DNA from: Escherichia coli
GTDB lineage: Bacteria; Pseudomonadota; Gammaproteobacteria; Enterobacterales; Enterobacteriaceae
NCBI RefSeq assembly: GCF_009931435.1
Contig: NZ_CP043414.1
Length of the DNA stretch: 64,000 nucleotides
Direction: 5' to 3' (one strand)
This document shows positions 1 through 64,000 of the stretch, piece by piece. The notes beneath the pieces were generated by a model, which searched no databases, was not told the origin of the DNA, and worked only from the letters and a program-made list of their open reading frames with translations. Position 1 is the first letter of the stretch. The number at the start of each line of letters is the position of its first letter. The translations under genes were made by a program, and so were the position numbers.

Positions 1-359
1 GCGATCTGCGTTTCCTGCTGCAAGAAGTGCTGGAAAAACAGATGACCGCGCGTGGTTACATGGTTGGTCCGAATGGCCCGGTTAATCTGCAAATCATCGT
101 TAGCCAACTGTATGCTGACGTGTCCCAGGGCAACGTGCGCTATAACATCGCCACCAAAGCGGATATCGCTATCATCGCTACCGCGCAGAATGGCAACAAA
201 ATGACCAAAAACTATCGTGCCAGCTACAACGTTGAAGGTGCGTTCCAGGCCTCCAACAAAAATATCGCCGATGCGGTTAACAGTGTGCTGACCGATACCA
301 TCGCTGATATGTCTCAGGACACCAGCATCCACGAATTCATCAAGCAGAACGCGCGTTAA
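1..359 (+). CDS. yajG: Lipoprotein YajG, C-terminal part (5' end lies outside the window)
   Basis: Track ORF 27..359 stays open in frame back to position 1 (DLRFLLQEVLEKQMTARGYMVGPNG...); matches the recalled YajG C-terminus. Confidence 0.85.
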   Translation, partial: DLRFLLQEVLEKQMTARGYMVGPNGPVNLQIIVSQLYADVSQGNVRYNIATKADIAIIATAQNGNKMTKNYRASYNVEGAFQASNKNIADAVNSVLTDTIADMSQDTSIHEFIKQNAR

Positions 360-402
360 TTTCTGCCCTCTGGCCCGGTGCAAGCCGGGCCTGTAGACGC
401 CC

Positions 403-1878
403 ATGTCCAGTCAATATTTACGTATTTTTCAACAGCCACGTTCAGCCATATTGCTGATTCTGGGTTTTGCTTCCGGGCTACCGCTCGCCCTGACATCCGG
501 CACCTTACAGGCCTGGATGACGGTCGAGAATATCGATCTTAAAACCATTGGTTTCTTCTCTCTGGTAGGCCAGGCTTACGTTTTTAAATTCCTCTGGTCA
601 CCGCTGATGGATCGCTACACGCCCCCATTTTTCGGGCGGCGGCGCGGTTGGTTGCTCGCCACACAAATCCTGTTATTAGTCGCCATTGCGGCGATGGGTT
701 TTCTCGAACCAGGCACCCAGCTCCGCTGGATGGCGGCACTGGCGGTGGTGATCGCTTTTTGCTCTGCCTCCCAGGATATTGTCTTCGATGCGTGGAAAAC
801 CGATGTGCTCCCGGCAGAAGAGCGTGGTGCGGGCGCGGCAATCAGCGTGCTGGGTTACCGTTTAGGGATGCTGGTTTCCGGCGGCTTAGCCCTGTGGCTG
901 GCAGATAAATGGCTGGGCTGGCAGGGCATGTACTGGTTGATGGCGGCGCTGTTGATCCCCTGTATTATCGCGACGTTACTTGCACCAGAACCAACCGACA
1001 CCGTTCCTGTGCCCAAAACGCTGGAACAAGCGGTTGTTGCACCTCTGCGCGATTTCTTTGGTCGCAATAATGCCTGGCTTATTTTGCTTCTTATCGTGCT
1101 GTATAAGCTGGGCGACGCATTCGCCATGAGCCTGACAACCACGTTTTTGATTCGCGGCGTCGGGTTTGATGCAGGTGAAGTAGGCGTGGTTAACAAAACG
1201 CTTGGCTTACTGGCGACCATTGTTGGCGCATTGTACGGTGGGATTTTGATGCAGCGCCTGTCACTGTTCCGGGCGCTGCTGATTTTCGGTATTTTACAAG
1301 GTGCGTCTAACGCCGGTTACTGGCTGCTGTCGATTACTGATAAGCATCTCTACAGCATGGGCGCAGCCGTCTTTTTCGAAAACCTCTGTGGCGGGATGGG
1401 TACATCAGCCTTTGTCGCGCTGTTAATGACGCTGTGTAATAAGTCATTTTCCGCTACTCAATTTGCCCTGCTCTCAGCGCTTTCTGCTGTAGGGCGAGTT
1501 TATGTCGGCCCCGTGGCGGGTTGGTTTGTTGAAGCACACGGCTGGTCGACATTCTATCTGTTCTCCGTCGCCGCTGCCGTACCAGGGCTTTTTTTGCTGC
1601 TGGTTTGTCGCCAGACGCTTGAATATACACGAGTAAATGACAACTTTATCTCCCGTACCGAATATCCGGCAGGTTATGCCTTTGCCATGTGGACATTGGC
1701 GGCGGGCGTCAGCCTGTTGGCCGTGTGGTTACTGCTGTTGACGATGGACGCGCTGGATTTGACGCACTTCTCTTTCCTGCCTGCGCTGCTGGAAGTCGGG
1801 GTTTTAGTCGCCCTTTCTGGTGTCGTGCTTGGTGGTTTACTGGATTATCTGGCGCTACGAAAAACGCATCTGACGTAA
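403..1878 (+). CDS. ampG: Muropeptide permease AmpG (MFS)
   Basis: Track ORF, 491 aa, polytopic membrane protein; length and sequence match recalled AmpG. Confidence 0.93.
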   Translation: MSSQYLRIFQQPRSAILLILGFASGLPLALTSGTLQAWMTVENIDLKTIGFFSLVGQAYVFKFLWSPLMDRYTPPFFGRRRGWLLATQILLLVAIAAMGFLEPGTQLRWMAALAVVIAFCSASQDIVFDAWKTDVLPAEERGAGAAISVLGYRLGMLVSGGLALWLADKWLGWQGMYWLMAALLIPCIIATLLAPEPTDTVPVPKTLEQAVVAPLRDFFGRNNAWLILLLIVLYKLGDAFAMSLTTTFLIRGVGFDAGEVGVVNKTLGLLATIVGALYGGILMQRLSLFRALLIFGILQGASNAGYWLLSITDKHLYSMGAAVFFENLCGGMGTSAFVALLMTLCNKSFSATQFALLSALSAVGRVYVGPVAGWFVEAHGWSTFYLFSVAAAVPGLFLLLVCRQTLEYTRVNDNFISRTEYPAGYAFAMWTLAAGVSLLAVWLLLLTMDALDLTHFSFLPALLEVGVLVALSGVVLGGLLDYLALRKTHLT

Positions 1879-1887
1879 TCTGTAAAT

Positions 1888-1938
1888 ATTATTTAGCCGT
1901 AGTAATCACTCGCCGTAATTATTACGGCTAAATAAACA
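1888..1938 (+). terminator. Near-perfect 16-bp-arm palindrome right after the ampG stop; likely transcript-end hairpin
   Basis: atttagccgtagtaat ... attattacggctaaat inverted repeat read in the sequence; no clear T-run follows. Confidence 0.45.
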
Positions 1939-2337
1939 TCAGCATCGCTTATTAATATTTGTTCTTTTGTGCGGCTTAGCGTCTGGAAATTATTGACGCC
2001 ATTTATGAATTCTATTTTTCTTACACGATTCAGCTAATGAGTCTTTATTTTCTCACTACCCAGTTGTCACCTTAATGATAATTATTTGTTAAATAATTGT
2101 TTTATTTTGTATTGGTTATACCAATTGCCCGCCCAAACTCCTTCTGCACTCCCCTTTCGTTATAACGCCCTTTTGCAACAGCTTCTTAAAATCAACTTGA
2201 TATGTTTTGCAACATATGTGACCTAATAGCCAAATCCAAGTAACAGGAATTTAATCATGTTTACAGTAATGTAACCTTCCCGTAAAATGCCCACACACTT
2301 TAAACGCCACCAGATCCCGTGGAATTGAGGTCGTTAA

Positions 2338-3285
<948 letters not shown>

Positions 3286-3294
3286 AGGGGTTGA

Positions 3295-6231
<2,937 letters not shown>

Positions 6232-6242
6232 GAGCGGCGGTT

Positions 6243-7133
6243 ATGATGTTTAAGCAATACCTGCAAGTAACGAAACCAGGCATCATCTTTGGCAACCTGA
6301 TCTCGGTGATTGGGGGATTCCTGCTGGCCTCAAAGGGCAGCATTGATTATCCCCTGTTTATCTACACGCTGGTTGGGGTGTCACTGGTTGTGGCGTCGGG
6401 TTGTGTGTTTAACAACTACATCGACAGGGATATCGACAGAAAGATGGAAAGGACGAAGAATCGGGTGCTGGTTAAGGGCCTGATCTCTCCTGCTGTCTCG
6501 CTGGTGTACGCCACCTTGCTGGGTATTGCTGGCTTTATGCTGCTGTGGTTTGGCGCGAATCCGCTGGCCTGCTGGCTGGGGGTGATGGGCTTTGTGGTTT
6601 ATGTCGGCGTCTACAGCCTGTACATGAAACGCCACTCGGTCTACGGCACGTTGATTGGTTCGCTCTCTGGCGCTGCGCCGCCGGTGATCGGCTACTGTGC
6701 GGTAACCGGCGAGTTCGATAGCGGCGCAGCGATCCTGCTGGCTATCTTCAGCCTGTGGCAGATGCCTCACTCTTATGCCATCGCAATTTTCCGCTTTAAG
6801 GATTATCAGGCGGCAAACATTCCGGTACTGCCAGTGGTGAAAGGCATTTCGGTAGCGAAAAACCACATTACGCTGTATATCATCGCCTTTGCCGTTGCCA
6901 CGCTGATGCTCTCTCTTGGCGGTTACGCTGGGTATAAATATCTGGTGGTCGCCGCGGCGGTTAGCGTCTGGTGGTTAGGTATGGCGCTGCGTGGTTATAA
7001 AGTTGCTGATGATCGAATCTGGGCACGCAAGCTGTTCGGCTTCTCGATCATCGCCATCACTGCCCTCTCGGTAATGATGTCCGTTGATTTTATGGTGCCG
7101 GACTCGCATACGCTGCTGGCTGCTGTGTGGTAA
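6243..7133 (+). CDS. cyoE: Haem O synthase (protohaem IX farnesyltransferase)
   Basis: Start moved to [19 protein letters not shown], giving 296 aa; UbiA-family membrane protein. Confidence 0.92.
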
Positions 7134-7147
7134 CACAACCTCTCTAT

Positions 7148-7176
7148 AAAAAAGGTGCTACGGCACCTTTTTTATT
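7148..7176 (+). terminator. Rho-independent terminator of the cyo operon
   Basis: aaaaaaggtgc-tacg-gcacctttttt hairpin followed by a T-run, just after the cyoE stop. Confidence 0.75.
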
Positions 7177-7187
7177 GTCTGAGAACA

Positions 7188-7219
7188 GAGATACGGCTAA
7201 TAACCGTATCTCTTGACAG
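7188..7219 (+). promoter_or_regulatory. 10-bp perfect inverted repeat abutting a TTGACA -35-like hexamer; candidate promoter/operator of the toxin-antitoxin operon
   Basis: agagatacgg-N7-ccgtatctct immediately followed by ttgaca, then a 17-nt spacer and taaatt; about 100 nt upstream of the antitoxin ATG. Confidence 0.35.
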
Positions 7220-7317
7220 AGTGAGTATATGCACATAAATTAATCATTCGGTTGATAGCCGTATTATGCATGAGATCGACTCCCTACGATTTCATTCAGT
7301 TAATCAAAGAGGTCATA

Positions 7318-7629
7318 ATGCCTGGAAAAACAGTCGCTCTACCCGATATCGATAAAACGCTGAAAAATGCGCGGGTTGAACTCAAAACCAGTCCCGACGC
7401 CAAAAACAAACTTCGTGAAGCTGCGCAAGCCGTTGGGGTAGATTTAAGCGCTTTTATTTTGAGCGCAGCTATGGAACGCGCCGAAAGTGTGCTTGATAAC
7501 CAACGTCGCCGTGAGCTTTCGAATCAAAGCTGGGAACTGATGAACCAACTCATCGCTGAACCTGCTCAACCGACGCTCGCCCTCAAGGCGTTAATGAAAA
7601 GGAAAAACAGCGATGGTCGACAAGCATGA
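7318..7629 (+). CDS. Type II antitoxin, ribbon-helix-helix DUF1778 family (TacA/AtaR-like)
   Basis: 103 aa from the ATG with RBS aaagagg; N-terminal pattern KNARVELKTSPDAKNKLREAAQAVGVDLSAFILSAAMERAESVL is typical of DUF1778 antitoxins; its stop overlaps the start of the GNAT gene. Confidence 0.75.
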   Translation: MPGKTVALPDIDKTLKNARVELKTSPDAKNKLREAAQAVGVDLSAFILSAAMERAESVLDNQRRRELSNQSWELMNQLIAEPAQPTLALKALMKRKNSDGRQA

Positions 7630-8155
7630 AGAGATTACTCTGCCCATAGTCCTCTCCTGTAATTATCAGTCTGATATTACTTATCCTGGGCAAAAACAGT
7701 TTGATTGCGGTAACCCTGTTATCGATAAATTTGTACGCGCATCGCTAAAGAAAAGTGTGCGTAATAGCGACTGTGCTGCTAAAGCACTTATTGACAGACA
7801 AAGTGGTGAACTGATTGGCATCTGTACTTTTACGGCATATTCGCTGGAAAAACAACGCGTTTCTGGCGTCCTTCAGGGTTCACAACCTTCAGAGATTGGT
7901 GTTGTCAGATTAGTCATGTTAGGGGTAGCGCGGAAATATCAAAAGCGGGGCTTTGGTCAGGACCTACTATGTGATTTTTTTGAACATGTAAAAATAATTC
8001 ACCGGGCATTACCAATTAAAGGGGTTTATCTTGATGCTGACCCTGCCGCCATTAACTTTTATACTCGTCTCGGCTTTGTTCAGCTTTCAGCGAGGCCCAA
8101 TGTTTTCGGTGCTGTACCGATGTTTTTAGCGATTCAGCATATTCTCGCGGCTTAG
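7613..8155 (+). CDS. GNAT-family acetyltransferase toxin (TacT/AtaT/ItaT-like, predicted aminoacyl-tRNA acetyltransferase)
   Basis: 180 aa; FDCG motif near the N-terminus and the acetyl-CoA motif RKYQKRGFGQDLL; 17-nt overlap with the upstream antitoxin. Confidence 0.75.
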   Translation: MVDKHEEITLPIVLSCNYQSDITYPGQKQFDCGNPVIDKFVRASLKKSVRNSDCAAKALIDRQSGELIGICTFTAYSLEKQRVSGVLQGSQPSEIGVVRLVMLGVARKYQKRGFGQDLLCDFFEHVKIIHRALPIKGVYLDADPAAINFYTRLGFVQLSARPNVFGAVPMFLAIQHILAA

Positions 8156-8210
8156 ATTATTATCGCCTCCGGCCATGGCAAGTTTTGCCTCAGCCGGGGA
8201 CTGAGCAGCG

Positions 8211-9146
8211 TTACCACTTTTGTTCAATTGCCCCCGCTTTCATCAGGTCCACATCCTTGCCTTTAATGGTTGCCGTTGCGGCAACCATTGTGGTCCTTAT
8301 TGCTGCACAAGATTTTCGTTCAAATTCCGGTTTATAAAGAATAAGCAACGAATTACTGGTAAATGAATCAAGCCGGTAATCTGTAAAGTTAATATCCAGT
8401 CGGTTTAAGCCGAAAGGTGCAAAGCCGACCGTTTGAATAGTTTCCTTACCTGACGGACTCTTGATGTTGTACGTAACACGAAGATTGGCCACTTCGCCTA
8501 ATTTATTGGTTTTGGCAAAGAGGCTATCCATGCAGGAAAAACCTTTATCTAAAAAATTATCCCGCATTCCAGAACGGGTAATCGTGATCACAGGTAACGT
8601 ATCGTCAACCGTTTTTCTGTCAATCATATCTTTTCGACAGGTGGCCATAAAGTCTTCCGGACCAGTATAAATGTGAACACCCTTATCAAGATATTCTTTC
8701 GCTTTACTACAATCCACCTCGACATACTGACCATTGGCGTACATCATGCCCAACCTGGACCATGCTAAATTCACACCGCGTTGCGTAGCCTGATTAAATA
8801 ACGCATACGCTTTGGCATAATCCACCCGCACCTGTTCACCTTCGTAGTAGATATCCCCCAGCGCTAACGGAGCTTCTTCATCACCTTGTTTAGCGGCTAA
8901 CTCGAACCATTTAATGGCTTCCTGAACGTTGGGTTTGGTATCGTAGCGGGGCTGATAATATTCCCAGCCTAACAGGCTTTGCGCGTCGACATCCCCCGAC
9001 TCAGCCATTTTATACAGTGTCCTTATCACATCGGGGGCAGGCTTTTCACTGTATATGCTGTCATACAATTCATGCGCTTTCTCGCTTGCCAGTGAACCTT
9101 GTGAGGCAATTAATAAAATAGCCAATAAACTCTTTTCATTTAACAT
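8211..9146 (-). CDS. Secreted Sel1-like repeat (TPR-like) protein with a C-terminal domain of unknown function
   Basis: 311 aa; N-terminal signal peptide (LLAILLIASQGSLAS); tandem Sel1-type repeats (AIKWFELAAKQGDEEA..LGDIYYEG...AYALFNQATQRG...LGMMYANG); roughly 170-aa C-terminal region without recognisable motifs. Confidence 0.7.
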   Translation of the reverse strand: MLNEKSLLAILLIASQGSLASEKAHELYDSIYSEKPAPDVIRTLYKMAESGDVDAQSLLGWEYYQPRYDTKPNVQEAIKWFELAAKQGDEEAPLALGDIYYEGEQVRVDYAKAYALFNQATQRGVNLAWSRLGMMYANGQYVEVDCSKAKEYLDKGVHIYTGPEDFMATCRKDMIDRKTVDDTLPVITITRSGMRDNFLDKGFSCMDSLFAKTNKLGEVANLRVTYNIKSPSGKETIQTVGFAPFGLNRLDINFTDYRLDSFTSNSLLILYKPEFERKSCAAIRTTMVAATATIKGKDVDLMKAGAIEQKW

Positions 9147-9562
9147 AAATAACCTTTATGCATCCATCACTATATTTTTCAATAAACCTAACCACCAAAC
9201 ATCCACTTCATGAATAAATACACAGCCATAACAACCTCAGGTAATAAGTAAACATTTAAGCTGAAGCAGAATAACCAGCACCTCCAACACCTCTATTTAT
9301 TGCGATAAAATAACACCATCCTTTAATAAAAAATCACACGCTCATCAACAAATCCGAAAATAATATCATTCGTGGCAGGATAAAATCAGGCGAGCTTTTC
9401 ATTTGTTATATTTAACGCACAAAGTATTAATGGCAAGAATACGAGGGAAGCGCATGCCTGACGTAAAAATCACGCTCTTATGTAATATTTACTCATTAAC
9501 ACTCTGTTTACCCAACATGCGCTCCGCACTACACTATGTGGGCAATTTTTTAAGAGGTGGTA

Positions 9563-10927
9563 ATGAACGATTATAAAATGACGCCAGGTGAGCGGCGCGC
9601 GACCTGGGGTTTAGGGACCGTATTTTCATTGCGCATGCTGGGCATGTTTATGGTACTGCCGGTTCTAACTACGTACGGTATGGCACTGCAAGGTGCCAGT
9701 GAAGCATTAATCGGTATTGCCATTGGTATTTATGGCCTGACTCAGGCCGTTTTTCAGATTCCGTTTGGCCTGCTCTCAGACCGTATTGGTCGCAAACCAT
9801 TAATTGTCGGCGGGCTGGCGGTGTTTGCTGCCGGTAGTGTTATCGCTGCGCTTTCCGACTCAATCTGGGGAATTATTCTGGGCCGGGCGTTACAAGGTTC
9901 TGGAGCGATTGCCGCTGCCGTTATGGCGCTACTTTCTGATCTCACGCGCGAACAAAACCGCACCAAAGCGATGGCGTTTATCGGCGTGAGTTTTGGCATT
10001 ACCTTCGCCATTGCGATGGTACTTGGCCCTATCATCACTCACAAACTTGGACTGCACGCGCTGTTCTGGATGATCGCTATTCTGGCAACGACCGGTATTG
10101 CGTTGACCATTTGGGTTGTGCCCAACAGCAGCACGCACGTACTTAATCGTGAGTCCGGAATGGTGAAAGGCAGTTTCAGCAAAGTGCTGGCAGAACCGCG
10201 ACTGCTGAAACTCAACTTCGGCATTATGTGTCTGCACATGCTGCTGATGTCGACGTTTGTTGCCCTGCCCGGACAGTTGGCTGATGCGGGGTTCCCGGCG
10301 GCTGAGCACTGGAAGGTCTATCTGGCGACGATGTTAATCGCCTTTGGCTCGGTTGTGCCTTTCATTATCTACGCGGAAGTTAAGCGCAAAATGAAGCAAG
10401 TCTTTGTCTTCTGCGTCGGGCTGATCGTGGTTGCGGAAATTGTGTTGTGGAACGCACAAACGCAGTTCTGGCAACTGGTGGTCGGCGTGCAGCTTTTCTT
10501 TGTGGCGTTTAATTTGATGGAAGCCCTCCTCCCCTCGCTTATCAGTAAAGAGTCGCCAGCCGGTTACAAAGGTACGGCGATGGGCGTTTACTCCACCAGC
10601 CAGTTTCTTGGCGTGGCCATTGGCGGTTCGCTGGGTGGCTGGATTGACGGCATGTTTGACGGTCAGGGCGTATTTCTCGCTGGCGCAATGCTGGCCGCTG
10701 TGTGGCTGGCTGTCGCCAGTACCATGAAAGAACCGCCGTATGTAAGCAGTTTGCGCATTGAAATCCCATCGGACATTGCCGCAAACGAGGCGTTAAAAGT
10801 GCGTTTGCTGGAAACTGCGGGTGTCAAAGAAGTGTTGATTGCAGAAGAAGAACATTCGGCTTACGTGAAAATCGACAGCAAAGTGACGAATCGCTTTGAA
10901 GTTGAACAGGCAATTCGTCAGGCATAA
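9563..10927 (+). CDS. yajR: MFS transporter YajR
   Basis: Start set at MNDYKMTPGE with RBS aagagg; about 454 aa; matches recalled YajR. Confidence 0.92.
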   Translation: MNDYKMTPGERRATWGLGTVFSLRMLGMFMVLPVLTTYGMALQGASEALIGIAIGIYGLTQAVFQIPFGLLSDRIGRKPLIVGGLAVFAAGSVIAALSDSIWGIILGRALQGSGAIAAAVMALLSDLTREQNRTKAMAFIGVSFGITFAIAMVLGPIITHKLGLHALFWMIAILATTGIALTIWVVPNSSTHVLNRESGMVKGSFSKVLAEPRLLKLNFGIMCLHMLLMSTFVALPGQLADAGFPAAEHWKVYLATMLIAFGSVVPFIIYAEVKRKMKQVFVFCVGLIVVAEIVLWNAQTQFWQLVVGVQLFFVAFNLMEALLPSLISKESPAGYKGTAMGVYSTSQFLGVAIGGSLGGWIDGMFDGQGVFLAGAMLAAVWLAVASTMKEPPYVSSLRIEIPSDIAANEALKVRLLETAGVKEVLIAEEEHSAYVKIDSKVTNRFEVEQAIRQA

Positions 10928-10943
10928 AAAACGAGGCGAATTG

Positions 10944-11029
10944 CCTGTTGCGCTACGCTTTTCAGGCCTACAAAGTTCCTGAGTGACAAATCTTTGTAGG
11001 CCAAATCAGGCGTTCATGCCGCATCTGAC
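10944..11029. repeat. REP-like palindromic units between the convergent yajR and yajQ
   Basis: gcctac...gtaggc inverted units and gatgcggcatgaacgcctga (on the minus strand) resemble the REP consensus. Confidence 0.55.
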
Positions 11030-11054
11030 ATGAACAAAGCGCAGGTTGTCGCGA

Positions 11055-11546
11055 TTAATCGCGGAAGTTTTTGAACTGGAACGGCTGACCCAGATCGCCA
11101 CCACGTACCATCGCCATGACAGCCTGCAAATCATCACGAGATTTGCCCGTCACACGGATCTCATCGCCCTGAATTTGCGCCTGCACTTTCAGTTTGCTGT
11201 CTTTGATCATCTTGACGATTTTCTTCTGGGTCGCGCTTTCAATGCCCTGTTTCAGTTTCGCTTCCACAAACCAGGTTTTACCGCTATGAACGATATTTTC
11301 CGGTACATCCAGCGAACTGCCTTCAATGCCGCGCTTCAGTAGCTTGGCACGCAGAATATCCAGCAACTGATTGACCTGGAAGTCGGACTCGCTCAACACT
11401 TTGATGGTTTTGCTGGCGTCGTTCAGCTCAAATGAGGCTTCAACGTTACGGAAGTCAAAACGGGACTCCACTTCGCGGCTCGCGTTATCGACCGCGTTTC
11501 GTGCTTCCTGAAGATCAACTTCAGAGACAATATCGAAAGATGGCAT
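11055..11546 (-). CDS. yajQ: Nucleotide-binding protein YajQ (UPF0234)
   Basis: Start moved to [11 protein letters not shown], giving 163 aa; matches recalled YajQ. Confidence 0.92.
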
Positions 11547-11713
11547 CTTTTCCTCTCCCTTCATTTTTGATGCGAAGCATAATACCTGCAAAGTTAAATA
11601 ACCGACAGTCCTGCACCAGGACGTATCCCTTAATTGTGCATAGTCGCAACAGCATGCACAATTAAGGGATAGCCTTATTGAACACCCGGAGTGGTTGCGG
11701 GTGAGGAGGAACA

Positions 11714-13178
<1,465 letters not shown>

Positions 13179-13179
13179 T

Positions 13180-13222
13180 GTCAGATGCGGCAAACGTCGC
13201 ATCTGACCAGATGCGACGTCAC
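13180..13222. terminator. Hairpin between the convergent yajL and thiI; possible bidirectional terminator
   Basis: tcagatgcg-gcaaacgtc-gcatctga stem-loop; no strong T-run. Confidence 0.4.
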
Positions 13223-13231
13223 AACCACAAA

Positions 13232-14680
13232 TTACGGACGATACACCTTCACATTGTTAAAGCCCTGCTCGCGCAGATAGAGCGCCTGCAGGCGGCTCAT
13301 CACCCCGCGCTCACACCACAACAGCCAGGTTTTGTTCTGGTCGAGATCGCCAAATTTGGTGCTCAGTTTATAGAACGGCAGAGAAACCACGTCGATACCT
13401 TCAACTCTCAGCGGCTTATCTTCTTGTTCATCAACAGAACGGATATCGAGGATCACGTCGTTCGGGCCGAAGCCGTTGACGGTTTCCACTTCCACCACTT
13501 CCTGCTCGGTCTGCTGAGCGATTTCGCGGATATCAACGTTATTCGCTTCCTCAACCACTTTATCGAGAATGCTGAAGTCGAACTTCTCTTCTTCCGCTTC
13601 AATCTTCGATTTAACCGCTTTCACCGTCGGGCTTTTGGAGATAACACCGCAGTATTCCGGCATGGTGCGGGCAAAATCTTCGGTGCCAATCTGGCGAGCC
13701 AGGTTGATGATGTGCTCTTTGTCGTAAGAGATCAGCGGACGCAGGATCAGCGTATCGGAGACGTTATCAATCAGGCGCAGGTTGGTTAGCGTCTGGCTGG
13801 ACACCTGTCCCAGCGCTTCGCCGGTGACGAGCGCCTGTACGCCGTAACGTTCAGCCACTTTAGACGCGGCACGCACCATCATACGTTTGAGAATTACGCC
13901 CATCTGACCGTCGTCGATTTTCTCGAGAATTTCACCGACGACCGGCTCAAAGTTAATGGCGACAAAACGCACGCGGTGGGAGCTACCAAAACGGTTCCAC
14001 AGATAATGCGCCACCTGACGAACACCAATTTCATGCGCCGCGCCGCCGAGATTAAAGAAGCAGTAATGCACGCGGCAGCCGCGACGCATCAACATATAAC
14101 TGGAAACACCGGAGTCGAAACCACCGGAAATAAGCGACAGCACATCTTCCTGGGTGCCGATTGGGAATCCGCCAATACCTTCGTAACGACCTTTAATCAG
14201 CAGGAGACGATCGTCTTCAACTTCCAGATGGACAGTCACATCCGGATTGGTCAGCTTCACGCGCGCGGATTCAATATGCTGATTTAAACCGCCGCCGACG
14301 TAACGTTCCACATCAATCGAGCTAAACTCATGTTTACCACGGCGCTTCACGCGTACGCAGAAGGTTTTACCTTCCAGCTGATCGCGATACTGAACCAACG
14401 CTTTCTCAAAAATATCGTGCATGTCGGTAAACGGCACGTCTTCGACTTCGAGAATATGGTGGATACCCGGAATACGGGTCAGGGCGTCGCGAATAGCCAG
14501 ACGCTGGCTTTCATCTTTTGCGCGAACTTCGATGTTATCCCAGTGGCGGACGACAGCGAGTGTCTCATCATAGTGCTTTAAAACGTTACGAATGTTCCCG
14601 GTAAGGATTTTTATAAAGCGCAAGCGCACAGATTGGCTTTTGATGGTGATTTCCGGGAACAATTTAATGATAAACTTCAT
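13232..14680 (-). CDS. thiI: tRNA 4-thiouridine synthase / thiazole sulfur carrier
   Basis: Track ORF, 482 aa; PP-loop SGGFDS and C-terminal rhodanese-like region. Confidence 0.95.
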
Positions 14681-14885
14681 GGCGGCAATGGTTCGTTGGC
14701 AAGTCTTAAGCGACTTGTATAGGGAAAAATACAGCAGCCCACACCTGCGGCTGCATCCAGGCGCGGAAGTATACCACTAACATCGCTTTGCTGCGCACAT
14801 CACCTTACCATTGCGCGTTATTTGCTATTTGCCCTGAGTCCGTTACCATGACGGGGCGAAAAATATTGAGAGTCAGACATTCATT

Positions 14886-15128
14886 ATGCCGAAGAAAAAT
14901 GAGGCGCCCGCCAGCTTTGAAAAGGCGCTGAGCGAGCTGGAACAGATTGTAACCCGTCTGGAAAGTGGCGACCTGCCGCTGGAAGAGGCGCTGAACGAGT
15001 TCGAACGTGGCGTGCAGCTGGCACGTCAGGGGCAGGCCAAATTACAACAAGCCGAACAGCGCGTACAAATTCTGCTGTCTGACAATGAAGACGCCTCTTT
15101 AACTCCTTTTACACCGGACAATGAGTAA
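14886..15128 (+). CDS. xseB: Exodeoxyribonuclease VII small subunit
   Basis: Track ORF, 80 aa; matches recalled XseB. Confidence 0.93.
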
Positions 15129-16027
15129 TGGACTTTCCGCAGCAACTCGAAGCCTGCGTTAAGCAGGCCAACCAGGCGCTGAGCCGTTTTATTGCCCCAC
15201 TGCCCTTTCAGAACACTCCCGTGGTCGAAACCATGCAGTATGGCGCATTATTAGGTGGTAAGCGCCTGCGACCGTTCCTGGTTTATGCCACCGGCCATAT
15301 GTTCGGCGTTAGCACAAACACGCTGGACGCACCCGCTGCCGCCGTGGAGTGTATCCACGCGTATTCATTAATTCATGATGATTTACCGGCAATGGATGAT
15401 GACGATCTGCGTCGCGGTTTGCCGACCTGCCATGTGAAGTTTGGCGAAGCAAACGCGATTCTCGCTGGCGACGCTTTACAAACGCTGGCGTTCTCGATTT
15501 TAAGTGATGCCGATATGCCGGAAGTGTCGGATCGCGACAGAATTTCGATGATTTCTGAACTGGCGAGCGCCAGCGGTATTGGCGGAATGTGCGGTGGTCA
15601 GGCATTAGATTTAGATGCGGAAGGCAAACACGTACCTCTGGACGCACTCGAGCGTATTCATCGCCATAAAACCGGCGCATTAATTCGCGCCGCCGTTCGT
15701 CTTGGTGCATTAAGCGCCGGAGATAAAGGACGTCGTGCTCTGCCAATTCTCGACAAGTACGCAGAGAGCATCGGCCTTGCCTTCCAGGTTCAGGATGACA
15801 TCCTGGATGTGGTGGGAGATACTGCAACGTTGGGTAAACGCCAGGGTGCCGACCAGCAACTTGGTAAAAGTACCTACCCTGCACTTCTGGGTCTTGAGCA
15901 AGCCCGGAAGAAAGCCCAGGATCTGATCGACGATGCCCGCCAGTCGCTAAAACAACTGGCTGAACAGTCACTCGATACCTCGGCACTGGAAGCGCTAGCG
16001 GACTACATCATCCAGCGTAATAAATAA
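15128..16027 (+). CDS. ispA: Farnesyl diphosphate synthase
   Basis: Track ORF, 299 aa; two aspartate-rich motifs (IHDDLPAMDDDDLRRG, FQVQDDILD); start overlaps the xseB stop. Confidence 0.95.
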   Translation: MDFPQQLEACVKQANQALSRFIAPLPFQNTPVVETMQYGALLGGKRLRPFLVYATGHMFGVSTNTLDAPAAAVECIHAYSLIHDDLPAMDDDDLRRGLPTCHVKFGEANAILAGDALQTLAFSILSDADMPEVSDRDRISMISELASASGIGGMCGGQALDLDAEGKHVPLDALERIHRHKTGALIRAAVRLGALSAGDKGRRALPILDKYAESIGLAFQVQDDILDVVGDTATLGKRQGADQQLGKSTYPALLGLEQARKKAQDLIDDARQSLKQLAEQSLDTSALEALADYIIQRNK

Positions 16028-16051
16028 ACAATAAGTATTAATAGGCCCCTG

Positions 16052-17914
16052 ATGAGTTTTGATATTGCCAAATACCCGACCCTGGCACTGGTCGACTCCA
16101 CCCAGGAGTTACGACTGTTGCCAAAAGAGAGTTTACCGAAACTCTGCGACGAACTGCGCCGCTATTTACTCGACAGCGTGAGCCGTTCCAGCGGGCACTT
16201 CGCCTCCGGGCTGGGCACGGTCGAGCTGACCGTAGCGCTGCACTACGTCTATAACACCCCGTTTGACCAATTGATTTGGGATGTGGGGCATCAGGCTTAT
16301 CCGCATAAAATTTTGACCGGACGCCGCGACAAAATAGGCACCATCCGTCAAAAAGGCGGCCTGCACCCGTTCCCGTGGCGCGGCGAAAGTGAATATGACG
16401 TGTTAAGCGTCGGGCATTCATCAACCTCTATCAGTGCCGGAATTGGTATTGCGGTTGCTGCCGAGAAAGAAGGCAAAAATCGCCGCACCGTCTGTGTTAT
16501 AGGCGATGGCGCGATTACTGCTGGCATGGCGTTTGAAGCGATGAATCACGCGGGCGACATCCGCCCGGACATGCTGGTTATTCTCAACGACAACGAAATG
16601 TCGATTTCCGAAAATGTTGGCGCGCTCAACAACCATCTGGCGCAGCTGCTTTCCGGCAAGCTTTACTCTTCACTGCGCGAGGGCGGGAAAAAAGTATTCT
16701 CCGGCGTTCCGCCCATTAAAGAGCTGCTCAAACGTACCGAAGAACATATTAAAGGCATGGTAGTACCAGGCACGCTGTTTGAAGAGCTGGGCTTTAACTA
16801 CATCGGCCCGGTTGACGGTCACGATGTGCTGGGGCTTATCACCACGCTTAAGAACATGCGCGACCTGAAAGGCCCGCAGTTCCTGCATATCATGACCAAA
16901 AAAGGTCGTGGTTACGAACCGGCAGAAAAAGATCCAATCACCTTCCACGCCGTGCCTAAATTTGACCCCTCCAGCGGTTGCCTGCCGAAAAGCAGCGGCG
17001 GCCTGCCAAGCTATTCAAAAATTTTTGGCGACTGGTTGTGCGAAACCGCAGCAAAAGACAACAAGCTGATGGCGATTACCCCGGCGATGCGCGAAGGTTC
17101 AGGCATGGTCGAGTTTTCACGTAAATTCCCGGATCGCTACTTCGACGTGGCAATCGCCGAGCAACACGCAGTGACCTTTGCTGCGGGTCTGGCGATTGGT
17201 GGCTACAAACCGATCGTGGCAATTTATTCCACTTTCCTGCAACGTGCCTATGATCAGGTGCTGCATGACGTGGCGATTCAAAAGCTCCCGGTCCTGTTCG
17301 CCATCGACCGCGCGGGCATTGTTGGTGCTGACGGTCAAACCCACCAGGGCGCTTTTGATCTCTCATACCTGCGCTGCATTCCGGAAATGGTCATTATGAC
17401 CCCGAGCGATGAAAACGAATGTCGCCAGATGCTCTATACCGGCTATCACTATAACGATGGCCCGTCAGCGGTGCGCTATCCGCGCGGCAACGCCGTTGGC
17501 GTTGAACTGACGCCACTGGAAAAACTGCCAATTGGCAAAGGCATTGTGAAGCGTCGTGGCGAGAAACTGGCGATCCTCAACTTTGGTACGCTGATGCCGG
17601 AAGCAGCGAAAGTCGCAGAATCGCTGAACGCTACGCTGGTCGATATGCGTTTTGTGAAGCCGCTTGATGAAGCGTTAATTCTGGAAATGGCCGCCAGCCA
17701 CGAGGCGCTGATCACCATTGAAGAAAACGCCATTATGGGCGGCGCAGGCAGCGGCGTGAACGAAGTGCTGATGGCCCATCGTAAACCAGTACCCGTGCTG
17801 AATATTGGCCTGCCGGACTTCTTTATTCCACAAGGAACGCAGGAAGAAATGCGCGCTGAACTCGGCCTCGATGCCGCCGGTATGGAAGCCAAAATCAAAA
17901 CCTGGCTGGCATAA
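16052..17914 (+). CDS. dxs: 1-deoxy-D-xylulose-5-phosphate synthase
   Basis: Track ORF, 620 aa; thiamine-diphosphate motif [18 protein letters not shown]. Confidence 0.96.
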
Positions 17915-17939
17915 TCCCTACTCCACTCCTGCTATGCTT

Positions 17940-18085
17940 AAGAAATTATTCATAGACTCTAAATAATTCGAGTTGCAGGAAGGCGGCAAACGAGTGAAGC
18001 CCCAGGAGCTTACATAAGTAAGTGACTGGGGTGAACGAATGCAGCCGCAGCACATGCAACTTGAAGTATGACGAGTATGGCAGGA
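17940..18085. repeat. ERIC (IRU) element between dxs and yajO
   Basis: Contains gtgaagccccaggagcttacat and aagtaagtgactggggtgaacg, near-identical to the two halves of the ERIC imperfect palindrome (recalled ERIC primer sequences). Confidence 0.7.
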
Positions 18086-18093
18086 GTGGCAGC

Positions 18094-19068
18094 ATGCAAT
18101 ACAACCCCTTAGGAAAAACCGACCTTCGCATTTCCCGACTTTGCCTCGGCTGTATGACCTTTGGTGAGCCGGATCGCGGTAATCACGCATGGACACTGCC
18201 CGAAGAGAGCAGCCGTCCCATCATTAAACGCGCGCTGGAAGGCGGCATAAATTTCTTTGATACCGCCAATAGTTATTCTGACGGCAGCAGCGAAGAGATC
18301 GTCGGTCGTGCACTGCGGGACTTTGCCCGTCGTGAAGACGTGGTCGTTGCAACTAAAGTGTTCCATCACGTTGGTGATTTGCCGGAAGGATTATCCCGTG
18401 CGCAAATTTTGCGCTCTATTGACGACAGCTTGCGACGTCTCGGCATGGATTATGTCGATATCCTGCAAATTCATCGCTGGGATTACAACACGCCGATCGA
18501 AGACACGCTGGAAGCCCTGAACGATGTGGTAAAATCCGGGAAAGCGCGTTATATCGGCGCGTCATCCATGCACGCCTCGCAGTTTGCTCAGGCGCTGGAA
18601 CTGCAAAAACAGCACGGCTGGGCGCAGTTTGTCAGTATGCAGGATCACTACAATCTGATTTATCGCGAAGAAGAACGAGAGATGCTGCCGCTGTGTTATC
18701 AGGAAGGCGTGGCGGTGATTCCGTGGAGTCCGCTGGCGCGGGGACGTCTGACGCGTCCGTGGGGAGAAACCACCGCGCGGCTGGTGTCGGATGAAGTGGG
18801 GAAAAATCTCTACCAAGAAAGCGATGAAAATGACGCGCAGATCGCAGAACGGTTAACAGGCGTCAGTGAAGAACTGGGGGCAACGCGAGCACAAGTCGCG
18901 CTGGCATGGTTGTTGAGCAAACCTGGCATTGCCGCACCAATTATCGGTACATCGCGGGAAGAACAACTTGATGAATTGCTGAACGCGGTGGATATCACCT
19001 TGAAGCCGGAACAGATTGCTGAACTGGAAACGCCGTATAAACCGCATCCGGTCGTAGGATTTAAATAG
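18094..19068 (+). CDS. yajO: Aldo-keto reductase YajO
   Basis: Start moved to MQYNPLGKTDL with RBS caggag, giving 324 aa; the track's upstream start lies inside the ERIC element. Confidence 0.9.
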   Translation: MQYNPLGKTDLRISRLCLGCMTFGEPDRGNHAWTLPEESSRPIIKRALEGGINFFDTANSYSDGSSEEIVGRALRDFARREDVVVATKVFHHVGDLPEGLSRAQILRSIDDSLRRLGMDYVDILQIHRWDYNTPIEDTLEALNDVVKSGKARYIGASSMHASQFAQALELQKQHGWAQFVSMQDHYNLIYREEEREMLPLCYQEGVAVIPWSPLARGRLTRPWGETTARLVSDEVGKNLYQESDENDAQIAERLTGVSEELGATRAQVALAWLLSKPGIAAPIIGTSREEQLDELLNAVDITLKPEQIAELETPYKPHPVVGFK

Positions 19069-19076
19069 GAATCCAG

Positions 19077-19110
19077 GCCTGATGAGACGTGACAAGCGTC
19101 ACATCAGGCA
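19077..19110. repeat. REP-like palindrome between the convergent yajO and pgpA
   Basis: gcctgatgagacgtgacaagcgtcacatcaggc, a nested inverted repeat. Confidence 0.5.
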
Positions 19111-19121
19111 TCGGTGCACAG

Positions 19122-19640
19122 CTACGACAGAATACCCAGCGGCCAGTGATGACCAATAAAGTACAGGATGCCTGCGGAAATCACCCCGGCGACGATATCA
19201 TCTATCATGATCCCCATGCCGCCATGCACATTGCGATCAAACCAGCGGATCGGCCACGGTTTCCACATATCCAGAATACGGAAAATCACAAACCCGGCGG
19301 CGACCCACTGCCAGTCATTGGTCGGCAATGCCATGAGCGTGATCCACATGCCGATAAATTCGTCCCAGACAATGCTGCCGTGATCATGCACGCCCATATC
19401 TTTTGCGGTCTGATGACAAAGATAGACGCCAATACAGATCCCCAGCATGACTACCAGTGAATAGAGCTGCCAGGGCAAAAAGGTCATCAGATACCAGAAC
19501 GGAATCGCCGCCAGCGACCCCATCGTGCCTGGAACAATTGGGCTTAATCCACTACCAAATCCAACAGCAAGCAGATGCCACGGATTACTCAGCTTAAGGC
19601 GACTTTTCGCGACATCTTTATGGCGTGGCAAAATGGTCAT
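19122..19640 (-). CDS. pgpA: Phosphatidylglycerophosphatase A
   Basis: Start moved to [12 protein letters not shown], giving 172 aa; its 5' end overlaps the thiL 3' end by 23 nt. Confidence 0.9.
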
Positions 19641-20595
19641 ATCCTTTCCAGTCAAATGTGACAGGTTCGCCGTCACGAATAAAACAAAGCCCTTCGATAT
19701 CGGCAGTCATTTGCCCGATACAGGTAAACGGTACGCCCAGATGTCCGAGAGCCACATCCAGCGCGCCACGGTTAAGCTCTGGCACAGTGAAACACAACTC
19801 GTAATCTTCACCGCCAGAGAGCGCCCAGCGCAGCGCCTGTTCCGGCTCAACATGGCGAGAAAGCGCATCAGAAAACGGCAGCAATGCCAGGTCAATACGT
19901 GCGCCGCAGTCGCTGGCTTTCACGATATGCCCGAGATCAGAAATCAGACCGTCAGAGAGATCGATAGCTGAATTTGCCAGATCACGCAAAGCCTGTCCCT
20001 GTAAAATACGCGGCGACGGACGGAGATGACGTTTGATCAAGTAGTCCGCATCTTTAGCATCGGCAACCTGCAAACGGTTTTGCAATATCGCCAGCCCGGC
20101 GGCGCTATCGCCCGGTGTACCGGTCACATAGATCCAGTCACCCGGTTTCGCCCCAGAGCGCGTTAAGGCTCGTCCCATCGGAACAAAGCCGTGGATACCC
20201 AACGTCATTGATAATGGCCCACGCGTGGTATCGCCGCCAATAAGTTGCATATCGTAATAATTGAGAAGATCAAACAAACTGTCGCTGAAGGACTCAAGCC
20301 ACGCTTCATCGACGTCCGGTAAGGTTAATGCCAGCGTTAGCCAGGCCGGATCGGCCCCCATCGCTGCCAGATCGCTTAGGTTCACCGCCAGTGCTTTATA
20401 CGCCAGATCCGCAGGATCGATATCAGGGAGGAAATGGTTGCCCGCCACCAGCGTATCAGTGCTGATCGCCAGGGTCTGTTTCTCGGGGATATTGAGAAGT
20501 GCGCAATCGTCGCCAATGCCCAGTTCGACATCAAGACGAGAACTTCTTACACGGTCAAAATAACGGGCAATCAGGGAGAACTCGCCACATGCCAT
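19618..20595 (-). CDS. thiL: Thiamine-monophosphate kinase
   Basis: Track ORF, 325 aa; matches recalled ThiL. Confidence 0.94.
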
Positions 20596-20672
20596 ACGTT
20601 ATGCCTCAGCAGGTAAAAAAGAAAAGGCCGGCGATCGCGGAACGGTCTTCCGTGAATCTACCGGCCTGGATA

Positions 20673-21092
20673 TCACTTTTTGTTAGGGCGAATCACAGGT
20701 GCTGCTTTATCGAGTACGCCGTTGACGAACTTATGGCTGTCTTCTGCGCCGAACGATTTTGCCAGTTCGATCGCTTCGTTAATGGCCACTTTGTATGGCA
20801 CATCGCTACGTTTAGACAGCTCGTACAGCGCAATGCGCAGTACAGCTTTTTCTACCTGGCCCAGTTCTTCCAGCAGGCGGGACAGGTATGGCTTCATCAG
20901 TCCGTCGAGGTATGCGGTGTTAGTCGCCACCCCGGCCAGCAGCTCACGGAAGTACAGGACGTCAACATCTTTTACATCCTGTTCAGCCAGGAACTGGTAT
21001 TCAACATCAGCGATGTCGTTCTGGGACAACTGCCAGGAGTAGAGCGCCTGGACGGCACACTCACGAGCGCGGCGACGAGCAGCAGGTTTCAC
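20673..21092 (-). CDS. nusB: Transcription antitermination factor NusB
   Basis: Track ORF, 139 aa. Confidence 0.95.
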
Positions 21093-21111
21093 GGATTTCC
21101 CCTTACTAATT

Positions 21112-21582
21112 TCAGGCCTTGATGGCTTTCAATACATTAATCATTTCAAGCGCGGTCAGTGCAGCTTCTGCACCTTTGTTGCCAGCTTTGGTGCCAGCAC
21201 GTTCGATCGCTTGTTCAATGCTTTCAGTGGTCAGAACACCAAAAGCAACCGGAATTTCGCTGTCCTGGGCAACATGCGCCAGGCCGTTGCTTGCACCACC
21301 AGCGACATATTCAAAGTGGGCAGTGCCACCACGAATAACCGTACCCAGCGCAATCACCGCGTCATATTTACCGGTTTTAGCCAGTGCACCCGCCGCCAGC
21401 GGCAGCTCATAGGCACCAGGCACCCAAACAACGGTAATGTTTTCATCTTTTACCTGACCGATACGTTTCAGTGCGTCAATTGCACCTTCCAGCAGGCTGT
21501 CATTGATAAAGTTGTTGAAACGCGCGATGGTGATGGCGACGCGAGCGTCCGGGGTAGCAACGTTAGCTTCAATAATGTTCAT
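21112..21582 (-). CDS. ribE: 6,7-dimethyl-8-ribityllumazine synthase
   Basis: Start moved to [17 protein letters not shown], giving 156 aa. Confidence 0.92.
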
Positions 21583-21670
21583 TTTCTTCCTTCGGGTTCG
21601 AGTATGGCCCCGCAGGGGGGCGGATTTTAGCATAATATTTCGTGCGCTGCTTCCCTTTCGAGCCGGGAGA

Positions 21671-22774
21671 TCATGCACCCACTAAATGCAGGCAAACATC
21701 CGGGCCTACATGACGTATCTCTTTGAATTTAAATTGGGGGGCGTCGGCTAATTTCTCAAGTCCTGGCAGCGTGCATAATCCACGGGCGTCGTTGCCTAAT
21801 AGTTTAGGTGCGATATAGACAATCAGCTCATCAACTAAACCAGCCTGTAGCAATGCGCCAGCGAGCGTTGGCCCAGCTTCCACCCAGATGCTATTAATCT
21901 GCTGTTTACCCAGTTGCATCATCAATACAACCAGATCCAGATGACCTTTATGCTCTGGAATCAGCAAGGTTCGCACCGTTTCCGGCCACTCGCGAGAATC
22001 TTCCTGCGTACGCGCGAACCAGGTTTCGCCAGACTGCTGCACAATACGGTGTTCCGGCGTCACGCGATTTTGGCTATCAATCACAATACGTACTGGCTGG
22101 CGGAGATTTTGTTGCGGATAGAGCGCCTGAGTTTGTTCATCCAGTTCAGACCAACGCACCGTTAAGGCTGGATCGTCCGCCATGACTGTTGCGCTGCTGG
22201 TTAAAATGGCATGACTTTGCGCACGCAGACGTTGTACATCGCGTCGCGCCTGAGGAGACGTGATCCACTGGCTCTCACCGCTCGCCATCGCCGTGCGACC
22301 ATCAAGCGACGCGCCAAGTTTTAACTGGATATAAGGAAAGCCGGTGCGCATGCGCTTGAGAAAGCCTTTATTCAATTGCTCGGCTTCACTCATCATCAGG
22401 CCGTGGCTGACGTCAATGCCAGCCTGTTGCAAACGATAAAGTCCACGCCCAGCGACCTGCGGGTTAGGATCCTGCATCGCGGCAACCACGCGCGTGACAC
22501 CCGCAGCAATCAACGCATCGCAACATGGCGGCGTACGACCATGATGGCTACAGGGTTCGAGTGTGACATACGCCGTTGCGCCTTTGGCTTTTTCGCCGGC
22601 CATGCGCAACGCGTGTACCTCGGCATGCGGTTCACCCGCTCGTTGATGGTAACCTTCACCGACAATTTCGCCATCTTTGACAATGACGCACCCGACATTC
22701 GGGTTGGGATGCGTGGTAAAACGTCCTCGTTGCGCCAGCTTTAGCGCCCGCGCCATGTAATACTCGTCCTGCAC
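21671..22774 (-). CDS. ribD: Bifunctional riboflavin biosynthesis deaminase/reductase
   Basis: Track ORF, 367 aa; cytidine-deaminase zinc motif (HAEVHAL ... [11 protein letters not shown]). Confidence 0.95.
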
Positions 22775-22777
22775 GGC

Positions 22778-23263
<486 letters not shown>

Positions 23264-23377
23264 TTACCCTGAACTGACGATACAACAAAGGCGCAACGCT
23301 TTTGAGATAAAGGATCGATGCTTTCGCTGCTTTTACCCTCTACCATTAGGCTAATTGCGACGAGAAAGGGACGACCT

Positions 23378-23917
23378 ATGAATACTAACGTTTTTCGACT
23401 GCTCCTGCTGGGAAGCCTGTTCAGCCTTAGCGCCTGTGTGCAGCAAAGCGAAGTGCGACAGATGAAACACAGCGTCAGCACACTGAACCAGGAGATGACG
23501 CAACTCAATAAAGAAACGGTCAAAATCACTCAGCAAAACAGGCTGAATGCAAAATCCAGCAGTGGGGTTTACCTTCTGCCTGGAGCGAAAACACCAGCAA
23601 GACTGGAAAGCCAGATCGGTACTTTACGTATGTCGCTGGTGAATATTACGCCTGATACAGATGGCACCACCCTGACGCTACGTATTCAGGGCGAGTCGAA
23701 TGATCCCTTGCCCGCATTCAGCGGAACTGTTGAATATGGACAAATTCAGGGAACAATAGACAACTTTCAGGAAATCAATGTGCAGAATCAATTGATTAAC
23801 GCCCCTGCCAGCGTCCTCGCCCCCAGCGATGTTGATATTCCGTTACAGTTAAAGGGTATTTCTGTGGATCAGTTAGGCTTTGTACGTATCCACGACATTC
23901 AACCTGTTATGCAGTAA
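23378..23917 (+). CDS. yajI: Lipoprotein YajI
   Basis: Start moved to MNTNVFRLLLLGSLFSLSAC (lipobox LSAC), giving 179 aa. Confidence 0.88.
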   Translation: MNTNVFRLLLLGSLFSLSACVQQSEVRQMKHSVSTLNQEMTQLNKETVKITQQNRLNAKSSSGVYLLPGAKTPARLESQIGTLRMSLVNITPDTDGTTLTLRIQGESNDPLPAFSGTVEYGQIQGTIDNFQEINVQNQLINAPASVLAPSDVDIPLQLKGISVDQLGFVRIHDIQPVMQ

Positions 23918-24214
23918 ACGTATCGCGGGGCGTTTTGTGCGTCCCGCAACATCTTTCCCCGTCATTTTGTTACTCTGCTTACATCACCCAGATTGATAGT
24001 AAAAGTTTGCAACAAGGGTGAAAGTCAGTACAATCCCCGCCCGAATGTGTGTAAACGTGAACGCAATCGATTACGTAAATGATAGAACTGTGAAACGAAA
24101 CATATTTTTGTGAGCAATGATTTTTATAATAGGCTCCTCTGTATACGAAATATTTAGAAACGCAATTTGCGCCTTTTTCACTCCCGCAAGGGATTTTCAA
24201 ACAGTGGCATACAT

Positions 24215-25099
24215 ATGAAAAAAACATTACTGGCAGCCGGTGCGGTACTGGCGCTCTCTTCGTCTTTTACTGTCAACGCAGCTGAAAACGACAAACCGCA
24301 GTATCTTTCCGACTGGTGGCACCAGAGCGTTAACGTTGTCGGAAGCTATCACACCCGTTTCGGACCGCAGATCCGCAACGATACCTACCTTGAGTACGAA
24401 GCATTCGCTAAAAAAGACTGGTTCGACTTCTATGGGTATGCGGATGCGCCGGTATTCTTCGGCGGTAACTCCGATGCAAAAGGTATCTGGAACCACGGTT
24501 CCCCGCTGTTTATGGAAATCGAACCACGTTTCTCCATCGACAAGCTGACCAATACTGACCTTAGCTTTGGTCCGTTCAAAGAGTGGTACTTCGCGAACAA
24601 CTACATTTACGACATGGGTCGTAATAAAGATGGTCGCCAGAGCACCTGGTACATGGGTCTGGGTACCGATATCGATACTGGCCTGCCGATGAGCCTGTCC
24701 ATGAACGTGTATGCAAAATACCAGTGGCAGAACTATGGCGCAGCGAACGAAAACGAGTGGGACGGTTACCGTTTCAAAATTAAATACTTTGTGCCGATTA
24801 CCGATCTGTGGGGTGGTCAGCTGAGCTACATCGGCTTCACCAACTTCGACTGGGGTTCCGATTTAGGGGATGACAGCGGTAACGCAATCAACGGTATTAA
24901 GACCCGTACCAATAACTCCATCGCTTCCAGCCATATTCTGGCTCTGAACTACGATCACTGGCACTACTCTGTCGTAGCTCGTTACTGGCACGACGGTGGT
25001 CAGTGGAACGACGATGCAGAACTGAACTTCGGCAACGGCAACTTCAACGTTCGCTCTACCGGCTGGGGTGGCTACCTGGTAGTAGGTTACAACTTCTGA
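24215..25099 (+). CDS. tsx: Nucleoside-specific outer-membrane channel Tsx
   Basis: Start moved to [22 protein letters not shown] (signal peptide), giving 294 aa; ends in F, as beta-barrel proteins do. Confidence 0.94.
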
Positions 25100-25104
25100 T
25101 GAAT

Positions 25105-25130
25105 GAAATGCCGGATCTTGTATCCGGCAT
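25105..25130 (+). terminator. Short hairpin immediately after the tsx stop
   Basis: gccggat-cttgt-atccggc followed by attt. Confidence 0.4.
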
Positions 25131-25162
25131 TTCAGATTGTTAACAACGTGCGCTTTGTTCAT

Positions 25163-25260
<98 letters not shown>

Positions 25261-25288
25261 AATTTTGCGTTTGTCATAAAGCTCAAAT

Positions 25289-25317
25289 AACGGATTTTGT
25301 ATCCGTCATTTTTTTAT
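25289..25317 (+). terminator. Rho-independent terminator (plus strand) ending at the yajD stop codon
   Basis: aacggat-tttgt-atccgtc followed by atttttttat. Confidence 0.6.
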
Positions 25318-25664
25318 CACTTCTTCTTATTCATCATCGCTTTTAAATCAGCGAATGGGTTGTACTTCGCTTCACCGACATCTTTCTGCGCATCTTCCCC
25401 TGCGATAACGGTCGTACCATACTGATCCGCTTCGGTATATTTCGAATGCTCATGATCGTGGCAATAGAGACACAACAATTCCCAGTTACTGCCATCTTCC
25501 GGGTTATTAGTATGGTCGTGATCGATATGGTGAACGGTAAGTTCACGCAGATTGGAGTAGACAAACTCGCGGGAGCAGCGTCCACACACCCACGGATAGA
25601 TTTTTAATGCTTTTTCGCGATAGCCGCTTTCTAACCGCGCATAATTTTTTGGGATGATAGCCAT
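25317..25664 (-). CDS. yajD: HNH-nuclease-family protein YajD
   Basis: Track ORF, 115 aa; HNH-type motif (HHIDHDH ... CLYCHDHEH). Confidence 0.92.
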   Translation of the reverse strand: MAIIPKNYARLESGYREKALKIYPWVCGRCSREFVYSNLRELTVHHIDHDHTNNPEDGSNWELLCLYCHDHEHSKYTEADQYGTTVIAGEDAQKDVGEAKYNPFADLKAMMNKKK

Positions 25665-25740
25665 GAGAAGTTACCTGGATGAAATGTAGGGTTAGGCGCA
25701 GTTTCCCAAGATGCGAGGGTTTTCGCAATCACCTTACATC

Positions 25741-25770
25741 AAAAAAAATCCCGATCTTCTGACCGGGATT
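25741..25770 (-). terminator. Rho-independent terminator of secDF
   Basis: Minus-strand hairpin (atcccg...cgggat) followed by a T7 run (a run of A on the plus strand). Confidence 0.7.
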
Positions 25771-25792
25771 TTCAACATCAGCTGAAACTTGA

Positions 25793-26764
25793 TTAAGGCA
25801 GAATTGACGGCTGATCCGCCCCTTCTTTTTCCACTTTCTGCTGCAGCATGTGTTCGCGCTTCATACCCAGTTTCAGAGCCAGCGCCGATGCTACGTAGAT
25901 GGAAGATGCAGTACCGATGGAAACACCGATAAGCATGGTCAGCGAGAAGCCTTCCAGTACCGGACCACCGAAGAGGTACAGCATCAGGATAACCATCAAG
26001 GTAGTACCGGATGTGATCAAGGTACGGTGCAGCGTCTGGGTCAAGGACACGTTAAAGATTTCGTAAGGCGTACCGCGACGGATCTTGCGGAAGTTTTCAC
26101 GAATACGGTCCGATACCACGATACTGTCGTTAAGCGAGTAACCGATAACCGACATCAACGATGCCACAATGGTCAGGTCAATCTCGATATGGAATAACGA
26201 CAAAATACCCAGCGTAATGATAACGTCGTGCGCCAGCGCAATAACAACCCCTGCCGCCAGTCGCCACTCAAAGCGGAAACCAACGTACACGAGGATAGAC
26301 AGCAGCGCTGCCATCAGCGCCATCGCACCGGTTTGCGCAAGGTCTGCCCCCACGCTCGGACCGACGAACTCAATACGCTTCACTGCCGCATTCTGATTGG
26401 TGGATTCGTTAATCACCTTCAGAACCTGGCTGCCCAGCACCTGACCGCCGGTTTCGCCTTCAGCAGGCGGCATACGGACCATGATGTCGTGGCTGCTACC
26501 AAAGTTTTGCAGCATCGGCTCTTCAAAGCCCGCTTTCTGCAATGCATCACGCATCACATCGATTTCAGCCGGTTTTTCGAGCGTAATTTCGATAACCGTA
26601 CCACCGGTGAAATCCAGCCCCCAGTTAAAGCCGCGCACGCCCATAATAACGATAGCGGCGATTAACAGCAGACCAGAGATGCCGAAAGCCCAGTAGTCCC
26701 AGCGCATAAAGTCATAGACTTTACGGCCGTGGTTTAGTTGTTCAACAGTATATTCCTGTGCCAC
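25793..26764 (-). CDS. secF: Protein translocase subunit SecF
   Basis: Start set at the GTG codon with RBS gaggag ([13 protein letters not shown]), giving 323 aa. Confidence 0.92.
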
Positions 26765-26774
26765 ATCGCACTCC

Positions 26775-28622
26775 TCAGATTGACAGCTTCTTGACGCGCT
26801 TGCCGCCATATAGCAGGTTTACGATGGCACGCGTACCGACAATCGCGGTAAACATCGACGTCGCCACACCGATACCGGTAGTAATCGCGAACCCTTTAAT
26901 TGCCCCGGTACCCACTGCGTACAGGATGATGACTTTAATCAGCGTGGTGATGTTCGCATCGAAGATGGAACTGAACGCGCCACGATAACCTTCATCAATT
27001 GCCTGCTGAACAGTACGCCCGTTGCTTAACTCTTCTTTAATACGTTCGTTGATCAGTACGTTCGCATCGACCGCCACCGCAAGGGTTAAGACGATACCCG
27101 CGATACCCGGCATACTCAGCGTTGCGCCTGGCAACAGCGACATAATGCCGACGATCAAGATCAAGTTGGCAATCAGAGCACTGGTCGCAATCAGACCAAA
27201 CTTCTTATAGAAGATGATCATAAACAGAATAGAAACCAGCAGACCGGCAAGGCAAGCCTCCAGCCCCTGTTCAATGTTCTGCATACCCAGAGTCGGGCCA
27301 ATGGTACGTTCTTCAACAATCTGAATTGGCGCGATCAACGCACCGGCACGCAGCAAAAGTGAAAGCTGACGGGCTTCGTTCGGGTTGTTAATACCGGTGA
27401 TACGGAAGCTGTTACCCAGACGAGACTGGATGTTAGCGATGTTAATCACCTCTTCCTGTTTCACCAGAACCGCACGACCGTTAGCATCTTTCTTGCCGCT
27501 GTCTTTGTACTCCACAAACAGGGTCGCCATCGGTTTGCCGATGTTGTCCTTGGTGAAGTTAGACATGATGTTGCCACCAGCGCTATCGAGCGAGATGTTA
27601 ACCTGCGGCTGGTTGTATTCGTCCTGGCTGGAAGTGGAGTCGGTGATATGGTCACCGGTCAGAATTACGCGTTTGTACAGCACAACAGGCTGACCTTCGC
27701 GGGTCTGTTTCACTTCAGAGTCGCCCGGTACGCGTCCAGACGCAGCAGCGGCCTGGTCAACGTTGGTGTTTACCAGACGGAATTCCAACGTTGCCGTTGC
27801 ACCCAGAATCTCTTTCGCTCGTGCGGTGTCCTGGATACCAGGCAGCTCAACAACGATACGGTCAGCACCCTGACGCTGAACCACCGGCTCCGCCACGCCA
27901 AGCTGGTTTACACGGTTACGCAGGATGTTGATGTTCTGTTGCACCGCATATTCACGCGCTTCACTCAGGCGAGCATCGCTCATTACCGCACGCAGCTGGT
28001 TGCTGCCCTGGCTACTAATCACCAGGTCCGGATGACGCTTGCTCAGATACGCAATGGCTTCATCACGAGCTTTAGCATCGCGGAAAGTGATGCTCAGGCC
28101 GTAGTTGTTTTCTTTACGAACGATGGTATACGGGATGCCCTTTTCGCGCAGGTCGCTGCGCAGGCTATCGATGTTTTGTTCCTGGAGTTTGCCAAGCGCG
28201 GTGTCCATATCCACTTCCATCAGGAAGTGAACGCCGCCACGCAGGTCAAGGCCGAGCTTCATCGGCTCAGCGTGAATAGCTGCCAGCCAGCGCGGCGTTG
28301 CCGGGGCAAGGTTAAGCGCCACGACGTATTTGTCACCCATAACGCCCATTAATGCTTCACGAGCGCGCAGTTGGGTGTCAGTGGAGTCGAAGCGCGCAAG
28401 AATAGCGCCCTCTTCCAGTGCCACAGACTTAGCAGTTATTTTTTCTTCTTGTAACGTTTTCTGGACCTGGATCAGCGTTTGCTCACTGGCGGCGACTCCG
28501 CGCGCGCCAGTGATCTGAACAGCCGGATCCTCACCAAACAGGTTGGGAAGTGCATACAGCAGACCGATGACAATCACCACGATCAGCATGACATACTTCC
28601 ACAAAGGATAACGGTTTAACAC
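26775..28622 (-). CDS. secD: Protein translocase subunit SecD
   Basis: Track ORF, 615 aa, GTG start read in the sequence; [11 protein letters not shown]-terminus. Confidence 0.95.
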
Positions 28623-28649
28623 GGCAATTCCCTTAGGGAAAAATTTTAA

Positions 28650-28982
28650 TTACAGCGCCTTCATGGTGCCTTTCGGCAGAACGGCAGCTACGAAGTCACG
28701 TTTAATAACTACTTCAGTGGTGTCATTCAGCGCGATAGCAATGTAGCCGTTTTCCGCTACTTTGGTTACGCGACCGACCAGGCCACCGTTCGTCAGAACT
28801 TCATCACCTTTGGCAATGGAGTCCATCAGCTTTTTGTGTTCTTTGGTGCGCTTCTGCTGTGGACGCAGGATCATGAAATAGAAAATCAGACCGAATACCA
28901 CCAGCATCAAAATCAAAGACATCGGGCTACCTTGCGCCGGTGCACCCGTTGCCGCTACCGCATCAGAAATAAAAAAGCTCAT
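28650..28982 (-). CDS. yajC: Sec translocon accessory subunit YajC
   Basis: Start moved to MSFFISDAVAATGAP, giving 110 aa. Confidence 0.92.
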   Translation of the reverse strand: MSFFISDAVAATGAPAQGSPMSLILMLVVFGLIFYFMILRPQQKRTKEHKKLMDSIAKGDEVLTNGGLVGRVTKVAENGYIAIALNDTTEVVIKRDFVAAVLPKGTMKAL

Positions 28983-29004
28983 TAAATTTCCCTCATTATT
29001 AATA

Positions 29005-30147
<1,143 letters not shown>

Positions 30148-30186
30148 TCAGAAAAACAGTCCAACGTTTAAACCAGCGCCGCGGAA

Positions 30187-31257
30187 TTACTCCCCGACGC
30201 GCTCATTAATTGCCTGCGGATTGTACGTGATAAACATCGCATCACCGTAACTAAAAAAGCGATATTTCTCTTCTACCGCCGCTTTATAGGCGTTCATAGT
30301 GTGTTGATAGCCGGCAAAGGCCGAAACCAGCATAATCAGCGTCGATTCAGGAAGGTGGAAGTTCGTCACCAGCGCATCGACCACTTTGTACTGGAAGCCC
30401 GGATAGATAAAGATTTGGGTATCGTCAAAGAACGGTTCAATGAGATCGTTTTTCGCCGCCTGGGCCGCGCTTTCCAGCGAACGTACCGAGGTGGTGCCAA
30501 CCGCAATCACCCGATTGCCGCGCGCTTTTGCTGCCAGTACCGCGTCTACCACATCCTGCGGCACTTCAGCGTATTCTGAGTGCATGATGTGATCTTCAAT
30601 GGTGTCGACGCGCACCGGCTGGAAAGTACCCGCACCAACGTGCAGAGTTACGAACGCCATCTCCACGCCTTTGGCGCGCAATTTTTCCAGCAAAGGTTCG
30701 TCAAAATGCAGCCCGGCAGTCGGGGCCGCTACCGCGCCCGGTTTTTCACTATAAACTGTTTGATAAAGTTCGCGGTCTGCATCTTCGTCCGGACGGTCGA
30801 TGTACGGCGGCAGCGGCATGTGGCCGATGCTGTTGAGGATATCCAATACTGAACGCTCATCATTAAATTCGACTTCAAACAGTGCGCCGTGGCGAGCGGT
30901 CATTGTTGCGTTGATACTTTCGTCATCGCCCAGCAGCAGCTCTGCGCCCGGTTTTGGCGCTTTCGAGGCGCGAATATGCGCAAGAATGCGTTTGTCGTCG
31001 AGCATACGCTCAACCAGCACTTCAATCTTGCCGCCGCTGGCTTTACGCCCAAACAGGCGCGCCGGGATCACGCGGGTATTATTAAAAACCAGAAGATCGC
31101 CGGGGTTGAGCTTATCGAGTAAATCGGTGAAAGTACCGTGCGTCAGCGCGCCCGTCGGCCCGTCCAGCGACAGTAAACGACAGCTACTGCGTTCAGGCAT
31201 TGGATAGTGGGCAATCAGGGATTCGGGTAATTCAAAGGAGAAATCGGTAACGCGCAT
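30187..31257 (-). CDS. queA: S-adenosylmethionine:tRNA ribosyltransferase-isomerase
   Basis: Track ORF, 356 aa. Confidence 0.95.
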
Positions 31258-31349
31258 GACACTGACTCAGACTAAAATAAGAGGCGGGTAGTCTAGTGCC
31301 GGGGCGCTCTCCCTGCAACCTTTACCCCCCTTTGGATAGAATATAATCG

Positions 31350-31931
31350 ATGAATTTTTTAGCTCACCTGCATCTAGCCCATCTCGCGGAAAGTTCGCTT
31401 TCCGGTAATTTACTGGCTGATTTCGTACGCGGAAATCCTGAAGAAAATTTTCCGCCCGACGTCGTGGCTGGCATTCATATGCATCGCCGTATCGACGTAC
31501 TGACCGATAATCTGCCGGAAGTCCGCGAAGCAAGGGAGTGGTTTCGTCGTGAAACCCGCCGCGTTGCGCCTATTACGCTGGATGTCATGTGGGATCACTT
31601 TCTTTCACGCCACTGGTCGCAGCTATCACCGGACTTTCCGCTACAGGAATTTACCTGTTATGCCCGTGAGCAAGTGATGACTATTCTTCCAGACTCACCG
31701 CCACGCTTTATCAATCTGAACAACTACTTATGGTCTGAGCAATGGCTGGTTCGCTATCGCGATATGGATTTCATCCAGAACGTGTTAAACGGCATGGCAA
31801 GCCGTCGCCCACGTCTGGATGCCCTGCGTGACTCCTGGTACGATTTAGACACCCATTACGACGCCCTGGAAACCCGCTTCTGGCAGTTTTATCCGCGGAT
31901 GATGGCGCAGGCGTCACGCAAGGCGTTATAA
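31350..31931 (+). CDS. acpH: Acyl carrier protein phosphodiesterase
   Basis: Track ORF, 193 aa. Confidence 0.92.
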
Positions 31932-31935
31932 GAGG

Positions 31936-33750
31936 TTAATTCATCCACACCGTAGCCGAAATGGCAGACAAAGCCAGAATCCCGTCCGTCAGTTGCCCAT
32001 GCCCCTCCTTGCGTTGCCATTGCGCGACATTGAGTAACGGCGACGCGGGTAGCACCACTTCACAGGCTTCGCCACGGTTGATAGCCACCAGCACACGCTG
32101 CTGATTCAGCACGCGGACAAATACCACTACGTGATCTTCCGCATATACCACCTGGCAGCCACCACGACGCAGCGCATGGCTTTTCTTACGTAGCGCAATC
32201 ATTCGCTGGTACAGCGCGAATAATGCCGTATCCTGTTTATCCACCTGCCAGGGGAACGGTTTACGGCAAAACGGATCGTTTTTGCCATCCATCCCCACTT
32301 CATCACCGTAATAAATACACGGTATGCCAGGCCAGGTAAGAAGCCAGACCACCGCCAGCGGCAGACGCGCGACATCCCGACCGAGCAGCGTTTTAAATCG
32401 CGCAGTATCGTGGCTGTCGAGCTGATTAAACATGCGCAATTGCTGTTGATGAGAAAGCCCTGCGCGGTAATTATCCATCCAGGCCATACAGGTTTGGGCG
32501 TCAATTTGCTGCGGATCATAAGAGATATCGGTGTTGGCAAGAAATCCCCACAACGGGAATGTGAAGCCGCGATAGTTCATGGCGGCATCTTCCACATCGG
32601 CCTGTAACCATTGCCGTGCATCGCCAAAATGTTCGCCGACTATATACGCTTCCGGTTGGGTTTCTTTCGCGGCTTCGGTGATCCCAGCGACGTGCTGTAA
32701 ATTATTGCGCGCCCCACCCGCTTCTCCCAGCATATGCACCACATCCAGCCGCCAGCCGTCCATATTCCATGGTGCTTTCAGCCAATGGCGGACAATGCTG
32801 TCTTCCCCGCGATAAATTTCATTCACCAGACTTTCCGATTGATAATCCAGCTTCGGCAGGCTGGCATAGCCCAGCCAGTCGAGCGCCGTGCCATCATCGC
32901 TAAATGAGTACCAGTCACGCCAGGGCGATTCGGGGTTGTGACAAGCGCCACCTGTCCCACGATTATGTCGGTCAAACCAGGCATGGGAATCGCCACTGTG
33001 GTTAAACACGCCGTCCAGCACTAGCCGCATTCCCATCTGCTGTGTATTGTTTCGTAAACGCAGCAACGCCCCATCGCCGCCAAACTGCGGATCGACATGG
33101 CGATAATCCTCGGTATCGTATTTGTGTACGCTGGGAGCTTTAAACACCGGATTAAGATACAACGCCGTCACGCCAAGTTTTTTCAGATACGGCAGTTTTT
33201 CGCTGATACCATCCAGATCACCGCCATAGAACGTTGATCCGCCCGCCTGCGCCGTGACCGGCTCATCCCAGTCACGCAAGATGATCTCTTGTCCGGCTGC
33301 GTGATGGTAATAGATATGATCCTGTTCAGCTTCGCGAGGAAGACTACGGGCGAAACGATCAGGAAAGATCTGATAAAAAATCTGATCCGCAGCCCATTGT
33401 GGGCCGATATCCGGGACATCGACGGCAAACTGCTCCAGTCGTGCTGGCGGCATTCGGCTGAAGCCCTGCGGTGTAAACCAACGCTGGCGATCGTGCCACA
33501 ATAATTTGAAGCTATAGCGCCGCCGGGGTTGCCCAATGGAAATATCGATGGCCGCCCGCCATGCCGTGACACCAGGCTGGGGCTGACTGCGCTGCTTATG
33601 CATCGGTACTGACGTTTCTTCGTTATCGTTTTCTGTACGTAGCATAATCCGCTGAGGTGGGTCTTCGCCTGTCAGCCACAGTGTAATGAGTAGTTGATCT
33701 TTGCTTTGTTTAACAAATGGGGGCACCGGCAGGTGCCATGCATTTAACAT
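31936..33750 (-). CDS. malZ: Maltodextrin glucosidase
   Basis: Track ORF begins MM; start set at the second M ([12 protein letters not shown]), giving 604 aa; GH13 alpha-amylase-family motifs. Confidence 0.92.
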
Positions 33751-33863
33751 CATAATTCCCCTGTGATGAAAATCTGATCACCTTGCCATAGCCTAATGCA
33801 GGATCACTCATCATCTGAAGGATATTTGGGGGAGGAGGACGGGGGCGGATAACTTTCGGAATA

Positions 33864-33893
33864 GCCGGATCAGGGCTTGCCTTGATCCGGCTT
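33864..33893 (-). terminator. Hairpin after the proY stop
   Basis: gccggatcag...ttgatccggc inverted repeat. Confidence 0.4.
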
Positions 33894-33907
33894 ACAGAAC
33901 GCAGTGA

Positions 33908-35281
33908 TTAGTGATTTTCAGCCAGCTGACGATCGTGGCGGCGTTTAAACATCCAGCCAATCAACAGCAGAACAATCCACGCGAAACCAACGTACAGCGA
34001 GATACGTGTGTCCGGATGATAACCAATCAATCCGATAATAAAGAGCAGGAAAATCAAACCGCCGATGGTCGTTGCTACCCCACCTGGTACTTTAAATTTC
34101 AGTGCCTTCACTTCTTCTGGCGGCAAACGGCGACGGAAAGCAATTTGCGACAGCAGGATCATAATCCATACCCACACCGTGGCGAAGGTTGCCAGCGAAG
34201 CGATCACCAGGAAGACATTTTCCGGCATGATGTAGTTCAGATATACCGCAAACAATAGCGCGGTAGTCATCACCAGCACCGTGACCCACGGAATACCGCG
34301 ACGCGAGGTTTTGCTGAAAATTTTCGGCGCGCTACCCTGCTCTGCCATGCCGTGAAGCATACGACCTACGCCAAATACGTCACTGTTAATTGCTGACAGC
34401 GAAGCGGTCAGCACAACAAAGTTAAGAATGCTGGCGGCAAAGGTAATGCCCATATGCTGGAACGTCAGCACGAACGGGCTACCGGCAGTGCCAACCTGAT
34501 TCCACGGATAGATAGACATAATGACGAACAGCGTACCGACGTAGAACACCAGAATACGCATCGGCACGGAGTTAATCGCACGCGGAATCGATTTTTCCGG
34601 ATCTTTCGCTTCCCCGGCGGTAATACCGATAATTTCGATCCCGCCGTAAGCAAACATTACCATTTGCAGCGACATCACCATGCCAAGCCAGCCGTTGCTG
34701 AAGAAGCCGCCGTTGCTCCAAAGATTATGGATACCGGTCGGTTGCCCGCCGTTGCCAATCCCCCAGATGATGATGCCGAAACCGGCGACAATCATGATAA
34801 TGATGGTGGCGACTTTAAAGAACGAAAACCAGAACTCAAGCTCACCAAATACTTTCACGCTCATCAGGTTTACGGCGCAAATGATCAGCACCACGCTCAG
34901 TACCCAAATCCAGTGCGGCACCGTCGGGAACCAGACGCCCATATAGATACCGAAAGCGGTCACATCGGCGATGGCGACAATAAGGATTTCAAAGCAGTAG
35001 GTCCAGCCAGTGATATAACCTGCCAGTGGACCGAGGTTTTCCTGCGCATAGCGCGAGAAAGAGCTGGCTGCCGGGTTATGTACCGACATTTCCCCCAGCG
35101 CACGCATAATGATATACGCCGCGATACCACCGATAATATAGGCCAACAACACGCTCGGACCGGCCATTTTGATGGCGTCTGCCGAACCGTAAAACAACCC
35201 GGTGCCAATTGCTGAACCCAGTGCCATAAAGCGTATGTGTCGGGTACTTAGCCCACGCTTTAGCTTGTTCTTACTTTCCAT
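33908..35281 (-). CDS. proY: Proline-specific permease (APC family)
   Basis: Track ORF begins MM; second M used ([10 protein letters not shown]); about 457 aa. Confidence 0.92.
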
Positions 35282-35302
35282 CAATTCCTAACCCATCAAC
35301 AC

Positions 35303-35336
35303 AATAAAAAACCACGGGGCATCGCAGCCCCGTGGT
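35303..35336 (-). terminator. Rho-independent terminator of brnQ
   Basis: ccacggggc-atcgca-gccccgtgg hairpin flanked by an A6 run on the plus strand (T-run on the minus strand). Confidence 0.7.
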
Positions 35337-35356
35337 TAAAACAAATATTCAGTGAT

Positions 35357-36676
35357 TTAGTGAGCGCTGGAGGTCACCTGACGACCTGCCGCGCGATCCC
35401 AAATAATGGCCAGAACCACCATCACCACTGTTGGCATTAACCACGCAAGACCTTGTTCGGCCAGCGGTAAACGCTGCGCCCAGGACGGTAAGATATCGCT
35501 GAATGCAGATGCTTTGATCCCGTCGAGAATACCAAAAAGCAGGCTGATAAACATCGGCGGAGCAATCACGCGGGACGAATTATGCCACCATGAGCGTGTA
35601 AAACTTAATACAACCAGTGCGATACACGGCGGATAAATAGCGGTCAGCACCGGTACGGAGATCTGAATCAGCTGGCTCAAGCCGAGGTTAGACACCACCA
35701 TCGAGAAGCCGCCGAGGATAAACACCAGCGTACGATAGGAGAGCGGTACGTACTGAGCAAAGAATTCTGCACAAGCACAGGTCAGGCCAACCGCCGTGAC
35801 CAGGCAGGCGATAAAGATTAACGCCGCCAGCAGGAAGCTACCGCCGCCGCCAAAGGTGTGCTGAACGTAGGCATGCAGAATAGCCGCACCGTTTGCAGAC
35901 TGATCGACCAGCGACGCGCTGTCTGAACCCAGACGGAACAGCGCCAGGTACAGCAGAGTCAGACCGACACCCGCCATCAGGCCAGCCCAGACAGTATAAC
36001 GGGTCAGCAGACGCGCTTCGGTAACGCCGCGAGAACGCGCCGCATTAACAATAACGATACCAAACACCATCGCGCCCAGCGTATCCATGGTCAGATAGCC
36101 ATTAACGAAGCCGTTAGAAAACGCGGCGTTTTGATAAGCCTCAGTCGCCGTGCTGATAGAGCCCGCTGGCCAGACAATTGCCGCAACAGACAGGATGACC
36201 AGCGCGATAATTTTCAGCGGTGCCAGGAAGTTACCGACGGTATCCAGCAGTTTGCCCGGATAGAGCGAAACCAGAATAACGATAGCGAAATAGACCAGGC
36301 TGTAGATAAACAGCGGCAGCGCGGAGTCACCCGTCAGGGGCGCAATGCCCACTTCAAAGGAGACGGTGGCTGTACGCGGCGTGGCGAACAACGGCCCTAC
36401 AGCCAGGTAGCAAACCGTTGCCAGCAGTACGCCAGCGACTTTACCAATTGGCGTGCTGAGGCTGTCAACACCGCCGCCAACTTTCGCCAGCGCCACCACC
36501 GTTAATACCGGCAGGCCAACGGCAGTAATGAGGAAGCCGAATGCCGCAGTCCAGACGTGTTCGCCTGCCTGCAAGCCGACCATTGGAGGGAAAATGATGT
36601 TACCTGCGCCGACGAACAACGCAAATGTCATAAAGCCCAGAGCGATGATATCGCGCGATCTTAATTGATGGGTCAT
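35357..36676 (-). CDS. brnQ: Branched-chain amino acid transport system II carrier
   Basis: Track ORF, 439 aa, polytopic membrane protein. Confidence 0.94.
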
Positions 36677-37029
36677 AAATCATACTGCCTGTGGATGTGG
36701 TGTTGTAACGTTAAATTTTTGTGCCAATCCCTGGGGATGATACAGCGGTATATTTAAACAATTTTAGCGGGAAATACTCCCAACCAGGCGCGGCGAAGAA
36801 TAGTTTTTCGATTTACCGCGTGAATGCAGTCAGTATGACAGCACCTGAAGCGCAATTTAAACGCTTATAACGTTTTAAAGCAAGAAGGGATCTAAAAACC
36901 AGAGGTATATAGCGATAAGAAATCACCAACCAGTATAAAACACTATTTCCGTGAAAAAGACATGGCTAATCATGCGAACAAAAAATCACCAACCGTTGTA
37001 AAATCTAACGCCCGTATTTTGACTGCAAA

Positions 37030-37056
37030 GAAAATAAGCCAGCATCAGCTGGCTTA
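37030..37056 (-). terminator. Hairpin after the phoR stop
   Basis: gccagc-atca-gctggc stem followed by a T-rich stretch on the minus strand. Confidence 0.45.
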
Positions 37057-37082
37057 TGGCAATAAAAGATGACAAAGGCGGA

Positions 37083-38378
37083 TTATTCGCTGTTTTTGGC
37101 AATTAAACGTTCCGGGATAACAAAACTGAAACGCGTACCTTTTCCCACCGCACTCTCAATATGCAGGCGACTTTCGTGATGATTCACCGCATGTTTCACG
37201 ATCGCTAACCCTAATCCGCTACCGCCAGTTTGTCGGGAACGTGCTTTATCAACGCGATAAAAACGCTCGGTCAGGCGCGGAATATGCTCCGGTGCGATGC
37301 CCGGTCCATTATCTTCAACGCTAAATTCGGCACCGTGCGGCACTCGCTGCCAGCGTACGGTGATATGCGTACCTTCCGGCGTATGATTCACGGCGTTATA
37401 AACCAGGTTCGAAATCGCGCTGCGAAGTTGGTCTTCGTTGCCAGACACCTTGAGGTCGTTATCTATTTCAAAGGTAAATGTCTGTTTCTGCTGGCTCAGA
37501 GTCTGGGCCTCACGCTCAACGACCCGCAGCATCATCGGCACATCAACCTTTTCATTAAGCAACTGCGTTGGCGCGGCTTCTATTTTTGACAGCGTCAGTA
37601 ACTGCTTCACCAGCCCTTCCATCCGCTGGGTCTGCTCGCGCATGGTGTGCAACGCTTTTTCACGTACCGCACCTTGCAGTGGTTGCTCATCCATCATCTC
37701 CAGGTAACCCTGTAACACTGTCAATGGCGTACGCAACTCATGGCTCACGTTGGCAAAAAAGTTACGCCGCGCCCCTTCCAGTTGATGCATTTGCGTGACA
37801 TCACGCGCCACCATCAGCAACTGTTTGTGGGTATAAGGCATGACGCGAATTTCCAGATGCCGCCCGGTATTGAGCACCAGATTGAGCGGGCGAGAAAAAT
37901 CACGCGTTTTCAGATATTGCGTAAACTCCGGATAACGAAGCAGATTAAGGATGTTCTGCCCGTTATCTTCCGGCCAGCGCAAACCAAGAATTTGTTGCGC
38001 CAGACCATTACACCAGAAAATACCGCCCTCTTCCGTGGTCAGCACCACCGCATCAGGCAGCGACTCCGCGCCGCTACGAAAGCGTTTAATCAGATTGCCC
38101 AGTTCGCGGCGACGTTTTTTATTACGCAGCTGCATCTGGTGTAAGCCGTATAGCAGCGGTTCCCAGCTACCACGCCCCGGAGGCGGGGTCATACTGCGAT
38201 CCACCCACAGCCACCATGAAAGGCGCAACAAATTCCAAAAATGCCAGATAAGCAGTCCTGTTACCGATGCCAGCAAAAACCAAGGCAGGTAACCAAAAAA
38301 TGCACCCAGGATGAAAGCCGGGAGGCAGCAAAGTAGCAGCTCCAGCACCAGCCTTTTCCACGACAGCCGTTCCAGCAC
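37083..38378 (-). CDS. phoR: Phosphate regulon sensor histidine kinase
   Basis: Track ORF, 431 aa; H-box [11 protein letters not shown]. Confidence 0.96.
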
Positions 38379-38435
38379 GTAAGATACTCCAGTTAAGAAA
38401 TCATAAGCCCTGCTCTGCGTCCGATGAGCAAGGCG

Positions 38436-39125
38436 TTAAAAGCGGGTTGAAAAACGATATCCTGTACCGCGTACGGTCTGCACCATGCGGTCATGTCCGC
38501 CGGGCTCCAGTGCCTTACGCAGGCGACGAATGTGAACATCGACCGTGCGGTCTTCCACATATACGTTGGTTCCCCAGACGTGGTTTAACAGCTGCTCGCG
38601 GCTGTACACGCGCTCGGGATGCGTCATAAAAAAGTGCAGCAGTTTAAATTCTGTCGGCCCCATCTCCAGCGGTTCTTCGCCCGCCATCACCCGGTGAGAT
38701 GTCGGGTCGAGACTGAGCCCCTGCATCTCGATCACCTCTTCCACCGCCATTGGCGAAATACGGCGCATTACCGCTTTGATTCGCGCCACCAGTTCCTTCG
38801 GCGAAAACGGCTTGGTGATATAGTCATCCGCACCGGTTTCAAGGCCGCGCACGCGATCTTCTTCTTCCCCTCTGGCGGTCAGCATCACCACTGGAATATC
38901 TCGGGTCATCGATTCGCGCTTGAGGTGTTTGATGAACTGGATACCGGAGCCGCCAGGTAACATCCAGTCAAGGAGAATTAAATCCGGCCAGGGTTCATTC
39001 AGTTGATTCACAGCACTGTCATAATCTTCCGCTTCGACCGGCTGAAAGCCATTTTGTTCGAGCACGAAGCAGACCATTTCGCGAATTGGAGCTTCATCTT
39101 CTACGACCAGAATACGTCTCGCCAT
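38436..39125 (-). CDS. phoB: Phosphate regulon response regulator
   Basis: Track ORF, 229 aa; receiver domain plus winged-helix output domain. Confidence 0.96.
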
Positions 39126-39178
39126 GATTTGCCCTGTTGTAATAAATAGGTTGCGATCATTAATGCGACGTCATTATG

Positions 39179-39205
39179 CGTCAGATTTATGACAGATTTA
39201 TGAAA
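39179..39205 (-). promoter_or_regulatory. Pho box in the phoB promoter
   Basis: Minus strand reads CTTTTCATAAATCTGTCATAAATCTGAC, with a CATAAT -10 downstream of it. Confidence 0.85.
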
Positions 39206-39314
39206 AGCACGTCGCACATATCTTCAGGTAGTTGATTTCCGTGGCGCAGAAAAAAGCAAATGGCACATCTGTTTGGGTATAATCGCGCCCATGCTTTTTC
39301 GCCAGGGAATCGTT

Positions 39315-40517
39315 ATGCGCATCCTTCACACCTCAGACTGGCATCTCGGCCAGAACTTCTACAGTAAAAGCCGCGAAGCTGAACACCAGGCCTTTCTTGA
39401 CTGGCTGCTGGAAACAGCGCAAACCCATCAGGTGGATGCGATTATTGTTGCCGGTGATGTTTTCGATACCGGATCACCACCCAGTTACGCCCGCACGTTA
39501 TACAACCGTTTTGTTGTCAATTTACAGCAAACGGGCTGTCATCTGGTGGTACTGGCAGGAAACCATGACTCGGTCGCCACGCTGAATGAATCGCGCGATA
39601 TCATGGCGTTCCTCAATACTACCGTGGTCGCCAGCGCCGGACATGCGCCACAAATCTTGCCTCGTCGCGACGGGACGCCAGGCGCAGTGCTGTGCCCCAT
39701 TCCTTTTTTACGCCCGCGTGACATTATTACCAGCCAGGCGGGGCTTAACGGTATTGAAAAACAACAACATTTGCTGGCGGCTATTACCGATTATTACCAA
39801 CAACATTATGCCGATGCCTGCAAACTGCGCGGCGATCAGCCTCTGCCCATCATCGCCACGGGGCATTTAACGACCGTTGGTGCCAGCAAAAGTGACGCCG
39901 TGCGTGACATTTATATTGGCACGCTGGACGCCTTCCCGGCACAAAACTTTCCGCCAGTCGACTACATCGCGCTCGGGCATATTCACCGCGCACAGATTAT
40001 TGGCGGCATGGAACATGTTCGCTATTGCGGTTCCCCCATTCCACTGAGTTTTGATGAATGCGGAAAAAGTAAATATGTCCATCTGGTGACATTTTCAAAC
40101 GGCAAATTAGAGAGCGTGGAAAACCTGAGCGTGCCGATAACGCAACCAATGGCGGTACTGAAAGGCGATCTGGCGTCGATTACCGAACAGCTGGAACAGT
40201 GGCGCGATGTATCACAGGAACCACCTGTCTGGCTGGATATCGAAATCACTACTGATGAGTATCTGCATGATATTCAGCGCAAAATCCAGGCATTAACTGA
40301 ATCACTGCCTGTCGAAGTATTGCTGGTACGCCGCAGCCGTGAACAGCGCGAGCGTGTGTTAGCCAGCCAACAGCGTGAAACCCTCAGCGAACTCAGCGTC
40401 GAAGAGGTGTTTAATCGTCGTCTCGCACTGGAAGAACTGGATGAATCACAGCAGCAACGTCTGCAACATCTTTTCACCACGACGCTGCAGACCCTCGCCG
40501 GAGAACACGAAGCATGA
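39315..40517 (+). CDS. sbcD: Nuclease SbcCD subunit D (Mre11-like)
   Basis: Start moved to [13 protein letters not shown], giving 400 aa; metallophosphoesterase motifs. Confidence 0.93.
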
Positions 40518-43500
40518 AAATTCTCAGCCTGCGCCTGAAAAACCTGAACTCGTTAAAAGGCGAATGGAAGATTGATTTCACCCGCGAGCCGTTCGCCAGC
40601 AATGGGCTGTTTGCGATTACCGGCCCAACCGGCGCGGGGAAAACCACCCTGCTGGATGCCATTTGCCTGGCGCTGTATCACGAAACTCCGCGCCTTTCTA
40701 ACGTTTCACAATCGCAAAATGATCTAATGACCCGCGATACCGCCGAATGTCTGGCGGAAGTGGAGTTTGAAGTCAAAGGTGAAGCGTACCGTGCCTTCTG
40801 GAGCCAGAATCGGGCGCGTAACCAGCCAGACGGTAATTTGCAGGTGCCGCGCGTAGAGCTGGCGCGCTGTACCGATGGCAAAATTCTCGCTGACAAAGTG
40901 AAAGATAAGCTGGAACTGACGGCGACGTTAACCGGACTGGATTATGGGCGTTTCACCCGTTCGATGCTGCTTTCGCAGGGGCAATTTGCTGCCTTCCTGA
41001 ATGCCAAACCAAAAGAACGCGCGGAATTGCTCGAGGAATTAACCGGCACCGAAATCTACGGGCAAATCTCTGCGATGGTCTTTGAGCAGCACAAATCGGC
41101 CCGCACTGAGCTGGAGAAACTGCAAGCGCAGGCCAGCGGCGTTGCGTTATTAGCGCCAGAACAGCTGCAATCGCTGACAGAAAGTTTGCAGGTACTCACT
41201 GTCGAAGAGAAACAGTTACTCGCCGCGCAGCAGCAAGAACAACAATCGCTAAACTGGTTAACGCGTCTGGACGAATTGCAGCAAGAAGCCAGCCGACGTC
41301 AGCAGGCATTGCAACAGGCGTTAGCCGAAGAAGAAAAAGCGCAACCTCAACTGGCGGCGCTCAGCCTGGCACAACCGGCGCGAAATCTTCGTCCGCACTG
41401 GGAACGCATCGCAGAACACACTGCGGCACTGGCGCATACTCGCCAGCAGATTGAAGAAGTAAATACTCGCTTACAGCGCACAATGGCGCTTCGTGCGAGC
41501 ATTCGCCACCACGCGGCGAAGCAGTCTGCAGAATTACAGCAGCAGCAACAAAGCCTGAATGCCTGGTTACAGGAACACGACCGCTTCCGTCAGTGGAACA
41601 ACGAACTGGCGGGTTGGCGTGCGCAATTCTCTCAACAAACCAGCGAACGCGAGCATCTGCGGCAGTGGCAGCAACAGTTAACCCATGCAGAGCAAAAACT
41701 TAATTCACTTCCGGCGATCTCGTTGACGTTAAGCGCCGATGAAGTTGCTAGCGCCCAGGCGCAACATGCTGAGCAACGCACGCTGCGTCAGCGCCTGGTC
41801 GCGCTGCATGGACAGATTGTTCCCCAACAAAAACGCCTGGCGCAATTACAGATCGCTATCCAGAATGTCACGCAAGAACAGACGCAACGTAACGCCGCAC
41901 TTAACGAAATGCGCCAGCGTTATAAAGAAAAAACGCAACAACTTGCCGATGTGAAAACCATTTGCGAGCAGGAAGCTCGTATCAAAACGCTGGAAGTTCA
42001 ACGTGCGCAGTTACAGGCGGGTCAGCCTTGCCCACTTTGTGGTTCCACCAGCCACCCGGCGGTCGAGGCGTATCAGGCGCTGGAACCGGGCGTTAATCAG
42101 GCCCGGCTATTAACGCTGGAAAACGAAGTGAAAAAGCTCGGTGAAGAAGGTGCGCCGCTACGTGGGCAACTGGACGCCTTAACGAAGCAGCTTCAGCGTG
42201 ATGAAAACGAAGCGCAAAGCCTCCGACAAGATGAGCAAGCACTTACTCAACAATGGCAAGCTGTCACGGCCAGCCTCAATATCACCTTGCAGCCACAGGA
42301 CGATATTCAACCGTGGCTGGATGCACAAGATGAGCACGAGCGCCAGCTGCGGATACTCAGCCAACGGCATGAATTACAAGGGCAGATTGCTGCGCATAAT
42401 CAACAAATTATCCAGTATCAACAGCAAATTGAACAACGCCAGCAGCAACTCTCTGCGGCATTAGCGAGTTACGCGCTGGCATTGCCACAGGAAAATGAAG
42501 AAGAGAGCTGGTTAGCGACACGTCAGCAAGAAGCGCAGAGCTGGCAACTGCGTCAGAACGAATTAACTACGCTGCAAAACCGTATTCAGCAACTGACGCC
42601 GATTCTGGATACGTTACCGCAAGGTGATGAGTTATCGCACAGCGAAGAAACAGTGGCAATGGAAAACTGGCGGCAAATTCATGAACAATGTCTCGCGTTA
42701 CAAAGCCAGCAGCAGACGTTACAGCAACAGGATGTTCTGGCGGCGCAAAGTCTGCAAAAAGCCCAGGCGCAGTTTGACACCGCGCTACAGGCCAGTGTCT
42801 TTGACGATCAACAGGCGTTCCTTGCGGCGCTAATGGATGAACAAACACTAACCCAACTGGAACAGCTCAAGCAGAATCTGGAAAACCAGCGCCGTCAGGC
42901 GCAAACGCTGGTCACTCAGACAGCTGAAACGCTGGCACAGCATCAGCAACACCGACCTGACGGCCTGGATCTCAGTGTGACGGTGGAGCAGATTCAGCAA
43001 GAGTTAGCGCAAACTCACCAAAAGTTGCGTGAAAACACCACGAGTCAGGGCGAGATTCGTCAACAGCTGAAACAGGATGCGGAAAACCGTCAGCAACAAC
43101 AAACCTTAATGCAGCAAATTGCTCAAATGACGCAGCAGGTTGAGGACTGGGGATATCTTAATTCGCTAATAGGTTCCAAAGAGGGCGATAAATTCCGCAA
43201 GTTTGCCCAGGGGCTGACGCTGGATAATTTAGTCCATCTCGCTAATCAGCAACTTACCCGGTTACACGGGCGCTATCTGTTACAGCGCAAAGCCAGCGAG
43301 GCGCTGGAAGTCGAGGTTGTTGATACCTGGCAGGCAGATGCGGTACGCGATACCCGTACCCTTTCCGGTGGCGAGAGTTTCCTCGTCAGTCTGGCGCTGG
43401 CGCTGGCGCTTTCGGATCTGGTCAGCCATAAAACGCGTATTGACTCGCTGTTCCTTGATGAAGGTTTTGGCACGCTGGATAGCGAAACGCTGGATACCGC

Positions 43501-43657
43501 CCTTGATGCCCTGGATGCCCTGAACGCCAGCGGCAAAACCATCGGTGTGATTAGCCACGTTGAAGCGATGAAAGAGCGTATTCCGGTGCAGATCAAAGTG
43601 AAAAAGATCAACGGACTGGGATACAGCAAACTGGAAAGTGCGTTTGCAGTGAAATAA
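40514..43657 (+). CDS. sbcC: Nuclease SbcCD subunit C (Rad50-like SMC ATPase)
   Basis: Track ORF, 1047 aa; Walker [11 protein letters not shown]-rich coiled coil, CPLCG zinc hook, C-terminal signature LSGGE; 4-nt overlap with sbcD. Confidence 0.96.
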
Positions 43658-43782
43658 CTATTCAGCAGGATAATGAATACAGAGGGGCGAATTATCTCTT
43701 GGCCTCACTGGTCGTTATCCTGCAAGCTATCACTTTATTGGCTACGGTGATTGGTAGCCGTTCTGGTGGTTGTGATGGTGGT

Positions 43783-44967
43783 ATGAAAAAAGTTATTTTA
43801 TCTTTGGCTCTGGGCACGTTTGGTTTGGGAATGGCCGAATTTGGCATTATGGGCGTGCTTACGGAGCTGGCACATAACGTAGGTATTTCGATTCCTGCCG
43901 CCGGACATATGATCTCGTATTATGCGCTGGGGGTGGTGGTCGGTGCACCAATCATCGCACTCTTTTCCAGCCGCTACTCGCTCAAACATATCTTGTTGTT
44001 TCTGGTGGCGTTGTGCGTCATTGGCAACGCCATGTTCACGCTCTCTTCGTCTTACCTGATGCTCGCCATTGGTCGGCTGGTTTCCGGCTTTCCGCATGGC
44101 GCTTTTTTTGGCGTCGGGGCGATTGTGTTATCGAAAATTATCAAACCCGGCAAAGTCACCGCCGCCGTGGCGGGGATGGTTTCGGGGATGACAGTTGCCA
44201 ATTTGCTGGGCATTCCGCTGGGGACGTATTTAAGTCAGGAGTTTAGCTGGCGTTACACCTTTTTATTGATCTCTGTGTTTAATATCGCGGTGATGGCATC
44301 GGTCTATTTTTGGGTGCCGGATATTCGCGACGAGGCGAAAGGAAAGCTGCGCGAACAATTTCACTTTTTGCGCAGCCCGGCCCCGTGGTTAATTTTCGCT
44401 GCCACGATGTTTGGCAACGCGGGTGTATTTGCCTGGTTCAGCTACGTAAAGCCATACATGATGTTTATTTCCGGTTTTTCGGAAACGGCGATGACCTTTA
44501 TTATGATGTTAGTTGGGCTGGGGATGGTGTTGGGGAATGTGCTAAGTGGCCGGATTTCAGGACGTTATTCACCACTACGCATTGCGGCAGTGACTGATTT
44601 CATTATTGTGCTGGCATTGCTGATGCTCTTTTTCTTCGGCGGCATGAAAACAACGTCGCTTATTTTTGCTTTTATTTGTTGCGCGGGATTATTTGCCCTC
44701 TCTGCACCGCTGCAAATATTGTTACTGCAAAATGCCAAAGGTGGAGAATTATTAGGTGCCGCAGGTGGGCAAATAGCGTTTAACCTCGGTAGCGCCGTCG
44801 GCGCATATTGCGGAGGTATGATGCTGACGCTGGGGCTGACTTATAATTACGTGGCGCTGCCTGCCGCCCTGCTTTCGTTTGCTGCGATGTCGTCGTTGCT
44901 GCTGTATGGTCGCTATAAGCGCCAGCAAGCGGCGGATAGTCCGGTGCTGGCGAAACCAGTGGGGTAG
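43783..44967 (+). CDS. araJ: MFS transporter AraJ
   Basis: Start moved to MKKVILSLALGTFGLG, giving 394 aa. Confidence 0.9.
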   Translation: MKKVILSLALGTFGLGMAEFGIMGVLTELAHNVGISIPAAGHMISYYALGVVVGAPIIALFSSRYSLKHILLFLVALCVIGNAMFTLSSSYLMLAIGRLVSGFPHGAFFGVGAIVLSKIIKPGKVTAAVAGMVSGMTVANLLGIPLGTYLSQEFSWRYTFLLISVFNIAVMASVYFWVPDIRDEAKGKLREQFHFLRSPAPWLIFAATMFGNAGVFAWFSYVKPYMMFISGFSETAMTFIMMLVGLGMVLGNVLSGRISGRYSPLRIAAVTDFIIVLALLMLFFFGGMKTTSLIFAFICCAGLFALSAPLQILLLQNAKGGELLGAAGGQIAFNLGSAVGAYCGGMMLTLGLTYNYVALPAALLSFAAMSSLLLYGRYKRQQAADSPVLAKPVG

Positions 44968-44993
44968 ATTGCAGCCACGGTGCACGTTGCTTA

Positions 44994-45079
44994 TTGCCGG
45001 ATGCGGCGTGAACACCTTATCCGGCCTACGGCTGCTCATTTTGTAGGCCTGATAAGACGCGGCAAGCGTCGCATCAGGC
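44994..45079. repeat. Pair of REP elements (BIME-like) after araJ
   Basis: gccggatgcggcgtgaacaccttatccggcctac and gtaggcctgataagacgcggcaagcgtcgcatcaggc. Confidence 0.8.
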
Positions 45080-45104
45080 ATGATGCACCAATTGCCTGGT
45101 TTTT

Positions 45105-46013
45105 TTACTCTTGTGGCCATAACCACGCAGCGCCGCGTACGCCGCTGGAATCACCATGTTTCGCCTTACGCACCGGCGTTTCACATTCGCCGCCGAAGAC
45201 AAATTGTTTAATCAACTGCGGAACCGTTTGATATAAACGATCTACATTGCTCATCCCGCCCCCCAACACAATCACATCCGGATCGAGAATATTCACTACG
45301 TGTGCCAGCGATTTTGCCAGCCGCAGCTCGTAGCGACGCAATGCCAGTTCCGCTACCGGATCGCTTTCTTCTACCAAGCGGATAATTTCACTGCCTTTCA
45401 GCGCATGTCCGCTCAAACGATGATAATCCGTCGCGAATCCCGTGCCCGAAATAAAGGTTTCAATACAACCTTGTTTACCGCAATAACAAGGGACTTCCTC
45501 GCGATAACGCAGTTCATCTTCGTCCATCCACGGTAGCGGATTGTGTCCCCACTCGCCTGCCGTGCCATTGCCGCCGATATGCGCTCGACCATTGAACGCT
45601 ACGCCCGCGCCGCATCCCGTGCCGATAATCACGGCAAATACCGTCTGCGCTCCCGCTGCTGCGCCATCTACCGCTTCCGAGACCGCCAGACAGTTGGCGT
45701 CATTTGCCAACCGCACTTCCCGTTGCAACCGCGCGCTTAAATCTTTATCAAATGGCTGACCGTTAAGCCAGGTTGAATTGGCATTTTTCACCACGCCAGT
45801 GTAAGGCGAAATCGAGCCTGGAATGCCCATGCCTACCGTTCCGCGCTGCCCTGTCGCCTGCTCCGCCATATCAACCAACGTGGCGATCGTTTCGATGGTC
45901 TGATGGTAATCATCACGCGGTGTGGGCAGACGATGACGATACAACTGCTCCCCTGCATCGCCCAGTGCAATCACTTCAGTTTTAGTGCCGCCTAAATCGA
46001 TACCTATACGCAC
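45105..46013 (-). CDS. mak: Fructokinase / manno(fructo)kinase (ROK family)
   Basis: Start set at the in-frame GTG ([14 protein letters not shown]), giving 302 aa, which matches the recalled Mak length. Confidence 0.85.
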
Positions 46014-46137
46014 GGTACTCTCCTTATTTTTTTCAATATCAATAGCGTAGAGACGGACAACCGGATTGGCAATGCAAGGCCGCCGACAATTCGTTATCAT
46101 GCCCGCTAAATTTAACGACAAGGCCGTGGAAATTATC

Positions 46138-47049
46138 ATGCTGTGGTTCAAAAATTTAATGGTTTACCGTCTTAGCCGCGAGATTTCGCTGCGTGCAGAA
46201 GAGATGGAAAAACAGCTAGCCTCGATGGCATTTACCCCATGCGGCAGCCAGGACATGGCGAAGATGGGCTGGGTTCCTCCGATGGGATCGCACAGCGATG
46301 CGTTAACGCACGTTGCCAATGGTCAAATTGTTATCTGCGCGCGCAAAGAAGAAAAAATCCTCCCGTCTCCGGTGATTAAACAGGCGCTGGAAGCAAAAAT
46401 CGCCAAGCTGGAAGCGGAACAGGCGCGCAAGCTGAAGAAAACCGAAAAAGATTCGCTGAAAGATGAAGTGCTGCACTCTCTTCTGCCGCGCGCTTTCAGC
46501 CGTTTCAGCCAAACCATGATGTGGATCGATACGGTAAACGGTTTGATTATGGTGGACTGCGCCAGTGCCAAAAAAGCAGAAGATACGCTGGCATTACTGC
46601 GTAAAAGCCTGGGGTCGTTACCGGTTGTACCATTGAGCATGGAAAACCCGATTGAACTGACGCTGACCGAATGGGTACGCTCTGGTAGTGCGGCACAAGG
46701 CTTCCAGCTGCTTGATGAAGCCGAACTGAAATCGTTGCTGGAAGATGGCGGCGTGATCCGCGCGAAGAAACAAGATTTGACCAGCGAAGAAATCACCAAC
46801 CACATTGAAGCAGGAAAAGTGGTGACTAAACTGGCGCTCGACTGGCAGCAGCGCATTCAGTTTGTGATGTGCGACGATGGTTCACTCAAGCGTCTGAAGT
46901 TCTGCGACGAGCTGCGCGATCAAAACGAAGATATCGACCGTGAAGATTTTGCCCAACGTTTTGATGCCGATTTCATCCTGATGACCGGTGAACTGGCAGC
47001 ATTAATCCAAAACCTGATCGAAGGATTAGGTGGCGAAGCACAACGTTAA
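46138..47049 (+). CDS. rdgC: Recombination-associated protein RdgC
   Basis: Start moved to [12 protein letters not shown], giving 303 aa. Confidence 0.93.
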
Positions 47050-47068
47050 TTGCTGATTTGCCTTTAAT

Positions 47069-47106
47069 GCCGGATGCGACGCCTGCGGCGTCTTATCCGG
47101 CGTACG
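47069..47106. repeat. REP element after rdgC
   Basis: gccggatgcgacgcctgcggcgtcttatccggcgtacg. Confidence 0.75.
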
Positions 47107-47126
47107 AATCCACACCAGGCATATAA

Positions 47127-47582
47127 TCATTCGCTACGGCGGGCAATAATTTTTAGCGCAGCAATATTATGCGTTTTACGCCGTAACTGATCCAACCGTC
47201 TCATCCCTATTCGCCTGTCAGCGGCACGCAGAATATTCACTAACCCCCATTTATCGCTGGTACATTGTTTCGTTAACAGCTCCGCTTTTGGGGTATCAAT
47301 ATATTCACGCAATAAATCAGAAATTGAACAAATATCCGTCAGATAAGGATACCAGCAAGTTTCACCATGAAAATTACGCACTCCACCATTGCCTGCCATA
47401 AAGTCTTTTGGGTAATCCCAGATCACGTCTTTATCCAACGTGATCCAATAACGCGGTAAATCGGAGCTTCCACCATTTTGGCTGCGCATGGGATAACGGG
47501 TACAGTGAATTTGCAGGTTGATCGTTGGCGTCAGTAAGTCATAAATCTCCCTCTGTAACTTGCTCCAGGGGCGTTGTGTCAT
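47127..47582 (-). CDS. Hypothetical 151-aa protein, second gene of the accessory operon (no signal peptide)
   Basis: Track ORF; its ATG overlaps the stop of the upstream 762-aa ORF by 4 nt (ATGA); no motif recognised with certainty. Confidence 0.6.
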   Translation of the reverse strand: MTQRPWSKLQREIYDLLTPTINLQIHCTRYPMRSQNGGSSDLPRYWITLDKDVIWDYPKDFMAGNGGVRNFHGETCWYPYLTDICSISDLLREYIDTPKAELLTKQCTSDKWGLVNILRAADRRIGMRRLDQLRRKTHNIAALKIIARRSE

Positions 47583-49867
47583 TGTTTTTCCTCAAGCCGG
47601 TTACGCGCTTCACTGCGAATTTGCCGCGTTGCCCCGGTTTTCACTAAATGACGTAACTGCGAAAGATCGGGCTGATCAACAAATAAGATTAATGATGCAT
47701 CCTCCTTTAACCACGCCGTTTTCACATCGGCAGCCAACTGTGGATTATTAATAGCCAGCGCCCGATCCTGTGACTCAGTCAATGTCGTTAACAAAGAGGC
47801 TGGGGTATGTACATTGCGCAACGCCGTCTGCCGCAAATGATCATTGTGACTTTTCAGCAATCCGCACCACCATTCATCATCTGATTTATCTTTTATCGTA
47901 TCCAGCTCCGCAAAAATATCGCTTTCCTCATGATTCCAGCGGTGTAATCCCCTTTCACTTTGTCTACGGGTGCTATTTTTCATACTGACAACAGACAACG
48001 CCCAGTCGGAGTTAAAACGATACTGTTGATCGAGTTTGTTGATAATTCCGGAGGGTAAATCTTCATTATCAAATAGCTGGTTTCGCATCCGATAGCGGTA
48101 TTCAGCAGGTAAATAAACCAGTAAATCGATGGCATTATTAAACATCTCTTCGTCAATAATACCATTATCAATCAGCGCCAGCTGTACTTCGTAGGCTTGC
48201 TCTTGATCTTCTTGCCGTTTACTCATCATTAATTTTAAGGTGTGTTGCCATAATTGTTTCTTATACTCCAGAGGTAATAATTTATCGCGTGCCAGCTCAT
48301 ACCAGATGCTGGGAATGTCATGCTGATTCAGTAGATAACTAATCACTTCCTTCGAGGTCAGATAACGCATGCCGTCACGTAAGTTGTGCACATCTTCTTT
48401 TGCCAAAGTCAGTTGACGCGACTCCGGCAAAGCGACCAATAACGCCTTCACGATATTTTTATTTTCTTTATTATCCAGATACATTTGTTCTGCGATACGT
48501 TCAACATCCTCTGTCCTCAGGGTCGCTGACAGTTGGGTGATTTTTAGTTCAGTAAGCGTCCGGGCTAATGCTTGACGAACTTTCAGCGATTTATCTTTAC
48601 TCAACAACACCGCTTGTTGTGCGGTTAAATCGGTTCCGGTAATTCTTTCGCGTAACTCCGGAGCTTCGCTATTTATCAATTCATCGACCACTGCAGTTGG
48701 AACCAGCCAGGCGTAATCGTAATGGCTGATTAATGTCTTGCGCACACTGAGAAAAGGGCTTTGACTTAACGACACAACAATATCAGGAGAAAGATTATCC
48801 TGTCTGGCCTGCTCCAGCTGTACGCTCTCGACGGGTACAGACATTAATTTTTTATTCACTTCGGCGGATATATTGCTGTTTTTAACCAGTCCTCTGGCAA
48901 CAGCTTCATCTTTAATTATTTCGTCGGTAAGCAAATGCATCTGTTGAGCGGGCCAGGACTGCGCCATCGATTCACGCGTCTGGTCATCGGGGTGCTGTAA
49001 CAGTTGCAGCATAACGGCGGTTGACAAACGCTCTATATGAGTCAGAAAACGTGCCACCAGTGGATCTTCATGCTTTATTTTATCCGCAAGGAAATTATCG
49101 AGTTTCCCCGTTTCAATCCATTTTAATTTCTCATTAATTTCAGGAGCAGCTTTATCTCGAAAAAGAGGTAAACCCTGAACGATATTGTCTACGACGCTAT
49201 CATAGTCAGGATACGCATTGGAAATATTATCGGTTTCGATTTCACTATGATCATAAAGATTAGGCGTCACCAGTGAATAAACTTTTTGAATATTCTCGTC
49301 CCAGTTATATTCTTCACCGCTTTCATCTTCATTGATATAAAACTCAGCTTTAATGACCTCAAATTGCGTTGCTTTATCGGAAACAATAATGCCTCGCGCG
49401 CTAATTCCTTTCATCACTTCAAAGTTGTGATCATTATAATCAGCATAAACCAAACCTTTCGCTGTCATCTGCCCTTTGACATACGCGAAATCATGATTAA
49501 TAAAGTTGTCGACAATAACATTACCTAATACAATCAGATGACCATTACCTGACAGATAATCATCATAATCGCCGGAAATCGTTAAATTACCGTTCACCAC
49601 CAATTTATTTTGATTGCTGAAGTTAGCGGGTAATGATAGGTCACCATTATGATAATACCAACGGATATTATCTTTCAGCATATAAGCAGCTTCCATACTA
49701 TCGTTGGTTGCCGCTTTAACCACGTTGCGCTCATCTGCCGTCATAAGATGAAAGTCAGAGGTGATAAGGTCCTCGCTACTGATCCACTCTGTGGCACATG
49801 CATTGCCAGTCATAAAAAACACGACCATACAGATGACCAATATATTAATTCTATTCATAATCTTCAC
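47579..49867 (-). CDS. Hypothetical 762-aa secreted protein (signal peptide; Gly/Asn-rich N-terminal region; helical-repeat C-terminal region)
   Basis: Track ORF; N-terminus MKIMNRINILVICMVVFFMTGNACA is a Sec-type signal; no catalytic motif recognised. Confidence 0.65.
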   Translation of the reverse strand: MKIMNRINILVICMVVFFMTGNACATEWISSEDLITSDFHLMTADERNVVKAATNDSMEAAYMLKDNIRWYYHNGDLSLPANFSNQNKLVVNGNLTISGDYDDYLSGNGHLIVLGNVIVDNFINHDFAYVKGQMTAKGLVYADYNDHNFEVMKGISARGIIVSDKATQFEVIKAEFYINEDESGEEYNWDENIQKVYSLVTPNLYDHSEIETDNISNAYPDYDSVVDNIVQGLPLFRDKAAPEINEKLKWIETGKLDNFLADKIKHEDPLVARFLTHIERLSTAVMLQLLQHPDDQTRESMAQSWPAQQMHLLTDEIIKDEAVARGLVKNSNISAEVNKKLMSVPVESVQLEQARQDNLSPDIVVSLSQSPFLSVRKTLISHYDYAWLVPTAVVDELINSEAPELRERITGTDLTAQQAVLLSKDKSLKVRQALARTLTELKITQLSATLRTEDVERIAEQMYLDNKENKNIVKALLVALPESRQLTLAKEDVHNLRDGMRYLTSKEVISYLLNQHDIPSIWYELARDKLLPLEYKKQLWQHTLKLMMSKRQEDQEQAYEVQLALIDNGIIDEEMFNNAIDLLVYLPAEYRYRMRNQLFDNEDLPSGIINKLDQQYRFNSDWALSVVSMKNSTRRQSERGLHRWNHEESDIFAELDTIKDKSDDEWWCGLLKSHNDHLRQTALRNVHTPASLLTTLTESQDRALAINNPQLAADVKTAWLKEDASLILFVDQPDLSQLRHLVKTGATRQIRSEARNRLEEKQ

Positions 49868-49965
49868 TGATATTTATATCAACCTTGATGAATTATGAAT
49901 ATATCGGAAATCGAAAAAATCGCAGCAAAGGAAATATTATTATGGGTTAAAGAGAAGATATTTCA

Positions 49966-49995
49966 GAAAAATGCCCTCCCGTTCATGGGGAAGGC
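49966..49995 (-). terminator. Probable terminator of ppnP
   Basis: Minus-strand hairpin (gccttcccc-atgaac-gggagggc) followed by attttt. Confidence 0.5.
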
Positions 49996-50001
49996 GAGGA
50001 A

Positions 50002-50286
50002 TTACAGATAGCGGCACAGATAAGAGGTGGGTTCGGCAACTTGCAGATGAAACTCGCTGTGACCGGGAACATTAAACACCGAACCGGCTTCATACACTTG
50101 CCAGTCGGTCGCGTCAGGCAGTAACACATTCAGCGCACCACTGATTACCGTCATCTCTTCAGGCTCAGCGGTGCTGAAGGTGTATTCGCCTTCAACCATA
50201 ACACCCACGCTGGCGCGACCAGTGCTGCTGCTGGAAAAGCCGATCGATTTCACTTTGCCGGAAAAGTACTCATTACTTTGAAGCAT
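50002..50286 (-). CDS. ppnP: Pyrimidine/purine nucleoside phosphorylase PpnP (YaiE)
   Basis: Track ORF, 94 aa. Confidence 0.92.
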
Positions 50287-50357
50287 AAACTGGCCCTGTC
50301 TGGTAGTTGAACATCTACTTCACTATAGGGGCCAGAGGCGCTGGCTGTCACGCAAAA

Positions 50358-51035
50358 TTACACCAGTAATTCCGCAGCTAGCCTTGCAATCAATACGTTA
50401 GAGAGCAAGACAGGAACATCGAGCTGTTTTTGCAGTAAATCGCGATGACGCTGGTTAAATCCCAAACAATCCAGCATGATGACATCTGCGCCTTTTGCCA
50501 GTAATTCTTTCCCGGCATCAATGATTTTTTGTTCCGAATCATGAATGGGGTTACCCAATGAAAATACTGGCGGTTTCTGCAAAATTTGCCATTTTTGCGC
50601 CTGAACGGTCAGTAGCTCTTCAACCGGTACGATAACCCCCACCTGATGATCTTCAACAATAGATGAAACCAGCGGTGGCAATATTCGCGACGGCTCAAGA
50701 AAGATCGTATTACGCGCGGTCATACTCCTAATGTTTGCCGTACTCATTAATATAATGACGTCGTAACCCTGATTATCGAGCACTTCAACCACACCTTGCA
50801 GGTCTCGCTCCACTTTGCGACGCGAAACATGGGCCAGCTGGTTGTCATTTAATAATGTGAGAATTGTGTCTTCGCCTGCTTCTGGCGCGTACTCCGCCAT
50901 CACTTCTTCGCGGCTTAACTTCCCCAGCAGGCTATGATGGGAAATATTATCTTCGTCAATGTATTCTGTCAGGAGCGGCAAAACTTCCTGCATAGGTACA
51001 ATGCCGATGGTCAGGATCGCCAACGACGCACTCAT
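50358..51035 (-). CDS. aroM: Protein AroM
   Basis: Track ORF, 225 aa. Confidence 0.9.
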
Positions 51036-51292
51036 TGTTCTTCCACCTTACTTTTATTTCGTCGTTAATTACCGGGCAAGCGCTAAGCACCACTGCCGAC
51101 ACTTACCTGTGCTACAAATGACAAAAAGCGTAGCAGCAGACCTGCACGGCATAATGTAAAGATTCCAAATGATTCCAGTAATGGATTGTTATTGTTTAAT
51201 ATTCTAATTATTTGAAAAACATGAATTGTGAAAAATGTGACGCAGATCCCTTGTGGTGGCACTCAGAATCCCTTCCGAGCAGTCTGATGCGG

Positions 51293-51493
<201 letters not shown>

Positions 51494-51533
51494 TTATTTC
51501 ACGGGATGAACGTTAAGTATAGGCGCTCGAAAA

Positions 51534-52058
51534 TCAACAATTGCTCGTCTGTGCCAGGGCGCTGCGAATTTCAGAAATCACCTGGCTGGGTTCGTTTGTT
51601 GCGTCGATGATAATATGCGCAACTTCGCGATATAGCGCATCGCGTTCTTCCAGCACTTCCTGAACTTCTTCGCTCAGCGGTTTCCCCGTTAAGGTTGGCC
51701 GTAAATCTTCTTCCGGTGCAGCTTGCAGTCGGTTAACCAGGACTGATACTGGCGCACACAAATAAACCACGATCCCGTTATTTTGCATAAAGTGACGATT
51801 AAATTCCGTCAGGATAATGCCGCCGCCCGTGGCGATAACGGTGGATGGCGCAGTTACCGCTTCCAACGCCGCCGTTTCTCTGGCGCGGAATCCCGCCCAC
51901 TCTTCCCTTTCGACGATCTCCGCGACCGTCATATTGAGCTGTGATTGCAACCACTGGTCGGTATCGACAAATCGACGGTTAAGCGAATCGGCAAGGGCCA
52001 TTCCGACCGTTGTTTTACCACAGCCCCGAGGCCCGATCAGAAAAAGAGGTTGTGTCAT
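51534..52058 (-). CDS. aroL: Shikimate kinase II
   Basis: Track ORF, 174 aa; Walker [10 protein letters not shown]. Confidence 0.95.
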
Positions 52059-52124
52059 CGTGGGTTTTCCCCAATAGGTCGCAATGCGGCGAAAGCCGGT
52101 GTCATGAGAATAGCGATCATACCA

Positions 52125-52137
52125 TCAAACTAGTACA
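52125..52137 (-). promoter_or_regulatory. Possible TrpR operator half-site upstream of aroL
   Basis: AACTAGTAC core read in the sequence; aroL is a known TrpR/TyrR target (established knowledge). Confidence 0.3.
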
Positions 52138-52222
52138 ATTTCGATTGTAAAGAAAAAATTCCACTTAAAGTGAAAATTTTAATACATCCCTTACTATACC
52201 AATAAATTTTCAAGAATGAAGT

Positions 52223-52240
52223 GTAAATAATAAATTACAT
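52223..52240 (-). promoter_or_regulatory. TyrR box upstream of aroL
   Basis: TGTAAATAATAAATTACA fits the TGTAAA-N6-TTTACA consensus. Confidence 0.6.
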
Positions 52241-52699
52241 TCAGCCACGACTACGTTGCACTTCCAGCCACCACTTCTCCAGCTCCGCGGCAAAGGCCTG
52301 GCGGTCACGTTGTGAAAGGCTATCTGGTCCCCCGGTCTGGATCCCACTGGCGCGTAAGGTATCCATAAAATCGCGCATCGTCAGGCGCTCACGAATGGTC
52401 GCTGGTGTGTAACGTTCGCCGCGTGGATTAAGCGCCGCAGCGCCTTTCTCGATGACTTCAGCAGCCAAAGGAATATCTGCGGTGATCACCAAATCGCCAG
52501 CTTCACACTGCCGGACAATTTCGTTATCGGCAACGTCGAAACCTGCCGCGACGCGCAGCGTTCGAATAAATCGCGAAGGCGGTACGCGTAAACTCTGGTT
52601 TGCTACCAGTACCAGCGGCATCTGCATACGTTCAGCCGCGCGATACAAAATCTCTTTAATTACATTGGGACACGCGTCGGCATCCACCCAAATTGTCAT
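52241..52699 (-). CDS. yaiI: UPF0178 protein YaiI
   Basis: Start moved to [13 protein letters not shown], giving 152 aa. Confidence 0.88.
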
Positions 52700-52818
52700 A
52701 AAGTCATCCTTTGTTGGGTAATTCTCTATTGTGTCGCGCTTTTGCCTTCCGGCATAGTTCTGTTTATGCTTCTGCCAGCGATTATCAAAACAATGAATTT
52801 CACGGCAGGAGTGAGGCA

Positions 52819-53628
52819 ATGGAAAAGAAAATCGGTTTTATTGGCTGCGGCAATATGGGAAAAGCCATTCTCGGCGGTCTGATTGCCAGCGGTCAGGTGC
52901 TTCCAGGGCAAATCTGGGTATATACCCCCTCCCCGGATAAAGTCGCCGCCCTGCATGACCAGTTCGGCATCAACGCCGCAGAATCGGCGCAAGAAGTGGC
53001 GCAAATCGCCGACATCATTTTCGCCGCCGTTAAACCAGGCATCATGATTAAAGTGCTTAGCGAAATCACCTCCAGCCTGAATAAAGACTCTCTGGTCGTT
53101 TCTATTGCTGCGGGTGTCACGCTCGACCAGCTTGCCCGCGCGCTGGGCCATGACCGGAAAATTATCCGCGCCATGCCGAACACTCCCGCACTGGTTAATG
53201 CCGGGATGACCTCCGTAACGCCAAACGCGCTGGTAACCCCAGAAGATACCGCTGATGTGCTGAATATTTTCCGCTGCTTTGGCGAAGCGGAAGTAATTGC
53301 CGAGCCGATGATCCACCCGGTGGTCGGTGTGAGCGGTTCTTCGCCAGCCTACGTCTTTATGTTTATCGAGGCGATGGCCGACGCCGCCGTGCTGGGCGGG
53401 ATGCCACGCGCCCAGGCGTATAAATTTGCCGCTCAGGCGGTAATGGGTTCCGCAAAAATGGTGCTGGAAACGGGAGAACATCCGGGGGCACTGAAAGATA
53501 TGGTCTGCTCACCGGGAGGCACCACCATTGAGGCGGTACGCGTACTGGAAGAGAAAGGCTTCCGTGCCGCAGTGATCGAAGCGATGACGAAGTGTATGGA
53601 AAAATCAGAAAAACTCAGCAAATCCTGA
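52819..53628 (+). CDS. proC: Pyrroline-5-carboxylate reductase
   Basis: Start moved to [14 protein letters not shown] (Rossmann motif), giving 269 aa. Confidence 0.94.
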
Positions 53629-53644
53629 TGACTTTCGCCGGACG

Positions 53645-54760
53645 TCAGGCCGCCACTTCGGTGCGGTTACGTCCGGCTTTCTTTGCTTTGTAGAGCGCCA
53701 AATCTGCCGATTTCAACCACTCCCGATAGTGACTCATTTGTGGATTCAGCGGCGCGACACCCACACTAATCCGTAACATCACCTGCGGTGTATTCGGCAA
53801 ACGTAACGTATTTAGCCCTTCATGTACCCGTAACATGGCGGTAATGGCGCTCTCAGCTGGCGTACCGGACATGATCACCGCAAACTCATCGCCACCAAAC
53901 CGACCAATCACATCGCTACCGCGCAGGGTAATTTGTAATTGTCGGGTAAGCGCCACAATCGCTTCATCGCCCACATCATGGCCCCAGGTATCGTTGATGC
54001 TCTTGAAATGGTCGATATCGATAATCAGTAACGTCGCATCGCGGTTATGCCGCCGACAGTTATCAAATTCATTGCGTAACATAGTTTCCCAATGACGTCG
54101 GTTATACACGCCCGTCATACCGTCGCGGGTACTCATGACCTGCAATCGGCGTTTATGTTCCGCCAGTTTAGTCGCCGTCTGGTAGCTGACCCAACCAAAC
54201 AGCAGAGGATAAATGACGATAATGGGAAGGGAGAGCCACCATTCCAGCGGCGCACTATTGAACGACACGGTGATACCCGTCAGTTCGAGGGTGACAAGGC
54301 AGGAAACCACCATCAACACCAGACCCGCGACAAACAGACGGGGGCCGCCTGCCCCCATCAAATTCAGACACATAATCATCAACATCGCGGTGGAAGGCAG
54401 CACGTTTACGCCCATTACGCCTACCCACATTCCCGCTAATACTGCATCGGTTTTTAAGTTATAAATTTCCCGGCTAAGCGGATCGACAGCCCTACTCGCA
54501 ATCTGCCAGGCTAAATGCGGCCAGACGAACGCCCAGCCGACCAACACCAGCCACCACCAGCCCGGCGGCGGGTGCGAAACCAGCGTTGAAGCAATCGGTA
54601 AGAACATGCCAGCCAGGCCAACCGCGCGGGGTAGTCTGACGCGACGGGCGAAGCGCAGCCCGGACCGCTGATGTTCGTTTTGAGGAGTTAAAGGAGGTTC
54701 CTCCCCATGCGCCGCCGCTTTTTTGAAAAAGTTTTCATCATTCATTATTTTTGGGAACAT
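53645..54760 (-). CDS. dgcC: Diguanylate cyclase (AdrA/DgcC)
   Basis: Track ORF, 371 aa; N-terminal membrane (MASE2-like) region and GGDEF motif RFGGDEF. Confidence 0.93.
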   Translation of the reverse strand: MFPKIMNDENFFKKAAAHGEEPPLTPQNEHQRSGLRFARRVRLPRAVGLAGMFLPIASTLVSHPPPGWWWLVLVGWAFVWPHLAWQIASRAVDPLSREIYNLKTDAVLAGMWVGVMGVNVLPSTAMLMIMCLNLMGAGGPRLFVAGLVLMVVSCLVTLELTGITVSFNSAPLEWWLSLPIIVIYPLLFGWVSYQTATKLAEHKRRLQVMSTRDGMTGVYNRRHWETMLRNEFDNCRRHNRDATLLIIDIDHFKSINDTWGHDVGDEAIVALTRQLQITLRGSDVIGRFGGDEFAVIMSGTPAESAITAMLRVHEGLNTLRLPNTPQVMLRISVGVAPLNPQMSHYREWLKSADLALYKAKKAGRNRTEVAA

Positions 54761-54861
54761 TCAGAAACAATTTTCCCAAATTATAGAGACGGGGCTAAAG
54801 GCAGAAGTATGAAATTTCGGGTGAGCCATTTTCGTAGCTCACCCGTTAGCACTATCAGGTA

Positions 54862-55182
54862 TCAGGCGGCTTTCTTGAGGCAGGCGCTCATAAACTTATT
54901 ACGATCATCACCTTTCAGAGATTGTTGCGTTGCTTGATTATTACATTCGCGCATCTTTTGCTGCTGTGGCGTCAAACTTTTTTCACCAGGCGCAGACTTG
55001 CTGTTCTTCAGGCAATCACTCATGTAGGTCTTACGAGCATCCCCTTTCAACGCCTGCGCCGTCGCCTGCTGATTACAGGAGGTCATACGCTGTTGTTGCG
55101 GGGTTAAGGTTCTCTCGGCAGCGCCGACGGTGGTTAAAAAAACCAGTCCGAAAAGCAAGGTAACCAGTAATGTTATTTTCAT
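54862..55182 (-). CDS. psiF: Phosphate-starvation-inducible protein PsiF
   Basis: Start moved to MKITLLVTLLFGLVFL (signal peptide), giving 106 aa; internal duplicated motif. Confidence 0.9.
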   Translation of the reverse strand: MKITLLVTLLFGLVFLTTVGAAERTLTPQQQRMTSCNQQATAQALKGDARKTYMSDCLKNSKSAPGEKSLTPQQQKMRECNNQATQQSLKGDDRNKFMSACLKKAA

Positions 55183-55300
55183 AGCACCATCCCTCTTCAT
55201 GTTTTAACCATGAGCGTTTGCGCCCGTGATCTGCCATTAAGTCTGGTTGCTAACCGCAAAAAAACCACCCGGCAGCGAAATTTCACCGCCGGGCGAGGTT

Positions 55301-56716
55301 TTATTTCAGCCCCAGGGCGGCTTTCATGGTGTAGAAGAGATCGGTCTGGTCGGTCAGTCCAACGACATTGGCGGCATGTGGGCCATACGCCGCAATACGC
55401 AGCTGACTACCGGTATGTTCTTGTGAATCCTCTTCGGAGTTCCCGTAACTCATCACCATCACTGCGCCATCTTTGGTATTTAGCGCCTGGGTGAGGCCCG
55501 GCGCTTTGGTGTCCGGCGCGACAATCTGGCTGGCGTGGGCGTGATCAGCGGTGACTATGACCAGCGTGTTGCCATCCTTTTTAGCGAATTCCAGCGCCCG
55601 TTGTACGGCTTCGTCGAGATCGACCGTCTCGCCAATTTGCCCACAAGGATTCGCCGCGTGATCCTGTTTATCGATTGATGCACCTTCAACTTGCAGGAAA
55701 AAGCCTTTCTCATTTTTACTCAACAATTCAATGGCTTTATCAGTCATCTGCGCCAGGGTCGGTACGCTGTCATTACGTTGCGGATTAGGCGTACAGGTAA
55801 CTGCGGGCTTGTCGATATTGCCGTGGTACGTTGCTTTCGGTCCTTGCCAGCGCACTGGCATATTGCCGTCAGCAAACAGTCCTAGCAGGGGTTTTTGCTG
55901 GTTCGCTTCCGTCACCGCATTCAGTGAGGCAGCATCGCTCACCAACTGATAACCACGCGCCTGCGCCTGTTCACGCAGCGTTTTTCCCTGCCATTCACCG
56001 GCGGTTGCCGTTTCCGCAAAGGTTTTTGCGCCGCCGCCAAGCGTAACATCGGCACGGGCGTTAAGCAGCTGTTCGGTAATCGATCCTTTTCCGCCTTTTT
56101 CCAGCGCGTTACGCGGACATTTTTCACTGGTCGCGCTCGGACCGTAGCATTTGCGCGAAGTCACATGCGCCACCAACGCGGCGGGAGTGGCATCCTGCAA
56201 CTCTGCGGTAGAAACGTTACCGGTCGCCAGCCCTGCGGCTTTTGCCATTTCCAGAATCGTTGGGTGATCTTTTTCATGAATATCGACACCCAATGCGCCG
56301 TTATAGGTTTTGACACCGGTTGACCAGGCAGTTGCTGATGCAGCCGAGTCGGTAACGTAGTCCGGTTTGCCGGTTTTTTTATTCAGCGCATAGTGAGTGT
56401 ATTGCCCGGTAAGCGGTAAGGCATCAATACCTTTAAAAAAGCCGCCCGCACCTTCGGCATAATTACGTGCGGCAGTAATTTCCGAATCCCCCATCCCATC
56501 GCCAATCAGCAAAATAATATTTTTTGCAGGCTTATCGCTAAGAGAATCACGCAGAGCGGCGCTCTGATCACCCGTTAAGCGGCGAGCACCGCCGGGTGCA
56601 GTAATATCGCCCTGAGCAGCCCGGTTTTCCAGAATAGGCATTTCTGGTGTCCGGGCTTTTGTCACAGGGGTAAACAGTAACGGTAAGAGTGCCAGTGCAA
56701 TAGTGCTTTGTTTCAC
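55301..56716 (-). CDS. phoA: Alkaline phosphatase
   Basis: Start set at the GTG ([21 protein letters not shown]), giving 471 aa; active-site region DSAASATAW. Confidence 0.95.
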
Positions 56717-56776
56717 TTTATTTTCTCCATGTACAAATACATTAAAAAATAAAAACAAAGCGACTATAAGTCTCAG

Positions 56777-56796
56777 CCGTGACAGCTTTATGACAG
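56777..56796 (-). promoter_or_regulatory. Pho box in the phoA promoter
   Basis: Minus strand reads CTGTCATAAAGCTGTCACGG, followed by TATAGT. Confidence 0.85.
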
Positions 56797-56816
56797 CTGT
56801 TGAAAAGATTACCTTT

Positions 56817-57077
56817 TTACTGACGAGGATGCTTCAATAACTTCTTTACATAATCGCGCAGCAGCTCCGTATCGTCGTCAGGAATGCTGGCATCGGGCTT
56901 TACCTCGTAAAGTGCCCCCTCAACCTGATCAATCAACCGCTGTTGGTCATTTTGCGCCATATTACGAAGCATTGCAGTGACGATAATCTCCAGTGCTTCT
57001 ACCTGCGCGCACAGTTCTTTCGACTCTTCTTCTTTTTGGGCAAGCTTAAATAACAACTCAGCAATGAGATTTTTCAT
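56817..57077 (-). CDS. iraP: Anti-adapter protein IraP
   Basis: Track ORF, 86 aa. Confidence 0.92.
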
Positions 57078-57539
57078 GTCTGTATTTCCTTATCCAAAGT
57101 ATGGAGAAGTTAACATTATGCTTCACAACTTCATAGTGTCTGGAGGTAGTATTTTTATGACGAATGAAATACTTTGCGCAAATATTTTTTCCATATTTAT
57201 CAGCGAAACGTTTCTCTTATTTAAATAAGTAACCATACAAAGTATAGGTTTTTAATTATCAACCTTTATTATAAGTAAAAGTTATGAAATATATTCTCTT
57301 TGCTAACTTATAATTAAGAGAAAAAAACTCACTGCATGGCCATTTAAACCAGGAATAAATTAGCTTCCCGTTCATCATTTTTGTGATCTTGCGCACATCT
57401 TTGAGATAACGCACTTTCTTCACCAGTACGTTGCACACTTTGTCAGTAGAAGATTGCAACATTCTGTCAGAAGGCCGCGAATCCCCCGTTTTGTCGTGGT
57501 AATGTATGCACTTTGTGTTAGACGGGATAGGTTTTCAAG

Positions 57540-58634
57540 ATGGAAAAACTGCGGGTAGGAATCGTTTTTGGTGGTAAATCAGCGGAACATGAAGTGTCTT
57601 TGCAATCGGCAAAAAACATTGTCGATGCCATTGATAAAAGTCGCTTCGACGTTGTGCTGCTGGGCATTGATAAACAAGGGCAATGGCACGTCAGCGATGC
57701 CAACAATTATCTGCTAAATGCAGACGATCCTGCCCATATTGCGTTGCGCCCTTCGGCGACCAGTCTTGCGCAGGTGCCTGGTAAACATGAGCATCAGCTT
57801 ATCGACGCACAAAACGGTCAGCCATTGCCGACGGTGGATGTCATTTTCCCGATTGTTCACGGTACGCTAGGCGAAGATGGTTCCTTGCAGGGAATGCTGC
57901 GGGTCGCCAATTTACCGTTTGTGGGTTCTGATGTTTTGGCGTCAGCGGCCTGTATGGATAAAGATGTCACCAAACGTCTGCTACGCGATGCCGGGCTGAA
58001 CATTGCGCCATTTATTACCCTGACACGCACCAATCGTCAAAACATCAGTTTTGCCGAAGTGAAGTCAAAACTGGGGTTACCGCTGTTTGTAAAACCCGCT
58101 AACCAAGGCTCTTCTGTTGGTGTCAGCAAAGTAACCAGTGAAGAAGAGTACGCAATTGCCGTCGATCTGGCGTTCGAGTTCGATCATAAAGTGATCGTTG
58201 AGCAAGGGATCAAAGGTCGTGAGATCGAATGCGCGGTTCTGGGCAACGACAATCCGCAAGCCAGTACCTGTGGCGAGATCGTACTAACCAGCGATTTCTA
58301 TGCCTACGACACCAAGTACATTGACGAAGATGGCGCGAAAGTGGTGGTTCCGGCAGCCATTACGCCTGAAATTAACGATAAGATCCGGGCAATTGCCGTT
58401 CAGGCTTATCAAACGTTGGGTTGCGCAGGCATGGCGCGTGTAGACGTGTTTTTAACCCCAGAGAACGAAGTGGTAATCAACGAGATCAACACACTGCCAG
58501 GCTTCACCAACATCAGTATGTATCCGAAGCTGTGGCAAGCCAGCGGTTTGGGTTACACCGACCTGATCACACGTCTGATCGAGTTGGCGCTGGAGCGTCA
58601 CGCTGCGGATAACGCATTGAAAACCACAATGTAA
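57540..58634 (+). CDS. ddlA: D-alanine--D-alanine ligase A
   Basis: Track ORF, 364 aa. Confidence 0.95.
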
Positions 58635-58640
58635 TTTTTA

Positions 58641-58670
58641 AATGCCCAATAACTGTTATTGGGCATTTAA
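58641..58670 (+). terminator. Hairpin after the ddlA stop
   Basis: atgcccaataa-c-tgttattgggcat palindrome followed by ttaa. Confidence 0.5.
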
Positions 58671-58682
58671 GACTGTAAGATT

Positions 58683-58771
58683 GCCTGATGCGCTTTGCTT
58701 ATCAGGCCTACAAGATAATTGCAATATACTGATTTTGTAGGCAGGATAAGGCGTTCGCGCCGCATCCGGCA
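58683..58771. repeat. Pair of REP elements (BIME-like) after ddlA
   Basis: gcctgatgcgctttgcttatcaggcctac and gtaggcaggataaggcgttcgcgccgcatccggca. Confidence 0.8.
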
Positions 58772-58801
58772 AAAACAACGAGCACTTTGTCAGCCCCCAG
58801 A

Positions 58802-58834
58802 ACGCCCAATCCTCTGTTATTGGGCGTTTTCAGT
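58802..58834 (+). terminator. Hairpin plus T-run (plus strand) that spans the yaiZ stop codon
   Basis: cgcccaat-cctctgtt-attgggcg followed by ttttcagttt. Confidence 0.4.
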
Positions 58835-59029
58835 TTCTTCATCGCGACGACGAATAATCAGCCCCGCGAGCCAGAAACTAATCACCCACGTCACCAGACC
58901 AACGGCATAGGTCTGCCAACCTTTTGCTTCAAATCCCAGTAACCCCACCACGCCATTAAGAATGAATATCAGGCCAATGGCGAACGCATAGTAGTGCCAG
59001 TCACGGCGAATTTTTACAGGCAGACTCAT
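58817..59029 (-). CDS. yaiZ: Small inner-membrane protein YaiZ
   Basis: Start moved to MSLPVKIRRDWHYYAF, giving 70 aa, two predicted TM helices. Confidence 0.85.
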   Translation of the reverse strand: MSLPVKIRRDWHYYAFAIGLIFILNGVVGLLGFEAKGWQTYAVGLVTWVISFWLAGLIIRRRDEETENAQ

Positions 59030-59288
59030 GGCAGCTCCGTTAACGAAAAATAACATCTTCGCATAATCGATAACTTACGTCTGTGGGGTAGACAGCATTT
59101 CCCGTATCGTTAAAAAATTTAACTTAAAGTTACCTTTTTGTGACTCGTGACAAATATTCCCGCTTCGGGAATATTCCCAACATCAATTTACCATGATTCT
59201 GATATTGACAATCTTAATGACCTGTCAGACTTGCCATAAGCCGCTGGTATGACACCAGAAGAGAAGCAGATGACTTCCGGAGGTTTTT

Positions 59289-59597
59289 ATGGCTGATTTC
59301 ACCCTGTCAAAATCGCTGTTTAGCGGAAAATATCGCAATGCCTCTTCTACGCCTGGCAACATTGCCTATGCGTTGTTTGTGCTGTTTTGCTTTTGGGCTG
59401 GGGCGCAATTGCTGAACCTGTTAGTGCATGCGCCCGGCGTCTATGAGCGTTTAATGCAGGCTCAGGAAACAGGCCGCCCACGGGTGGAAATTGGTTTAGG
59501 TGTCGGTACCATTTTCGGGCTGATCCCATTTTTAATTGGCTGCTTCATTTTTGCATTAGTGGCGCTATGGCTGCACTGGCGACATCGCCGCCAGTAA
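59289..59597 (+). CDS. yaiY: Inner-membrane protein YaiY
   Basis: Track ORF, 102 aa. Confidence 0.88.
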
Positions 59598-59654
59598 GAG
59601 TAGGTTGTCAGATGCGGCCTAAAATGCCTTATCTGGCCTGGCGTTCCCTTTTGC

Positions 59655-60749
59655 TTACTGTTTCATACAACGCGCCCGCCGTTCGTCTACGCGCTTCGCA
59701 AACCAGGCCGTAGTCAGATTGCGGGTAATTTTCGGGCTTTCCAGTTGGATGCCGGGCAACATTTCGCGGGGTAGTGATCTACCCGTTTTCGCTTCGGCAA
59801 GTTGATAAACTTTCTTGTACAGCGCCGTCTCCTCAAAAGAGAAGCTGTCCCCTTTCTCTAACTGACGGCGAATTTCGCTGTCGCTCATCCCCAGTTTGCC
59901 TGCCAGTTTGCGCGTTGCCAGCTCTGTTTTCCCAGGTTCTTTACTGTCGTAACGAATTAAATCACCGTCCAGCGCCAGCTTCATGCCAGTGGCCTTACTG
60001 ACCGCGTTCTGAAAAGCGGCATTACGGCTGGCGTACCAGCCAGCGTTAAAATCGGCAAAACGGTATATCGGCGCGCTATAACTGGCGGGATAATTCAGTA
60101 AATGGTAAGTACCGAACCACAATCCGCCGCGGCGACTGAAGACTTCCTGACGGACTGTACCGTCCATTTTCCACGGATACCCTTTGGTATGCTGTTCGGC
60201 AAACGCAATGCTGACCTGCATCGGTCCACCGGTACGTACCGGATTAAGCGAACCAAACAGCGTCTGCCCCATTGGCACCATGCTGATCAAATCGTCAAAA
60301 ATCGCGCTTAATTGCTTTTCTGTACGCACAGAATCTAACCGCTCACTATAACTTTTGCCGTTTGGCGATTTGATTTTTAGCGCGGTATGAACCAGAAAAG
60401 CTGGGATGTACATCCGTTCGGCACGACGGTCAATCTCTTGCCAGGCGATCTTGCTTAAGCCTGGAACGGCCGGATCTGCCTGATAATTTGACTCCTGCTG
60501 CGCCACCGCCAGCACCGAGCAGACGTTTTCCAGCGTCGGTGCCAGCCCCTGACTTTCAAACGTGGTGGCAAGATCTTTCGCCCAGGCATCGCGGTCTTTC
60601 ACACTCGCGGGCATCTTCTGCCGCACGACGCTCGCCACATCTATCGCTTTTTCGCCCTTTTTCAACGGTTGCGGAGCCTGACTACTACACCCTGCTAAAA
60701 CCAGAACCGCCAATAACGAAAGCGAAGATAGATGATTGACGCGCGACAT
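59655..60749 (-). CDS. yaiW: Lipoprotein YaiW
   Basis: Track ORF, 364 aa; lipobox LAGCSS. Confidence 0.9.
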   Translation of the reverse strand: MSRVNHLSSLSLLAVLVLAGCSSQAPQPLKKGEKAIDVASVVRQKMPASVKDRDAWAKDLATTFESQGLAPTLENVCSVLAVAQQESNYQADPAVPGLSKIAWQEIDRRAERMYIPAFLVHTALKIKSPNGKSYSERLDSVRTEKQLSAIFDDLISMVPMGQTLFGSLNPVRTGGPMQVSIAFAEQHTKGYPWKMDGTVRQEVFSRRGGLWFGTYHLLNYPASYSAPIYRFADFNAGWYASRNAAFQNAVSKATGMKLALDGDLIRYDSKEPGKTELATRKLAGKLGMSDSEIRRQLEKGDSFSFEETALYKKVYQLAEAKTGRSLPREMLPGIQLESPKITRNLTTAWFAKRVDERRARCMKQ

Positions 60750-60761
60750 TACTTCTCCTTT

Positions 60762-61982
60762 TTAACTCAAGGTATGGGTTACTTCCTGAATTTTGTCACC
60801 ATCCAGCTCATGTTCAAAGCTGCGCAGACGTTTGTAGATAGACATCAACTCAACCAGCGTGGTCCATGAGTTAATCAGGTACTGAAAAGCACCGCGAACC
60901 TGACCAAAAACGTTGGTAATCTGCGTCATCAGGCCGAGCGTAATCGTACCGGCAACAATCGACGGAAACAGCAAGAACAAACCGAAAACGTTATCGACCT
61001 GCAAATAGAGAATGCGGGCGATGTTGAAATACATATAGTGAAAATAGAGGCGGAAATAGTTTTTCCGCACGGCGCTAAACAGCTCGCGTACCGTAGGCGG
61101 CGTCGCGCGCGATGCATCGTCTTCACCATAAACCAACTCTTTACGGTAGGCAGCCTCTACACGCTGATTTTTAAACTCCAGTCCCGGCAGTTTGATCCCT
61201 ACCACTGCCAGCAATCCGGTCCCCATCAACGACCATACGATAGCAGCAATCACCAGACCATACGGAATATGCCCGACAATCGGCAGCTCCGGCACATGCG
61301 CAGAGAGCGTTACCAGTACCGGCAGGAAGGCGATCAACGTCATGATAGCGTTGATAAAACTGACGCCCATATTCTCAAGCGTTGAAGCAAAACGCATGGT
61401 GTCTTCCTGCACACGCTGGGCGGCACCTTCGATATGACGCAGTTGTTGCCAGTTCGCCATGTAATATTCGTTCATCGCCGTACGCCAGCGGAACACGTAG
61501 TGACTGACAAAGAAGTTGTTCAGCACACTGATCACCACCGCGATCAGCGCAATCCCCAGAAAGACGCCCACTTCGCGGTAAAATTGTTCGATAGTGACTT
61601 TATGCGGCGAACTTAGCGCAGTTTGAATCAGATCATAAAACGGCGCATACCAGGCGTTGACGGCAACTCCAACTTCTACCAAAAACCAGGTGACGAAGAT
61701 AATCAACGCAGTACCGAGTATTGACCAGTATTGCCAACGATGCGGGCTATAAATAAACCAGAACAGTGCAAAAAGCCCTACGCAAACAATGTAGTAAGCG
61801 TAAAAAATCAGGAAATCTAACGACCAGAAACGCGCGGCGCTAATTGGGATCTGCCCGGAAGCTCCGGTGATGCGCGCCACCCAGTCCCCCCCACCGGCTT
61901 GCCAGAAGATAACGGCAATCAATGCCCAAACAAAGGCCGAGAGAAAAAACGTTCCCGGCTTTGGGAAAAAAGACTTAAACAT
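60762..61982 (-). CDS. sbmA: Peptide antibiotic / microcin transporter SbmA
   Basis: Track ORF begins MHMFKS; start set at [14 protein letters not shown], giving 406 aa. Confidence 0.92.
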
Positions 61983-62333
61983 ATGCACTCCTGCTAACTT
62001 CTTATCGTTTTAACAACTGCTGTGTATTAACCGCATGACCGCTACAAAGAATCAGCCAAATGAAACCGCCCATTGTGACCCATAGCAAGGCGCATAGTTC
62101 GCCAGCCTGACCATAAGAATTGTTTCGACGGATTTCACAAACCAAAGATTGTTTACATTAGCGGATTAACACGCGCAGGATCACAAATGCAGGCATTGGT
62201 GAGCAGGAAAAAGATCGTGTTTTCGCGCCGTTACGTTTTTAACACTATTATTGCACTAATTCGCCCTTTGCAATCCATCAATGAGTAGTATAAATACGCT
62301 CAGTTACCTTCATTCAATCTATGGACACCACCG

Positions 62334-63491
62334 TTGAAACGTAGTCTGCTTTTTTCTGCCGTGCTTTGTGCGGCGTTATTGACCCCCGTCCATGCGGCGC
62401 AGCCGATCACTGAACCGGAGTTCGCCTCTGATATTGTCGATCGTTATGCCGATCATATTTTTTATGGCAGTGGTGCCACGGGGATGGCGCTGGTTGTTAT
62501 CGACGGTAACCAGCGCGTCTTTCGCAGTTATGGCGAAACGCGCCCGGGTAATAACGTTCGCCCGCAGCTGGATTCGGTCGTGCGTATTGCTTCGCTCACC
62601 AAGCTAATGACCAGTGAGTTGCTGGTGAAATTGCTCGACCAGGGGACCGTGAAGTTAAACGATCCGCTAAGTAAATATGCTCCACCAGGCGCACGTGTGC
62701 CGACTTACAATGGCACGCCTATTACCCTGGTGAATCTGGCAACCCATACCAGTGCCCTGCCCCGTGAACAGCCGGGAGGTGCGGCACATCGTCCAGTGTT
62801 TGTCTGGCCAACGCGCGAGCAACGCTGGAAATACCTTTCTACGGCGAAGCTGAAAGCCGCGCCAGGCAGTCAGGCGGCATACTCTAACCTTGCGTTCGAC
62901 CTGCTGGCAGATGCACTGGCGAATGCTTCTGGCAAGCCTTATACCCAGTTGTTTGAAGAGCAGATTACCCGTCCGTTGGGGATGAAAGACACGACCTATA
63001 CTCCATCGCCGGATCAGTGCCGACGTTTAATGGTTGCTGAGCGCGGTGCCAGTCCATGCAATAACACGCTGGCGGCAATTGGCAGTGGCGGCGTCTATTC
63101 CACGCCTGGCGATATGATGCGCTGGATGCAGCAGTATTTGTCATCTGATTTTTATCAGCGCAGTAATCAGGCGGATCGTATGCAGACGTTGATTTATCAG
63201 CGCGCGCAGTTTACGAAAGTGATTGGCATGGATGTCCCCGGCAAAGCGGATGCACTTGGTTTAGGCTGGGTATATATGGCCCCGAAAGAGGGTCGTCCGG
63301 GGATTATTCAGAAGACAGGTGGTGGTGGCGGTTTCATTACCTATATGGCGATGATCCCGCAGAAGAATATTGGCGCATTTGTGGTGGTCACTCGTTCGCC
63401 ATTGACGCGCTTTAAAAATATGAGCGATGGCATCAATGACCTGGTGACAGAACTGAGCGGGAATAAACCGTTGGTCATCCCCGCGTCCTGA
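62334..63491 (+). CDS. ampH: Penicillin-binding protein AmpH (class C beta-lactamase fold)
   Basis: Track ORF, 385 aa; signal peptide and serine motif SLTK. Confidence 0.94.
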   Translation: MKRSLLFSAVLCAALLTPVHAAQPITEPEFASDIVDRYADHIFYGSGATGMALVVIDGNQRVFRSYGETRPGNNVRPQLDSVVRIASLTKLMTSELLVKLLDQGTVKLNDPLSKYAPPGARVPTYNGTPITLVNLATHTSALPREQPGGAAHRPVFVWPTREQRWKYLSTAKLKAAPGSQAAYSNLAFDLLADALANASGKPYTQLFEEQITRPLGMKDTTYTPSPDQCRRLMVAERGASPCNNTLAAIGSGGVYSTPGDMMRWMQQYLSSDFYQRSNQADRMQTLIYQRAQFTKVIGMDVPGKADALGLGWVYMAPKEGRPGIIQKTGGGGGFITYMAMIPQKNIGAFVVVTRSPLTRFKNMSDGINDLVTELSGNKPLVIPAS

Positions 63492-64000
63492 TTAATACTC
63501 TGAAGGCAAACGGTTGATAGCAACCAGTTTGCCTTTATTCATTTCGATATAGCCGCCTTTACGTAAAGCAGCGAGAACTTCTGCGACGACAGAACGCGAT
63601 ATGCGTGTACGTTGATGGATATAATTCATCACACCAATACGTGAGCGTAATTCTTCATTCCAGTCAATCATTGATAATAACGTTGCGCGGATTTGTTCGT
63701 AGGAATTATGTCCAATGAGCTGCACATCGCGTAATTCCAGAATTCTATTTTGCCAGGCTAACCAGTAAAAAGCGTCTCGCCAGAGTTGATTTTGTTCAAT
63801 AAGCGTAATGGTTTGTTTGGCTGGCAGATGATATCCCGTACAATTTCCTTCTGATATTAATTTGTATGGTATATCGTTTTTCATCAACCCATCAGCCAGC
63901 CCCATAATAAAAGGTGCCAGGGTAATACCGATAAGTACGTTTTCTTCTCTACGCAGAGATATAATGCCTTCTAAAATAACGAAAGTATCTTCGCTATTGA
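63492..64000 (-). CDS. yaiV: Crp/Fnr-like putative regulator YaiV, 3' part (start lies outside the window)
   Basis: Track ORF 63492..63905; my hand translation shows the frame stays open to the window edge (...SEDTFVILEGIISLRREENVLIGITLAPFIM-GLADGL...); C-terminal HTH RISRSVVAEVLAALRKGGYI. Confidence 0.7.
   Translation of the reverse strand, partial: NSEDTFVILEGIISLRREENVLIGITLAPFIMGLADGLMKNDIPYKLISEGNCTGYHLPAKQTITLIEQNQLWRDAFYWLAWQNRILELRDVQLIGHNSYEQIRATLLSMIDWNEELRSRIGVMNYIHQRTRISRSVVAEVLAALRKGGYIEMNKGKLVAINRLPSEY

Follow-up and report, generated by a model that had tools for sequence, protein, structure and literature searches.

The window, the whole 64,000-nucleotide stretch of DNA analysed here, is a segment of the E. 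coli chromosome inverted in orientation relative to K-12, and it carries two pho loci whose promoters and genes all lie on the minus strand (Table 1), a location on which the sequence-only reading had made no statement. The interval 39179-56796 singled out in that reading consists of two small promoters ~17.5 kb apart (span 17.6 kb) with mostly unrelated genes between them; both quoted promoter strings are present, while the start is off by one, the phoB string beginning at 39180. The four genes phoB, phoR, phoA and psiF are so annotated in 5,400+ E. coli genomes, and the DUF2773/SF0329 pair located between the promoters gave no match with PADLOC. The cognate PhoB/PhoR two-component system is itself encoded in the window (37083..39125), its PhoB protein being identical to that of K-12 (229/229 residues, 100%).

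Table 1. Coordinates of the phoBR and phoA-psiF features in the window
Feature	Coordinates	Strand	Remarks
Terminator-like hairpin after phoR	37034..37057	-	10 pairs + T-run, directly after the phoR stop
phoR CDS, 431 aa	37083..38378	-	starts with GTG; second in the phoBR operon
phoB CDS, 229 aa	38436..39125	-	annotated phoB in relatives
PhoB site inside phoB, ATTCACAGCACTGTCATA	39006..39023	+	antisense orientation; 18/18 to the ChIP-seq site at K-12 417245
phoB -10 hexamer CATAAT	39173..39178	-	5/6; 10 bp past the box
Degenerate third 7-bp repeat CTGACGC at phoB	39178..39184	-	11-bp register; 4/7 to CTGTCAT
phoB Pho box, 18 bp, TTTTCAT and CTGTCAT separated by AAAT (TTTTCATAAATCTGTCAT)	39189..39206	-	18/18 identical to the K-12 site in the literature; PWM rank 1
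Genes between the promoters: sbcDC, araJ, mak, rdgC, DUF2773/SF0329 pair, ppnP, aroM, yaiA, aroL, yaiI, proC, adrA			
psiF CDS, 106 aa	54862..55182	-	two Pfam PsiF_repeat stretches, E 8.7e-34; annotated psiF in relatives
Intrinsic terminator hairpin + T7 run, phoA-psiF gap	55265..55296	-	14 pairs, 9 G-C
phoA CDS, 471 aa	55301..56716	-	GTG start at 56716; SD GGAG 56728..56725, 9 nt upstream
phoA -10 hexamer TATAGT	56763..56768	-	5/6; 10 nt past the 18-bp box, 8 nt past the quoted string
phoA SNP vs K-12, C->T	56775	-	footprint position 22 (GGCC -> GGCT)
phoA SNP vs K-12, T->C	56785	-	first base of second repeat (TTGTCAC -> CTGTCAC)
phoA PhoB site, 22 bp	56775..56796	-	Pho box CTGTCAT, AAAG, CTGTCAC (56796..56779) + 4-bp minor-groove extension GGCT

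At the phoB promoter the quoted string (CTTTTCATAAATCTGTCATAAATCTGAC) is exact and unique, being present a single time in the window, on the minus strand at 39180..39207, without a mismatch and against 0 occurrences expected by chance. The two repeats of the 18-bp box match CTGTCAT at 5/7 and 7/7 positions. The best -35 candidate at a spacing of 16-18 bp reaches only 2/6, and a sigma-70 consensus scan of the same strand returns no promoter; with the box placed 10 bp before the -10 hexamer, the Pho box does stand in place of a -35, as had been proposed. Starting 2 nt before the quoted string and up to and including the ATG, the sequence is identical to the K-12 phoBR promoter, and the divergent neighbour sbcD and the 189-bp intergenic length are likewise shared, whereas the only differences are three SNPs farther upstream toward sbcD. 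An additional PhoB site inside phoB, identical in K-12, scores 16.1 bits with our position weight matrix (PWM; rank 3); intragenic PhoB sites of this class are reported to be transcriptionally inert.

The phoA promoter is organized in the same way. Its quoted string (CTGTCATAAAGCTGTCACGG) is also found once (56777..56796, minus strand) and is followed by TATAGT as originally described; the repeats match CTGTCAT at 7/7 and 6/7 positions, the best -35 at 16-18 bp spacing is again only 2/6, and no sigma-70 consensus promoter is found on the same strand. The GTG start of phoA is the one that RefSeq annotates for K-12 and for the closest genomes. Relative to K-12 phoAp the -10 hexamer, the 10-bp gap, the 5' UTR, the SD and the GTG start are all the same, as are the flanking genes (iraP upstream, psiF downstream), and downstream of the iraP stop region 169 of the 171 promoter bases in the alignment agree. 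The two bases that differ are position 12 of the box (T->C) and position 22 of the PhoB footprint (C->T); both lie within that footprint, which has been defined as 22 bp long (PMC4447250).

Both sites thus contain two 7-bp CTGTCAT-like repeats with a 4-bp A/T-rich spacer and an 11-bp period, and they share one geometry: an 18-bp box, exactly 10 bp, a 5/6 -10 hexamer and a -35 of at most 2/6. When ~128,000 positions were scored with a PWM derived from 56 independent PhoB ChIP-seq sites of the literature, the phoB box (21.1 bits) and the phoA box (20.9 bits) ranked first and second, above every shuffle (shuffle maxima: mean 14.8, largest 20.6 bits). A consensus search allowing up to 3 mismatches yielded 3 matches vs 0.24 expected, located at these loci only. 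Beyond these two and the site inside phoB, no additional Pho boxes were detected in the window by the PWM, the next matches (e.g. 59145..59128) scoring at most 14.7 bits; these were set aside since they are reachable by shuffles and coincide with no K-12 ChIP-seq peak. The pstS promoter, absent from the window, has the same repeat unit and 11-bp period and belongs to the same activator-dependent class without a -35; it carries two adjacent Pho boxes, the regulon's strongest consensus sites, and with this PWM its core box (TGTCATAAAACTGTCATA) reaches 23.4 bits, as against the 21.1 and 20.9 bits found here. The published K-12 boxes are CTGTCATAAAGTTGTCAC for phoA and TTTTCATAAATCTGTCAT for phoB (PMC3465305), and K-12 PhoB ChIP-seq peaks have been mapped at phoA, at sbcD/phoB and inside phoB (PMC10294691).

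A mismatch to the documented Pho box sequences had been put forward in the sequence-only reading as grounds for refuting it. The phoB box is exact; the phoA site is formally mismatched at two bases, the box itself (CTGTCATAAAGCTGTCAC) being 17/18 identical to the K-12 site characterised by ChIP-seq and EMSA. We do not regard this mismatch as a refutation, because the T->C change occurs as a natural allele, leaves both TGTCA cores intact and moves toward consensus. Among 5,426 complete E. coli genomes the C allele of the second repeat is carried by 616 (11%) and the T allele by 4,743 (87%), whereas the exact 71-nt allele combining both changes is rare (16/5,426). The C and T counts were obtained with 30-mers in which each 28-nt seed spans the SNP; a prior megablast survey with the 71-nt sequence, the source of the count of 16, had returned 616 genomes instead of ~5,400, a shortfall attributed to the T-rich 5' UTR being masked as low-complexity, which would prevent seeding. 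At the T->C position C is the commonest base in the independent sites (27/56) and adds 1.06 bits. Both substitutions shift the site toward consensus, and for this reason we take them to be polymorphism. That the phoA mismatch might reflect a misread base or a non-functional site was considered and rejected, as the base is present in the window, 616 genomes share the allele and it outscores the K-12 allele.

The most likely effect of the phoA substitutions is nil to a slight rise in PhoB~P affinity. A measurable rise, such that alkaline phosphatase would be induced sooner or at a lower threshold than in K-12, is possible, if on balance unlikely. Both changes fall inside the footprint, the T->C change produces the most frequent base with its gain in score, and the C->T change puts an A/T pair in place of a G/C pair in the minor-groove extension, which is otherwise all G/C; Gao and Stock hold this extension responsible for the low affinity of phoA and found ~5-fold higher affinity upon G/C to A/T changes (PMC4447250). 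However, the TGTCA cores are unaltered, just one of the five G/C positions mutated by Gao and Stock differs here, and their phoA variants all reached equal maximal output at wild-type PhoB levels.

The description of the phoB promoter as a tandem Pho box stands in that one canonical 18-bp box is present, although the third repeat does not make a second good box. CTGACGC lies in exact 11-bp register with the canonical repeats, occupying the 10-bp gap and reaching into the -10 hexamer, and two PhoB sites upstream of phoB are on record in the literature (PMC10294691), both of which would fit a promoter with two overlapping functional boxes, i.e. at least three occupied repeats. That arrangement is nevertheless improbable: the third repeat lacks the TGTCA core, a box in its register scores 12.2 bits vs 21.1 for the canonical box, a value reachable by shuffled sequence, and it shares the first base of the -10, so that PhoB bound there would be expected to clash with sigma region 2.

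Downstream of phoA, psiF follows on the same strand after a gap of 118 nt. The intrinsic terminator in this gap, which is conserved in K-12, has a folding energy of -27.8 kcal/mol (z = -4.5); it was absent from the sequence-only reading. The phoA-psiF operon proposed there agrees with the gene order, with the name in the literature and with PhoB dependence in K-12, where all genes of phoA-psiF and phoBR are expressed PhoB-dependently (PMC10294691), but a strong terminator separates the two genes, and therefore co-transcription can occur solely by read-through. The term operon is valid only if such read-through takes place, which is implied by the PhoB dependence of psiF in K-12 RNA-seq despite the terminator. 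Termination of the phoA transcript at this hairpin, with psiF transcribed from an unrecognised promoter of its own in the gap, would account for the strong conserved terminator but is improbable, as the gap holds no TGTCA core, no Pho-box-like site and, on this strand and by a consensus scan crude enough for a weak psiF promoter to escape, no sigma-70 promoter, while psiF is PhoB-dependent by K-12 RNA-seq and is named there as phoA-psiF (PMC10294691).

We therefore favour reading the phoBR and phoA(-psiF) promoters as canonical PhoB-dependent sigma-70 promoters, to which we assign a probability of about 0.96; the reading is made from sequence, with binding and regulation supplied by the K-12 literature. 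The present analysis establishes the sequences, the geometry, the identity or near-identity to K-12, the statistical distinctness of the boxes and the identity of the PhoB protein, whereas PhoB~P binding and Pi- and phoB-dependent transcription were demonstrated for the K-12 orthologues (PMC10294691, PMC4447250). The gene identities, the Pho boxes, the missing -35, the GTG start and the phoA-psiF order all agree with K-12 and with published PhoB sites, and no sequence feature contradicts a canonical PhoB-dependent promoter. By analogy with K-12, limitation for Pi would lead PhoR to phosphorylate PhoB, and a PhoB~P dimer would bind head-to-tail to each Pho box, on its two 11-bp repeats. The box, which ends 10 bp before the -10, would then stand in for the missing -35, and PhoB would recruit RNA polymerase through contact with sigma-70 region 4; the PhoB-sigma-70 contact has been described (PMC4415409, PMC4447250), and a Pho box at the -35 position suffices for Pi control (PMC8601176). 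The box at phoB would thereby confer positive autoregulation on phoBR, and the box at phoA would drive alkaline phosphatase, with psiF probably expressed by read-through of the terminator.

Both sites are already well known as control sites for phosphate starvation and are ordinary, with the exception of the natural two-base variant at phoA. Their main value is as the internal control foreseen in the sequence-only reading, which marks the window as a segment of the E. coli chromosome and confirms the calls of strand and coordinates. The sole new information is descriptive, namely that the sequence of the phoA Pho box varies among E. coli genomes. The rare double variant could slightly tune PhoB affinity; it is doubtful, though conceivable, that this allele is a natural higher-affinity Pho box, comparable to the engineered phoA*Hi variants, which would cause alkaline phosphatase to appear sooner in the temporal order of the Pho regulon.

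The two strings that the sequence-only reading had taken for Pho boxes are exact, CTTTTCATAAATCTGTCATAAATCTGAC at phoB (39207..39180) and CTGTCATAAAGCTGTCACGG at phoA (56796..56777), each occurring once in the window on the minus strand with 0 occurrences expected in shuffles, while the start coordinate assigned to the claim (39179) is wrong by one base. The 17.6-kb span claimed for the feature is simply the distance from the phoB promoter to the phoA promoter, and unrelated genes lie between them (sbcD, sbcC, araJ, mak, rdgC, a DUF2773/SF0329 pair, ppnP, aroM, yaiA, aroL, yaiI, proC and adrA).

Elements of the phoB and phoA promoters
Feature	Sequence	Position	Strand	Remark
phoB Pho box	TTTTCAT-AAAT-CTGTCAT	39206..39189	minus	18 bp
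phoB -10	CATAAT	39178..39173	minus	10-bp gap after box
phoB start	ATG	39125	minus	
phoA Pho box	CTGTCAT-AAAG-CTGTCAC	56796..56779	minus	
phoA -10	TATAGT	56768..56763	minus	10-bp gap after box
phoA GGAG	GGAG	56728..56725	minus	
phoA start	GTG	56716	minus	

The TATAGT and GTG start proposed for phoA are both present (Table), and each of the two -10 hexamers matches TATAAT at 5/6 positions. At 16-18 bp spacing no -35 better than 2/6 to TTGACA is found at either promoter, and a sigma-70 consensus scan of the minus strand at both loci returned no promoter; the Pho box is therefore correctly described as standing in place of a -35. The phoB site had been called a tandem Pho box, of which one 18-bp box stands and the second probably does not: the third repeat (CTGACGC, the tail of the quoted string) is in the 11-bp register, yet matches at only 4/7 positions and extends into the -10. 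On its sequence the promoter would be better described as one Pho box with a degenerate repeat rather than two boxes. The 189 bp separating sbcD from phoB contain the phoB box, whose directional geometry is in keeping with the lack of PhoB regulation of sbcD in K-12 (PMC10294691).

Matches to the consensus CTGTCATAWAWCTGTCAY with up to 3 mismatches are confined to the phoB and phoA loci (3 overlapping matches, 0.24 expected). A position weight matrix built on 56 PhoB ChIP-seq sites (Fitzgerald et al. 2023, PMC10294691), the three sites belonging to the window's region being left out of the training set, places the phoB box (21.1 bits) at the top of ~128,000 positions, followed by the phoA box (20.9 bits); across 200 shuffles the maximum averaged 14.8 bits and never exceeded 20.6. 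The third-ranked site, ATTCACAGCACTGTCATA (16.1 bits, 39006..39023, plus strand), was missed by the earlier reading; it lies within phoB, antisense to the gene, and is identical at 18/18 positions to a published K-12 intragenic ChIP-seq site. Intragenic PhoB sites of this class are reported to show no association with regulation and to be transcriptionally inert (Fitzgerald et al. 2023, PMC10294691).

Comparison with the published K-12 boxes for phoB (TTTTCATAAATCTGTCAT) and phoA (CTGTCATAAAGTTGTCAC) (PMC3465305; PMC8601176; PMC10294691) separates the two sites. From a little before the box through the start codon, the phoB promoter and its K-12 counterpart do not differ at any base, and the PhoB protein is likewise identical (229/229 residues), whereas the phoA site has two base changes. 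T->C at 56785 gives a second repeat of CTGTCAC where K-12 has TTGTCAC, and C->T at 56775 affects position 22 of the PhoB footprint, which Gao and Stock defined as 22 bp (PMC4447250). Surveyed across 5,426 genomes with 30-mers that place the SNP inside every possible seed, the K-12 T allele at 56785 is carried by 4,743 genomes and C by 616 (C was confirmed in 5/5 sequences sampled from its class); the exact 71-nt window allele with both changes occurs in 16 of the 5,426. Gao and Stock attribute the low PhoB affinity of phoA to the all-G/C minor-groove extension of its site (PMC4447250). Because C is the most frequent base at the position equivalent to 56785 (27/56 independent PhoB sites) and raises the matrix score by 1.06 bits, while C->T leaves one G/C pair fewer in the minor-groove extension, both substitutions shift the site toward consensus. 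The mismatch to the documented Pho box that the sequence-only reading named as its refutation is thus present at phoA in the letter but not in substance, and does not refute it.

Just upstream of the phoA box, the iraP stop codon is only 20 nt away (56797..56819, minus), and iraP is followed by only one terminator-like structure, a weak hairpin of 6 pairs that overlaps the phoA -10 (56761..56779, minus), in which C->T at 56775 turns a C.A mismatch into a T-A pair. In E. coli 14EC007 (positions ~156 onward in that strain) an IS1 element sits a few bases past the phoA -10 and splits the Pho-box promoter from phoA.

Downstream, psiF (106 aa, two PsiF repeats) starts 118 nt past the phoA stop codon. 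The proposed phoA-psiF operon is consistent with the gene order and with the gap itself, in which neither a consensus promoter nor a TGTCA core turned up, but is qualified by a strong intrinsic terminator between the genes (55296..55265; 14-bp stem, 9 G-C pairs, T7 run; -27.8 kcal/mol, z = -4.5) that is conserved in the K-12 gap. PhoB positively regulates all genes of 'phoA-psiF' in K-12 (PMC10294691). psiF is best read as expressed through partial read-through at the phoA terminator; a promoter of its own, against which the crude consensus search argues, is a minor alternative.

The window follows the gene order of K-12 minutes 8.6-9, inverted, and the phoA region is matched in 5,425/5,426 complete E. 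coli genomes (annotations iraP, phoA, psiF, adrA). Identity is 95.4-96.8% to K-12 (window 36000..64000) and 99.5% over 20 kb to the best of the 5,426 complete genomes. The source is therefore an E. coli lineage of some divergence, absent from that collection. Strains 2013C-4282 and WL297 match the 2.4-kb phoA segment at 100% but reach only 98.7% across the wider 20 kb, a mosaic pattern that suggests recombination. Of two overlapping genes at 47127..49867 (minus), one encodes a 762-aa protein whose sole Pfam match, DUF2773, covers the final 81 residues; the product of the other is a 151-aa member of the SF0329 family. PADLOC found no defence-system match for the pair, and K-12 retains only remnants (ykiA pseudogene, ykiD), lacking equivalents of 47921..49859 and 47195..47552. 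Overlapping ORFs at 7318..8155 (plus), flanked by cyoE and a Sel1-repeat protein (8211..9146, minus), encode a TacA-like antitoxin (PF08681) and a GNAT acetyltransferase, a putative type II toxin-antitoxin-like pair; the closest complete genome (strain R32_14_1F) has a different gene there. That strain also carries two genes missing from the window, one for a pentapeptide-repeat protein (between yajO and pgpA; window ~19064..19129) and one for a 481-aa hypothetical protein (between acpH and malZ; window ~31925..31936); both places resemble sites of variable insertion.

Sequence, geometry, conservation, statistics and an identical PhoB alongside PhoR are established in the window. By analogy with established K-12 work, PhoR would phosphorylate PhoB under Pi limitation, and PhoB~P would bind head-to-tail on the two 11-bp repeats. 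Its contact with sigma-70 would recruit RNA polymerase to promoters without a -35 (PMC4447250, PMC4415409). Putting a Pho box at the -35 position suffices to bring a constitutive promoter under Pi control (PMC8601176). The sequence-only account reads these already known textbook features correctly; all that is added to it is that the phoA Pho box is naturally polymorphic, that a terminator lies inside phoA-psiF and that the intragenic PhoB site is conserved.

What the first reader, a model, noticed from the sequence alone, without database searches (positions are those of the whole stretch)
47127..49867. Accessory two-gene operon between rdgC and ppnP: large secreted protein plus small overlapping partner
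On the minus strand a 762-aa ORF with a clear Sec signal peptide, a Gly/Asn-rich N-terminal region (LVVNGNLTISGDYDDYLSGNGHLIVLGNVIVDNF...) and a long C-terminal region of helical-looking repeats is followed by a 151-aa ORF whose start overlaps its stop (ATGA). The region is AT-rich (hand-counted samples roughly 40% G+C). I recall K-12 as having only a short uncharacterised gene (ykiA) at this position, so this may be the intact form of a locus that is degraded in K-12. A secreted large protein with a coupled small cytoplasmic partner would fit a toxin-immunity or effector-chaperone pair, but no catalytic motif was recognised, so function is open.
Basis: partly seen in the sequence, partly recalled or inferred. 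Interest (0 to 1): 0.75.

Follow-up and report, generated by a model that had tools for sequence, protein, structure and literature searches.

The report
Intact ykiA-ykiD accessory operon of Escherichia
This is the undamaged form of a two-gene locus that survives only as fragments in E. coli K-12: an exported scaffold-like protein related to YdbD, followed by a small, very conserved protein that elsewhere sits in arrays of anti-toxin immunity genes, so it is probably not a toxin-immunity pair.

Summary
Two minus-strand ORFs (47579-49858, 759 aa from the ATG; 47127-47582, 151 aa) overlap by ATGA, lie between ppnP and rdgC, and are 42.5% G+C against 50.8% for the window.

RefSeq already annotates them as "DUF2773 domain-containing protein" and "SF0329 family protein". 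K-12 ykiA and ykiD are their deletion remnants. Of 5426 complete E. coli genomes, 446 keep the large gene and 920 keep the small one.

The large protein is a full-length paralogue of YdbD (27% identity over 740 aa). It has a Sec signal peptide, a bactofilin-like beta-helix and a roughly 500-aa LRV/HEAT-type alpha-solenoid. No toxin or catalytic domain was found.

The small protein is cytoplasmic and basic, has no solved-structure relative, and is 55-65% identical across phyla.

Outside Escherichia the two families never co-occur. The large one is solitary. The small one is a free-standing cassette that recurs in long co-directional arrays with SUKH, Imm10, Imm43, Imm51 and Imm34 genes, one array behind a tyrosine recombinase.

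The toxin-immunity and effector-chaperone readings are therefore not supported. Best reading: an exported envelope scaffold or binding protein, plus a candidate orphan immunity protein, joined in Escherichia and now eroding. Function is untested, and interest is modest.

The parts
47579..49858 (-). Large gene: full-length ykiA, a YdbD paralogue annotated as 'DUF2773 domain-containing protein', 759 aa. An in-frame GTG at 49867 would add 3 codons.
   Evidence: ORF; RefSeq CDS in near-identical strains; 27% identity over 740 aa to YdbD, E=4e-82; dN/dS 0.18 against O157.
49793..49858 (-). Codons 1-22: predicted Sec signal peptide MNRINILVICMVVFFMTGNACA, with cleavage before TEW.
   Evidence: Sequence inspection. 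An equivalent hydrophobic N-terminus followed by A-x-A and [E/D]W occurs in most full-length homologues. pLDDT is low here, as expected for a signal peptide. No dedicated predictor was available.
49331..49666 (-). Residues about 65-176: right-handed, bactofilin-like beta-helix, the most conserved module of the family.
47582..49141 (-). Residues about 240-759: alpha-solenoid of LRV/HEAT-like helical repeats.
47582..47824 (-). Residues 679-759: the Pfam DUF2773 match, which is the part that survives in K-12 ykiA.
   Evidence: PF10971, E=5.6e-37; K-12-type remnant aligned to window 47553-47920.
47127..47582 (-). Small gene: full-length ykiD, SF0329 family, 151 aa, cytoplasmic, pI 9.4.
47579..47582 (-). 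ATGA stop/start overlap (translational coupling), with GAGGA nine bases upstream of the small gene's ATG.
   Evidence: Sequence. The overlap is kept in O157. A 71%-identical lineage has a 2-nt gap instead.
49859..50001 (-). ppnP-ykiA intergenic region. It holds the ppnP terminator hairpin (49973-49995) and a promoter-like site (49966-49939), and corresponds to the K-12 ykiA promoter fragment activated by BglJ-RcsB.
   Evidence: Scan. Window 49860-50100 is 96.7% identical to the K-12-type sequence. Promoter-lacZ, 5'-RACE and site mutagenesis of ykiA in K-12 (PMC3950696).
47069..47101 (.). REP-like imperfect palindrome between the small gene and the convergent rdgC.
   Evidence: Inverted repeat, 15-nt arms, 87% complementary.
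47921..49859 (.). Interval deleted in about 92% of complete E. coli genomes (the first 646 codons of the large gene).
   Evidence: The same junction is seen in K-12-type, CH458-type and Escherichia sp. MOD1-EC7003 sequences.
47189..47552 (.). Second, in-frame deletion of K-12-type genomes (SF0329 residues 12-135), which yields the 27-aa YkiD.
   Evidence: GTAACT microhomology at the junction. YkiD sequence and its detection in K-12: PMC6001520.

Best explanation
The locus is the intact ykiA-ykiD operon, an Escherichia-lineage accessory bicistron.

Shown:
- It sits at a fixed site between ppnP and rdgC.
- It lies behind the promoter region that BglJ-RcsB activates in K-12.
- Both genes evolve under purifying selection.
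- Most E. coli have destroyed it by deletion.

Gene 1 (anatomy shown, role inferred): a Sec-exported paralogue of YdbD. It consists of a bactofilin-like beta-helix joined to a roughly 500-residue LRV/HEAT-type alpha-solenoid. This is a binding or scaffold architecture with no enzyme or toxin domain. I infer that it acts in the periplasm or envelope as a non-catalytic binding or scaffolding protein made under envelope-related signals.

Gene 2 (context shown, role inferred): a cytoplasmic SF0329-family protein. Elsewhere it is a free-standing, horizontally mobile cassette. It repeatedly lies inside heterogeneous polyimmunity-type arrays, including one rAID-like array. I infer that it is an orphan immunity protein that binds and neutralises a cytoplasm-acting toxin delivered by competitors.

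The two are not a cognate pair. They were joined in an Escherichia ancestor and are being lost stepwise, the large gene first.
For: Identity and anatomy:
- Family matches.
- YdbD paralogy: 27% identity over 740 aa, E=4e-82. ydbD stands alone next to pdxI and is found in 3834-4476 of 5426 genomes.
- LRV repeats in homologues.
- The signal peptide is conserved in full-length homologues.

Envelope link:
- The ykiA promoter is activated by BglJ-RcsB (PMC3950696).
- ydbD is induced 3.9-fold by sigmaE overproduction (PMC2731931).

Independence of the two genes:
- Large-protein homologues are solitary in 7 of 7 contexts.
- No non-Escherichia SF0329 locus encodes a large-protein homologue.
- The neighbours directly upstream of SF0329 are heterogeneous and include housekeeping genes.
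- 920 E. coli genomes keep SF0329 but only 446 keep the large gene.

Immunity-type context of SF0329:
- In Paenibacillus it overlaps a DUF2314 gene with SUKH-3 nearby. DUF2314 is Imm34 in PMC3482391.
- Arrays in Bacteroidales, Clostridia, Deferribacteres and others hold SUKH_6/SMI1_KNR4, SUKH-3, Imm51, Imm43, DUF2314, DUF4240 and DUF1963.
- In locus L097 a tyrosine recombinase is followed by 19 co-directional small genes at 34% G+C, including Imm10 and SF0329. This matches the structural criteria for rAID-1 in bioRxiv 10.1101/471110.

Real, long-lived pair in Escherichia:
- The same synteny is found in a lineage with 71% (large) and 84% (small) protein identity.
- dN/dS is 0.18 and 0.075.
Against: - No experiment addresses either protein.
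- The immunity assignment rests on guilt by association. Many SF0329 loci are not arrays but single insertions next to housekeeping genes, and no adjacent toxin was found.
- 55-65% identity across phyla is unusually high for an immunity protein. It would suit an enzyme or a nucleic-acid binder equally well; the C-terminal 42 residues have pI 11.9.
- The tight coupling has been kept for a long time in Escherichia, and the large gene almost never occurs without the small one in E. coli. This would also fit a functional dependence.
- Export of the large protein is predicted, not shown.
- H-NS control of ykiA was not tested in the cited paper.
Confidence: 0.5

Rival explanations
1. Cognate toxin-immunity or effector-chaperone pair. 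The large secreted protein harms other cells or the producer, and the small coupled protein protects against it or chaperones it.
For: The ATGA overlap places the small gene immediately downstream. In E. coli the large gene is almost never present without the small one, while the small one persists alone in about 474 genomes, as an orphaned immunity gene would. The pair is kept in a 71%-identical lineage.
Against: There is no toxin, enzyme or trafficking domain (RHS, LXG, T5SS/T6SS markers): the protein is a beta-helix plus LRV solenoid. Its paralogue ydbD and all seven homologues examined stand alone without a partner. SF0329 occurs in 76 or more non-Escherichia loci without the large gene. 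The two proteins end up in different compartments. SF0329 has pI 9.4, unlike typical acidic secretion chaperones.
Confidence: 0.07
2. Two-compartment mini polyimmunity operon. Both products are immunity-type binders: the exported repeat protein neutralises periplasm-acting effectors and SF0329 neutralises cytoplasm-acting ones. Both are switched on through RcsB when the envelope is attacked.
For: HEAT, ankyrin and LRR repeat proteins are listed among immunity proteins, and small toxin-less immunity operons of 2-3 genes are described (PMC3482391). SF0329 lies in polyimmunity-type arrays. The locus varies between strains. The promoter depends on RcsB.
Against: The large-protein family was never seen in an immunity array or next to a toxin. 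Its paralogue ydbD is present in most E. coli genomes at a fixed chromosomal site. No recombinase or recognised Imm family lies in the window locus.
Confidence: 0.15
3. A functionally linked envelope module. SF0329 is a nucleic-acid-binding or regulatory factor, or a cytoplasmic assembly or export helper, that the YdbD-like protein needs in Escherichia.
For: The C-terminal helices are very basic (pI 11.9 for residues 110-151). Conservation is very strong, with many invariant polar and aromatic residues. Translational coupling has been kept over a long time.
Confidence: 0.12
4. A functionless relic. Both ORFs are neutral leftovers of an old horizontal acquisition, intact here only by chance.
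For: The locus has been deleted in most E. coli, and independently in E. albertii. It is AT-rich.
Against: dN/dS is 0.18 and 0.075 at dS of about 0.2. Full-length ORFs survive at 71% and 84% protein identity in a divergent lineage. The SF0329 family is very strongly conserved.
Confidence: 0.05

Closest known systems
E. coli YdbD (b1407; RefSeq 'DUF2773 domain-containing bactofilin')
   Same: The two align over their full length (27% identity over 740 aa, E=4e-82). They share the architecture: hydrophobic signal-like N-terminus, beta-helix, long helical repeat region and a C-terminal DUF2773 segment. Both are tied to envelope-stress regulators: sigmaE for ydbD and BglJ-RcsB for ykiA.
   Different: ydbD is monocistronic, lies next to pdxI and is kept by most E. 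coli. This gene has a coupled downstream SF0329 gene and survives in only about 8% of complete genomes. [quoted passage not shown]
K-12 ykiA pseudogene and the small protein YkiD
   Same: They occupy the same locus and share the promoter region. ykiA is the last 113 codons of the large gene. YkiD (MTQRPWSKLQRKTHNIAALKIIARRSE) is residues 1-11 fused in frame to residues 136-151 of the small protein.
   Different: The window carries both genes complete.
Orphan immunity genes of heterogeneous polyimmunity loci and Bacteroidales rAID-1 clusters (Zhang et al. 2012, PMC3482391; Ross et al., bioRxiv 10.1101/471110)
   Same: SF0329 homologues lie in long, tightly spaced, co-directional, AT-rich arrays of unrelated small genes. 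These arrays include SUKH, Imm10, Imm34, Imm43 and Imm51 genes, and one follows a tyrosine recombinase. The family is patchy, horizontally spread and variable between strains.
   Different: SF0329 is not one of the published Imm families, and no cognate toxin is known or was found. Its conservation across phyla is much higher than usual for immunity proteins. The Escherichia locus has no recombinase and only two genes, and its upstream neighbour is not an immunity family.
Bactofilins (BacA, TtBac)
   Different: There is no Pfam Bactofilin match even at E<=10. The protein has a signal peptide, whereas bactofilins are cytoplasmic polymers (general knowledge). The helix is followed by a 500-aa solenoid. 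Generic beta-helix proteins (tapirins, autotransporter passengers) score as well or better.
LRV / PBS-HEAT-like alpha-solenoid proteins (e.g. 1lrv, alphaRep scaffolds)
   Different: The window protein's own repeats are too divergent for Pfam (HEAT i-E-value 9.9 only). It is also combined with a beta-helix and an export signal.

Membership tests
YdbD / DUF2773 family | C-terminal Pfam DUF2773 (PF10971) match | tested here: met
   E=5.6e-37, residues 679-759, full model length.
YdbD / DUF2773 family | Full-length homology to E. coli YdbD | tested here: met
   BLASTP: 27% identity over 740 aa, E=4e-82. The target locus is annotated ydbD in RefSeq.
YdbD / DUF2773 family | N-terminal export signal | tested here: met
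   Sequence rules only: n/h/c regions and A-x-A. The signal is conserved across homologues. No SignalP run and no experiment.
SF0329 family (PF25753 / NF049912) | Match above the curated threshold | tested here: met
   NCBIfam 91.2 bits against a cut-off of 60. Pfam E=5.4e-22.
Polymorphic toxin - immunity pair | Recognisable toxin domain in the large protein | tested here: not met
   Pfam finds only DUF2773. There is no PDB sequence hit. The fold is a beta-helix plus solenoid.
Polymorphic toxin - immunity pair | Trafficking or secretion-system module (RHS, LXG, TPS, PAAR, etc.) or linkage to such a system | tested here: not met
   The protein has only a Sec-type signal peptide. The neighbours are ppnP and rdgC.
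Polymorphic toxin - immunity pair | Toxin and immunity families co-occur across genomes | tested here: not met
   0 of 7 large-protein homologue contexts have an SF0329 gene. No non-Escherichia SF0329 locus has the large gene.
Polymorphic toxin - immunity pair | Small gene immediately downstream, co-transcribed | tested here: met
   ATGA overlap.
Polymorphic toxin - immunity pair | Toxicity of the large protein neutralised by the small one | not testable with these tools
   Needs expression and rescue assays.
Secretion effector - chaperone pair | Small acidic chaperone encoded next to its effector, with a dedicated secretion system | tested here: not met
   The small protein has pI 9.4. No secretion-system genes are nearby. 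The large protein carries a Sec signal.
Polyimmunity / rAID-type immunity gene (for the SF0329 family) | Lies in co-directional arrays together with recognised immunity families | tested here: met
   SUKH_6/SMI1_KNR4, SUKH-3, Imm51, Imm43 and DUF2314 (Imm34) occur among 138 array neighbours. Imm10 lies in L097. DUF2314 and SUKH-3 lie in L007. This holds for only a subset of loci; the others are single insertions.
Polyimmunity / rAID-type immunity gene (for the SF0329 family) | 5' XerD-like tyrosine recombinase, two or more co-directional genes, G+C of 41% or less (rAID-1 criteria) | tested here: inconclusive
   L097 has a Phage_integrase gene followed by 19 co-directional genes at 34.3% G+C. 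The required 44% or greater identity to the B. fragilis recombinase could not be tested. The window locus itself has no recombinase.
Polyimmunity / rAID-type immunity gene (for the SF0329 family) | Neutralises a defined toxin | not testable with these tools
   No cognate toxin was identified. No toxin gene was seen directly upstream in 18 tightly linked cases.
Bactofilin | Pfam Bactofilin (PF04519) sequence match | tested here: not met
   Not listed even at E<=10.
Bactofilin | Bactofilin-type beta-helix fold | tested here: met
Known anti-phage defence systems / phage proteins | Match to PADLOC or PHROG models | tested here: not met
   PADLOC gave no hits. PHROG gave only E>0.1.

The most novel reading that the evidence does not exclude
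SF0329 is a previously unrecognised and unusually conserved immunity family, or a toxin-reversing enzyme, against a widespread cytoplasmic toxin. The exported YdbD-like repeat protein is a periplasmic toxin binder. Together they would form a two-compartment, Rcs-controlled, toxin-less 'mini polyimmunity' operon. That would also give the first functional handle on E. coli YdbD.
Probability: 0.15. Interest if true: 0.55.

Novelty: new member of a known kind. Interest (0 to 1): 0.3.

Why it matters
- It explains two K-12 oddities: the ykiA pseudogene and the expressed 27-aa protein YkiD are deletion remnants of a real operon.
- It links ykiA to the uncharacterised gene ydbD as a paralogue.
- It gives a testable lead for the SF0329 family as an orphan immunity-type cassette shared between gut Bacteroidales, Clostridia and Enterobacteriaceae.
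- It removes a tempting but unsupported toxin-immunity annotation from a locus present in O157:H7.
- None of this overturns current understanding. Both families are already catalogued, and the functional proposals remain inferences.

Tried and rejected
- Direct family searches for a toxin or enzyme: Pfam, NCBIfam, PADLOC and PHROGs on both proteins gave only DUF2773 and SF0329. PDB sequence searches gave nothing.
I used exact-protein context look-ups instead.
- A conserved partner or toxin next to SF0329: the neighbours directly upstream are heterogeneous, for example GltX, an aminotransferase, McrBC, L17 and a resolvase. The large neighbours are PurL, ABC transporters and a TPR protein.
- Apparent 367-aa SF0329 'fusion' in L019: an artefact of extending the ORF through antisense sequence.
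- H-NS silencing of ykiA: I considered it because of the AT-richness, but the BglJ-RcsB paper did not test ykiA for H-NS, so I do not claim it.
- Plasmid-borne copies: the 'plasmid' hits are mislabelled 4.8-4.9 Mb chromosomes, but they led to ydbD.
Full report
**1. Observation**

- The large ORF runs 47579-49867 (762 aa) from the first GTG. The ATG at 49858 (759 aa, MNRINILV...) is the start used by RefSeq in near-identical strains.
- The small ORF is 47127-47582 (151 aa). Its ATG overlaps the upstream TGA as ATGA, and a GAGGA lies nine bases upstream.
- G+C is 42.5% for the locus, against 50.8% for the window and for rdgC.
- On the minus strand the order is aroM, ppnP, a hairpin terminator (49973-49995), a promoter-like site, the large gene and the small gene. 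A REP-like palindrome (47069-47101) then precedes the convergent rdgC.
- Both are real genes. Against the O157:H7 alleles, dS is about 0.2 and dN/dS is 0.18 (large) and 0.075 (small).

**2. Status in E. coli**

RefSeq annotates the pair as "DUF2773 domain-containing protein" and "SF0329 family protein".

Counts among 5426 complete E. coli genomes:
- 443 carry the whole locus, mainly O157:H7, O55:H7 and O145 types.
- 446 have the 5' 1.9 kb of the large gene.
- 920 have the core of the small gene.
- So about 474 genomes keep the small gene alone, and the large gene practically never occurs without it.

K-12-type genomes have two deletions:
- Window 47921-49859 removes the first 646 codons of the large gene. 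The remaining 113-aa fragment is the ykiA pseudogene.
- Window 47189-47552 is an in-frame loss between GTAACT microhomologies. It yields the 27-aa YkiD, MTQRPWSKLQRKTHNIAALKIIARRSE, which was detected as an expressed small protein in K-12 (PMC6001520).

Order and number of losses:
- The first junction is shared by K-12-type, CH458-type and Escherichia sp. MOD1-EC7003 sequences, so it is old.
- E. albertii lost the large gene through a different deletion.
- A more divergent lineage keeps both genes at the same site, at 71% (large) and 84% (small) protein identity, separated by a 2-nt gap instead of an overlap.

**3. The large protein**

Sequence searches found little.
- Pfam sees only DUF2773 at residues 679-759, the part that survives in K-12.
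- NCBIfam, PADLOC, PHROGs and PDB sequence searches add nothing.

The wider family:
- An exhaustive HMMER search found 167 representatives. About 36 have the full 750-800 aa architecture.
- Most full-length members start with a hydrophobic segment ending in A-x-A just before a conserved [E/D]W. Here it is MNRINILVICMVVFFMTGNACA|TEW.

The AlphaFold model built from a 40-sequence alignment has pLDDT 90.7. It shows a beta-helix (residues about 65-176), a short helical linker with a conserved G-x-P-x-F-R motif, and an alpha-solenoid from about 240 to 759.

- The hexapeptide-repeat acyltransferase hits all have rmsd above 11 A.

Homologues match Pfam LRV/LRV_2. The beta-helix module also occurs without a signal peptide, fused to LRV, LRR, TPR, DUF285 or GNAT regions.

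A tblastn hit in mislabelled "plasmid" records led to the key identification. The protein is a full-length paralogue of E. coli YdbD, with 27% identity over 740 aa and E=4e-82. RefSeq calls YdbD a "DUF2773 domain-containing bactofilin".

What is known about ydbD:
- It stands alone next to pdxI in most E. coli.
- It was induced 3.9-fold by sigmaE overproduction and is described only as "induced by methylglyoxal" (PMC2731931).
- It scored as fitness-relevant despite about six copies per cell (bioRxiv 038851).

The ppnP-ykiA intergenic region is 96.7% identical between the window and K-12. In K-12 the promoter in that region was shown to be activated by BglJ-RcsB (PMC3950696). H-NS control of ykiA was not tested there.

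All seven homologue contexts I could read are monocistronic and unrelated to one another.

Nothing in this anatomy is a toxin. It is an exported binding or scaffold architecture.

**4. The small protein**

- It matches the SF0329 family above threshold and has no signal peptide.
- It is basic overall (pI 9.4), with a very basic C-terminal helical part (pI 11.9).
- More than 550 homologues exist. They are 55-65% identical across Proteobacteria, Firmicutes, Bacteroidota, Spirochaetes, Campylobacterota, Deferribacteres and Acidobacteria, with 24 invariant residues in a 44-sequence alignment.

Context of SF0329 homologues:
- In 80 loci from a 100,044-species genome set, only Escherichia has a trace of the large gene next to it.
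- The gene directly upstream is different almost everywhere and is often a housekeeping gene. In another enterobacterium it sits alone next to xseA-guaB.
- In Paenibacillus it overlaps a DUF2314 gene with SUKH-3 nearby. DUF2314 is Imm34 in Zhang et al..
- Across 18 array-like loci, the 138 neighbours include SUKH_6/SMI1_KNR4, SUKH-3, Imm51, Imm43, DUF2314, DUF4240, DUF1963 and DUF6985.
- In a Bacteroidales contig (L097), a tyrosine recombinase is followed by 19 co-directional small genes at 34% G+C, including Imm10 and SF0329. This layout matches the one used to define rAID-1 orphan-immunity clusters (bioRxiv 10.1101/471110) and polyimmunity loci (PMC3482391).

**5. Interpretation**

The pair is not a cognate toxin-immunity or effector-chaperone system.
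- No toxin or trafficking domain is present.
- The two proteins have different destinations.
- The two families do not co-occur outside Escherichia.
- A paralogue and seven homologues do without a partner.
- The small protein is basic, unlike typical acidic secretion chaperones.

My best-supported reading has two parts.
- (a) Anatomy shown, role inferred: an exported YdbD-like scaffold or binding protein acts in the envelope and is expressed through an RcsB-dependent promoter.
- (b) Context shown, role inferred: a mobile SF0329 cassette is most likely an orphan immunity protein against an unidentified cytoplasm-acting toxin.

The two were joined in an Escherichia ancestor and have since been eroding, the large gene first.

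The main reservations:
- The immunity assignment is guilt by association.
- SF0329 is far more conserved than typical immunity proteins, which would also suit an enzyme or a nucleic-acid binder.
- Long-maintained translational coupling in Escherichia leaves room for a functional link.

**6. Novelty and score**

Both families are catalogued but uncharacterised. The K-12 remnant relationship is implicit in the RefSeq pseudogene notes.

What appears new relative to the searchable literature:
- the explicit ykiA-ydbD paralogy with its structural description;
- YkiD as an in-frame remnant of SF0329;
- the recurrence of SF0329 in polyimmunity- and rAID-like arrays.

This is a new member of known kinds, not a new kind of system. 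Interest: 0.3.

Noticed in passing
window 47189-47552 and 47127-47582; locus L003 1728-1811: The K-12 small protein YkiD (27 aa, reported as expressed) is residues 1-11 fused in frame to residues 136-151 of the SF0329 protein. The deletion lies between GTAACT microhomologies. The YkiD C-terminus matches the window allele (KIIARRSE), not the O157 allele.
   Followed up: yes
L002 1735-2184 versus window 47127-47582: The O157:H7 SF0329 allele ends ...AALKNYCPP (149 aa), whereas the window allele ends ...AALKIIARRSE (151 aa). The last helix is therefore altered or truncated in the O157 lineage.
   Followed up: partly
window 46900-50100 and flanks: The window is only about 94-96% identical to K-12 and O157 across this region, flanking core genes included (dS of rdgC against O157 is 0.18). 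It is 99.7% identical to goat isolate R32_14_1F. The source is probably a divergent Escherichia coli lineage.
   Followed up: partly
window 47069-47101: A REP-like imperfect palindrome (GCCGGATGCGACGCC / GGCGTCTTATCCGGC) lies between the small gene and the convergent rdgC.
   Followed up: partly
PLSDB records NZ_CP141089.1, NZ_OL790696.1, NZ_CP134663.1 (locus L094): Records of 4.8-4.9 Mb that the plasmid collection labels 'plasmid' are evidently E. coli chromosomes. They carry ydbD-pdxI.
   Followed up: partly
L097 5726-16751: A Bacteroidales contig has a tyrosine recombinase followed by 19 co-directional small genes at 34% G+C (Imm10, Macro, SF0329, DUF7716 and many with no Pfam match). The layout is rAID-1-like, and most of its genes are unclassified.
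   Followed up: partly
L005/L010 (Leminorella grimontii), about 5238-9331 in L005: A small island between the tol-pal cluster and a DAHP synthase gene holds an HTH_35 gene, two unknown genes, a WGR+DUF4240 protein, a 109-aa unknown gene, SF0329 and a 285-aa unknown gene. It looks like an accessory array of unrelated small genes.
   Followed up: no
L034-L082 (about 27 uncultured Campylobacter MAG loci): SF0329 sits in conserved synteny here. Two unknown genes (227 aa and 177 aa) lie upstream, and a class-I SAM-methyltransferase-like gene (about 270 aa) and a 370-aa unknown gene lie downstream. This differs from its variable context elsewhere.
   Followed up: partly
proteins P0204, P0229, P0205, P0248 and others: The N-terminal beta-helix module of the YdbD family has no Pfam family. 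It recurs without a signal peptide in proteins of 200-1200 aa, fused to LRV, LRR, TPR, DUF285 or GNAT regions. It appears to be an unnamed, widespread domain.
   Followed up: partly
L089 5217-5915: A 35%-identical homologue of the large protein lies directly downstream of a Sel1-repeat protein gene on the same strand.
   Followed up: no

Follow-up and report, generated by a model that had tools for sequence, protein, structure and literature searches.

Terminator of ppnP and probable promoters of the following gene pair in one intergenic region of Escherichia coli

The DNA under study (the window) is a stretch of 64,000 nucleotides of an Escherichia coli chromosome. Its minus strand carries, in this order, aroM, ppnP, an intergenic spacer, a gene for a 759-aa protein with a DUF2773 domain and a gene for a 151-aa protein of the SF0329 family. 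The next gene, rdgC, lies on the plus strand in convergent orientation. The identity of ppnP (also known as yaiE) follows from a Pfam match, with which the RefSeq annotation at near-identical loci agrees. The genes and the spacer are located as follows:

50002 to 50286, minus strand: ppnP (yaiE) coding sequence, 94 aa, stop codon TAA at 50004-50002 (Pfam Ppnp, E = 5e-34)
49859 to 50001, minus strand: spacer between ppnP and the gene of the 759-aa protein, 143 nt, counted to the ATG
47579 to 49858, minus strand: gene of the 759-aa protein, ATG at 49858-49856, C-terminal DUF2773 domain
47127 to 47582, minus strand: gene of the 151-aa SF0329-family protein (Pfam SF0329, E = 1.4e-22; NCBIfam SF0329_fam)

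The initial annotation let the large gene begin at a GTG at 49867, which yields 762 aa. This is the longest-ORF call; orthologues are annotated with 759 aa from the ATG at 49858, and the strongest transcript start known from K-12 in this region (window 49865, see below) lies downstream of the GTG. Counted to the ATG, the distance from the end of the hairpin behind ppnP is 115 nt. The ATG of the SF0329 gene overlaps the stop codon of the large gene (ATGA).

The spacer is rich in A+T (73% in 49868-49960, as compared to 49% in the whole window), a value reached by only 0.5% of all 93-nt windows of the whole window. It is colinear with E. coli K-12 from window position 49860 into ppnP (97.6% identity). 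In the range 49860-50010, 145 of 151 positions are identical; the six differences (49890, 49912, 49947, 49954, 49956, 49986) spare the stem and the U-run of the hairpin, the motif cores, the -10 elements and the transcript starts described below. A permissive search of 49000-51000 on both strands returned no match to Rfam families at E <= 1.

Published K-12 data can be placed on the window by means of this alignment. The coordinate in U00096.3 equals 458463 minus the window coordinate, as derived from the published coordinates of ykiD and the K-12 alignment. Coordinates in U00096.2 are, as we take it from the lacZ coordinates, those of U00096.3 minus 776. A cross-check of the U00096.2 mapping on two transcript starts confirms this: 407372 falls exactly 7 nt past the -10 element TATAGT of ppnP, and 407755 falls 7 nt past the element CATAAT in the spacer.

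Directly behind ppnP, RNA folding and a pattern scan both point to a stem-loop, which begins 7 nt past the stop codon TAA:

49973 to 49995, minus strand: terminator hairpin, 8-bp stem and 7-nt loop
49995 to 49988, 49980 to 49973, minus strand: the stem arms GCCUUCCC and GGGAGGGC, separated by the loop CAUGAAC
49972 to 49965, minus strand: U-tract AUUUUUCU, directly adjoining the 3' side of the stem

The stem comprises six G-C pairs, one A-U pair and one G-U pair. Its folding energy of -15 kcal/mol (z = -2.4) is equalled by 2 of 200 dinucleotide shuffles. The locus thus has the layout of an intrinsic terminator, with a G+C-rich stem-loop on the transcribed strand just past the stop codon and a U-run 3' of the stem, although this run is short (five U's followed by C). 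The scan for terminator patterns was not above chance, with 2 overlapping matches in a 2-kb region as compared to 1.6 +/- 1.4 in shuffles. It is the position, the strand and the transcript end mapped in K-12, rather than the pattern scan, that make the hairpin convincing.

This transcript end comes from Term-seq in K-12, where the 3' end of yaiE at U00096.3 408495(+) is listed as "primary" (Adams et al., 2021, eLife, PMC7815308, Supplementary file 1). The position maps to window 49968, which is the fourth U after the stem, and the flanking sequence as printed is that of the present hairpin (PMC7815308). The end is entered three times in this file, which covers three growth conditions; the class "primary" is the only description of the yaiE end found in the supplement, with neither an intrinsic-terminator score nor a read-through value. 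The locus and the hairpin at which this K-12 end was measured are those of the window, with identical stem and U-run; in the loop, a single base is exchanged, K-12 having U where the window has A. We conclude that the hairpin is the Rho-independent terminator of ppnP, as the initial annotation had assumed.

Five other Escherichia lineages have the identical stem, except that O157 is missing one inner pair and that one pair is gained in E. albertii as well as in Escherichia sp. E4930. Across six Escherichia lineages, 7 of 10 pairs are invariant and none is changed on both sides, an invariance that gives covariation little to test. The ppnP-rdgC spacers of Salmonella, Enterobacter and Citrobacter are much shorter, and their hairpins are unrelated. 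In O157:H7, in which both downstream genes are intact (L010, 4028-4083), the innermost stem base at the equivalent of window position 49988 is G instead of C, which leaves a stem of 7 bp. The terminator of O157:H7 may be slightly leakier owing to this shortened stem.

The AT-rich part of the spacer had been proposed to hold a promoter of its own. Cappable-seq of K-12 grown in M9 glucose (Ettwiller et al., 2016) lists three 5'-triphosphate transcript starts there, and with each of them a suitably placed -10 element was found in the window. Together with the promoter of ppnP itself, these are:

50315 to 50327, minus strand: ppnP promoter, GTGACA-18-TATAGT by scan, -10 element TATAGT at 50327-50322, start at 50315
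49932 to 49944, minus strand: promoter a, weak, CTGAAA-16-CATAAT by scan, -10 element CATAAT at 49944-49939, start at 49932
49889 to 49911, minus strand: promoter b, with ATTTCCGA (49911-49904) within the core promoter, the -10-like block TATATTCATAAT at 49903-49892 and the start at 49889
49865 to 49881, minus strand: promoter c, extended -10 element TGaTATAAA at 49881-49873, 8 nt ahead of the start at 49865

In the K-12 dataset (U00096.2 coordinates), the start of ppnP at 407372 (window 50315) has an RRS of 1.7. The starts of promoters a, b and c are found on the plus strand of K-12 at 407755 (RRS 4.5, enrichment 6.2), 407798 (RRS 24.1) and 407822 (RRS 79.9, the highest in the spacer), respectively (Ettwiller et al., 2016). 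Candidates for the -10 element of promoter b are TATATT and TATTCA (49903-49896), 7-9 nt ahead of 49889, and its transcript would have a leader of 31 nt. The leader of the transcript starting at 49865 measures 7 nt before the ATG and is too short for a Shine-Dalgarno sequence; given this leader, the transcript may yield no protein. The -35 elements are poor. The SMRT-Cappable-seq dataset holds no entry for these genes. In sum, several sigma-70-type promoters that serve the downstream genes are clustered in the AT-rich stretch.

One of these promoters has been studied before. According to Salscheider, Jahn and Schnetz (2014, NAR, PMC3950696), a fragment of the yaiE-ykiA intergenic region drives lacZ in K-12. 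The same paper describes this promoter (PykiA) as activated by BglJ with a requirement for RcsB, with a start mapped by 5'-RACE and a basal activity so low that it is nearly silent in ordinary culture. A first predicted motif, which overlapped the core promoter, was dispensable there, whereas activation was abolished by mutation of a box whose centre lies 79 nt ahead of the start (PMC3950696). The K-12 promoter drives ykiA, which is entered in the paper as a 113-aa protein of unknown function. In the window, the orthologous DNA is likewise AT-rich, with candidate motif cores and -10 elements unchanged with respect to K-12, and precedes an intact 759-aa gene together with its SF0329 partner.

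The RcsB-type core motif wwTTCykA, as published, matches the spacer in two places only, namely ATTTCCGA at 49911-49904 and the following site:

49970 to 49963, minus strand: candidate BglJ-RcsB box TTTTCTGA, overlapping the U-tract of the terminator

The centre of TTTTCTGA lies 77.5 nt upstream of the start at 49889, as compared to the published 79 nt, and it is the sole match at a suitable distance. Among the spacer starts, the published layout of motifs fits the one at 49889 alone. Because this spacing matches the description in PMC3950696, we infer that the start at 49889 is the best candidate for the one that depends on BglJ-RcsB. If TTTTCTGA at 49970-49963 is indeed the box, the activator site would overlap the U-tract of the ppnP terminator. 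The TTTTCTGAAAT core is invariant in all six aligned Escherichia lineages, including E. albertii, in which the neighbouring sequence has drifted. The genes bglJ and rcsB lie outside of this window.

This data suggests a simple mechanism. Transcripts of ppnP would end at the intrinsic terminator (49995-49973) and its U-run, with the RNA 3' end near 49968, and the two downstream genes would be transcribed, without dependence on ppnP, from promoters of their own with starts near 49932, 49889 and 49865. The published "ykiA" promoter would be among these promoters, wired into the LeuO / BglJ-RcsB cascade and activated when the BglJ-RcsB heteromer binds some 79 bp upstream. To judge from the sequence, the terminator and promoter signals would also work in the window strain, the measurements being all from K-12. 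We consider it very probable that the spacer is an ordinary intergenic region composed of the terminator of ppnP followed by promoters of the next two genes. Both functions have previously been mapped experimentally in K-12, and the arrangement is in this sense already known.

The initial annotation had placed its emphasis on read-through, by which ppnP and the two downstream genes would form one operon with a leaky hairpin and with the ppnP promoter as the main source of mRNA. The genes are indeed co-directional and 143 nt apart, the run of five U's before the C is short, and the stem has one pair fewer in O157. Transcription also gets to the K-12 remnant of the downstream gene: a Rho-termination region peaks at 408811 inside ykiA (Adams et al., 2021, PMC7815308), with upstream/downstream reads of 172/30 in the absence and 347/385 in the presence of bicyclomycin. 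It follows from these counts that transcripts enter the untranslated remnant in K-12 and are stopped there by Rho. However, the strong primary 3' end within the U-run argues against such an operon, as does the independently regulated promoter demonstrated in the spacer (PMC3950696). The 5' tags point the same way: against the RRS of 1.7 at ppnP and a total of about 14 for the four listed starts that closely precede the terminator, the three spacer starts reach about 108 in K-12. The spacer promoters are, by K-12 5' tags, much stronger than ppnP's own. The tag counts indicate that read-through would contribute a small share even if the terminator failed totally, in a comparison that leaves out promoters farther upstream (e.g. 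of aroL-yaiA-aroM). These data are from K-12, in which the downstream gene is cut off 1 nt ahead of its ATG. Altogether, a common operon fed from ppnP appears very improbable, and read-through is probably at most a minor route to the downstream genes. The mapping of transcript ends and starts that had been suggested as a check is thus available for K-12 from published data, with an end at the hairpin and separate starts behind it.

Cappable-seq of K-12 also lists a start at 407675, which corresponds to window 50012, 10 nt before the ppnP stop (RRS 5.6, enrichment score 6.5). Together with the 3' end at 49968, it would give an RNA of about 45 nt that comprises little beyond the terminator hairpin. 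Since this start lies 44 nt before the 3' end, the hairpin could be thought of as an attenuator, at which a short transcript usually stops and from which it extends upon some signal. Reading of the sequence upstream of 50012 gave no convincing -10 or -35 element, Rfam gave no match at E <= 1, and there is no evident alternative anti-terminator pairing or leader peptide. Taken as a whole, the spacer shows no exceptional folding (z = -1.2), and stronger starts lie downstream of the hairpin. We regard attenuation as extremely improbable in comparison to plain termination of ppnP transcripts.

A different objection concerns the spacer starts themselves, which might be non-adaptive, as is common in AT-rich horizontally acquired DNA, with no dedicated regulatory promoter among them. 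Promoter-like matches are over-represented on both strands of the AT-rich region (11 found, 4.8 expected), motif matches alone being not above chance in AT-rich DNA. Plus-strand sites of this kind are seen at 49833-49861 and 49911-49940. The three starts fall within 70 nt, and in most E. coli the spacer promoters drive only a pseudogene remnant. Furthermore, a Rho-termination region antisense to yaiE at 408419(-), i.e. near window 50044 on the plus strand (Adams et al., PMC7815308), implies antisense transcription from the AT-rich spacer into ppnP. Some of the spacer starts may well be transcriptional noise. As an account of the spacer as a whole, this appears unlikely: activation is specific, depends on RcsB and is lost when one box is mutated (PMC3950696), and the diverged spacers of E. 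albertii and Escherichia sp. E4930 still contain the TTTTCTGAAAT core and the -10 blocks. The proposal of a promoter within the AT-rich stretch holds for K-12, where three Cappable-seq starts and a BglJ-RcsB-activated promoter mapped by 5'-RACE are on record.

A near-palindrome, GATATAAATATC (49869-49880), overlaps the extended -10 element of the strongest start, and its version in Escherichia sp. E4930 is a perfect 12-bp palindrome, GATATTAATATC. This element could be a protein-binding site or merely a hairpin of the 5'-UTR.

A second repeat of the spacer reaches into the downstream gene:

49852 to 49901, minus strand: perfect 10-bp inverted repeat, arms TATTCATAAT at 49901-49892 and ATTATGAATA at 49861-49852

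The second arm covers the ATG of the 759-aa gene. Folded as RNA, the repeat reaches -12.4 kcal/mol (z = -2.4); an inverted repeat of such length occurs in 3% of shuffles of the AT-rich spacer and is only mildly unusual. Both arms are kept in Escherichia sp. E4930, where a U-to-C exchange turns a flanking G-U pair into G-C. The ATG would be sequestered in RNAs that start upstream of about 49901, and not in one that starts at 49889. One may imagine a two-layer insulator, in which an activator site within the U-tract and distal part of the terminator is combined with a repeat that buries the start codon in RNAs with a long leader (from read-through or from 49932), the activator-dependent, short-leader RNA from about 49889 alone being free of the upstream arm. 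We think this distinctly unlikely. If true, it would mean that production of the secreted 759-aa protein is confined to times of BglJ-RcsB activity, no matter how leaky the terminator is.

Between co-directional transcription units of bacteria, spacers in which an intrinsic terminator is followed by the next promoter within about 40-100 bp are a general feature, and they insulate two differently regulated units. As compared to such generic spacers, the present one is unusual only in the clustering of three starts and in the probable overlap of an activator half-site with the U-tract.

The downstream genes had been described as an accessory operon, which is misleading with respect to the spacer. 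Of 5426 complete E. coli genomes, 5424 are matched by a spacer probe of 601 bp; the match continues to the left of window position 49860 in only 444 of them. A two-gene unit of full length is present in 443 genomes, or about 8% of the complete ones of E. coli, and these include O157:H7, in which both genes are intact. The spacer belongs to the E. coli core, and the gene pair is a cassette specific to the genus, since lost by most strains.

The loss can be followed in K-12. Window 47921-49859, with the start codon and 646 codons, is missing there, and five filler nucleotides (TGGAG) mark the junction. K-12 is also without 47195-47552, and most E. coli lack both segments. The K-12 gene ykiA is a remnant of the 759-aa gene, and YkiD (27 aa, experimentally detected) is a fused remnant of the SF0329 gene. 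Strain CH458 and Escherichia sp. MOD1-EC7003 have the same junction with the TGGAG filler, which points to a single ancient deletion and subsequent decay. In E. albertii (L015), an independent internal deletion has left the spacer, the first codons and the SF0329 gene in place. In Salmonella, Enterobacter and Citrobacter (L016, L017, L018), ppnP and rdgC are convergent and only 18-68 nt apart. From this closeness in other genera it follows that the hairpin, the AT-rich region and both genes make up an Escherichia-specific insertion of about 2.9 kb (about 47050-50001), which has a low GC content of 43%. The DNA of the 759-aa gene is about 93% identical between E. coli strains, as compared to about 98% for flanking core genes.

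Besides a signal peptide, the model of the 759-aa protein (pLDDT 75) predicts a short beta-solenoid at about residues 65-176 and a long alpha-solenoid that is HEAT/ARM-like. Its fold search against the PDB displays generic HEAT/ARM solenoid matches only, and the C-terminal DUF2773 region models as further helical repeats without a distinct enzyme domain. The SF0329 protein is modelled at pLDDT 91, and its fold search gave no match to a solved structure (best Foldseek E = 0.2). Outside of Escherichia, the 759-aa protein has hardly any relatives; the SF0329 family is much broader (361 representative clusters). A scan of genome contigs for relatives of the 759-aa protein returned one locus, which is a deleted Escherichia variant. 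The context in other species was taken from look-ups of exact proteins. A homologue of the 759-aa protein with 49% identity lies on a metagenome contig (L005), between sprT and a gene for a sugar transporter (MFS). A homologue of the SF0329 protein with 59% identity (L011) is found in a same-strand array of small genes, together with DUF2750/DUF2695 and TriTu proteins, which resembles arrays of immunity genes.

This array and the ATGA overlap prompted a reading of the pair as toxin and immunity protein, which we rejected as unsupported. Escherichia sp. E4930 and the locus of the 49%-identical homologue keep the big gene without an SF0329 gene, and PADLOC returned no matches. The DUF2773 region consists of helical repeats in the model, and the fold searches were generic for the 759-aa protein and empty for SF0329. 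The two genes are not an obligatory pair.

As a finding on its own, a terminator followed by promoters is a textbook arrangement; the by-product is a context for the K-12 literature. PMC3950696 mentions neither that ykiA and ykiD are deletion remnants nor that the box may overlap the terminator of yaiE. The "ykiA" target of BglJ-RcsB is no 113-aa protein in its own right: it is what remains, at the 3' end, of a 759-aa solenoid protein that bears a signal peptide. O157:H7 and the window strain keep the intact pair behind the same promoter, and the function of this branch of the LeuO / BglJ-RcsB regulon would be better studied in strains with an intact pair than in K-12.

Follow-up and report, generated by a model that had tools for sequence, protein, structure and literature searches.

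Described systems related to aroL

The operator region of aroL (aroL-yaiA-aroM) in Escherichia coli K-12 is curated in RegulonDB/EcoCyc and has been studied by the groups of Pittard and Somerville. Primary footprinting of aroL is reportedly due to DeFeyter et al. in 1986, Heatwole & Somerville in 1992, and Lawley & Pittard in 1994. Box numbering, looping, and an involvement of IHF at aroL are given here after secondary sources and general background. A TyrR box contains a G and a C located 14 bp apart, and these bases are essential. Both TyrR and TrpR are stated to repress aroL (PMC5343134, PMC3473263), as the original prediction for the region analyzed here had assumed. In the literature, tyrosine-driven hexamer formation of TyrR represses aroLM, and aroF and aroLM are named together for this type of repression.

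The aroF-tyrA control region is similar to that of aroL in having an adjacent pair of TyrR boxes and a third, distal one, which mediate tyrosine-dependent repression by the hexamer. However, the aroF boxes presumably are located upstream of or over the -35 region, whereas aroLp has two boxes downstream of the start, and aroF, unlike aroL, has no TrpR site. TyrR boxes and a TrpR operator are both present at mtr, as they are at aroL, and the mtr operator TTGTACTCGTGTACTGGTACAGTG has the right half TGGTA in common with that of aroL. The regulatory roles differ, since TyrR activates mtr and TrpR is its dominant repressor, whereas at aroL TyrR represses and dominates and TrpR was found to be without significant effect (2025 CRISPRi study). 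The trpEDCBA operator shares the core GTACTAGT with aroL. It is a near-perfect palindrome scoring 20-21, whereas the aroL operator has one good half only and scores 16.3. The trp operator overlaps the -10 region, and the same would apply to the aroL operator if the second promoter P2 discussed below is real.

The aroL locus

We analyzed a stretch of 64,000 nucleotides of E. coli DNA (the window, 64 kb). The region between yaiI and aroL almost certainly represents the classical TyrR/TrpR control region of the aroL-yaiA-aroM operon of E. coli. This finding is correct but already known, because the aroL control region is textbook material that was mapped in the 1980s and 1990s. Its use is only that of a positive control showing that operators can be recognized from the raw sequence.

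The regulated gene, aroL, encodes shikimate kinase II (174 aa) and is located at 51534..52058 on the minus strand. Its identity is given by the open reading frame, the RefSeq annotation, Pfam PF01202, and homologues named shikimate kinase AroL. The segment 51200-52800 is annotated as yaiA, aroL, and yaiI in 5,425 out of 5,426 complete E. coli genomes in RefSeq; the window shares 99.8% identity with E. coli chromosomes, and the K-12 map agrees that the gene is aroL. In alignment A1, 20 out of 22 sequences have the aroL Shine-Dalgarno sequence GGGGAA (52067..52072, minus strand) unchanged; 4 of its 6 bases are invariant there, and the other two each differ in one sequence. The upstream gene yaiI ends with the stop codon TGA at 52241..52243 (minus strand), leaving a spacer of 182 bp with a GC content of 34%. 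No intrinsic terminator was detected in the gap between the two genes (52059-52243), and the strong TyrR box described below starts only 2 nt past the yaiI stop codon. Read-through from yaiI into aroL is thus possible.

TyrR and TrpR sites around the canonical promoter

The canonical promoter aroLp (P1) carries the extended -10 element TTGgTATAGT at 52193..52202 on the minus strand and initiates at 52185 (G), which results in a leader of 127 nt. This start is common to three independent transcription start site maps. At position -127 (window 52185) it was supported by 136 reads (Kim et al. 2012), it was labelled "Known sigma 70 aroLp" with the -10 hexamer GGTATAGT (Mendoza-Vargas 2009, PMC2760140), and it was found by Cappable-seq at position 405502 (Ettwiller 2016). 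The SMRT-Cappable-seq supplements contain no mention of aroL.

The mapped start, and hence the promoter of an aromatic amino acid gene, is bracketed by TyrR boxes, all given here on the minus strand. The strong box TGTAATTTATTATTTACA at 52222..52239 (-54..-37 relative to P1) has the sequence TGTAAATAATAAATTACA with a single mismatch to the consensus TGTAAA-N6-TTTACA. We take it to be the box 3 of the aroL literature. Its fit to the consensus and its position next to the yaiI stop had been predicted correctly, while the predicted coordinates (52223-52240) were one base off. The weaker box-like sequences suspected at about 52145-52190 resolved into two sites. TyrR box 1, TGGAATTTTTTCTTTACA, at 52146..52163 (+23..+40) has the sequence TGTAAAGAAAAAATTCCA with 2 mismatches, and the weak, degenerate box 2, TGTATTAAAATTTTCACT, at 52169..52186 (-1..+17) has the sequence AGTGAAAATTTTAATACA with 4 mismatches. 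Box 2 still keeps the G-N14-C pattern, which at positions 2 and 17 is retained in all three boxes. The centers of boxes 1 and 2 are separated by 23 bp in the window; between the centers of the two good boxes this distance is 76 bp, and the promoter core is located in between.

The TrpR operator AATTGTACTAGTTTGATGGTATGA maps to 52117..52140 on the minus strand, corresponding to +46..+69 when counted from P1 and to -31..-8 when counted from the second start. Its core, ACTAGTAC at 52129-52136, is the only occurrence of GTACTAGT in the window and conforms to the CTAG-centered core GNACTAGT. The original prediction had placed it at about 52128, so that only a small correction was required. From the 18-bp palindrome GTACTAGTTAACTAGTAC, 13 out of 18 positions match, with one perfect half-site and a degenerate partner, and the predicted term "half-site" is therefore a fair description. 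In the right half, CTAG is replaced by ATGG, or by ATGA in some Citrobacter. The 18-mer covers +50..+67 of aroLp and -27..-10 of the second start, the latter being the classical position of an operator. A weak antisense start (4 reads, K-12 405540, minus strand; Kim 2012) corresponds to 52147 on the plus strand of the window, where it coincides with the G of TyrR box 1; the -10 sequence of this antisense start, TACAAT, overlaps the TrpR core.

All of these sites are located in the yaiI-aroL spacer and in this sense upstream of aroL, as had been claimed. With respect to the start at 52185, however, only the strong box is upstream, and the other two boxes as well as the TrpR site are situated in the 127-nt leader.

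A published scan with RegulonDB matrices reported exactly the same four sites for aroL, and the documented boxes hence do not map elsewhere. These were the TyrR sites AGTGGAATTTTTTCTTTACA (box 1, score 11.83), GGTGTATTGAGATTTTCACT (the K-12 version of box 2, 10.19), and AATGTAATTTATTATTTACA (the strong box, 11.26), and the TrpR site TCATACCATCAAACTAGTACAATT (16.32) (Mendoza-Vargas 2009, PMC2760140, supplementary file 6), although this agreement is partly circular as a test because the matrices presumably were trained on these very sites. In the same scan the aroL TrpR site scored 16.3 compared to 19-21 for the mtr and trp operators. A text search of the literature with the box sequences gave no relevant match.

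Since the spacer is AT-rich, the box-like sequences might be chance matches. Some support for this reading comes from the window as a whole: the 26 matches to the TyrR consensus with at most 3 mismatches in the 64 kb are at chance level (27.5 expected), and a match with at most 1 mismatch occurred in 16% of the shuffled windows. This does not hold for the spacer itself. In dinucleotide shuffles of the 182 bp, one match with at most 1 mismatch had P = 0.002 and two matches with at most 2 mismatches had P = 0.00065. Moreover, the sites coincide with those curated for aroL, and their arms are 90-99% conserved amid drifting surroundings. This conservation pattern, described in the following section, already refutes a chance origin, for which we see virtually no room. 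Elsewhere in the window, a single further match with at most 2 mismatches is present, AGTAAATACTCGCTTACA at 41458-41475, inside an ORF of 1047 aa. As a TyrR box it was rejected because of this location and because 2.7 such matches are expected by chance in a window.

Conservation of the control region

The spacer was aligned for 25 sequences from 5-6 genera, comprising 7 Escherichia, 15 Citrobacter, Intestinirhabdus, Kosakonia, and the locus L044, whose AroL shares 72% identity. Conservation was calculated as identity to the base in the window. The arms of box 3 reached 0.99 compared to 0.82 for its internal spacer, with columns at least 96% identical in the left and at least 92% in the right arm, and the arms of box 1 reached 0.90-0.91 compared to 0.74 for its spacer. 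Arms that are steadier than the box spacers would be expected for a protein footprint, and the pattern in the alignment is footprint-like. Identity was 0.97 for the TrpR core GTACTAGT and 0.90 for TTGnTATAGT of P1, which is invariant except for n in 24 of the 25 sequences. Unassigned segments of the spacer gave a background identity of 0.41-0.63. With 0.50-0.69, box 2 was not above this background. We recall box 2 as being dispensable, which agrees with its lack of conservation. In Escherichia, Citrobacter, L044, and Intestinirhabdus, the distance from the ATG varies by no more than 3 nt for both good boxes and for the TrpR core. The conservation across the 25 sequences settles the observation of the boxes.

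The longest conserved block is GTACTAGTTTGATGGTATGAT, whose 3' part is TGnTAT(G/C)AT. Between genera the control region upstream of aroL has been rebuilt, as seen in Enterobacter, Kosakonia, and Winslowiella. Enterobacter has a shorter, different arrangement without the TrpR core and without P2, which matches the literature, where only a few close relatives are said to control aroL by TrpR. In Kosakonia the -10 element of P1 is absent, and box 1, the TrpR core, and TGATATCAT are kept. In Winslowiella, only one TyrR box is present; it is near-perfect, and GGTATGAT follows 25 nt further on.

The window is not from K-12. At the same locus, K-12 MG1655 differs from it at 4 positions of the 182-bp spacer and, as a fifth difference, at the stop codon of yaiI. 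No change affects boxes 1 and 3, the TrpR site, or either -10 element. Box 2 accounts for two of the changes (TGTATTAAAATTTTCACT in the window, TGTATTGAGATTTTCACT in K-12); of the other two in the spacer, one immediately precedes the P1 start and one is located in the spacer of P1. All of the differences are outside the conserved elements.

A model of aroL repression

In the classical arrangement, the three TyrR boxes are distributed around and over the sigma-70 promoter aroLp. The strong box and the good box 1 probably are the sites to which TyrR dimers bind, as suggested by the established work of Pittard and colleagues on the TyrR regulon. By analogy with the same work, tyrosine and ATP would convert TyrR to a hexamer that holds all three boxes and thereby fills the weak box over the start. 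The hexamer would loop out about 76 bp containing the promoter core, and RNA polymerase would be kept off or trapped. Tryptophan-bound TrpR, at its operator with one perfect half-site, would be expected to add a small extra repression. The looping model is said to go back to Lawley & Pittard in 1994, and the geometry of the good boxes around the promoter core fits it.

Some observations are at odds with this model. For a repressor that is to block initiation at P1, a site at +50..+67 would be unusual. Furthermore, box 2 is not conserved in the alignment, and the IHF consensus WATCAANNNNTTR had no match with at most 1 mismatch in the yaiI-aroL spacer.

A candidate second promoter in the leader

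The position of the TrpR operator draws attention to a candidate second promoter, P2, at 52108..52144 on the minus strand. It consists of a -35-like sequence TCGAAA (52139-52144), a spacer of 17 nt, and the extended -10 element TGgTATGAT (52116-52124), in which TGn precedes a TATAAT-like hexamer and a 5'-triphosphate start follows 5-9 nt downstream. The start sites range from 52111 to 52108, which is 50-53 nt before the aroL ATG. We know of no functional study of the second aroL start. In the published maps, a "New" start at -53 was reported with the same hexamers as P2 (Mendoza-Vargas 2009, PMC2760140), and Cappable-seq found a start at 405579, corresponding to -50, with an RRS of 7.35 and a log2 enrichment of 3.9 (Ettwiller 2016).

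The TrpR site fills the P2 spacer and -10 element, and on the basis of this overlap P2 may be the real target of TrpR. In this alternative to the classical scheme, the operator serves the conserved extended -10 promoter P2 instead of aroLp, and TrpR blocks the P2 spacer and -10; we consider this possible, with a chance somewhat short of even. It is to a similar degree conceivable, though not favored, that the reported requirement for TyrR in the tryptophan effect arises because P2 becomes visible only with P1 shut, in which case no contact between TrpR and TyrR would be needed.

Several lines of evidence point in this direction. With 97%, TGnTAT(G/C)AT equals the TrpR core in conservation (0.97), and it varies only at n and at the fourth base of the hexamer, the least important positions of an extended -10 element. 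It is kept in C. sedlakii despite a degenerate TrpR core and in Kosakonia despite the absent P1 -10, and the order of a box followed by GGTATGAT about 25 nt later recurs in Winslowiella. A consensus scan of 51900-52400, a segment that includes the yaiI-aroL spacer, picked P2 as the sole promoter (9/12 + TG). Both published starts add to this, the one at -53 through the shared hexamers and the 5'-triphosphate end at -50 through a read score that was higher than that of P1 in M9 glucose. The geometry between box and promoter is identical for P1 and P2, since box 1 is located at -54..-37 of the second start, exactly as box 3 is relative to P1. Lawley & Pittard reportedly found in 1994 that inserting 4 bp between TyrR box 1 and the TrpR operator raised repression by tyrosine and abolished the tryptophan effect, and destruction of P2 would have the same outcome.

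Other data argue against a role of P2. Kim 2012 shows the start at -127 only, the evidence from 2009 is a single read, and the two P2 starts differ by 3 nt, one of them being a C. The -35 of P2 is not conserved in Citrobacter, trpR CRISPRi had no significant effect on aroL, and the right half of the TrpR operator could simply account for part of the conserved block. An origin of the P1 and P2 modules by tandem duplication was rejected, as there was no similarity outside the boxes (P = 0.64).

We tentatively propose, and with considerable doubt, that aroL may be organized in two promoter modules that are arranged in tandem at a distance of 76 bp and each carry a TyrR box at -54..-37, and that the TrpR operator serves P2, conserved in at least 5 genera. 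If true, the "TyrR-TrpR synergism" at aroL would be a promoter hierarchy and not a contact between repressors. It would also account for the location of a TrpR site some 58 bp past the aroL start and for its action only in the presence of TyrR. The practical relevance would be modest and would concern engineering of the aromatic amino acid pathway and biosensors based on the aroL promoter. P2 may even be the ancestral aroL promoter, given that Winslowiella has a similar module of box and TATGAT and that Kosakonia lacks P1.

Upstream open reading frame and leader RNA

The P1 leader contains a candidate upstream ORF of 21 codons at 52055..52120 (minus strand), a weak candidate whose stop overlaps the aroL ATG (ATGA). 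The ATG inside TATGAT might thus start a translated leader peptide of 20-22 codons to which translation of aroL is coupled on P1 transcripts. From -62 (or -65), the frame continues uninterrupted to the stop over the aroL ATG in 26 of the 27 sequences having the ATG, namely in the window, in 23 of the 24 other Escherichia and Citrobacter sequences, and in the loci L044 and L047, and some gene callers fuse it to aroL, resulting in products of 194-195 aa. However, random frames of 20 codons are likewise open in about 38% of cases, and P2 transcripts lack the frame. It has no Shine-Dalgarno sequence, Kosakonia has ATC in place of the start ATG, the peptide drifts in sequence without constraint and is poorly conserved, the stop at ATGA is forced by the second codon of aroL itself, and the ORF is unannotated in K-12 RefSeq. 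For these latter reasons it was ranked low, and we regard a functional leader peptide as quite improbable.

The leader RNA gave no indication of a conserved fold (z = -1.4, no meaningful covariation), and an Rfam search returned only a sub-threshold match to ssnA with E = 0.89, which represents noise. A small hairpin, TCGC-6 nt-GCGA, is located at 52077-52090 on the minus strand just before the aroL Shine-Dalgarno sequence. Its closing pair is U-A in Escherichia and C-G in Citrobacter, a change that probably reflects a single compensatory event.

What the first reader, a model, noticed from the sequence alone, without database searches (positions are those of the whole stretch)
57118..57228. 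Possible 36-codon small ORF with RBS in the iraP-ddlA spacer
An ATG at 57118, preceded by ggag about 10 nt upstream, opens a 36-codon ORF (MLHNFIVSGGSIFMTNEILCANIFSIFISETFLLFK) with a hydrophobic C-terminal half, in a very AT-rich spacer that should also contain the iraP and ddlA promoters. It could be an unannotated small protein or a chance ORF.
Basis: inference. Interest (0 to 1): 0.3.

Follow-up and report, generated by a model that had tools for sequence, protein, structure and literature searches.

The report
Chance ORF over iraP promoter DNA
The 36-codon reading frame is really in the sequence, but it is most likely a chance ORF lying on the opposite strand of the promoters and a conserved repressor-type binding site of the stress gene iraP, not a gene for a small protein.

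Summary
ATG 57118 opens a 36-codon ORF ending at TAA 57226-57228, with GGAG 11 nt upstream, in a 34% GC spacer of an E. coli genome (phoA-iraP / ddlA).

The ORF shows no sign of being a gene:
- 53.5% of dinucleotide shuffles of the spacer contain an ATG-ORF at least this long.
- The frame is truncated or shifted in all six other Escherichia lineages sampled and in at least 72 of 5,426 complete E. coli genomes.
- Third codon positions vary least.
- pN/pS is about 0.8 against K-12, versus 0 for iraP and 0.05 for ddlA.
- It is not annotated in MG1655 or by PGAP, and has no Pfam or NCBIfam match.

What is conserved under the ORF is DNA read on the other strand:
- Two published iraP transcription start sites map to 57100 and 57144.
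- The ORF's ATG abuts the proximal extended -10, and its GGAG is that promoter's discriminator.
- A LacI-type palindrome at 57200-57219 matches the rbsD (RbsR) operator at 18 of 20 positions. Its core is exact in 59 of 80 enterobacterial species, whatever the frame.

No usable ribosome-profiling data could be obtained, so low-level translation is not excluded. The RbsR-like site upstream of iraP is the one lead worth testing.

The parts
57118..57228 (+). The 36-codon ORF of the finding (ATG to TAA). Judged a chance ORF.
   Evidence: sequence. (53.5% of shuffles give an ORF this long). (frame not conserved, no coding signature).
57103..57106 (+). GGAG, the SD-like motif 11 nt before the ATG. 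On the iraP strand it is the CTCC of the proximal promoter's discriminator. It is present only in Escherichia.
   Evidence: Citrobacter and Salmonella carry G(C/T)TGACG here.
57076..57228 (+). In-frame 50-codon extension from an ATG that overlaps the iraP start codon on the other strand. It has been called 'hypothetical protein' in a few E. coli records.
   Evidence: (P0019: 6 member sequences, 29 contigs; P0017 is the window-type allele).
57157..57228 (+). Internal in-frame ATG giving a 23-codon ORF. It is preceded by GGAGG at 57142-57146 in this strain and in O157:H7; most E. coli have GGAAG. It shares the same non-conserved C-terminus.
   Evidence: (-10.6 kcal/mol).
56817..57077 (-). iraP coding sequence (86 aa, anti-adaptor that stabilises RpoS).
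57085..57091 (-). iraP Shine-Dalgarno AAGGAAA. Its core is invariant across 25 species.
57100..57115 (-). Proximal iraP promoter core: TSS at 57100 (A) and extended -10 TGTTAACTT at 57107-57115. The ORF's ATG starts 3 nt beyond it.
   Evidence: TSS 400587 (U00096.2; 23-nt 5' UTR) in Kim et al. 2012 and in Cappable-seq, score 168. The motif assignment is my inference from the sequence.
57144..57181 (-). Distal iraP promoter: TSS at 57144, A/T-rich -10 region CATAAAAAT at 57151-57159, -35-like TTGCGC at 57176-57181. It covers ORF codons 9-22.
   Evidence: TSS 400543 (U00096.2), Cappable-seq score 298. Motifs located, block conservation. The hexamer assignment is inferred.
57200..57219 (.). LacI-family-type palindrome TCAGCGAAACGTTTCTCTTA, a putative RbsR operator centred about 65.5 bp upstream of the distal TSS. 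It supplies the ORF's 'SETFL'.
   Evidence: 18 of 20 positions identical to the K-12 rbsD operator region. CGAAACGTTT is exact in 59 of 80 species, 111-128 nt upstream of iraP. It is the only long invariant block in the 25-species alignment.
57259..57462 (-). 67-codon ORF that PGAP annotates as 'hypothetical protein'. Probably also spurious.
   Evidence: annotation. (flagged frameshifted or with an internal stop in several E. coli). (stops in other Escherichia). (no family).
57540..58634 (+). ddlA coding sequence (D-alanine--D-alanine ligase A), which bounds the spacer.

Best explanation
The 36-codon frame is a chance ORF on the non-template side of the iraP control region. The stretch works as DNA, not as a coding sequence.

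Read on the iraP strand, it holds two promoters. The proximal one starts at 57100 and has an extended -10 at 57107-57115. The distal one starts at 57144, with an A/T-rich -10 near 57151-57159 and a -35-like TTGCGC at 57176-57181. About 20 bp upstream of that -35 lies a 20-bp LacI-type palindrome (57200-57219), most similar to the RbsR operator of rbsD.

The ORF's 'features' are by-products of these elements. Its ATG lies in the ATTATG that abuts the extended -10. Its GGAG is the complement of that promoter's CTCC discriminator. The apparent conservation of 'M.H..', 'S.IFM.KE' and 'SETFL' mirrors the conserved promoter blocks and the palindrome.

Shown: the TSS positions (published data), the DNA-level conservation, and the lack of frame conservation and of a coding substitution pattern. 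Inferred: the hexamer assignments, RbsR as the protein that binds the palindrome, and the absence of translation.
For: - **Length is at chance level.** 53.5% of 5,000 shuffles give an ATG-ORF of 36 or more codons.
- **The frame is not kept in other Escherichia.** There is a stop at codon 9 in E. whittamii and Escherichia sp. E1V33. Indels shift the C-terminus to '...QRNVSLI' or otherwise in E. albertii, sp. MOD1-EC7003, and the representatives SCPM-O-B-8794 and E69.
- **The frame is not always kept within E. coli.** 2 of 11 sampled alleles are frameshifted at a T-run. The T5 allele (25 aa) occurs in 72 of 5,426 complete genomes, against 5,081 with T6.
- **No coding pattern in substitutions.** Variable sites by codon position across 18 Escherichia, Citrobacter and Salmonella sequences are 11, 12 and 8 of 19, so the third position varies least.
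- **No purifying selection.** pN/pS against K-12 is 0.097/0.122, compared with iraP 0/0.149 and ddlA 0.007/0.151. Against other genera the ratio is 0.64-2.2, or 0 synonymous against 19-20 nonsynonymous changes, no better than the two off-frames.
- **Promoters overlap the ORF.** The published iraP TSSs map to 57100 and 57144.
- **The palindrome is conserved whatever the frame.** Searches show this.
- **No annotation or family support.** There is no gene here in curated MG1655 or PGAP. The exact 36-aa peptides are absent from a 15-billion-protein collection. There is no Pfam or NCBIfam hit.
- **No obvious way to transcribe it.** The only consensus-like + strand promoter (57110-57137) would start downstream of the ATG.
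Against: - The ORF is intact, at 35-36 codons, in most E. coli sampled. ORFs of 35-36 codons from the same ATG also exist in three Citrobacter spp., C. koseri and two Salmonella subspecies.
- The GGAG pairing (-6.4 kcal/mol) is as good as iraP's own SD, and only 4.4% of ATGs in the window have one as strong.
- A 50-aa in-frame version has been called by some annotation pipelines.
- Translation was never tested. The ribosome-profiling and opposite-strand TSS tables I could reach were truncated before this locus or strand, or held no entry for it, or were not held at all, and Kim 2012 listed no opposite-strand TSS here in a cut file. Pervasive low-level translation of such ORFs is documented in E. 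coli (Stringer et al. preprint).
Confidence: 0.85

Rival explanations
1. It is a young, Escherichia coli-restricted microprotein or proto-gene. An antisense or divergent transcript crosses the iraP promoter, and ribosomes start at ATG 57118 using the GGAG. The peptide is made at a low level, with or without a function.
For: The ORF is intact in about 94% of complete E. coli genomes (T6 allele in 5,081 of 5,426). GGAG is conserved within Escherichia. The 19-residue hydrophobicity maximum of 1.69 is marginally compatible with a membrane helix. Many non-conserved sORFs are translated in E. coli. Sporadic 'hypothetical protein' calls exist.
Against: pN/pS is about 0.8 and there are 8 amino-acid changes in 36 between two E. 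coli strains. A frameshift allele is carried by 72 genomes. No upstream + strand promoter was found by the scan. The 11-nt SD spacing is long. The gene is absent from the curated MG1655 set, which includes experimentally validated small proteins (that it includes them is my own knowledge).
Confidence: 0.1
2. The real unit is the internal 23-codon ORF from ATG 57157, which in this strain has a strong GGAGG 10 nt upstream.
For: The anti-SD duplex is -10.6 kcal/mol, in the top 0.3% of ATGs in the window. The ATG is conserved in Escherichia, Citrobacter and Salmonella.
Against: GGAGG is a strain polymorphism; most E. coli have GGAAG. The ATG sits inside the distal iraP -10 region, which explains its conservation. 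The C-terminus is the same frame-unstable segment. The predicted + strand start near 57144 would cut into the SD.
Confidence: 0.03
3. It is an upstream or leader ORF in a long ddlA 5' UTR that tunes ddlA expression.
For: It is on the same strand as ddlA and 311 nt upstream of its start.
Against: Where the ORF-like frame persists outside Escherichia, in Salmonella and C. koseri, ddlA is not within the 2 kb upstream of iraP. No terminator or attenuator structure was found between the ORF and ddlA. No TSS evidence was available.
Confidence: 0.02

Closest known systems
Non-conserved intergenic sORFs of E. coli ('pervasive translation' class; Stringer et al. 2021 preprint, 10.1101/2021.07.02.450978)
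   Same: It is short, AT-rich, intergenic, unrelated to any family and not under purifying selection.
   Different: For those ORFs an initiation peak was measured. For this one no translation evidence could be obtained at all.
iraP promoter region (ppGpp/DksA-activated; Bougdour & Gottesman 2007 and Girard et al. 2018, both cited in PMC10948607 and neither readable here)
   Same: It is the same locus. The TSSs at -23 and -67 from the iraP ATG fall under the ORF, and the sequence between the distal -10 and its start site is A/T-rich.
   Different: I could not read the primary papers, so which of the two starts is the ppGpp-activated promoter is not established here.
RbsR operator of the rbsDACBK operon (LacI family; Mauzy & Hermodson 1992, cited in PMC10965054)
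   Same: It is a palindrome with a central CG. 18 of 20 positions are identical to TCAGCGAAACGTTTCGCTGA upstream of K-12 rbsD, and it contains the AAACGTTT core reported for RbsR.
   Different: It lies upstream of the -35 rather than over the start site, one arm has T for G, and binding has not been shown. A site at this position could activate or repress.

Membership tests
Functional small protein gene (sORF) | Intact ORF with a start codon and a plausible ribosome-binding site | tested here: met
   ATG 57118, GGAG at 57103-57106, -6.4 kcal/mol, 11-nt gap.
Functional small protein gene (sORF) | Reading frame kept in related species | tested here: not met
   There is a stop at codon 9 or a frameshift in all six non-coli Escherichia representatives. 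Lengths vary from 8 to 47 codons. A T5 frameshift allele is present in 72 E. coli genomes.
Functional small protein gene (sORF) | Purifying selection on the protein (pN/pS well below 1, third-position excess of change) | tested here: not met
   pN/pS is 0.8 against K-12 and 0.64-2.2 against other taxa, no better than the off-frames. The third position varies least.
Functional small protein gene (sORF) | Length or composition beyond chance | tested here: not met
   53.5% of shuffles give an ORF at least as long. Hydrophobicity is within the range expected from base composition.
Functional small protein gene (sORF) | Transcript that covers the RBS and ORF on the coding strand | tested here: inconclusive
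   No consensus-like + strand promoter lies upstream of 57103; the only one would start near 57144. The Cappable-seq table held is cut before the relevant strand. Kim 2012 lists no such TSS, but it is a sparse set and the file is cut.
Functional small protein gene (sORF) | Ribosome initiation peak or detectable protein | not testable with these tools
   The Stringer supplement held is cut at about 0.6 Mb of the + strand. The Weaver preprint has no supplement held, and the mBio version is not held.
Functional small protein gene (sORF) | Membership of a described protein family, or a curated annotation | tested here: not met
   No Pfam or NCBIfam match at E<=1. Nothing is annotated in MG1655 or by PGAP. 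The exact peptides are absent from the protein collection. Only sporadic hypothetical-protein calls of a 50-aa form exist.
Sigma-70 promoter region of iraP | Experimentally mapped primary 5' ends | tested here: met
   U00096.2 positions 400543 and 400587 correspond to window 57144 and 57100 (Cappable-seq; Kim 2012 for 400587).
Sigma-70 promoter region of iraP | -10 and -35 like elements at the right distance, conserved across species | tested here: met
   TGTTAACTT ends 7 nt before 57100. CATAAAAAT and TTGCGC lie upstream of 57144. The blocks are conserved in Escherichia, Citrobacter, Salmonella and beyond. The hexamer choice is inferred.
LacI-family (RbsR) operator | 16-20 bp palindrome with central CG that matches a known operator | tested here: met
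   18 of 20 positions match the rbsD operator region. The next best match in the 64-kb window is 15 of 20.
LacI-family (RbsR) operator | Conserved position upstream of orthologous genes | tested here: met
   The exact CGAAACGTTT occurs in 59 of 80 species, 111-128 nt from the iraP ATG, in two offset classes about 12 nt apart.
LacI-family (RbsR) operator | Bound by RbsR, and iraP expression changes in an rbsR mutant or with ribose | not testable with these tools
   Only indirect evidence exists. Salmonella delta-rbsR has less RpoS protein without a change in rpoS transcription, and shares the Succ+ phenotype with delta-iraP (PMC10965054).
Leader peptide / uORF of ddlA | Conserved linkage to the regulated gene | tested here: not met
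   ddlA is within 2 kb upstream of iraP only in Escherichia, three closely related Citrobacter spp. and a few other loci at about 1.6-2 kb (L013, L062 and others). It is absent there in Salmonella and C. koseri, where a similar frame persists.

The most novel reading that the evidence does not exclude
The part of the 'ORF' that is truly conserved, the palindrome at 57200-57219, may be an RbsR (ribose repressor) site that places iraP, and through it RpoS stability, under ribose control across Enterobacteriaceae. That would give a direct mechanism for the unexplained finding that Salmonella rbsR mutants have less RpoS protein and share the delta-iraP Succ+ (growth on succinate) phenotype. I found no paper in the searchable library that links RbsR to the iraP promoter, but databases such as RegulonDB and RegPrecise could not be consulted.
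Probability: 0.4. Interest if true: 0.5.

Novelty: not a real feature. Interest (0 to 1): 0.12.

Why it matters
As a candidate gene it does not matter. It is a clean example of how conserved promoter and operator DNA in an AT-rich spacer can look like a conserved small ORF, with a conserved ATG, an SD look-alike and a conserved 'motif'. The same caution applies to the 67-codon 'hypothetical protein' that PGAP annotates 30 bp away. The useful by-product is a testable regulatory lead: a deeply conserved RbsR-type operator upstream of iraP could connect sugar availability to RpoS proteolysis.

Tried and rejected
- **Rfam, both strands of 56600-57700 at E<=1.** Only two chance-level hits, nothing real.
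- **Ribosome-profiling evidence.**
  - The Stringer et al. supplement held covers only about the first 0.6 Mb of the + strand.
  - The Weaver et al. preprint has no supplement held and its main text does not mention the locus; the mBio version is not held.
  - The supplements of 'Cryptic Bacterial Microproteome' and smORFer gave no hit for the peptide or the coordinates, but some of those files are cut.
- **Primary iraP promoter papers.** Bougdour & Gottesman 2007 and Girard 2018 are not held.
- **Opposite-strand TSS data.** The Cappable-seq file is cut before the minus strand.
- **Homology search with the 36-aa peptide.** The 83-aa GTG-extended frame was used instead.
- **Counting the T7 frameshift allele.** The search returned no match although strain E02 carries it, presumably because of the low-complexity mask, so that allele's frequency is unknown.
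- **My first proximal promoter assignment.** I first took CATAAT (57115-57120) as the proximal -10. The mapped TSS at 57100 lies 15 nt downstream of it, so the extended -10 TGTTAACTT fits better.
- **The ddlA leader-peptide idea.** Rejected for lack of synteny.
- **PurR and Cra as binders of the palindrome.** From the consensus sequences as I recall them, PurR matches 5 of 8 positions per half-site and was set aside. Cra shares the 10-bp core but not the flanks, and is kept as a lesser alternative.

Full report
**Where we are.** The window is Escherichia coli. The region 56800-57560 is 100% identical to strain 2013C-4282 and about 95% identical to K-12. The local genes are phoA (- strand), iraP (-, 56817..57077), a 462-nt spacer, and ddlA (+, 57540..58634). 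Window position x corresponds to NC_000913.3 position 458463 - x. U00096.2 coordinates are 776 lower; this is confirmed by iraP being listed at 400610-400870.

GGAG is at 57103-57106, 11 nt before the ATG. Its pairing to the anti-SD is -6.4 kcal/mol, comparable with iraP's own SD at -6.2. The ORF is 30% GC. The C-terminal half is hydrophobic (GRAVY 1.51), but the whole-peptide value of 1.15 is inside the 5-95% range for random stop-free peptides of the same T-rich composition.

**Is it more than chance?** No.
- In 5,000 dinucleotide-preserving shuffles of the spacer, 53.5% contain an ATG-ORF of 36 or more codons, and the median longest ORF is 37 codons.
- The real spacer also contains a 37-codon and a 67-codon ATG-ORF on the other strand.
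- The SD look-alike is the only mildly unusual feature. 4.4% of all ATGs in the window have one as strong.

Using IraP as a handle, I fetched 80 species loci and read the strand opposite iraP from the homologous ATG, 41 nt upstream of the iraP start.
- Other Escherichia lineages:

| Lineage | Outcome |
|---|---|
| E. whittamii, Escherichia sp. E1V33 | Stop at codon 9 |
| E. albertii | 31 codons with a shifted C-terminus |
| sp. MOD1-EC7003, representative SCPM-O-B-8794 | 35 codons ending '...QRNVSLI' instead of '...SETFLLFK' |
| Representative E69 | 47 codons, shifted C-terminus |

- Within E. coli, 9 of 11 sampled alleles keep 35-36 codons and two are frameshifted at a T-run.
- The T5 allele (25 codons) is carried by 72 of 5,426 complete genomes, against 5,081 with T6.
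- Three Citrobacter spp., C. koseri and two Salmonella subspecies do have 35-36-codon ORFs from the same ATG, so the ORF is not simply an E. coli accident. That persistence needs its own explanation, which the DNA-level conservation described below provides.

**Substitution pattern.**
- Across 18 Escherichia, Citrobacter and Salmonella sequences that align without gaps over the first 19 codons after the ATG, the variable sites per codon position are 11, 12 and 8 of 19. The third position varies least, the opposite of a coding signature.
- Between the window strain and K-12 the ORF differs at 11 of 111 nt, giving 8 amino-acid changes.
- pN/pS for that pair is 0.097/0.122. The same strain pair gives 0/0.149 for iraP and 0.007/0.151 for ddlA.
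- Against Citrobacter, Salmonella, E. albertii and E69, the ratio in the ORF frame is 0.64-2.2. For the two Salmonella it is 0 synonymous against 19-20 nonsynonymous changes. None of this is better than the two off-frames used as controls.

**What is conserved instead.**
- Cappable-seq (Ettwiller et al. 2016, PMC4782308) lists three start sites on the iraP strand at U00096.2 400543 (score 298), 400561 (3.3) and 400587 (168). These map to window 57144, 57126 and 57100.
- Kim et al. 2012 (PMC3415461) independently list 400587 as the iraP TSS with a 23-nt 5' UTR, and give the upstream sequence.
- Read on the iraP strand, TGTTAACTT (57107-57115) ends 7 nt before the proximal start. CATAAAAAT (57151-57159) and TTGCGC (57176-57181) are placed appropriately for the distal start (the hexamer assignment is my inference).
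- The ORF's ATG is therefore part of the ATTATG that abuts the proximal extended -10, and its GGAG is the complement of that promoter's CTCC discriminator. Outside Escherichia the GGAG is replaced by G(C/T)TGACG. ORF codons 9-22 lie over the distal core promoter.

**The palindrome.**
- The C-terminal 'SETFL' is the translation of TCAGCGAAACGTTTCTCTTA (57200-57219).
- It matches the operator region upstream of K-12 rbsD, TCAGCGAAACGTTTCGCTGA, at 18 of 20 positions. The next best match in the 64-kb window is 15 of 20.
- Where indels shift the frame, the same DNA reads 'QRNVSL'. What is conserved is the DNA, not the peptide.
- In a 25-species alignment covering more than a dozen genera it is the only long invariant block upstream of iraP.
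- The exact CGAAACGTTT is present in 59 of 80 species, 111-128 nt from the iraP ATG. It falls into two offset classes about 12 nt apart, roughly one helical turn.
- This explains why a frame can stay open from Escherichia to Salmonella. The start and several internal blocks are held fixed for other reasons and happen to carry no stop in that frame.

**Annotation and databases.**
- Curated MG1655 has nothing between ddlA and iraP.
- PGAP annotates only a 67-codon ORF on the other strand.
- The exact 36-aa peptides (window and K-12 types) are not among 15 billion predicted proteins.
- A 50-aa in-frame extension from ATG 57076 has been called 'hypothetical protein' in a handful of E. coli records (P0019: 29 contigs).
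- There is no Pfam or NCBIfam match and no Rfam family.

**Transcription of the ORF strand.**
- The consensus scan finds only one + strand promoter-like site (TTAACA-16-CATAGT, 57110-57137). It would start near 57144, downstream of the ATG.
- No + strand gene lies immediately upstream; phoA and iraP both run the other way.
- Published TSS tables for that strand were not available in the stored files.

**Verdict.** With about 85% confidence, this is a chance ORF over the iraP promoters and an upstream operator.
- The main rival is a non-conserved, possibly translated, E. coli-restricted sORF, at about 10%. It cannot be excluded because none of the ribosome-profiling material I could reach covered this locus and strand.
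- An internal 23-codon ORF from ATG 57157 has a strong GGAGG in this strain (-10.6 kcal/mol). It shares the same unstable C-terminus and its SD is polymorphic.
- A ddlA leader ORF is unlikely, because linkage to ddlA is not conserved.

**A lead outside the finding.**
- Wenner et al. 2024 (PMC10965054) found that Salmonella rbsR and iraP mutants both gain growth on succinate and both have less RpoS protein. rpoS transcription was unchanged in the rbsR mutant. The authors left the mechanism open and suggested an indirect route through rbsD.
- A conserved RbsR-type operator centred about 65.5 bp upstream of the distal iraP start would offer a direct route.
- I found no paper in the searchable library that makes this link. 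I could not consult RegulonDB, RegPrecise or the RbsR genomic-SELEX paper.
- Binding is untested, and Cra shares the 10-bp core.

Noticed in passing
window 57200-57219: A 20-bp palindrome, TCAGCGAAACGTTTCTCTTA, is 18/20 identical to the K-12 rbsD (RbsR) operator. Its core CGAAACGTTT is exact in 59 of 80 enterobacterial species at 111-128 nt upstream of iraP. It may link RbsR and ribose to iraP and RpoS stability; Salmonella delta-rbsR has low RpoS by an unexplained route (PMC10965054).
   Followed up: partly
window 57259-57462 (- strand): PGAP annotates a 67-codon 'hypothetical protein' here in most E. coli. It carries an internal stop or frameshift in ST131 and other strains and in other Escherichia species, is restricted to E. 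coli and Shigella records, and matches no family. It is probably an over-annotation in the same AT-rich spacer.
   Followed up: partly
L094 (E. coli O121 strain 201805972), locus 1383-2480: IS1 elements replace the iraP 5' end and the whole promoter and operator region, so this strain lacks an intact iraP. Only 34% of the query region is left.
   Followed up: no
window 56800-58634: The window strain is unusually far from K-12 at this locus. Synonymous divergence is about 0.15 in both iraP and ddlA, and only 18 of 5,424 records are at least 99% identical over 761 bp. This suggests a divergent lineage or an imported segment.
   Followed up: no
window 57186-57191 (T-run in ATATTTTTTC): The homopolymer length varies among E. 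coli: T5 in 72 genomes, T6 in 5,081, T7 in at least strain E02. The run lies between the distal -35 and the palindrome, so it changes their spacing by 1 bp either way. An effect on iraP regulation is conceivable.
   Followed up: partly
window 58598-58740: Two short ORFs on opposite strands have near-identical N-termini (MPNNSYWAFK / MPNNCYWAFK) just downstream of ddlA. This indicates an inverted repeat, probably a REP-type element or terminator.
   Followed up: no
window 57110-57144: A + strand promoter-like site (TTAACA-16-CATAGT) sits back-to-back with the iraP promoters and would start near the distal iraP TSS on the other strand. This could be a divergent (bidirectional) promoter arrangement.
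   Followed up: no

Follow-up and report, generated by a model that had tools for sequence, protein, structure and literature searches.

The window analysed here, a stretch of 64,000 nucleotides of Escherichia coli DNA, carries the genes phoA-iraP-ddlA-yaiZ-yaiY-yaiW-sbmA in the order known for Escherichia. Our interest is in the convergent pair ddlA and yaiZ. The coding sequence of ddlA (D-alanine--D-alanine ligase A) extends from 57540 to 58634 on the plus strand and ends with a TAA stop codon at 58632-58634, as given by the open reading frame and the RefSeq annotation of the identical record. On the minus strand, yaiZ (58817-59029, from ORF and RefSeq CDS) codes for a DUF2754 protein of 70 amino acids and has its TAA stop at 58819..58817. 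An in-frame ATG 27 nt upstream of the yaiZ start (59030-59056, minus strand) would give a 79-aa ORF, while RefSeq uses the 70-aa form.

Compared with strain MG1655, the nucleotide identity is 95.9% for ddlA and 97.2% for yaiZ. The E. coli strain 2017-02-2CC is 100% identical to the window at this locus, and an identity of at least 99% over positions 58540-59100 is found in only 16 of 5,429 matching E. coli records. The window thus derives from a divergent Escherichia lineage. The YaiZ protein is 99% identical in Escherichia sp. MOD1-EC7003.

Two hairpins, here termed A and B, are found downstream of the ddlA stop codon and flank a dispersed repeat of the BIME type. Hairpin B (58799-58830, plus strand) overlaps the end of yaiZ, and it is this structure that we interpret as the stem-loop of the ancestral ddlA intrinsic terminator, based on its sequence, a terminator scan, folding, a repeat search, covariation and the orthologous region of K-12. 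Its arms, aacgcccaat (58801-58810) and attgggcgtt (58819-58828), are 10 nt long, 100% complementary and separated by an 8 nt loop, cctctgtt (58811-58818), with ttcagtttcttc following the 3' arm. When G-U pairs are included, the stem comprises 12 pairs (58799-58830), 5 of them G-C, with a loop of 8, so that a stable, G+C-containing stem-loop as expected for an intrinsic terminator is present. In a terminator scan of region 57300-59700 it was the best site, on the plus strand. The RNA folds with -16.1 kcal/mol on the plus strand (z -5.1) and with -17.1 kcal/mol on the minus strand (z -4.7), and in both cases none of 200 shuffles was as good.

A preliminary description of this DNA had noted a palindrome followed by a run of T on the plus strand, and had called for folding of both strands; the arms are indeed exact, the T run occupies 58827-58830 (followed by cagtttcttc), and the RNA is stable each way. 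The same description placed the yaiZ stop codon inside the loop, which is correct for two of its bases (58817-58818), while the third (58819) already belongs to the 3' arm, which begins with it. In the yaiZ-sense RNA, the 5' arm of the hairpin consists of the final three sense codons (N-A-Q) plus the stop codon's first base, the plus-strand 3' arm reading AAC GCC CAA TAA, i.e. N-A-Q-stop, on the other strand.

Structures of this quality are rare. When a perfect stem (10 bp or more), a loop of 3-8 nt and a T-rich tail were required, there are 5 distinct sites on both strands of the 64-kb window, compared to a mean of 0.03 in 100 dinucleotide shuffles. The other four are located at 7147-7174 (plus strand), 25107-25131, 35310-35337 and 37034-37057 (all minus strand), and presumably represent the window's strongest intrinsic terminators. 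A search of Rfam 15 over 57000-60000, at E values up to 1, returned no curated family above its gathering score, and no match of any kind to hairpin B.

The two strands differ in what follows the stem. On the ddlA strand, this is the U-rich tail TTTTCAGTTTCTTC (58827-58840), which is identical to that of K-12 and corresponds to the antisense of YaiZ codons N-E-T-E-E (AAC GAA ACT GAA GAA). As GAA GAA ACT GAA codes for E-E-T-E in YaiZ, the U-tract lies opposite the codons of an acidic protein tail. The interruption of the U-run (UUUUCAGUUUCUUC) results from the need to encode E-T-E-E-N on the other strand. In the yaiZ direction, the sequence behind the hairpin is CUGGGGGCUGAC, which is devoid of a U-run, and therefore it does not qualify as an intrinsic terminator in that direction. 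The corresponding T-weights are 3.55 on the ddlA strand and 2.17 on the yaiZ strand, values which derive from our own d'Aubenton-Carafa-style decay and serve for relative comparison only, with no threshold applied. By its sequence, hairpin B would thus be an intrinsic terminator on the ddlA strand, with Rho independence being a prediction.

Experimental evidence on function comes from E. coli K-12. According to the alignment, 161 bases between the ddlA stop and hairpin B, made up of hairpin A and the BIME, are missing from K-12, where the hairpin starts 6 nt past the ddlA stop (TAA-TATTTT-AACGCCCGATAATATTCTTATTGGGCGTTTTCAGTTTC). The segment TAA-TATTTT-AACGCCCGATAATATTCTTATTGGGCGTTTTCAG brings the same 3' arm and tail as in the window directly behind ddlA, and the yaiZ stop is likewise embedded in the K-12 hairpin. 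From these correspondences, hairpin B is orthologous to the K-12 hairpin that follows ddlA immediately. For the latter, a Term-seq 3' end has been mapped at MG1655 position 399790 (minus strand), with 24,033.8 reads in LB at OD600 0.4 (Adams et al. 2021, eLife, PMC7815308, Supplementary file 1), and it is classed there as “primary” for ddlA and “antisense” to yaiZ. The sequence around this end is ACCACAATGTAATATTTTAACGCCCGATAATATTCTTATTGGGCGTTTTCA|GTTTCTTCAT, given in context as ...TTATTGGGCGTTTTCA|GTTTCTTCAT, so that the RNA ends in ...GGGCGUUUUCA-3' (PMC7815308). In MG1655 coordinates, position 399790 is the A of the UUUUCA that adjoins the stem, which is where intrinsic termination classically takes place, and it equals position 58832 of the window. 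In vivo RNA 3' ends within the U-tract are thus on record for the K-12 orthologue only. The curated end is present in only one of the three growth conditions (PMC7815308). No 3' end on the yaiZ strand is listed in any of the three K-12 Term-seq conditions, the sole occurrence of “yaiZ” in Supplementary file 1 being the ddlA end (PMC7815308). The supplements of the TERMITe paper contain no ddlA or yaiZ entries, and a full-text literature search for yaiZ returned mostly unrelated word matches.

The same study reports Rho termination regions obtained by DirectRNA-seq with and without bicyclomycin (PMC7815308, Supplementary file 2), in a table limited to the strongest Rho position within each 800 nt. 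One region, at MG1655 399675 (minus strand; Rho score 4.68, p 9.8e-11), is antisense to yaiZ and about 115 nt past the ddlA end; some ddlA-sense RNA must therefore pass the K-12 hairpin. Another, at 400341 (plus strand; Rho score 4.66, p 2.9e-11), is antisense to ddlA and about 0.5 kb past the yaiZ stop, and therefore yaiZ-strand RNA runs past the hairpin in K-12. Accordingly, in K-12 the hairpin ends the ddlA RNA, with Rho as a back-up behind it, and RNA from the yaiZ strand is stopped by Rho within antisense ddlA. The 3'-end table holds many other “primary, antisense” entries (PMC7815308), and terminators which overlap the end of a convergent gene are common.

We thus favour, with a probability of roughly 85%, the interpretation that hairpin B and its U-tail are a conserved intrinsic terminator of ddlA which overlaps the end of the convergent gene yaiZ. 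It is supported by K-12 Term-seq, which places the primary ddlA 3' end at UUUUCA. An RNA polymerase transcribing ddlA would form the stem-loop, pause on UUUUCA and release the transcript at about 58832, the position expected for this strain on the plus strand by homology with the mapped K-12 end, and the ddlA mRNA would then overlap the yaiZ coding sequence by 16 nt. The additional 161 bp would have moved the terminator from 6 nt to about 165 nt past the ddlA stop in this lineage. Terminating ribosomes may interfere with a terminator close to a stop codon, and at this distance hairpin B should escape such occlusion. Hairpin B would also be the last barrier before antisense transcription of yaiZ. 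In the opposite direction it is not expected to act as a terminator, and RNA from yaiZ should extend through the BIME and hairpin A and into antisense ddlA.

The preliminary description had attributed to the plus-strand hairpin the ending of ddlA transcripts, and the K-12 end at 399790, behind the same 3' arm and tail, bears this out. Its wording that read-through transcripts are concerned is apt for the window, where hairpin A and the BIME precede hairpin B, but not for K-12, where this is simply the ddlA terminator 6 nt past the stop. The description had also made its proposal depend on RNA 3' ends mapping to this site on one strand or the other: an end on the ddlA strand is mapped in K-12, and none is listed for the yaiZ strand. 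Its further suggestion that the hairpin caps the 3' end of yaiZ is unsupported, in view of the missing U-run, the lack of a yaiZ-strand Term-seq end in K-12 and the Rho region at 400341 (plus strand).

The stem is also conserved beyond E. coli. Scanning with YaiZ, using one genome per species, we obtained 80 Enterobacteriaceae loci, and ddlA and yaiZ are convergent in all of them. One homologous hairpin enclosing the yaiZ stop occurs in Citrobacter (with a gap of 21-25 nt between the genes), Salmonella (25 nt), and in K-12 and Escherichia sp. E1V33 (23 nt). In Enterobacter, Leclercia, Kosakonia and others, the ddlA and yaiZ stops overlap or are 0-3 nt apart and there is no intergenic hairpin, so that both transcripts must end inside the opposite gene. 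The same arrangement, with overlapping stops reading TTAA or stops 0-3 nt apart, extends to Pseudescherichia. Two Trabulsiella loci, three of the Citrobacter amalonaticus group and one further locus possess unrelated-looking G+C-rich hairpins whose 3' arm contains or adjoins the yaiZ stop, which is TTA when read on the ddlA strand. It seems that the geometry of a stop codon within a terminator arm arose more than once at the ddlA-yaiZ pair.

Covariation was assessed in an alignment of 25 Escherichia and Citrobacter sequences, including copies of hairpin A. Salmonella rows were excluded from the counted alignment as MAFFT misplaced their 5' arm, although the hairpin is still visible at the Salmonella loci. 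In this alignment, 93% of the cells form standard pairs and 4 of the 12 pairs change on both sides, an example being a C-G pair in Escherichia copies of hairpin B which is U-A in Citrobacter and in the window's copy of hairpin A. None of 500 shuffles matched the observed pairing or covariation score, and slid registers gave 33-45% pairing. The covariation stems mostly from few splits (Escherichia vs Citrobacter, copy A vs copy B) and thus from few independent events, so that it is supportive of the stem but not overwhelming. Both the 3' arm and the tail encode protein on the opposite strand, and it is therefore the non-coding 5' arm that follows the coding one. The tail is U-rich in the Escherichia and Salmonella orthologues, while in those of Citrobacter the hairpin is kept with weaker or interrupted U-tails, e.g. 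GGGCATCCTTGACATC. As the Citrobacter hairpin is kept despite its weak U-tails, the stem may be conserved for more than termination.

Hairpin A (58638-58670), a perfect 16-bp palindrome, starts 3 nt past the ddlA stop and is absent in K-12 and E1V33. It folds with -19.7 and -18.1 kcal/mol on the two strands, and again none of 200 shuffles was as good. Its tails are weak on both strands (UUUAAGAC and UUUAAAAA, with a T-weight of 2.5 each), as only UUU is found in either direction, and then purines. Hairpin A would thus cause partial termination at best, and we infer that the polymerases passing it and the BIME would stop at hairpin B, at about 58832. It is a near-copy of hairpin B (AATGCCCAAT..ATTGGGCATT vs AACGCCCAAT..ATTGGGCGTT), with one compensated pair which is T-A in A and C-G in B. 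The two are in direct orientation, 161 nt apart, and flank the BIME. An Rfam match of hairpin A to potC (22.2 bits vs a gathering score of 44, E 0.39) was treated as chance.

In the BIME itself (58677-58794), two inverted REPs (approximately 58683-58711 and 58737-58770) are accompanied by a long linker and by a right flank that is conserved. This dispersed repeat has at least 40 matching places in nearly every E. coli genome, and it aligns with BIMEs at cobB-ycfZ and beside a copy of IS200C, but hairpins A and B do not. Thus, the dispersed, many-copy character of REP/BIME elements applies to the neighbouring element at 58677-58794 and not to the two hairpins. The idea that hairpin A is part of the mobile BIME could be ruled out, because the dispersed copies share only positions 58677-58794. 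Sub-threshold Rfam matches to naRNA4 on the REPs (31.4 and 23 bits vs 59.5) reflect REP similarity and do not indicate a family for hairpin B. A further REP-like match to naRNA4, also sub-threshold (27 bits), lies at 59573-59638 on the minus strand, between the convergent genes yaiY and yaiW. Rho-mediated attenuation of transcription by BIMEs has been reported.

In most E. coli genomes, the region is matched in two pieces, spanning 402 bp vs 561 bp for the long allele. The long allele, with hairpin A and BIME, was found in 222 of 5,425 complete E. coli genomes (approximately 4%), and also in several cryptic Escherichia lineages and in E. whittamii. E. albertii possesses the BIME and hairpin B without hairpin A, and its ddlA stop is TGA. 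The difference between the long and the short form is bounded by the direct repeat TTATTGGGCGTTT. The single hairpin of K-12 has an A-type loop (AATATT..., as in E69 and E. whittamii) joined to the right flank of B. The short allele could thus be either ancestral or the result of a deletion by recombination between the two copies. Hairpin B pre-dates the BIME, as it is present in Citrobacter and Salmonella, where there is no BIME. E. coli is well known to be polymorphic for the presence of BIMEs between genes (Bachellier et al. 1997, cited after PMC3333891).

We also considered that the near-identity of A and B is the footprint of the arrival of the BIME. It would have inserted in or beside the terminator hairpin with duplication of a target of about 13-30 bp, so that both a ddlA-proximal hairpin and the YaiZ C-terminus with its stop were kept. 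We regard this as unlikely. Short-range direct repeats bracketing repeats do not occur elsewhere in the window, the A/B pair being the only case. The presumed mobilisers of REPs, IS200/IS605-type Y1 transposases, are described as acting without target duplications (PMC3333891), so that a reproducible duplication of hairpins at BIME insertions would imply a different mechanism, by replication or template switching.

Several other interpretations of hairpin B must be weighed against an intrinsic terminator of ddlA. It could be a two-way element, which terminates ddlA and, in the other direction, either terminates yaiZ (e.g. assisted by collision) or provides a 3' stem-loop to which the yaiZ mRNA is trimmed back and by which it is then protected. 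The yaiZ-sense RNA folds equally well (-17.1 kcal/mol, z -4.7), trimming of a transcript as far as the base of the hairpin would leave the yaiZ ORF intact, stop codon included, and the retention of the hairpin in Citrobacter despite weak U-tails is consistent with a second role. Stem-loop-dependent bidirectional terminators between convergent E. coli genes have been reported, as outlined in a preprint (bioRxiv 10.1101/2022.10.23.513370, citing Ju et al. 2019), and the location itself, between and overlapping convergent genes (ddlA on plus, yaiZ on minus) with the yaiZ stop in the hairpin, is the one expected for them. However, coincident 3' ends on both strands were not found in K-12 Term-seq, a weak negative as low expression of yaiZ could explain it. 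Also, the hairpin lacks a U-run in the yaiZ sense (CUGGGGGCUGAC; T-weight 2.17), the Rho region at 400341 (plus strand) in antisense ddlA implies read-through, and, with the stop enclosed in the hairpin, any ribosome that translates yaiZ to its end must unfold this structure. A two-way element is thus doubtful; hairpin B might conceivably be an exonuclease barrier which protects the complete yaiZ ORF after termination by Rho.

A barrier to exonucleases might even be its only function, if ddlA transcription is ended downstream by Rho and the mapped 3' end arises by processing. With Term-seq alone, genuine termination cannot be told apart from trimming that halts at a hairpin; 3'-5' exonucleases trim RNAs which Rho has terminated (Adams et al., PMC7815308), and a Rho region does exist about 115 nt downstream in K-12 (399675, minus strand, score 4.68, p 9.8e-11); weak U-tails in Citrobacter would also fit. 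But the K-12 end lies at UUUUCA directly after the stem, i.e. at the canonical position for intrinsic termination, and the tail is U-rich in both Escherichia and Salmonella, which makes a pure barrier improbable. When a REP element is no more than about 15 nt away from a stop codon, it reportedly slows termination or triggers ribosome rescue. By analogy, the hairpin might mainly tune translation of yaiZ, as its stop is at the junction of loop and arm and this placement is conserved across three genera. We think that this is very unlikely, as the geometry follows from two convergent genes sharing a spacer of 23 nt, and as the many Enterobacteriaceae with overlapping stops and no hairpin indicate that yaiZ needs none. 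A functionless palindrome, due to chance or a by-product of yaiZ codon usage, might be suspected because the entire tail and one half of the stem are part of a coding sequence. It can practically be dismissed, as only 0.03 such sites per 64 kb are expected from shuffles, the two arms, coding and non-coding, co-vary, and an RNA 3' end has been mapped at the K-12 orthologue.

An intrinsic terminator of ddlA is an element of a known kind, and the ddlA 3' end at the hairpin is already contained in the published K-12 map. With the K-12 terminator hairpin B shares the 3' arm (TTATTGGGCG), the tail (TTTTCAGTTTCTTC), the overlap with the yaiZ stop and the location at a convergent pair. It differs in position and loop, as the K-12 hairpin is 6 nt past the stop and has a loop of the AATATTC type, whereas hairpin B is about 165 nt past the stop, behind hairpin A and the BIME, and has a loop of the CCTCTG type. 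Like canonical intrinsic terminators, hairpin B possesses a G+C-rich stem base, a short loop and a U-run 3' of the stem, with the 3' end of the orthologue in the U-run, but its U-run is interrupted and the top of its stem is A-U rich. It resembles the bidirectional terminators of convergent pairs, as these are outlined by Ju, Li and Liu (2019) and in the preprint of Wang et al. (10.1101/2022.10.23.513370), in that one stem-loop lies between or overlaps convergent genes. Unlike those, the K-12 hairpin has a 3' end on one strand only, with Rho acting further on along the other strand, and upstream of hairpin B there is no A-run but CCCCCAGAA. With REP/BIME elements that act as 3' stabilisers or attenuators, it has in common its palindromic nature and its location in a 3' untranslated region, where it adjoins a true BIME, but hairpin B is locus-specific and not part of a dispersed unit.

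These results place the likely 3' end of the ddlA mRNA in this lineage at about 58832, which has little import beyond annotation. One sequence would serve two purposes here: opposite the U-tract an acidic protein tail is encoded, and changes in the coding arm of the stem are followed by the non-coding one. With the long allele in about 4% of the genomes and the short one for comparison, E. coli offers a natural pair of alleles, by which the effects of a BIME and of the distance from the stop codon on termination and antisense read-through may be seen.
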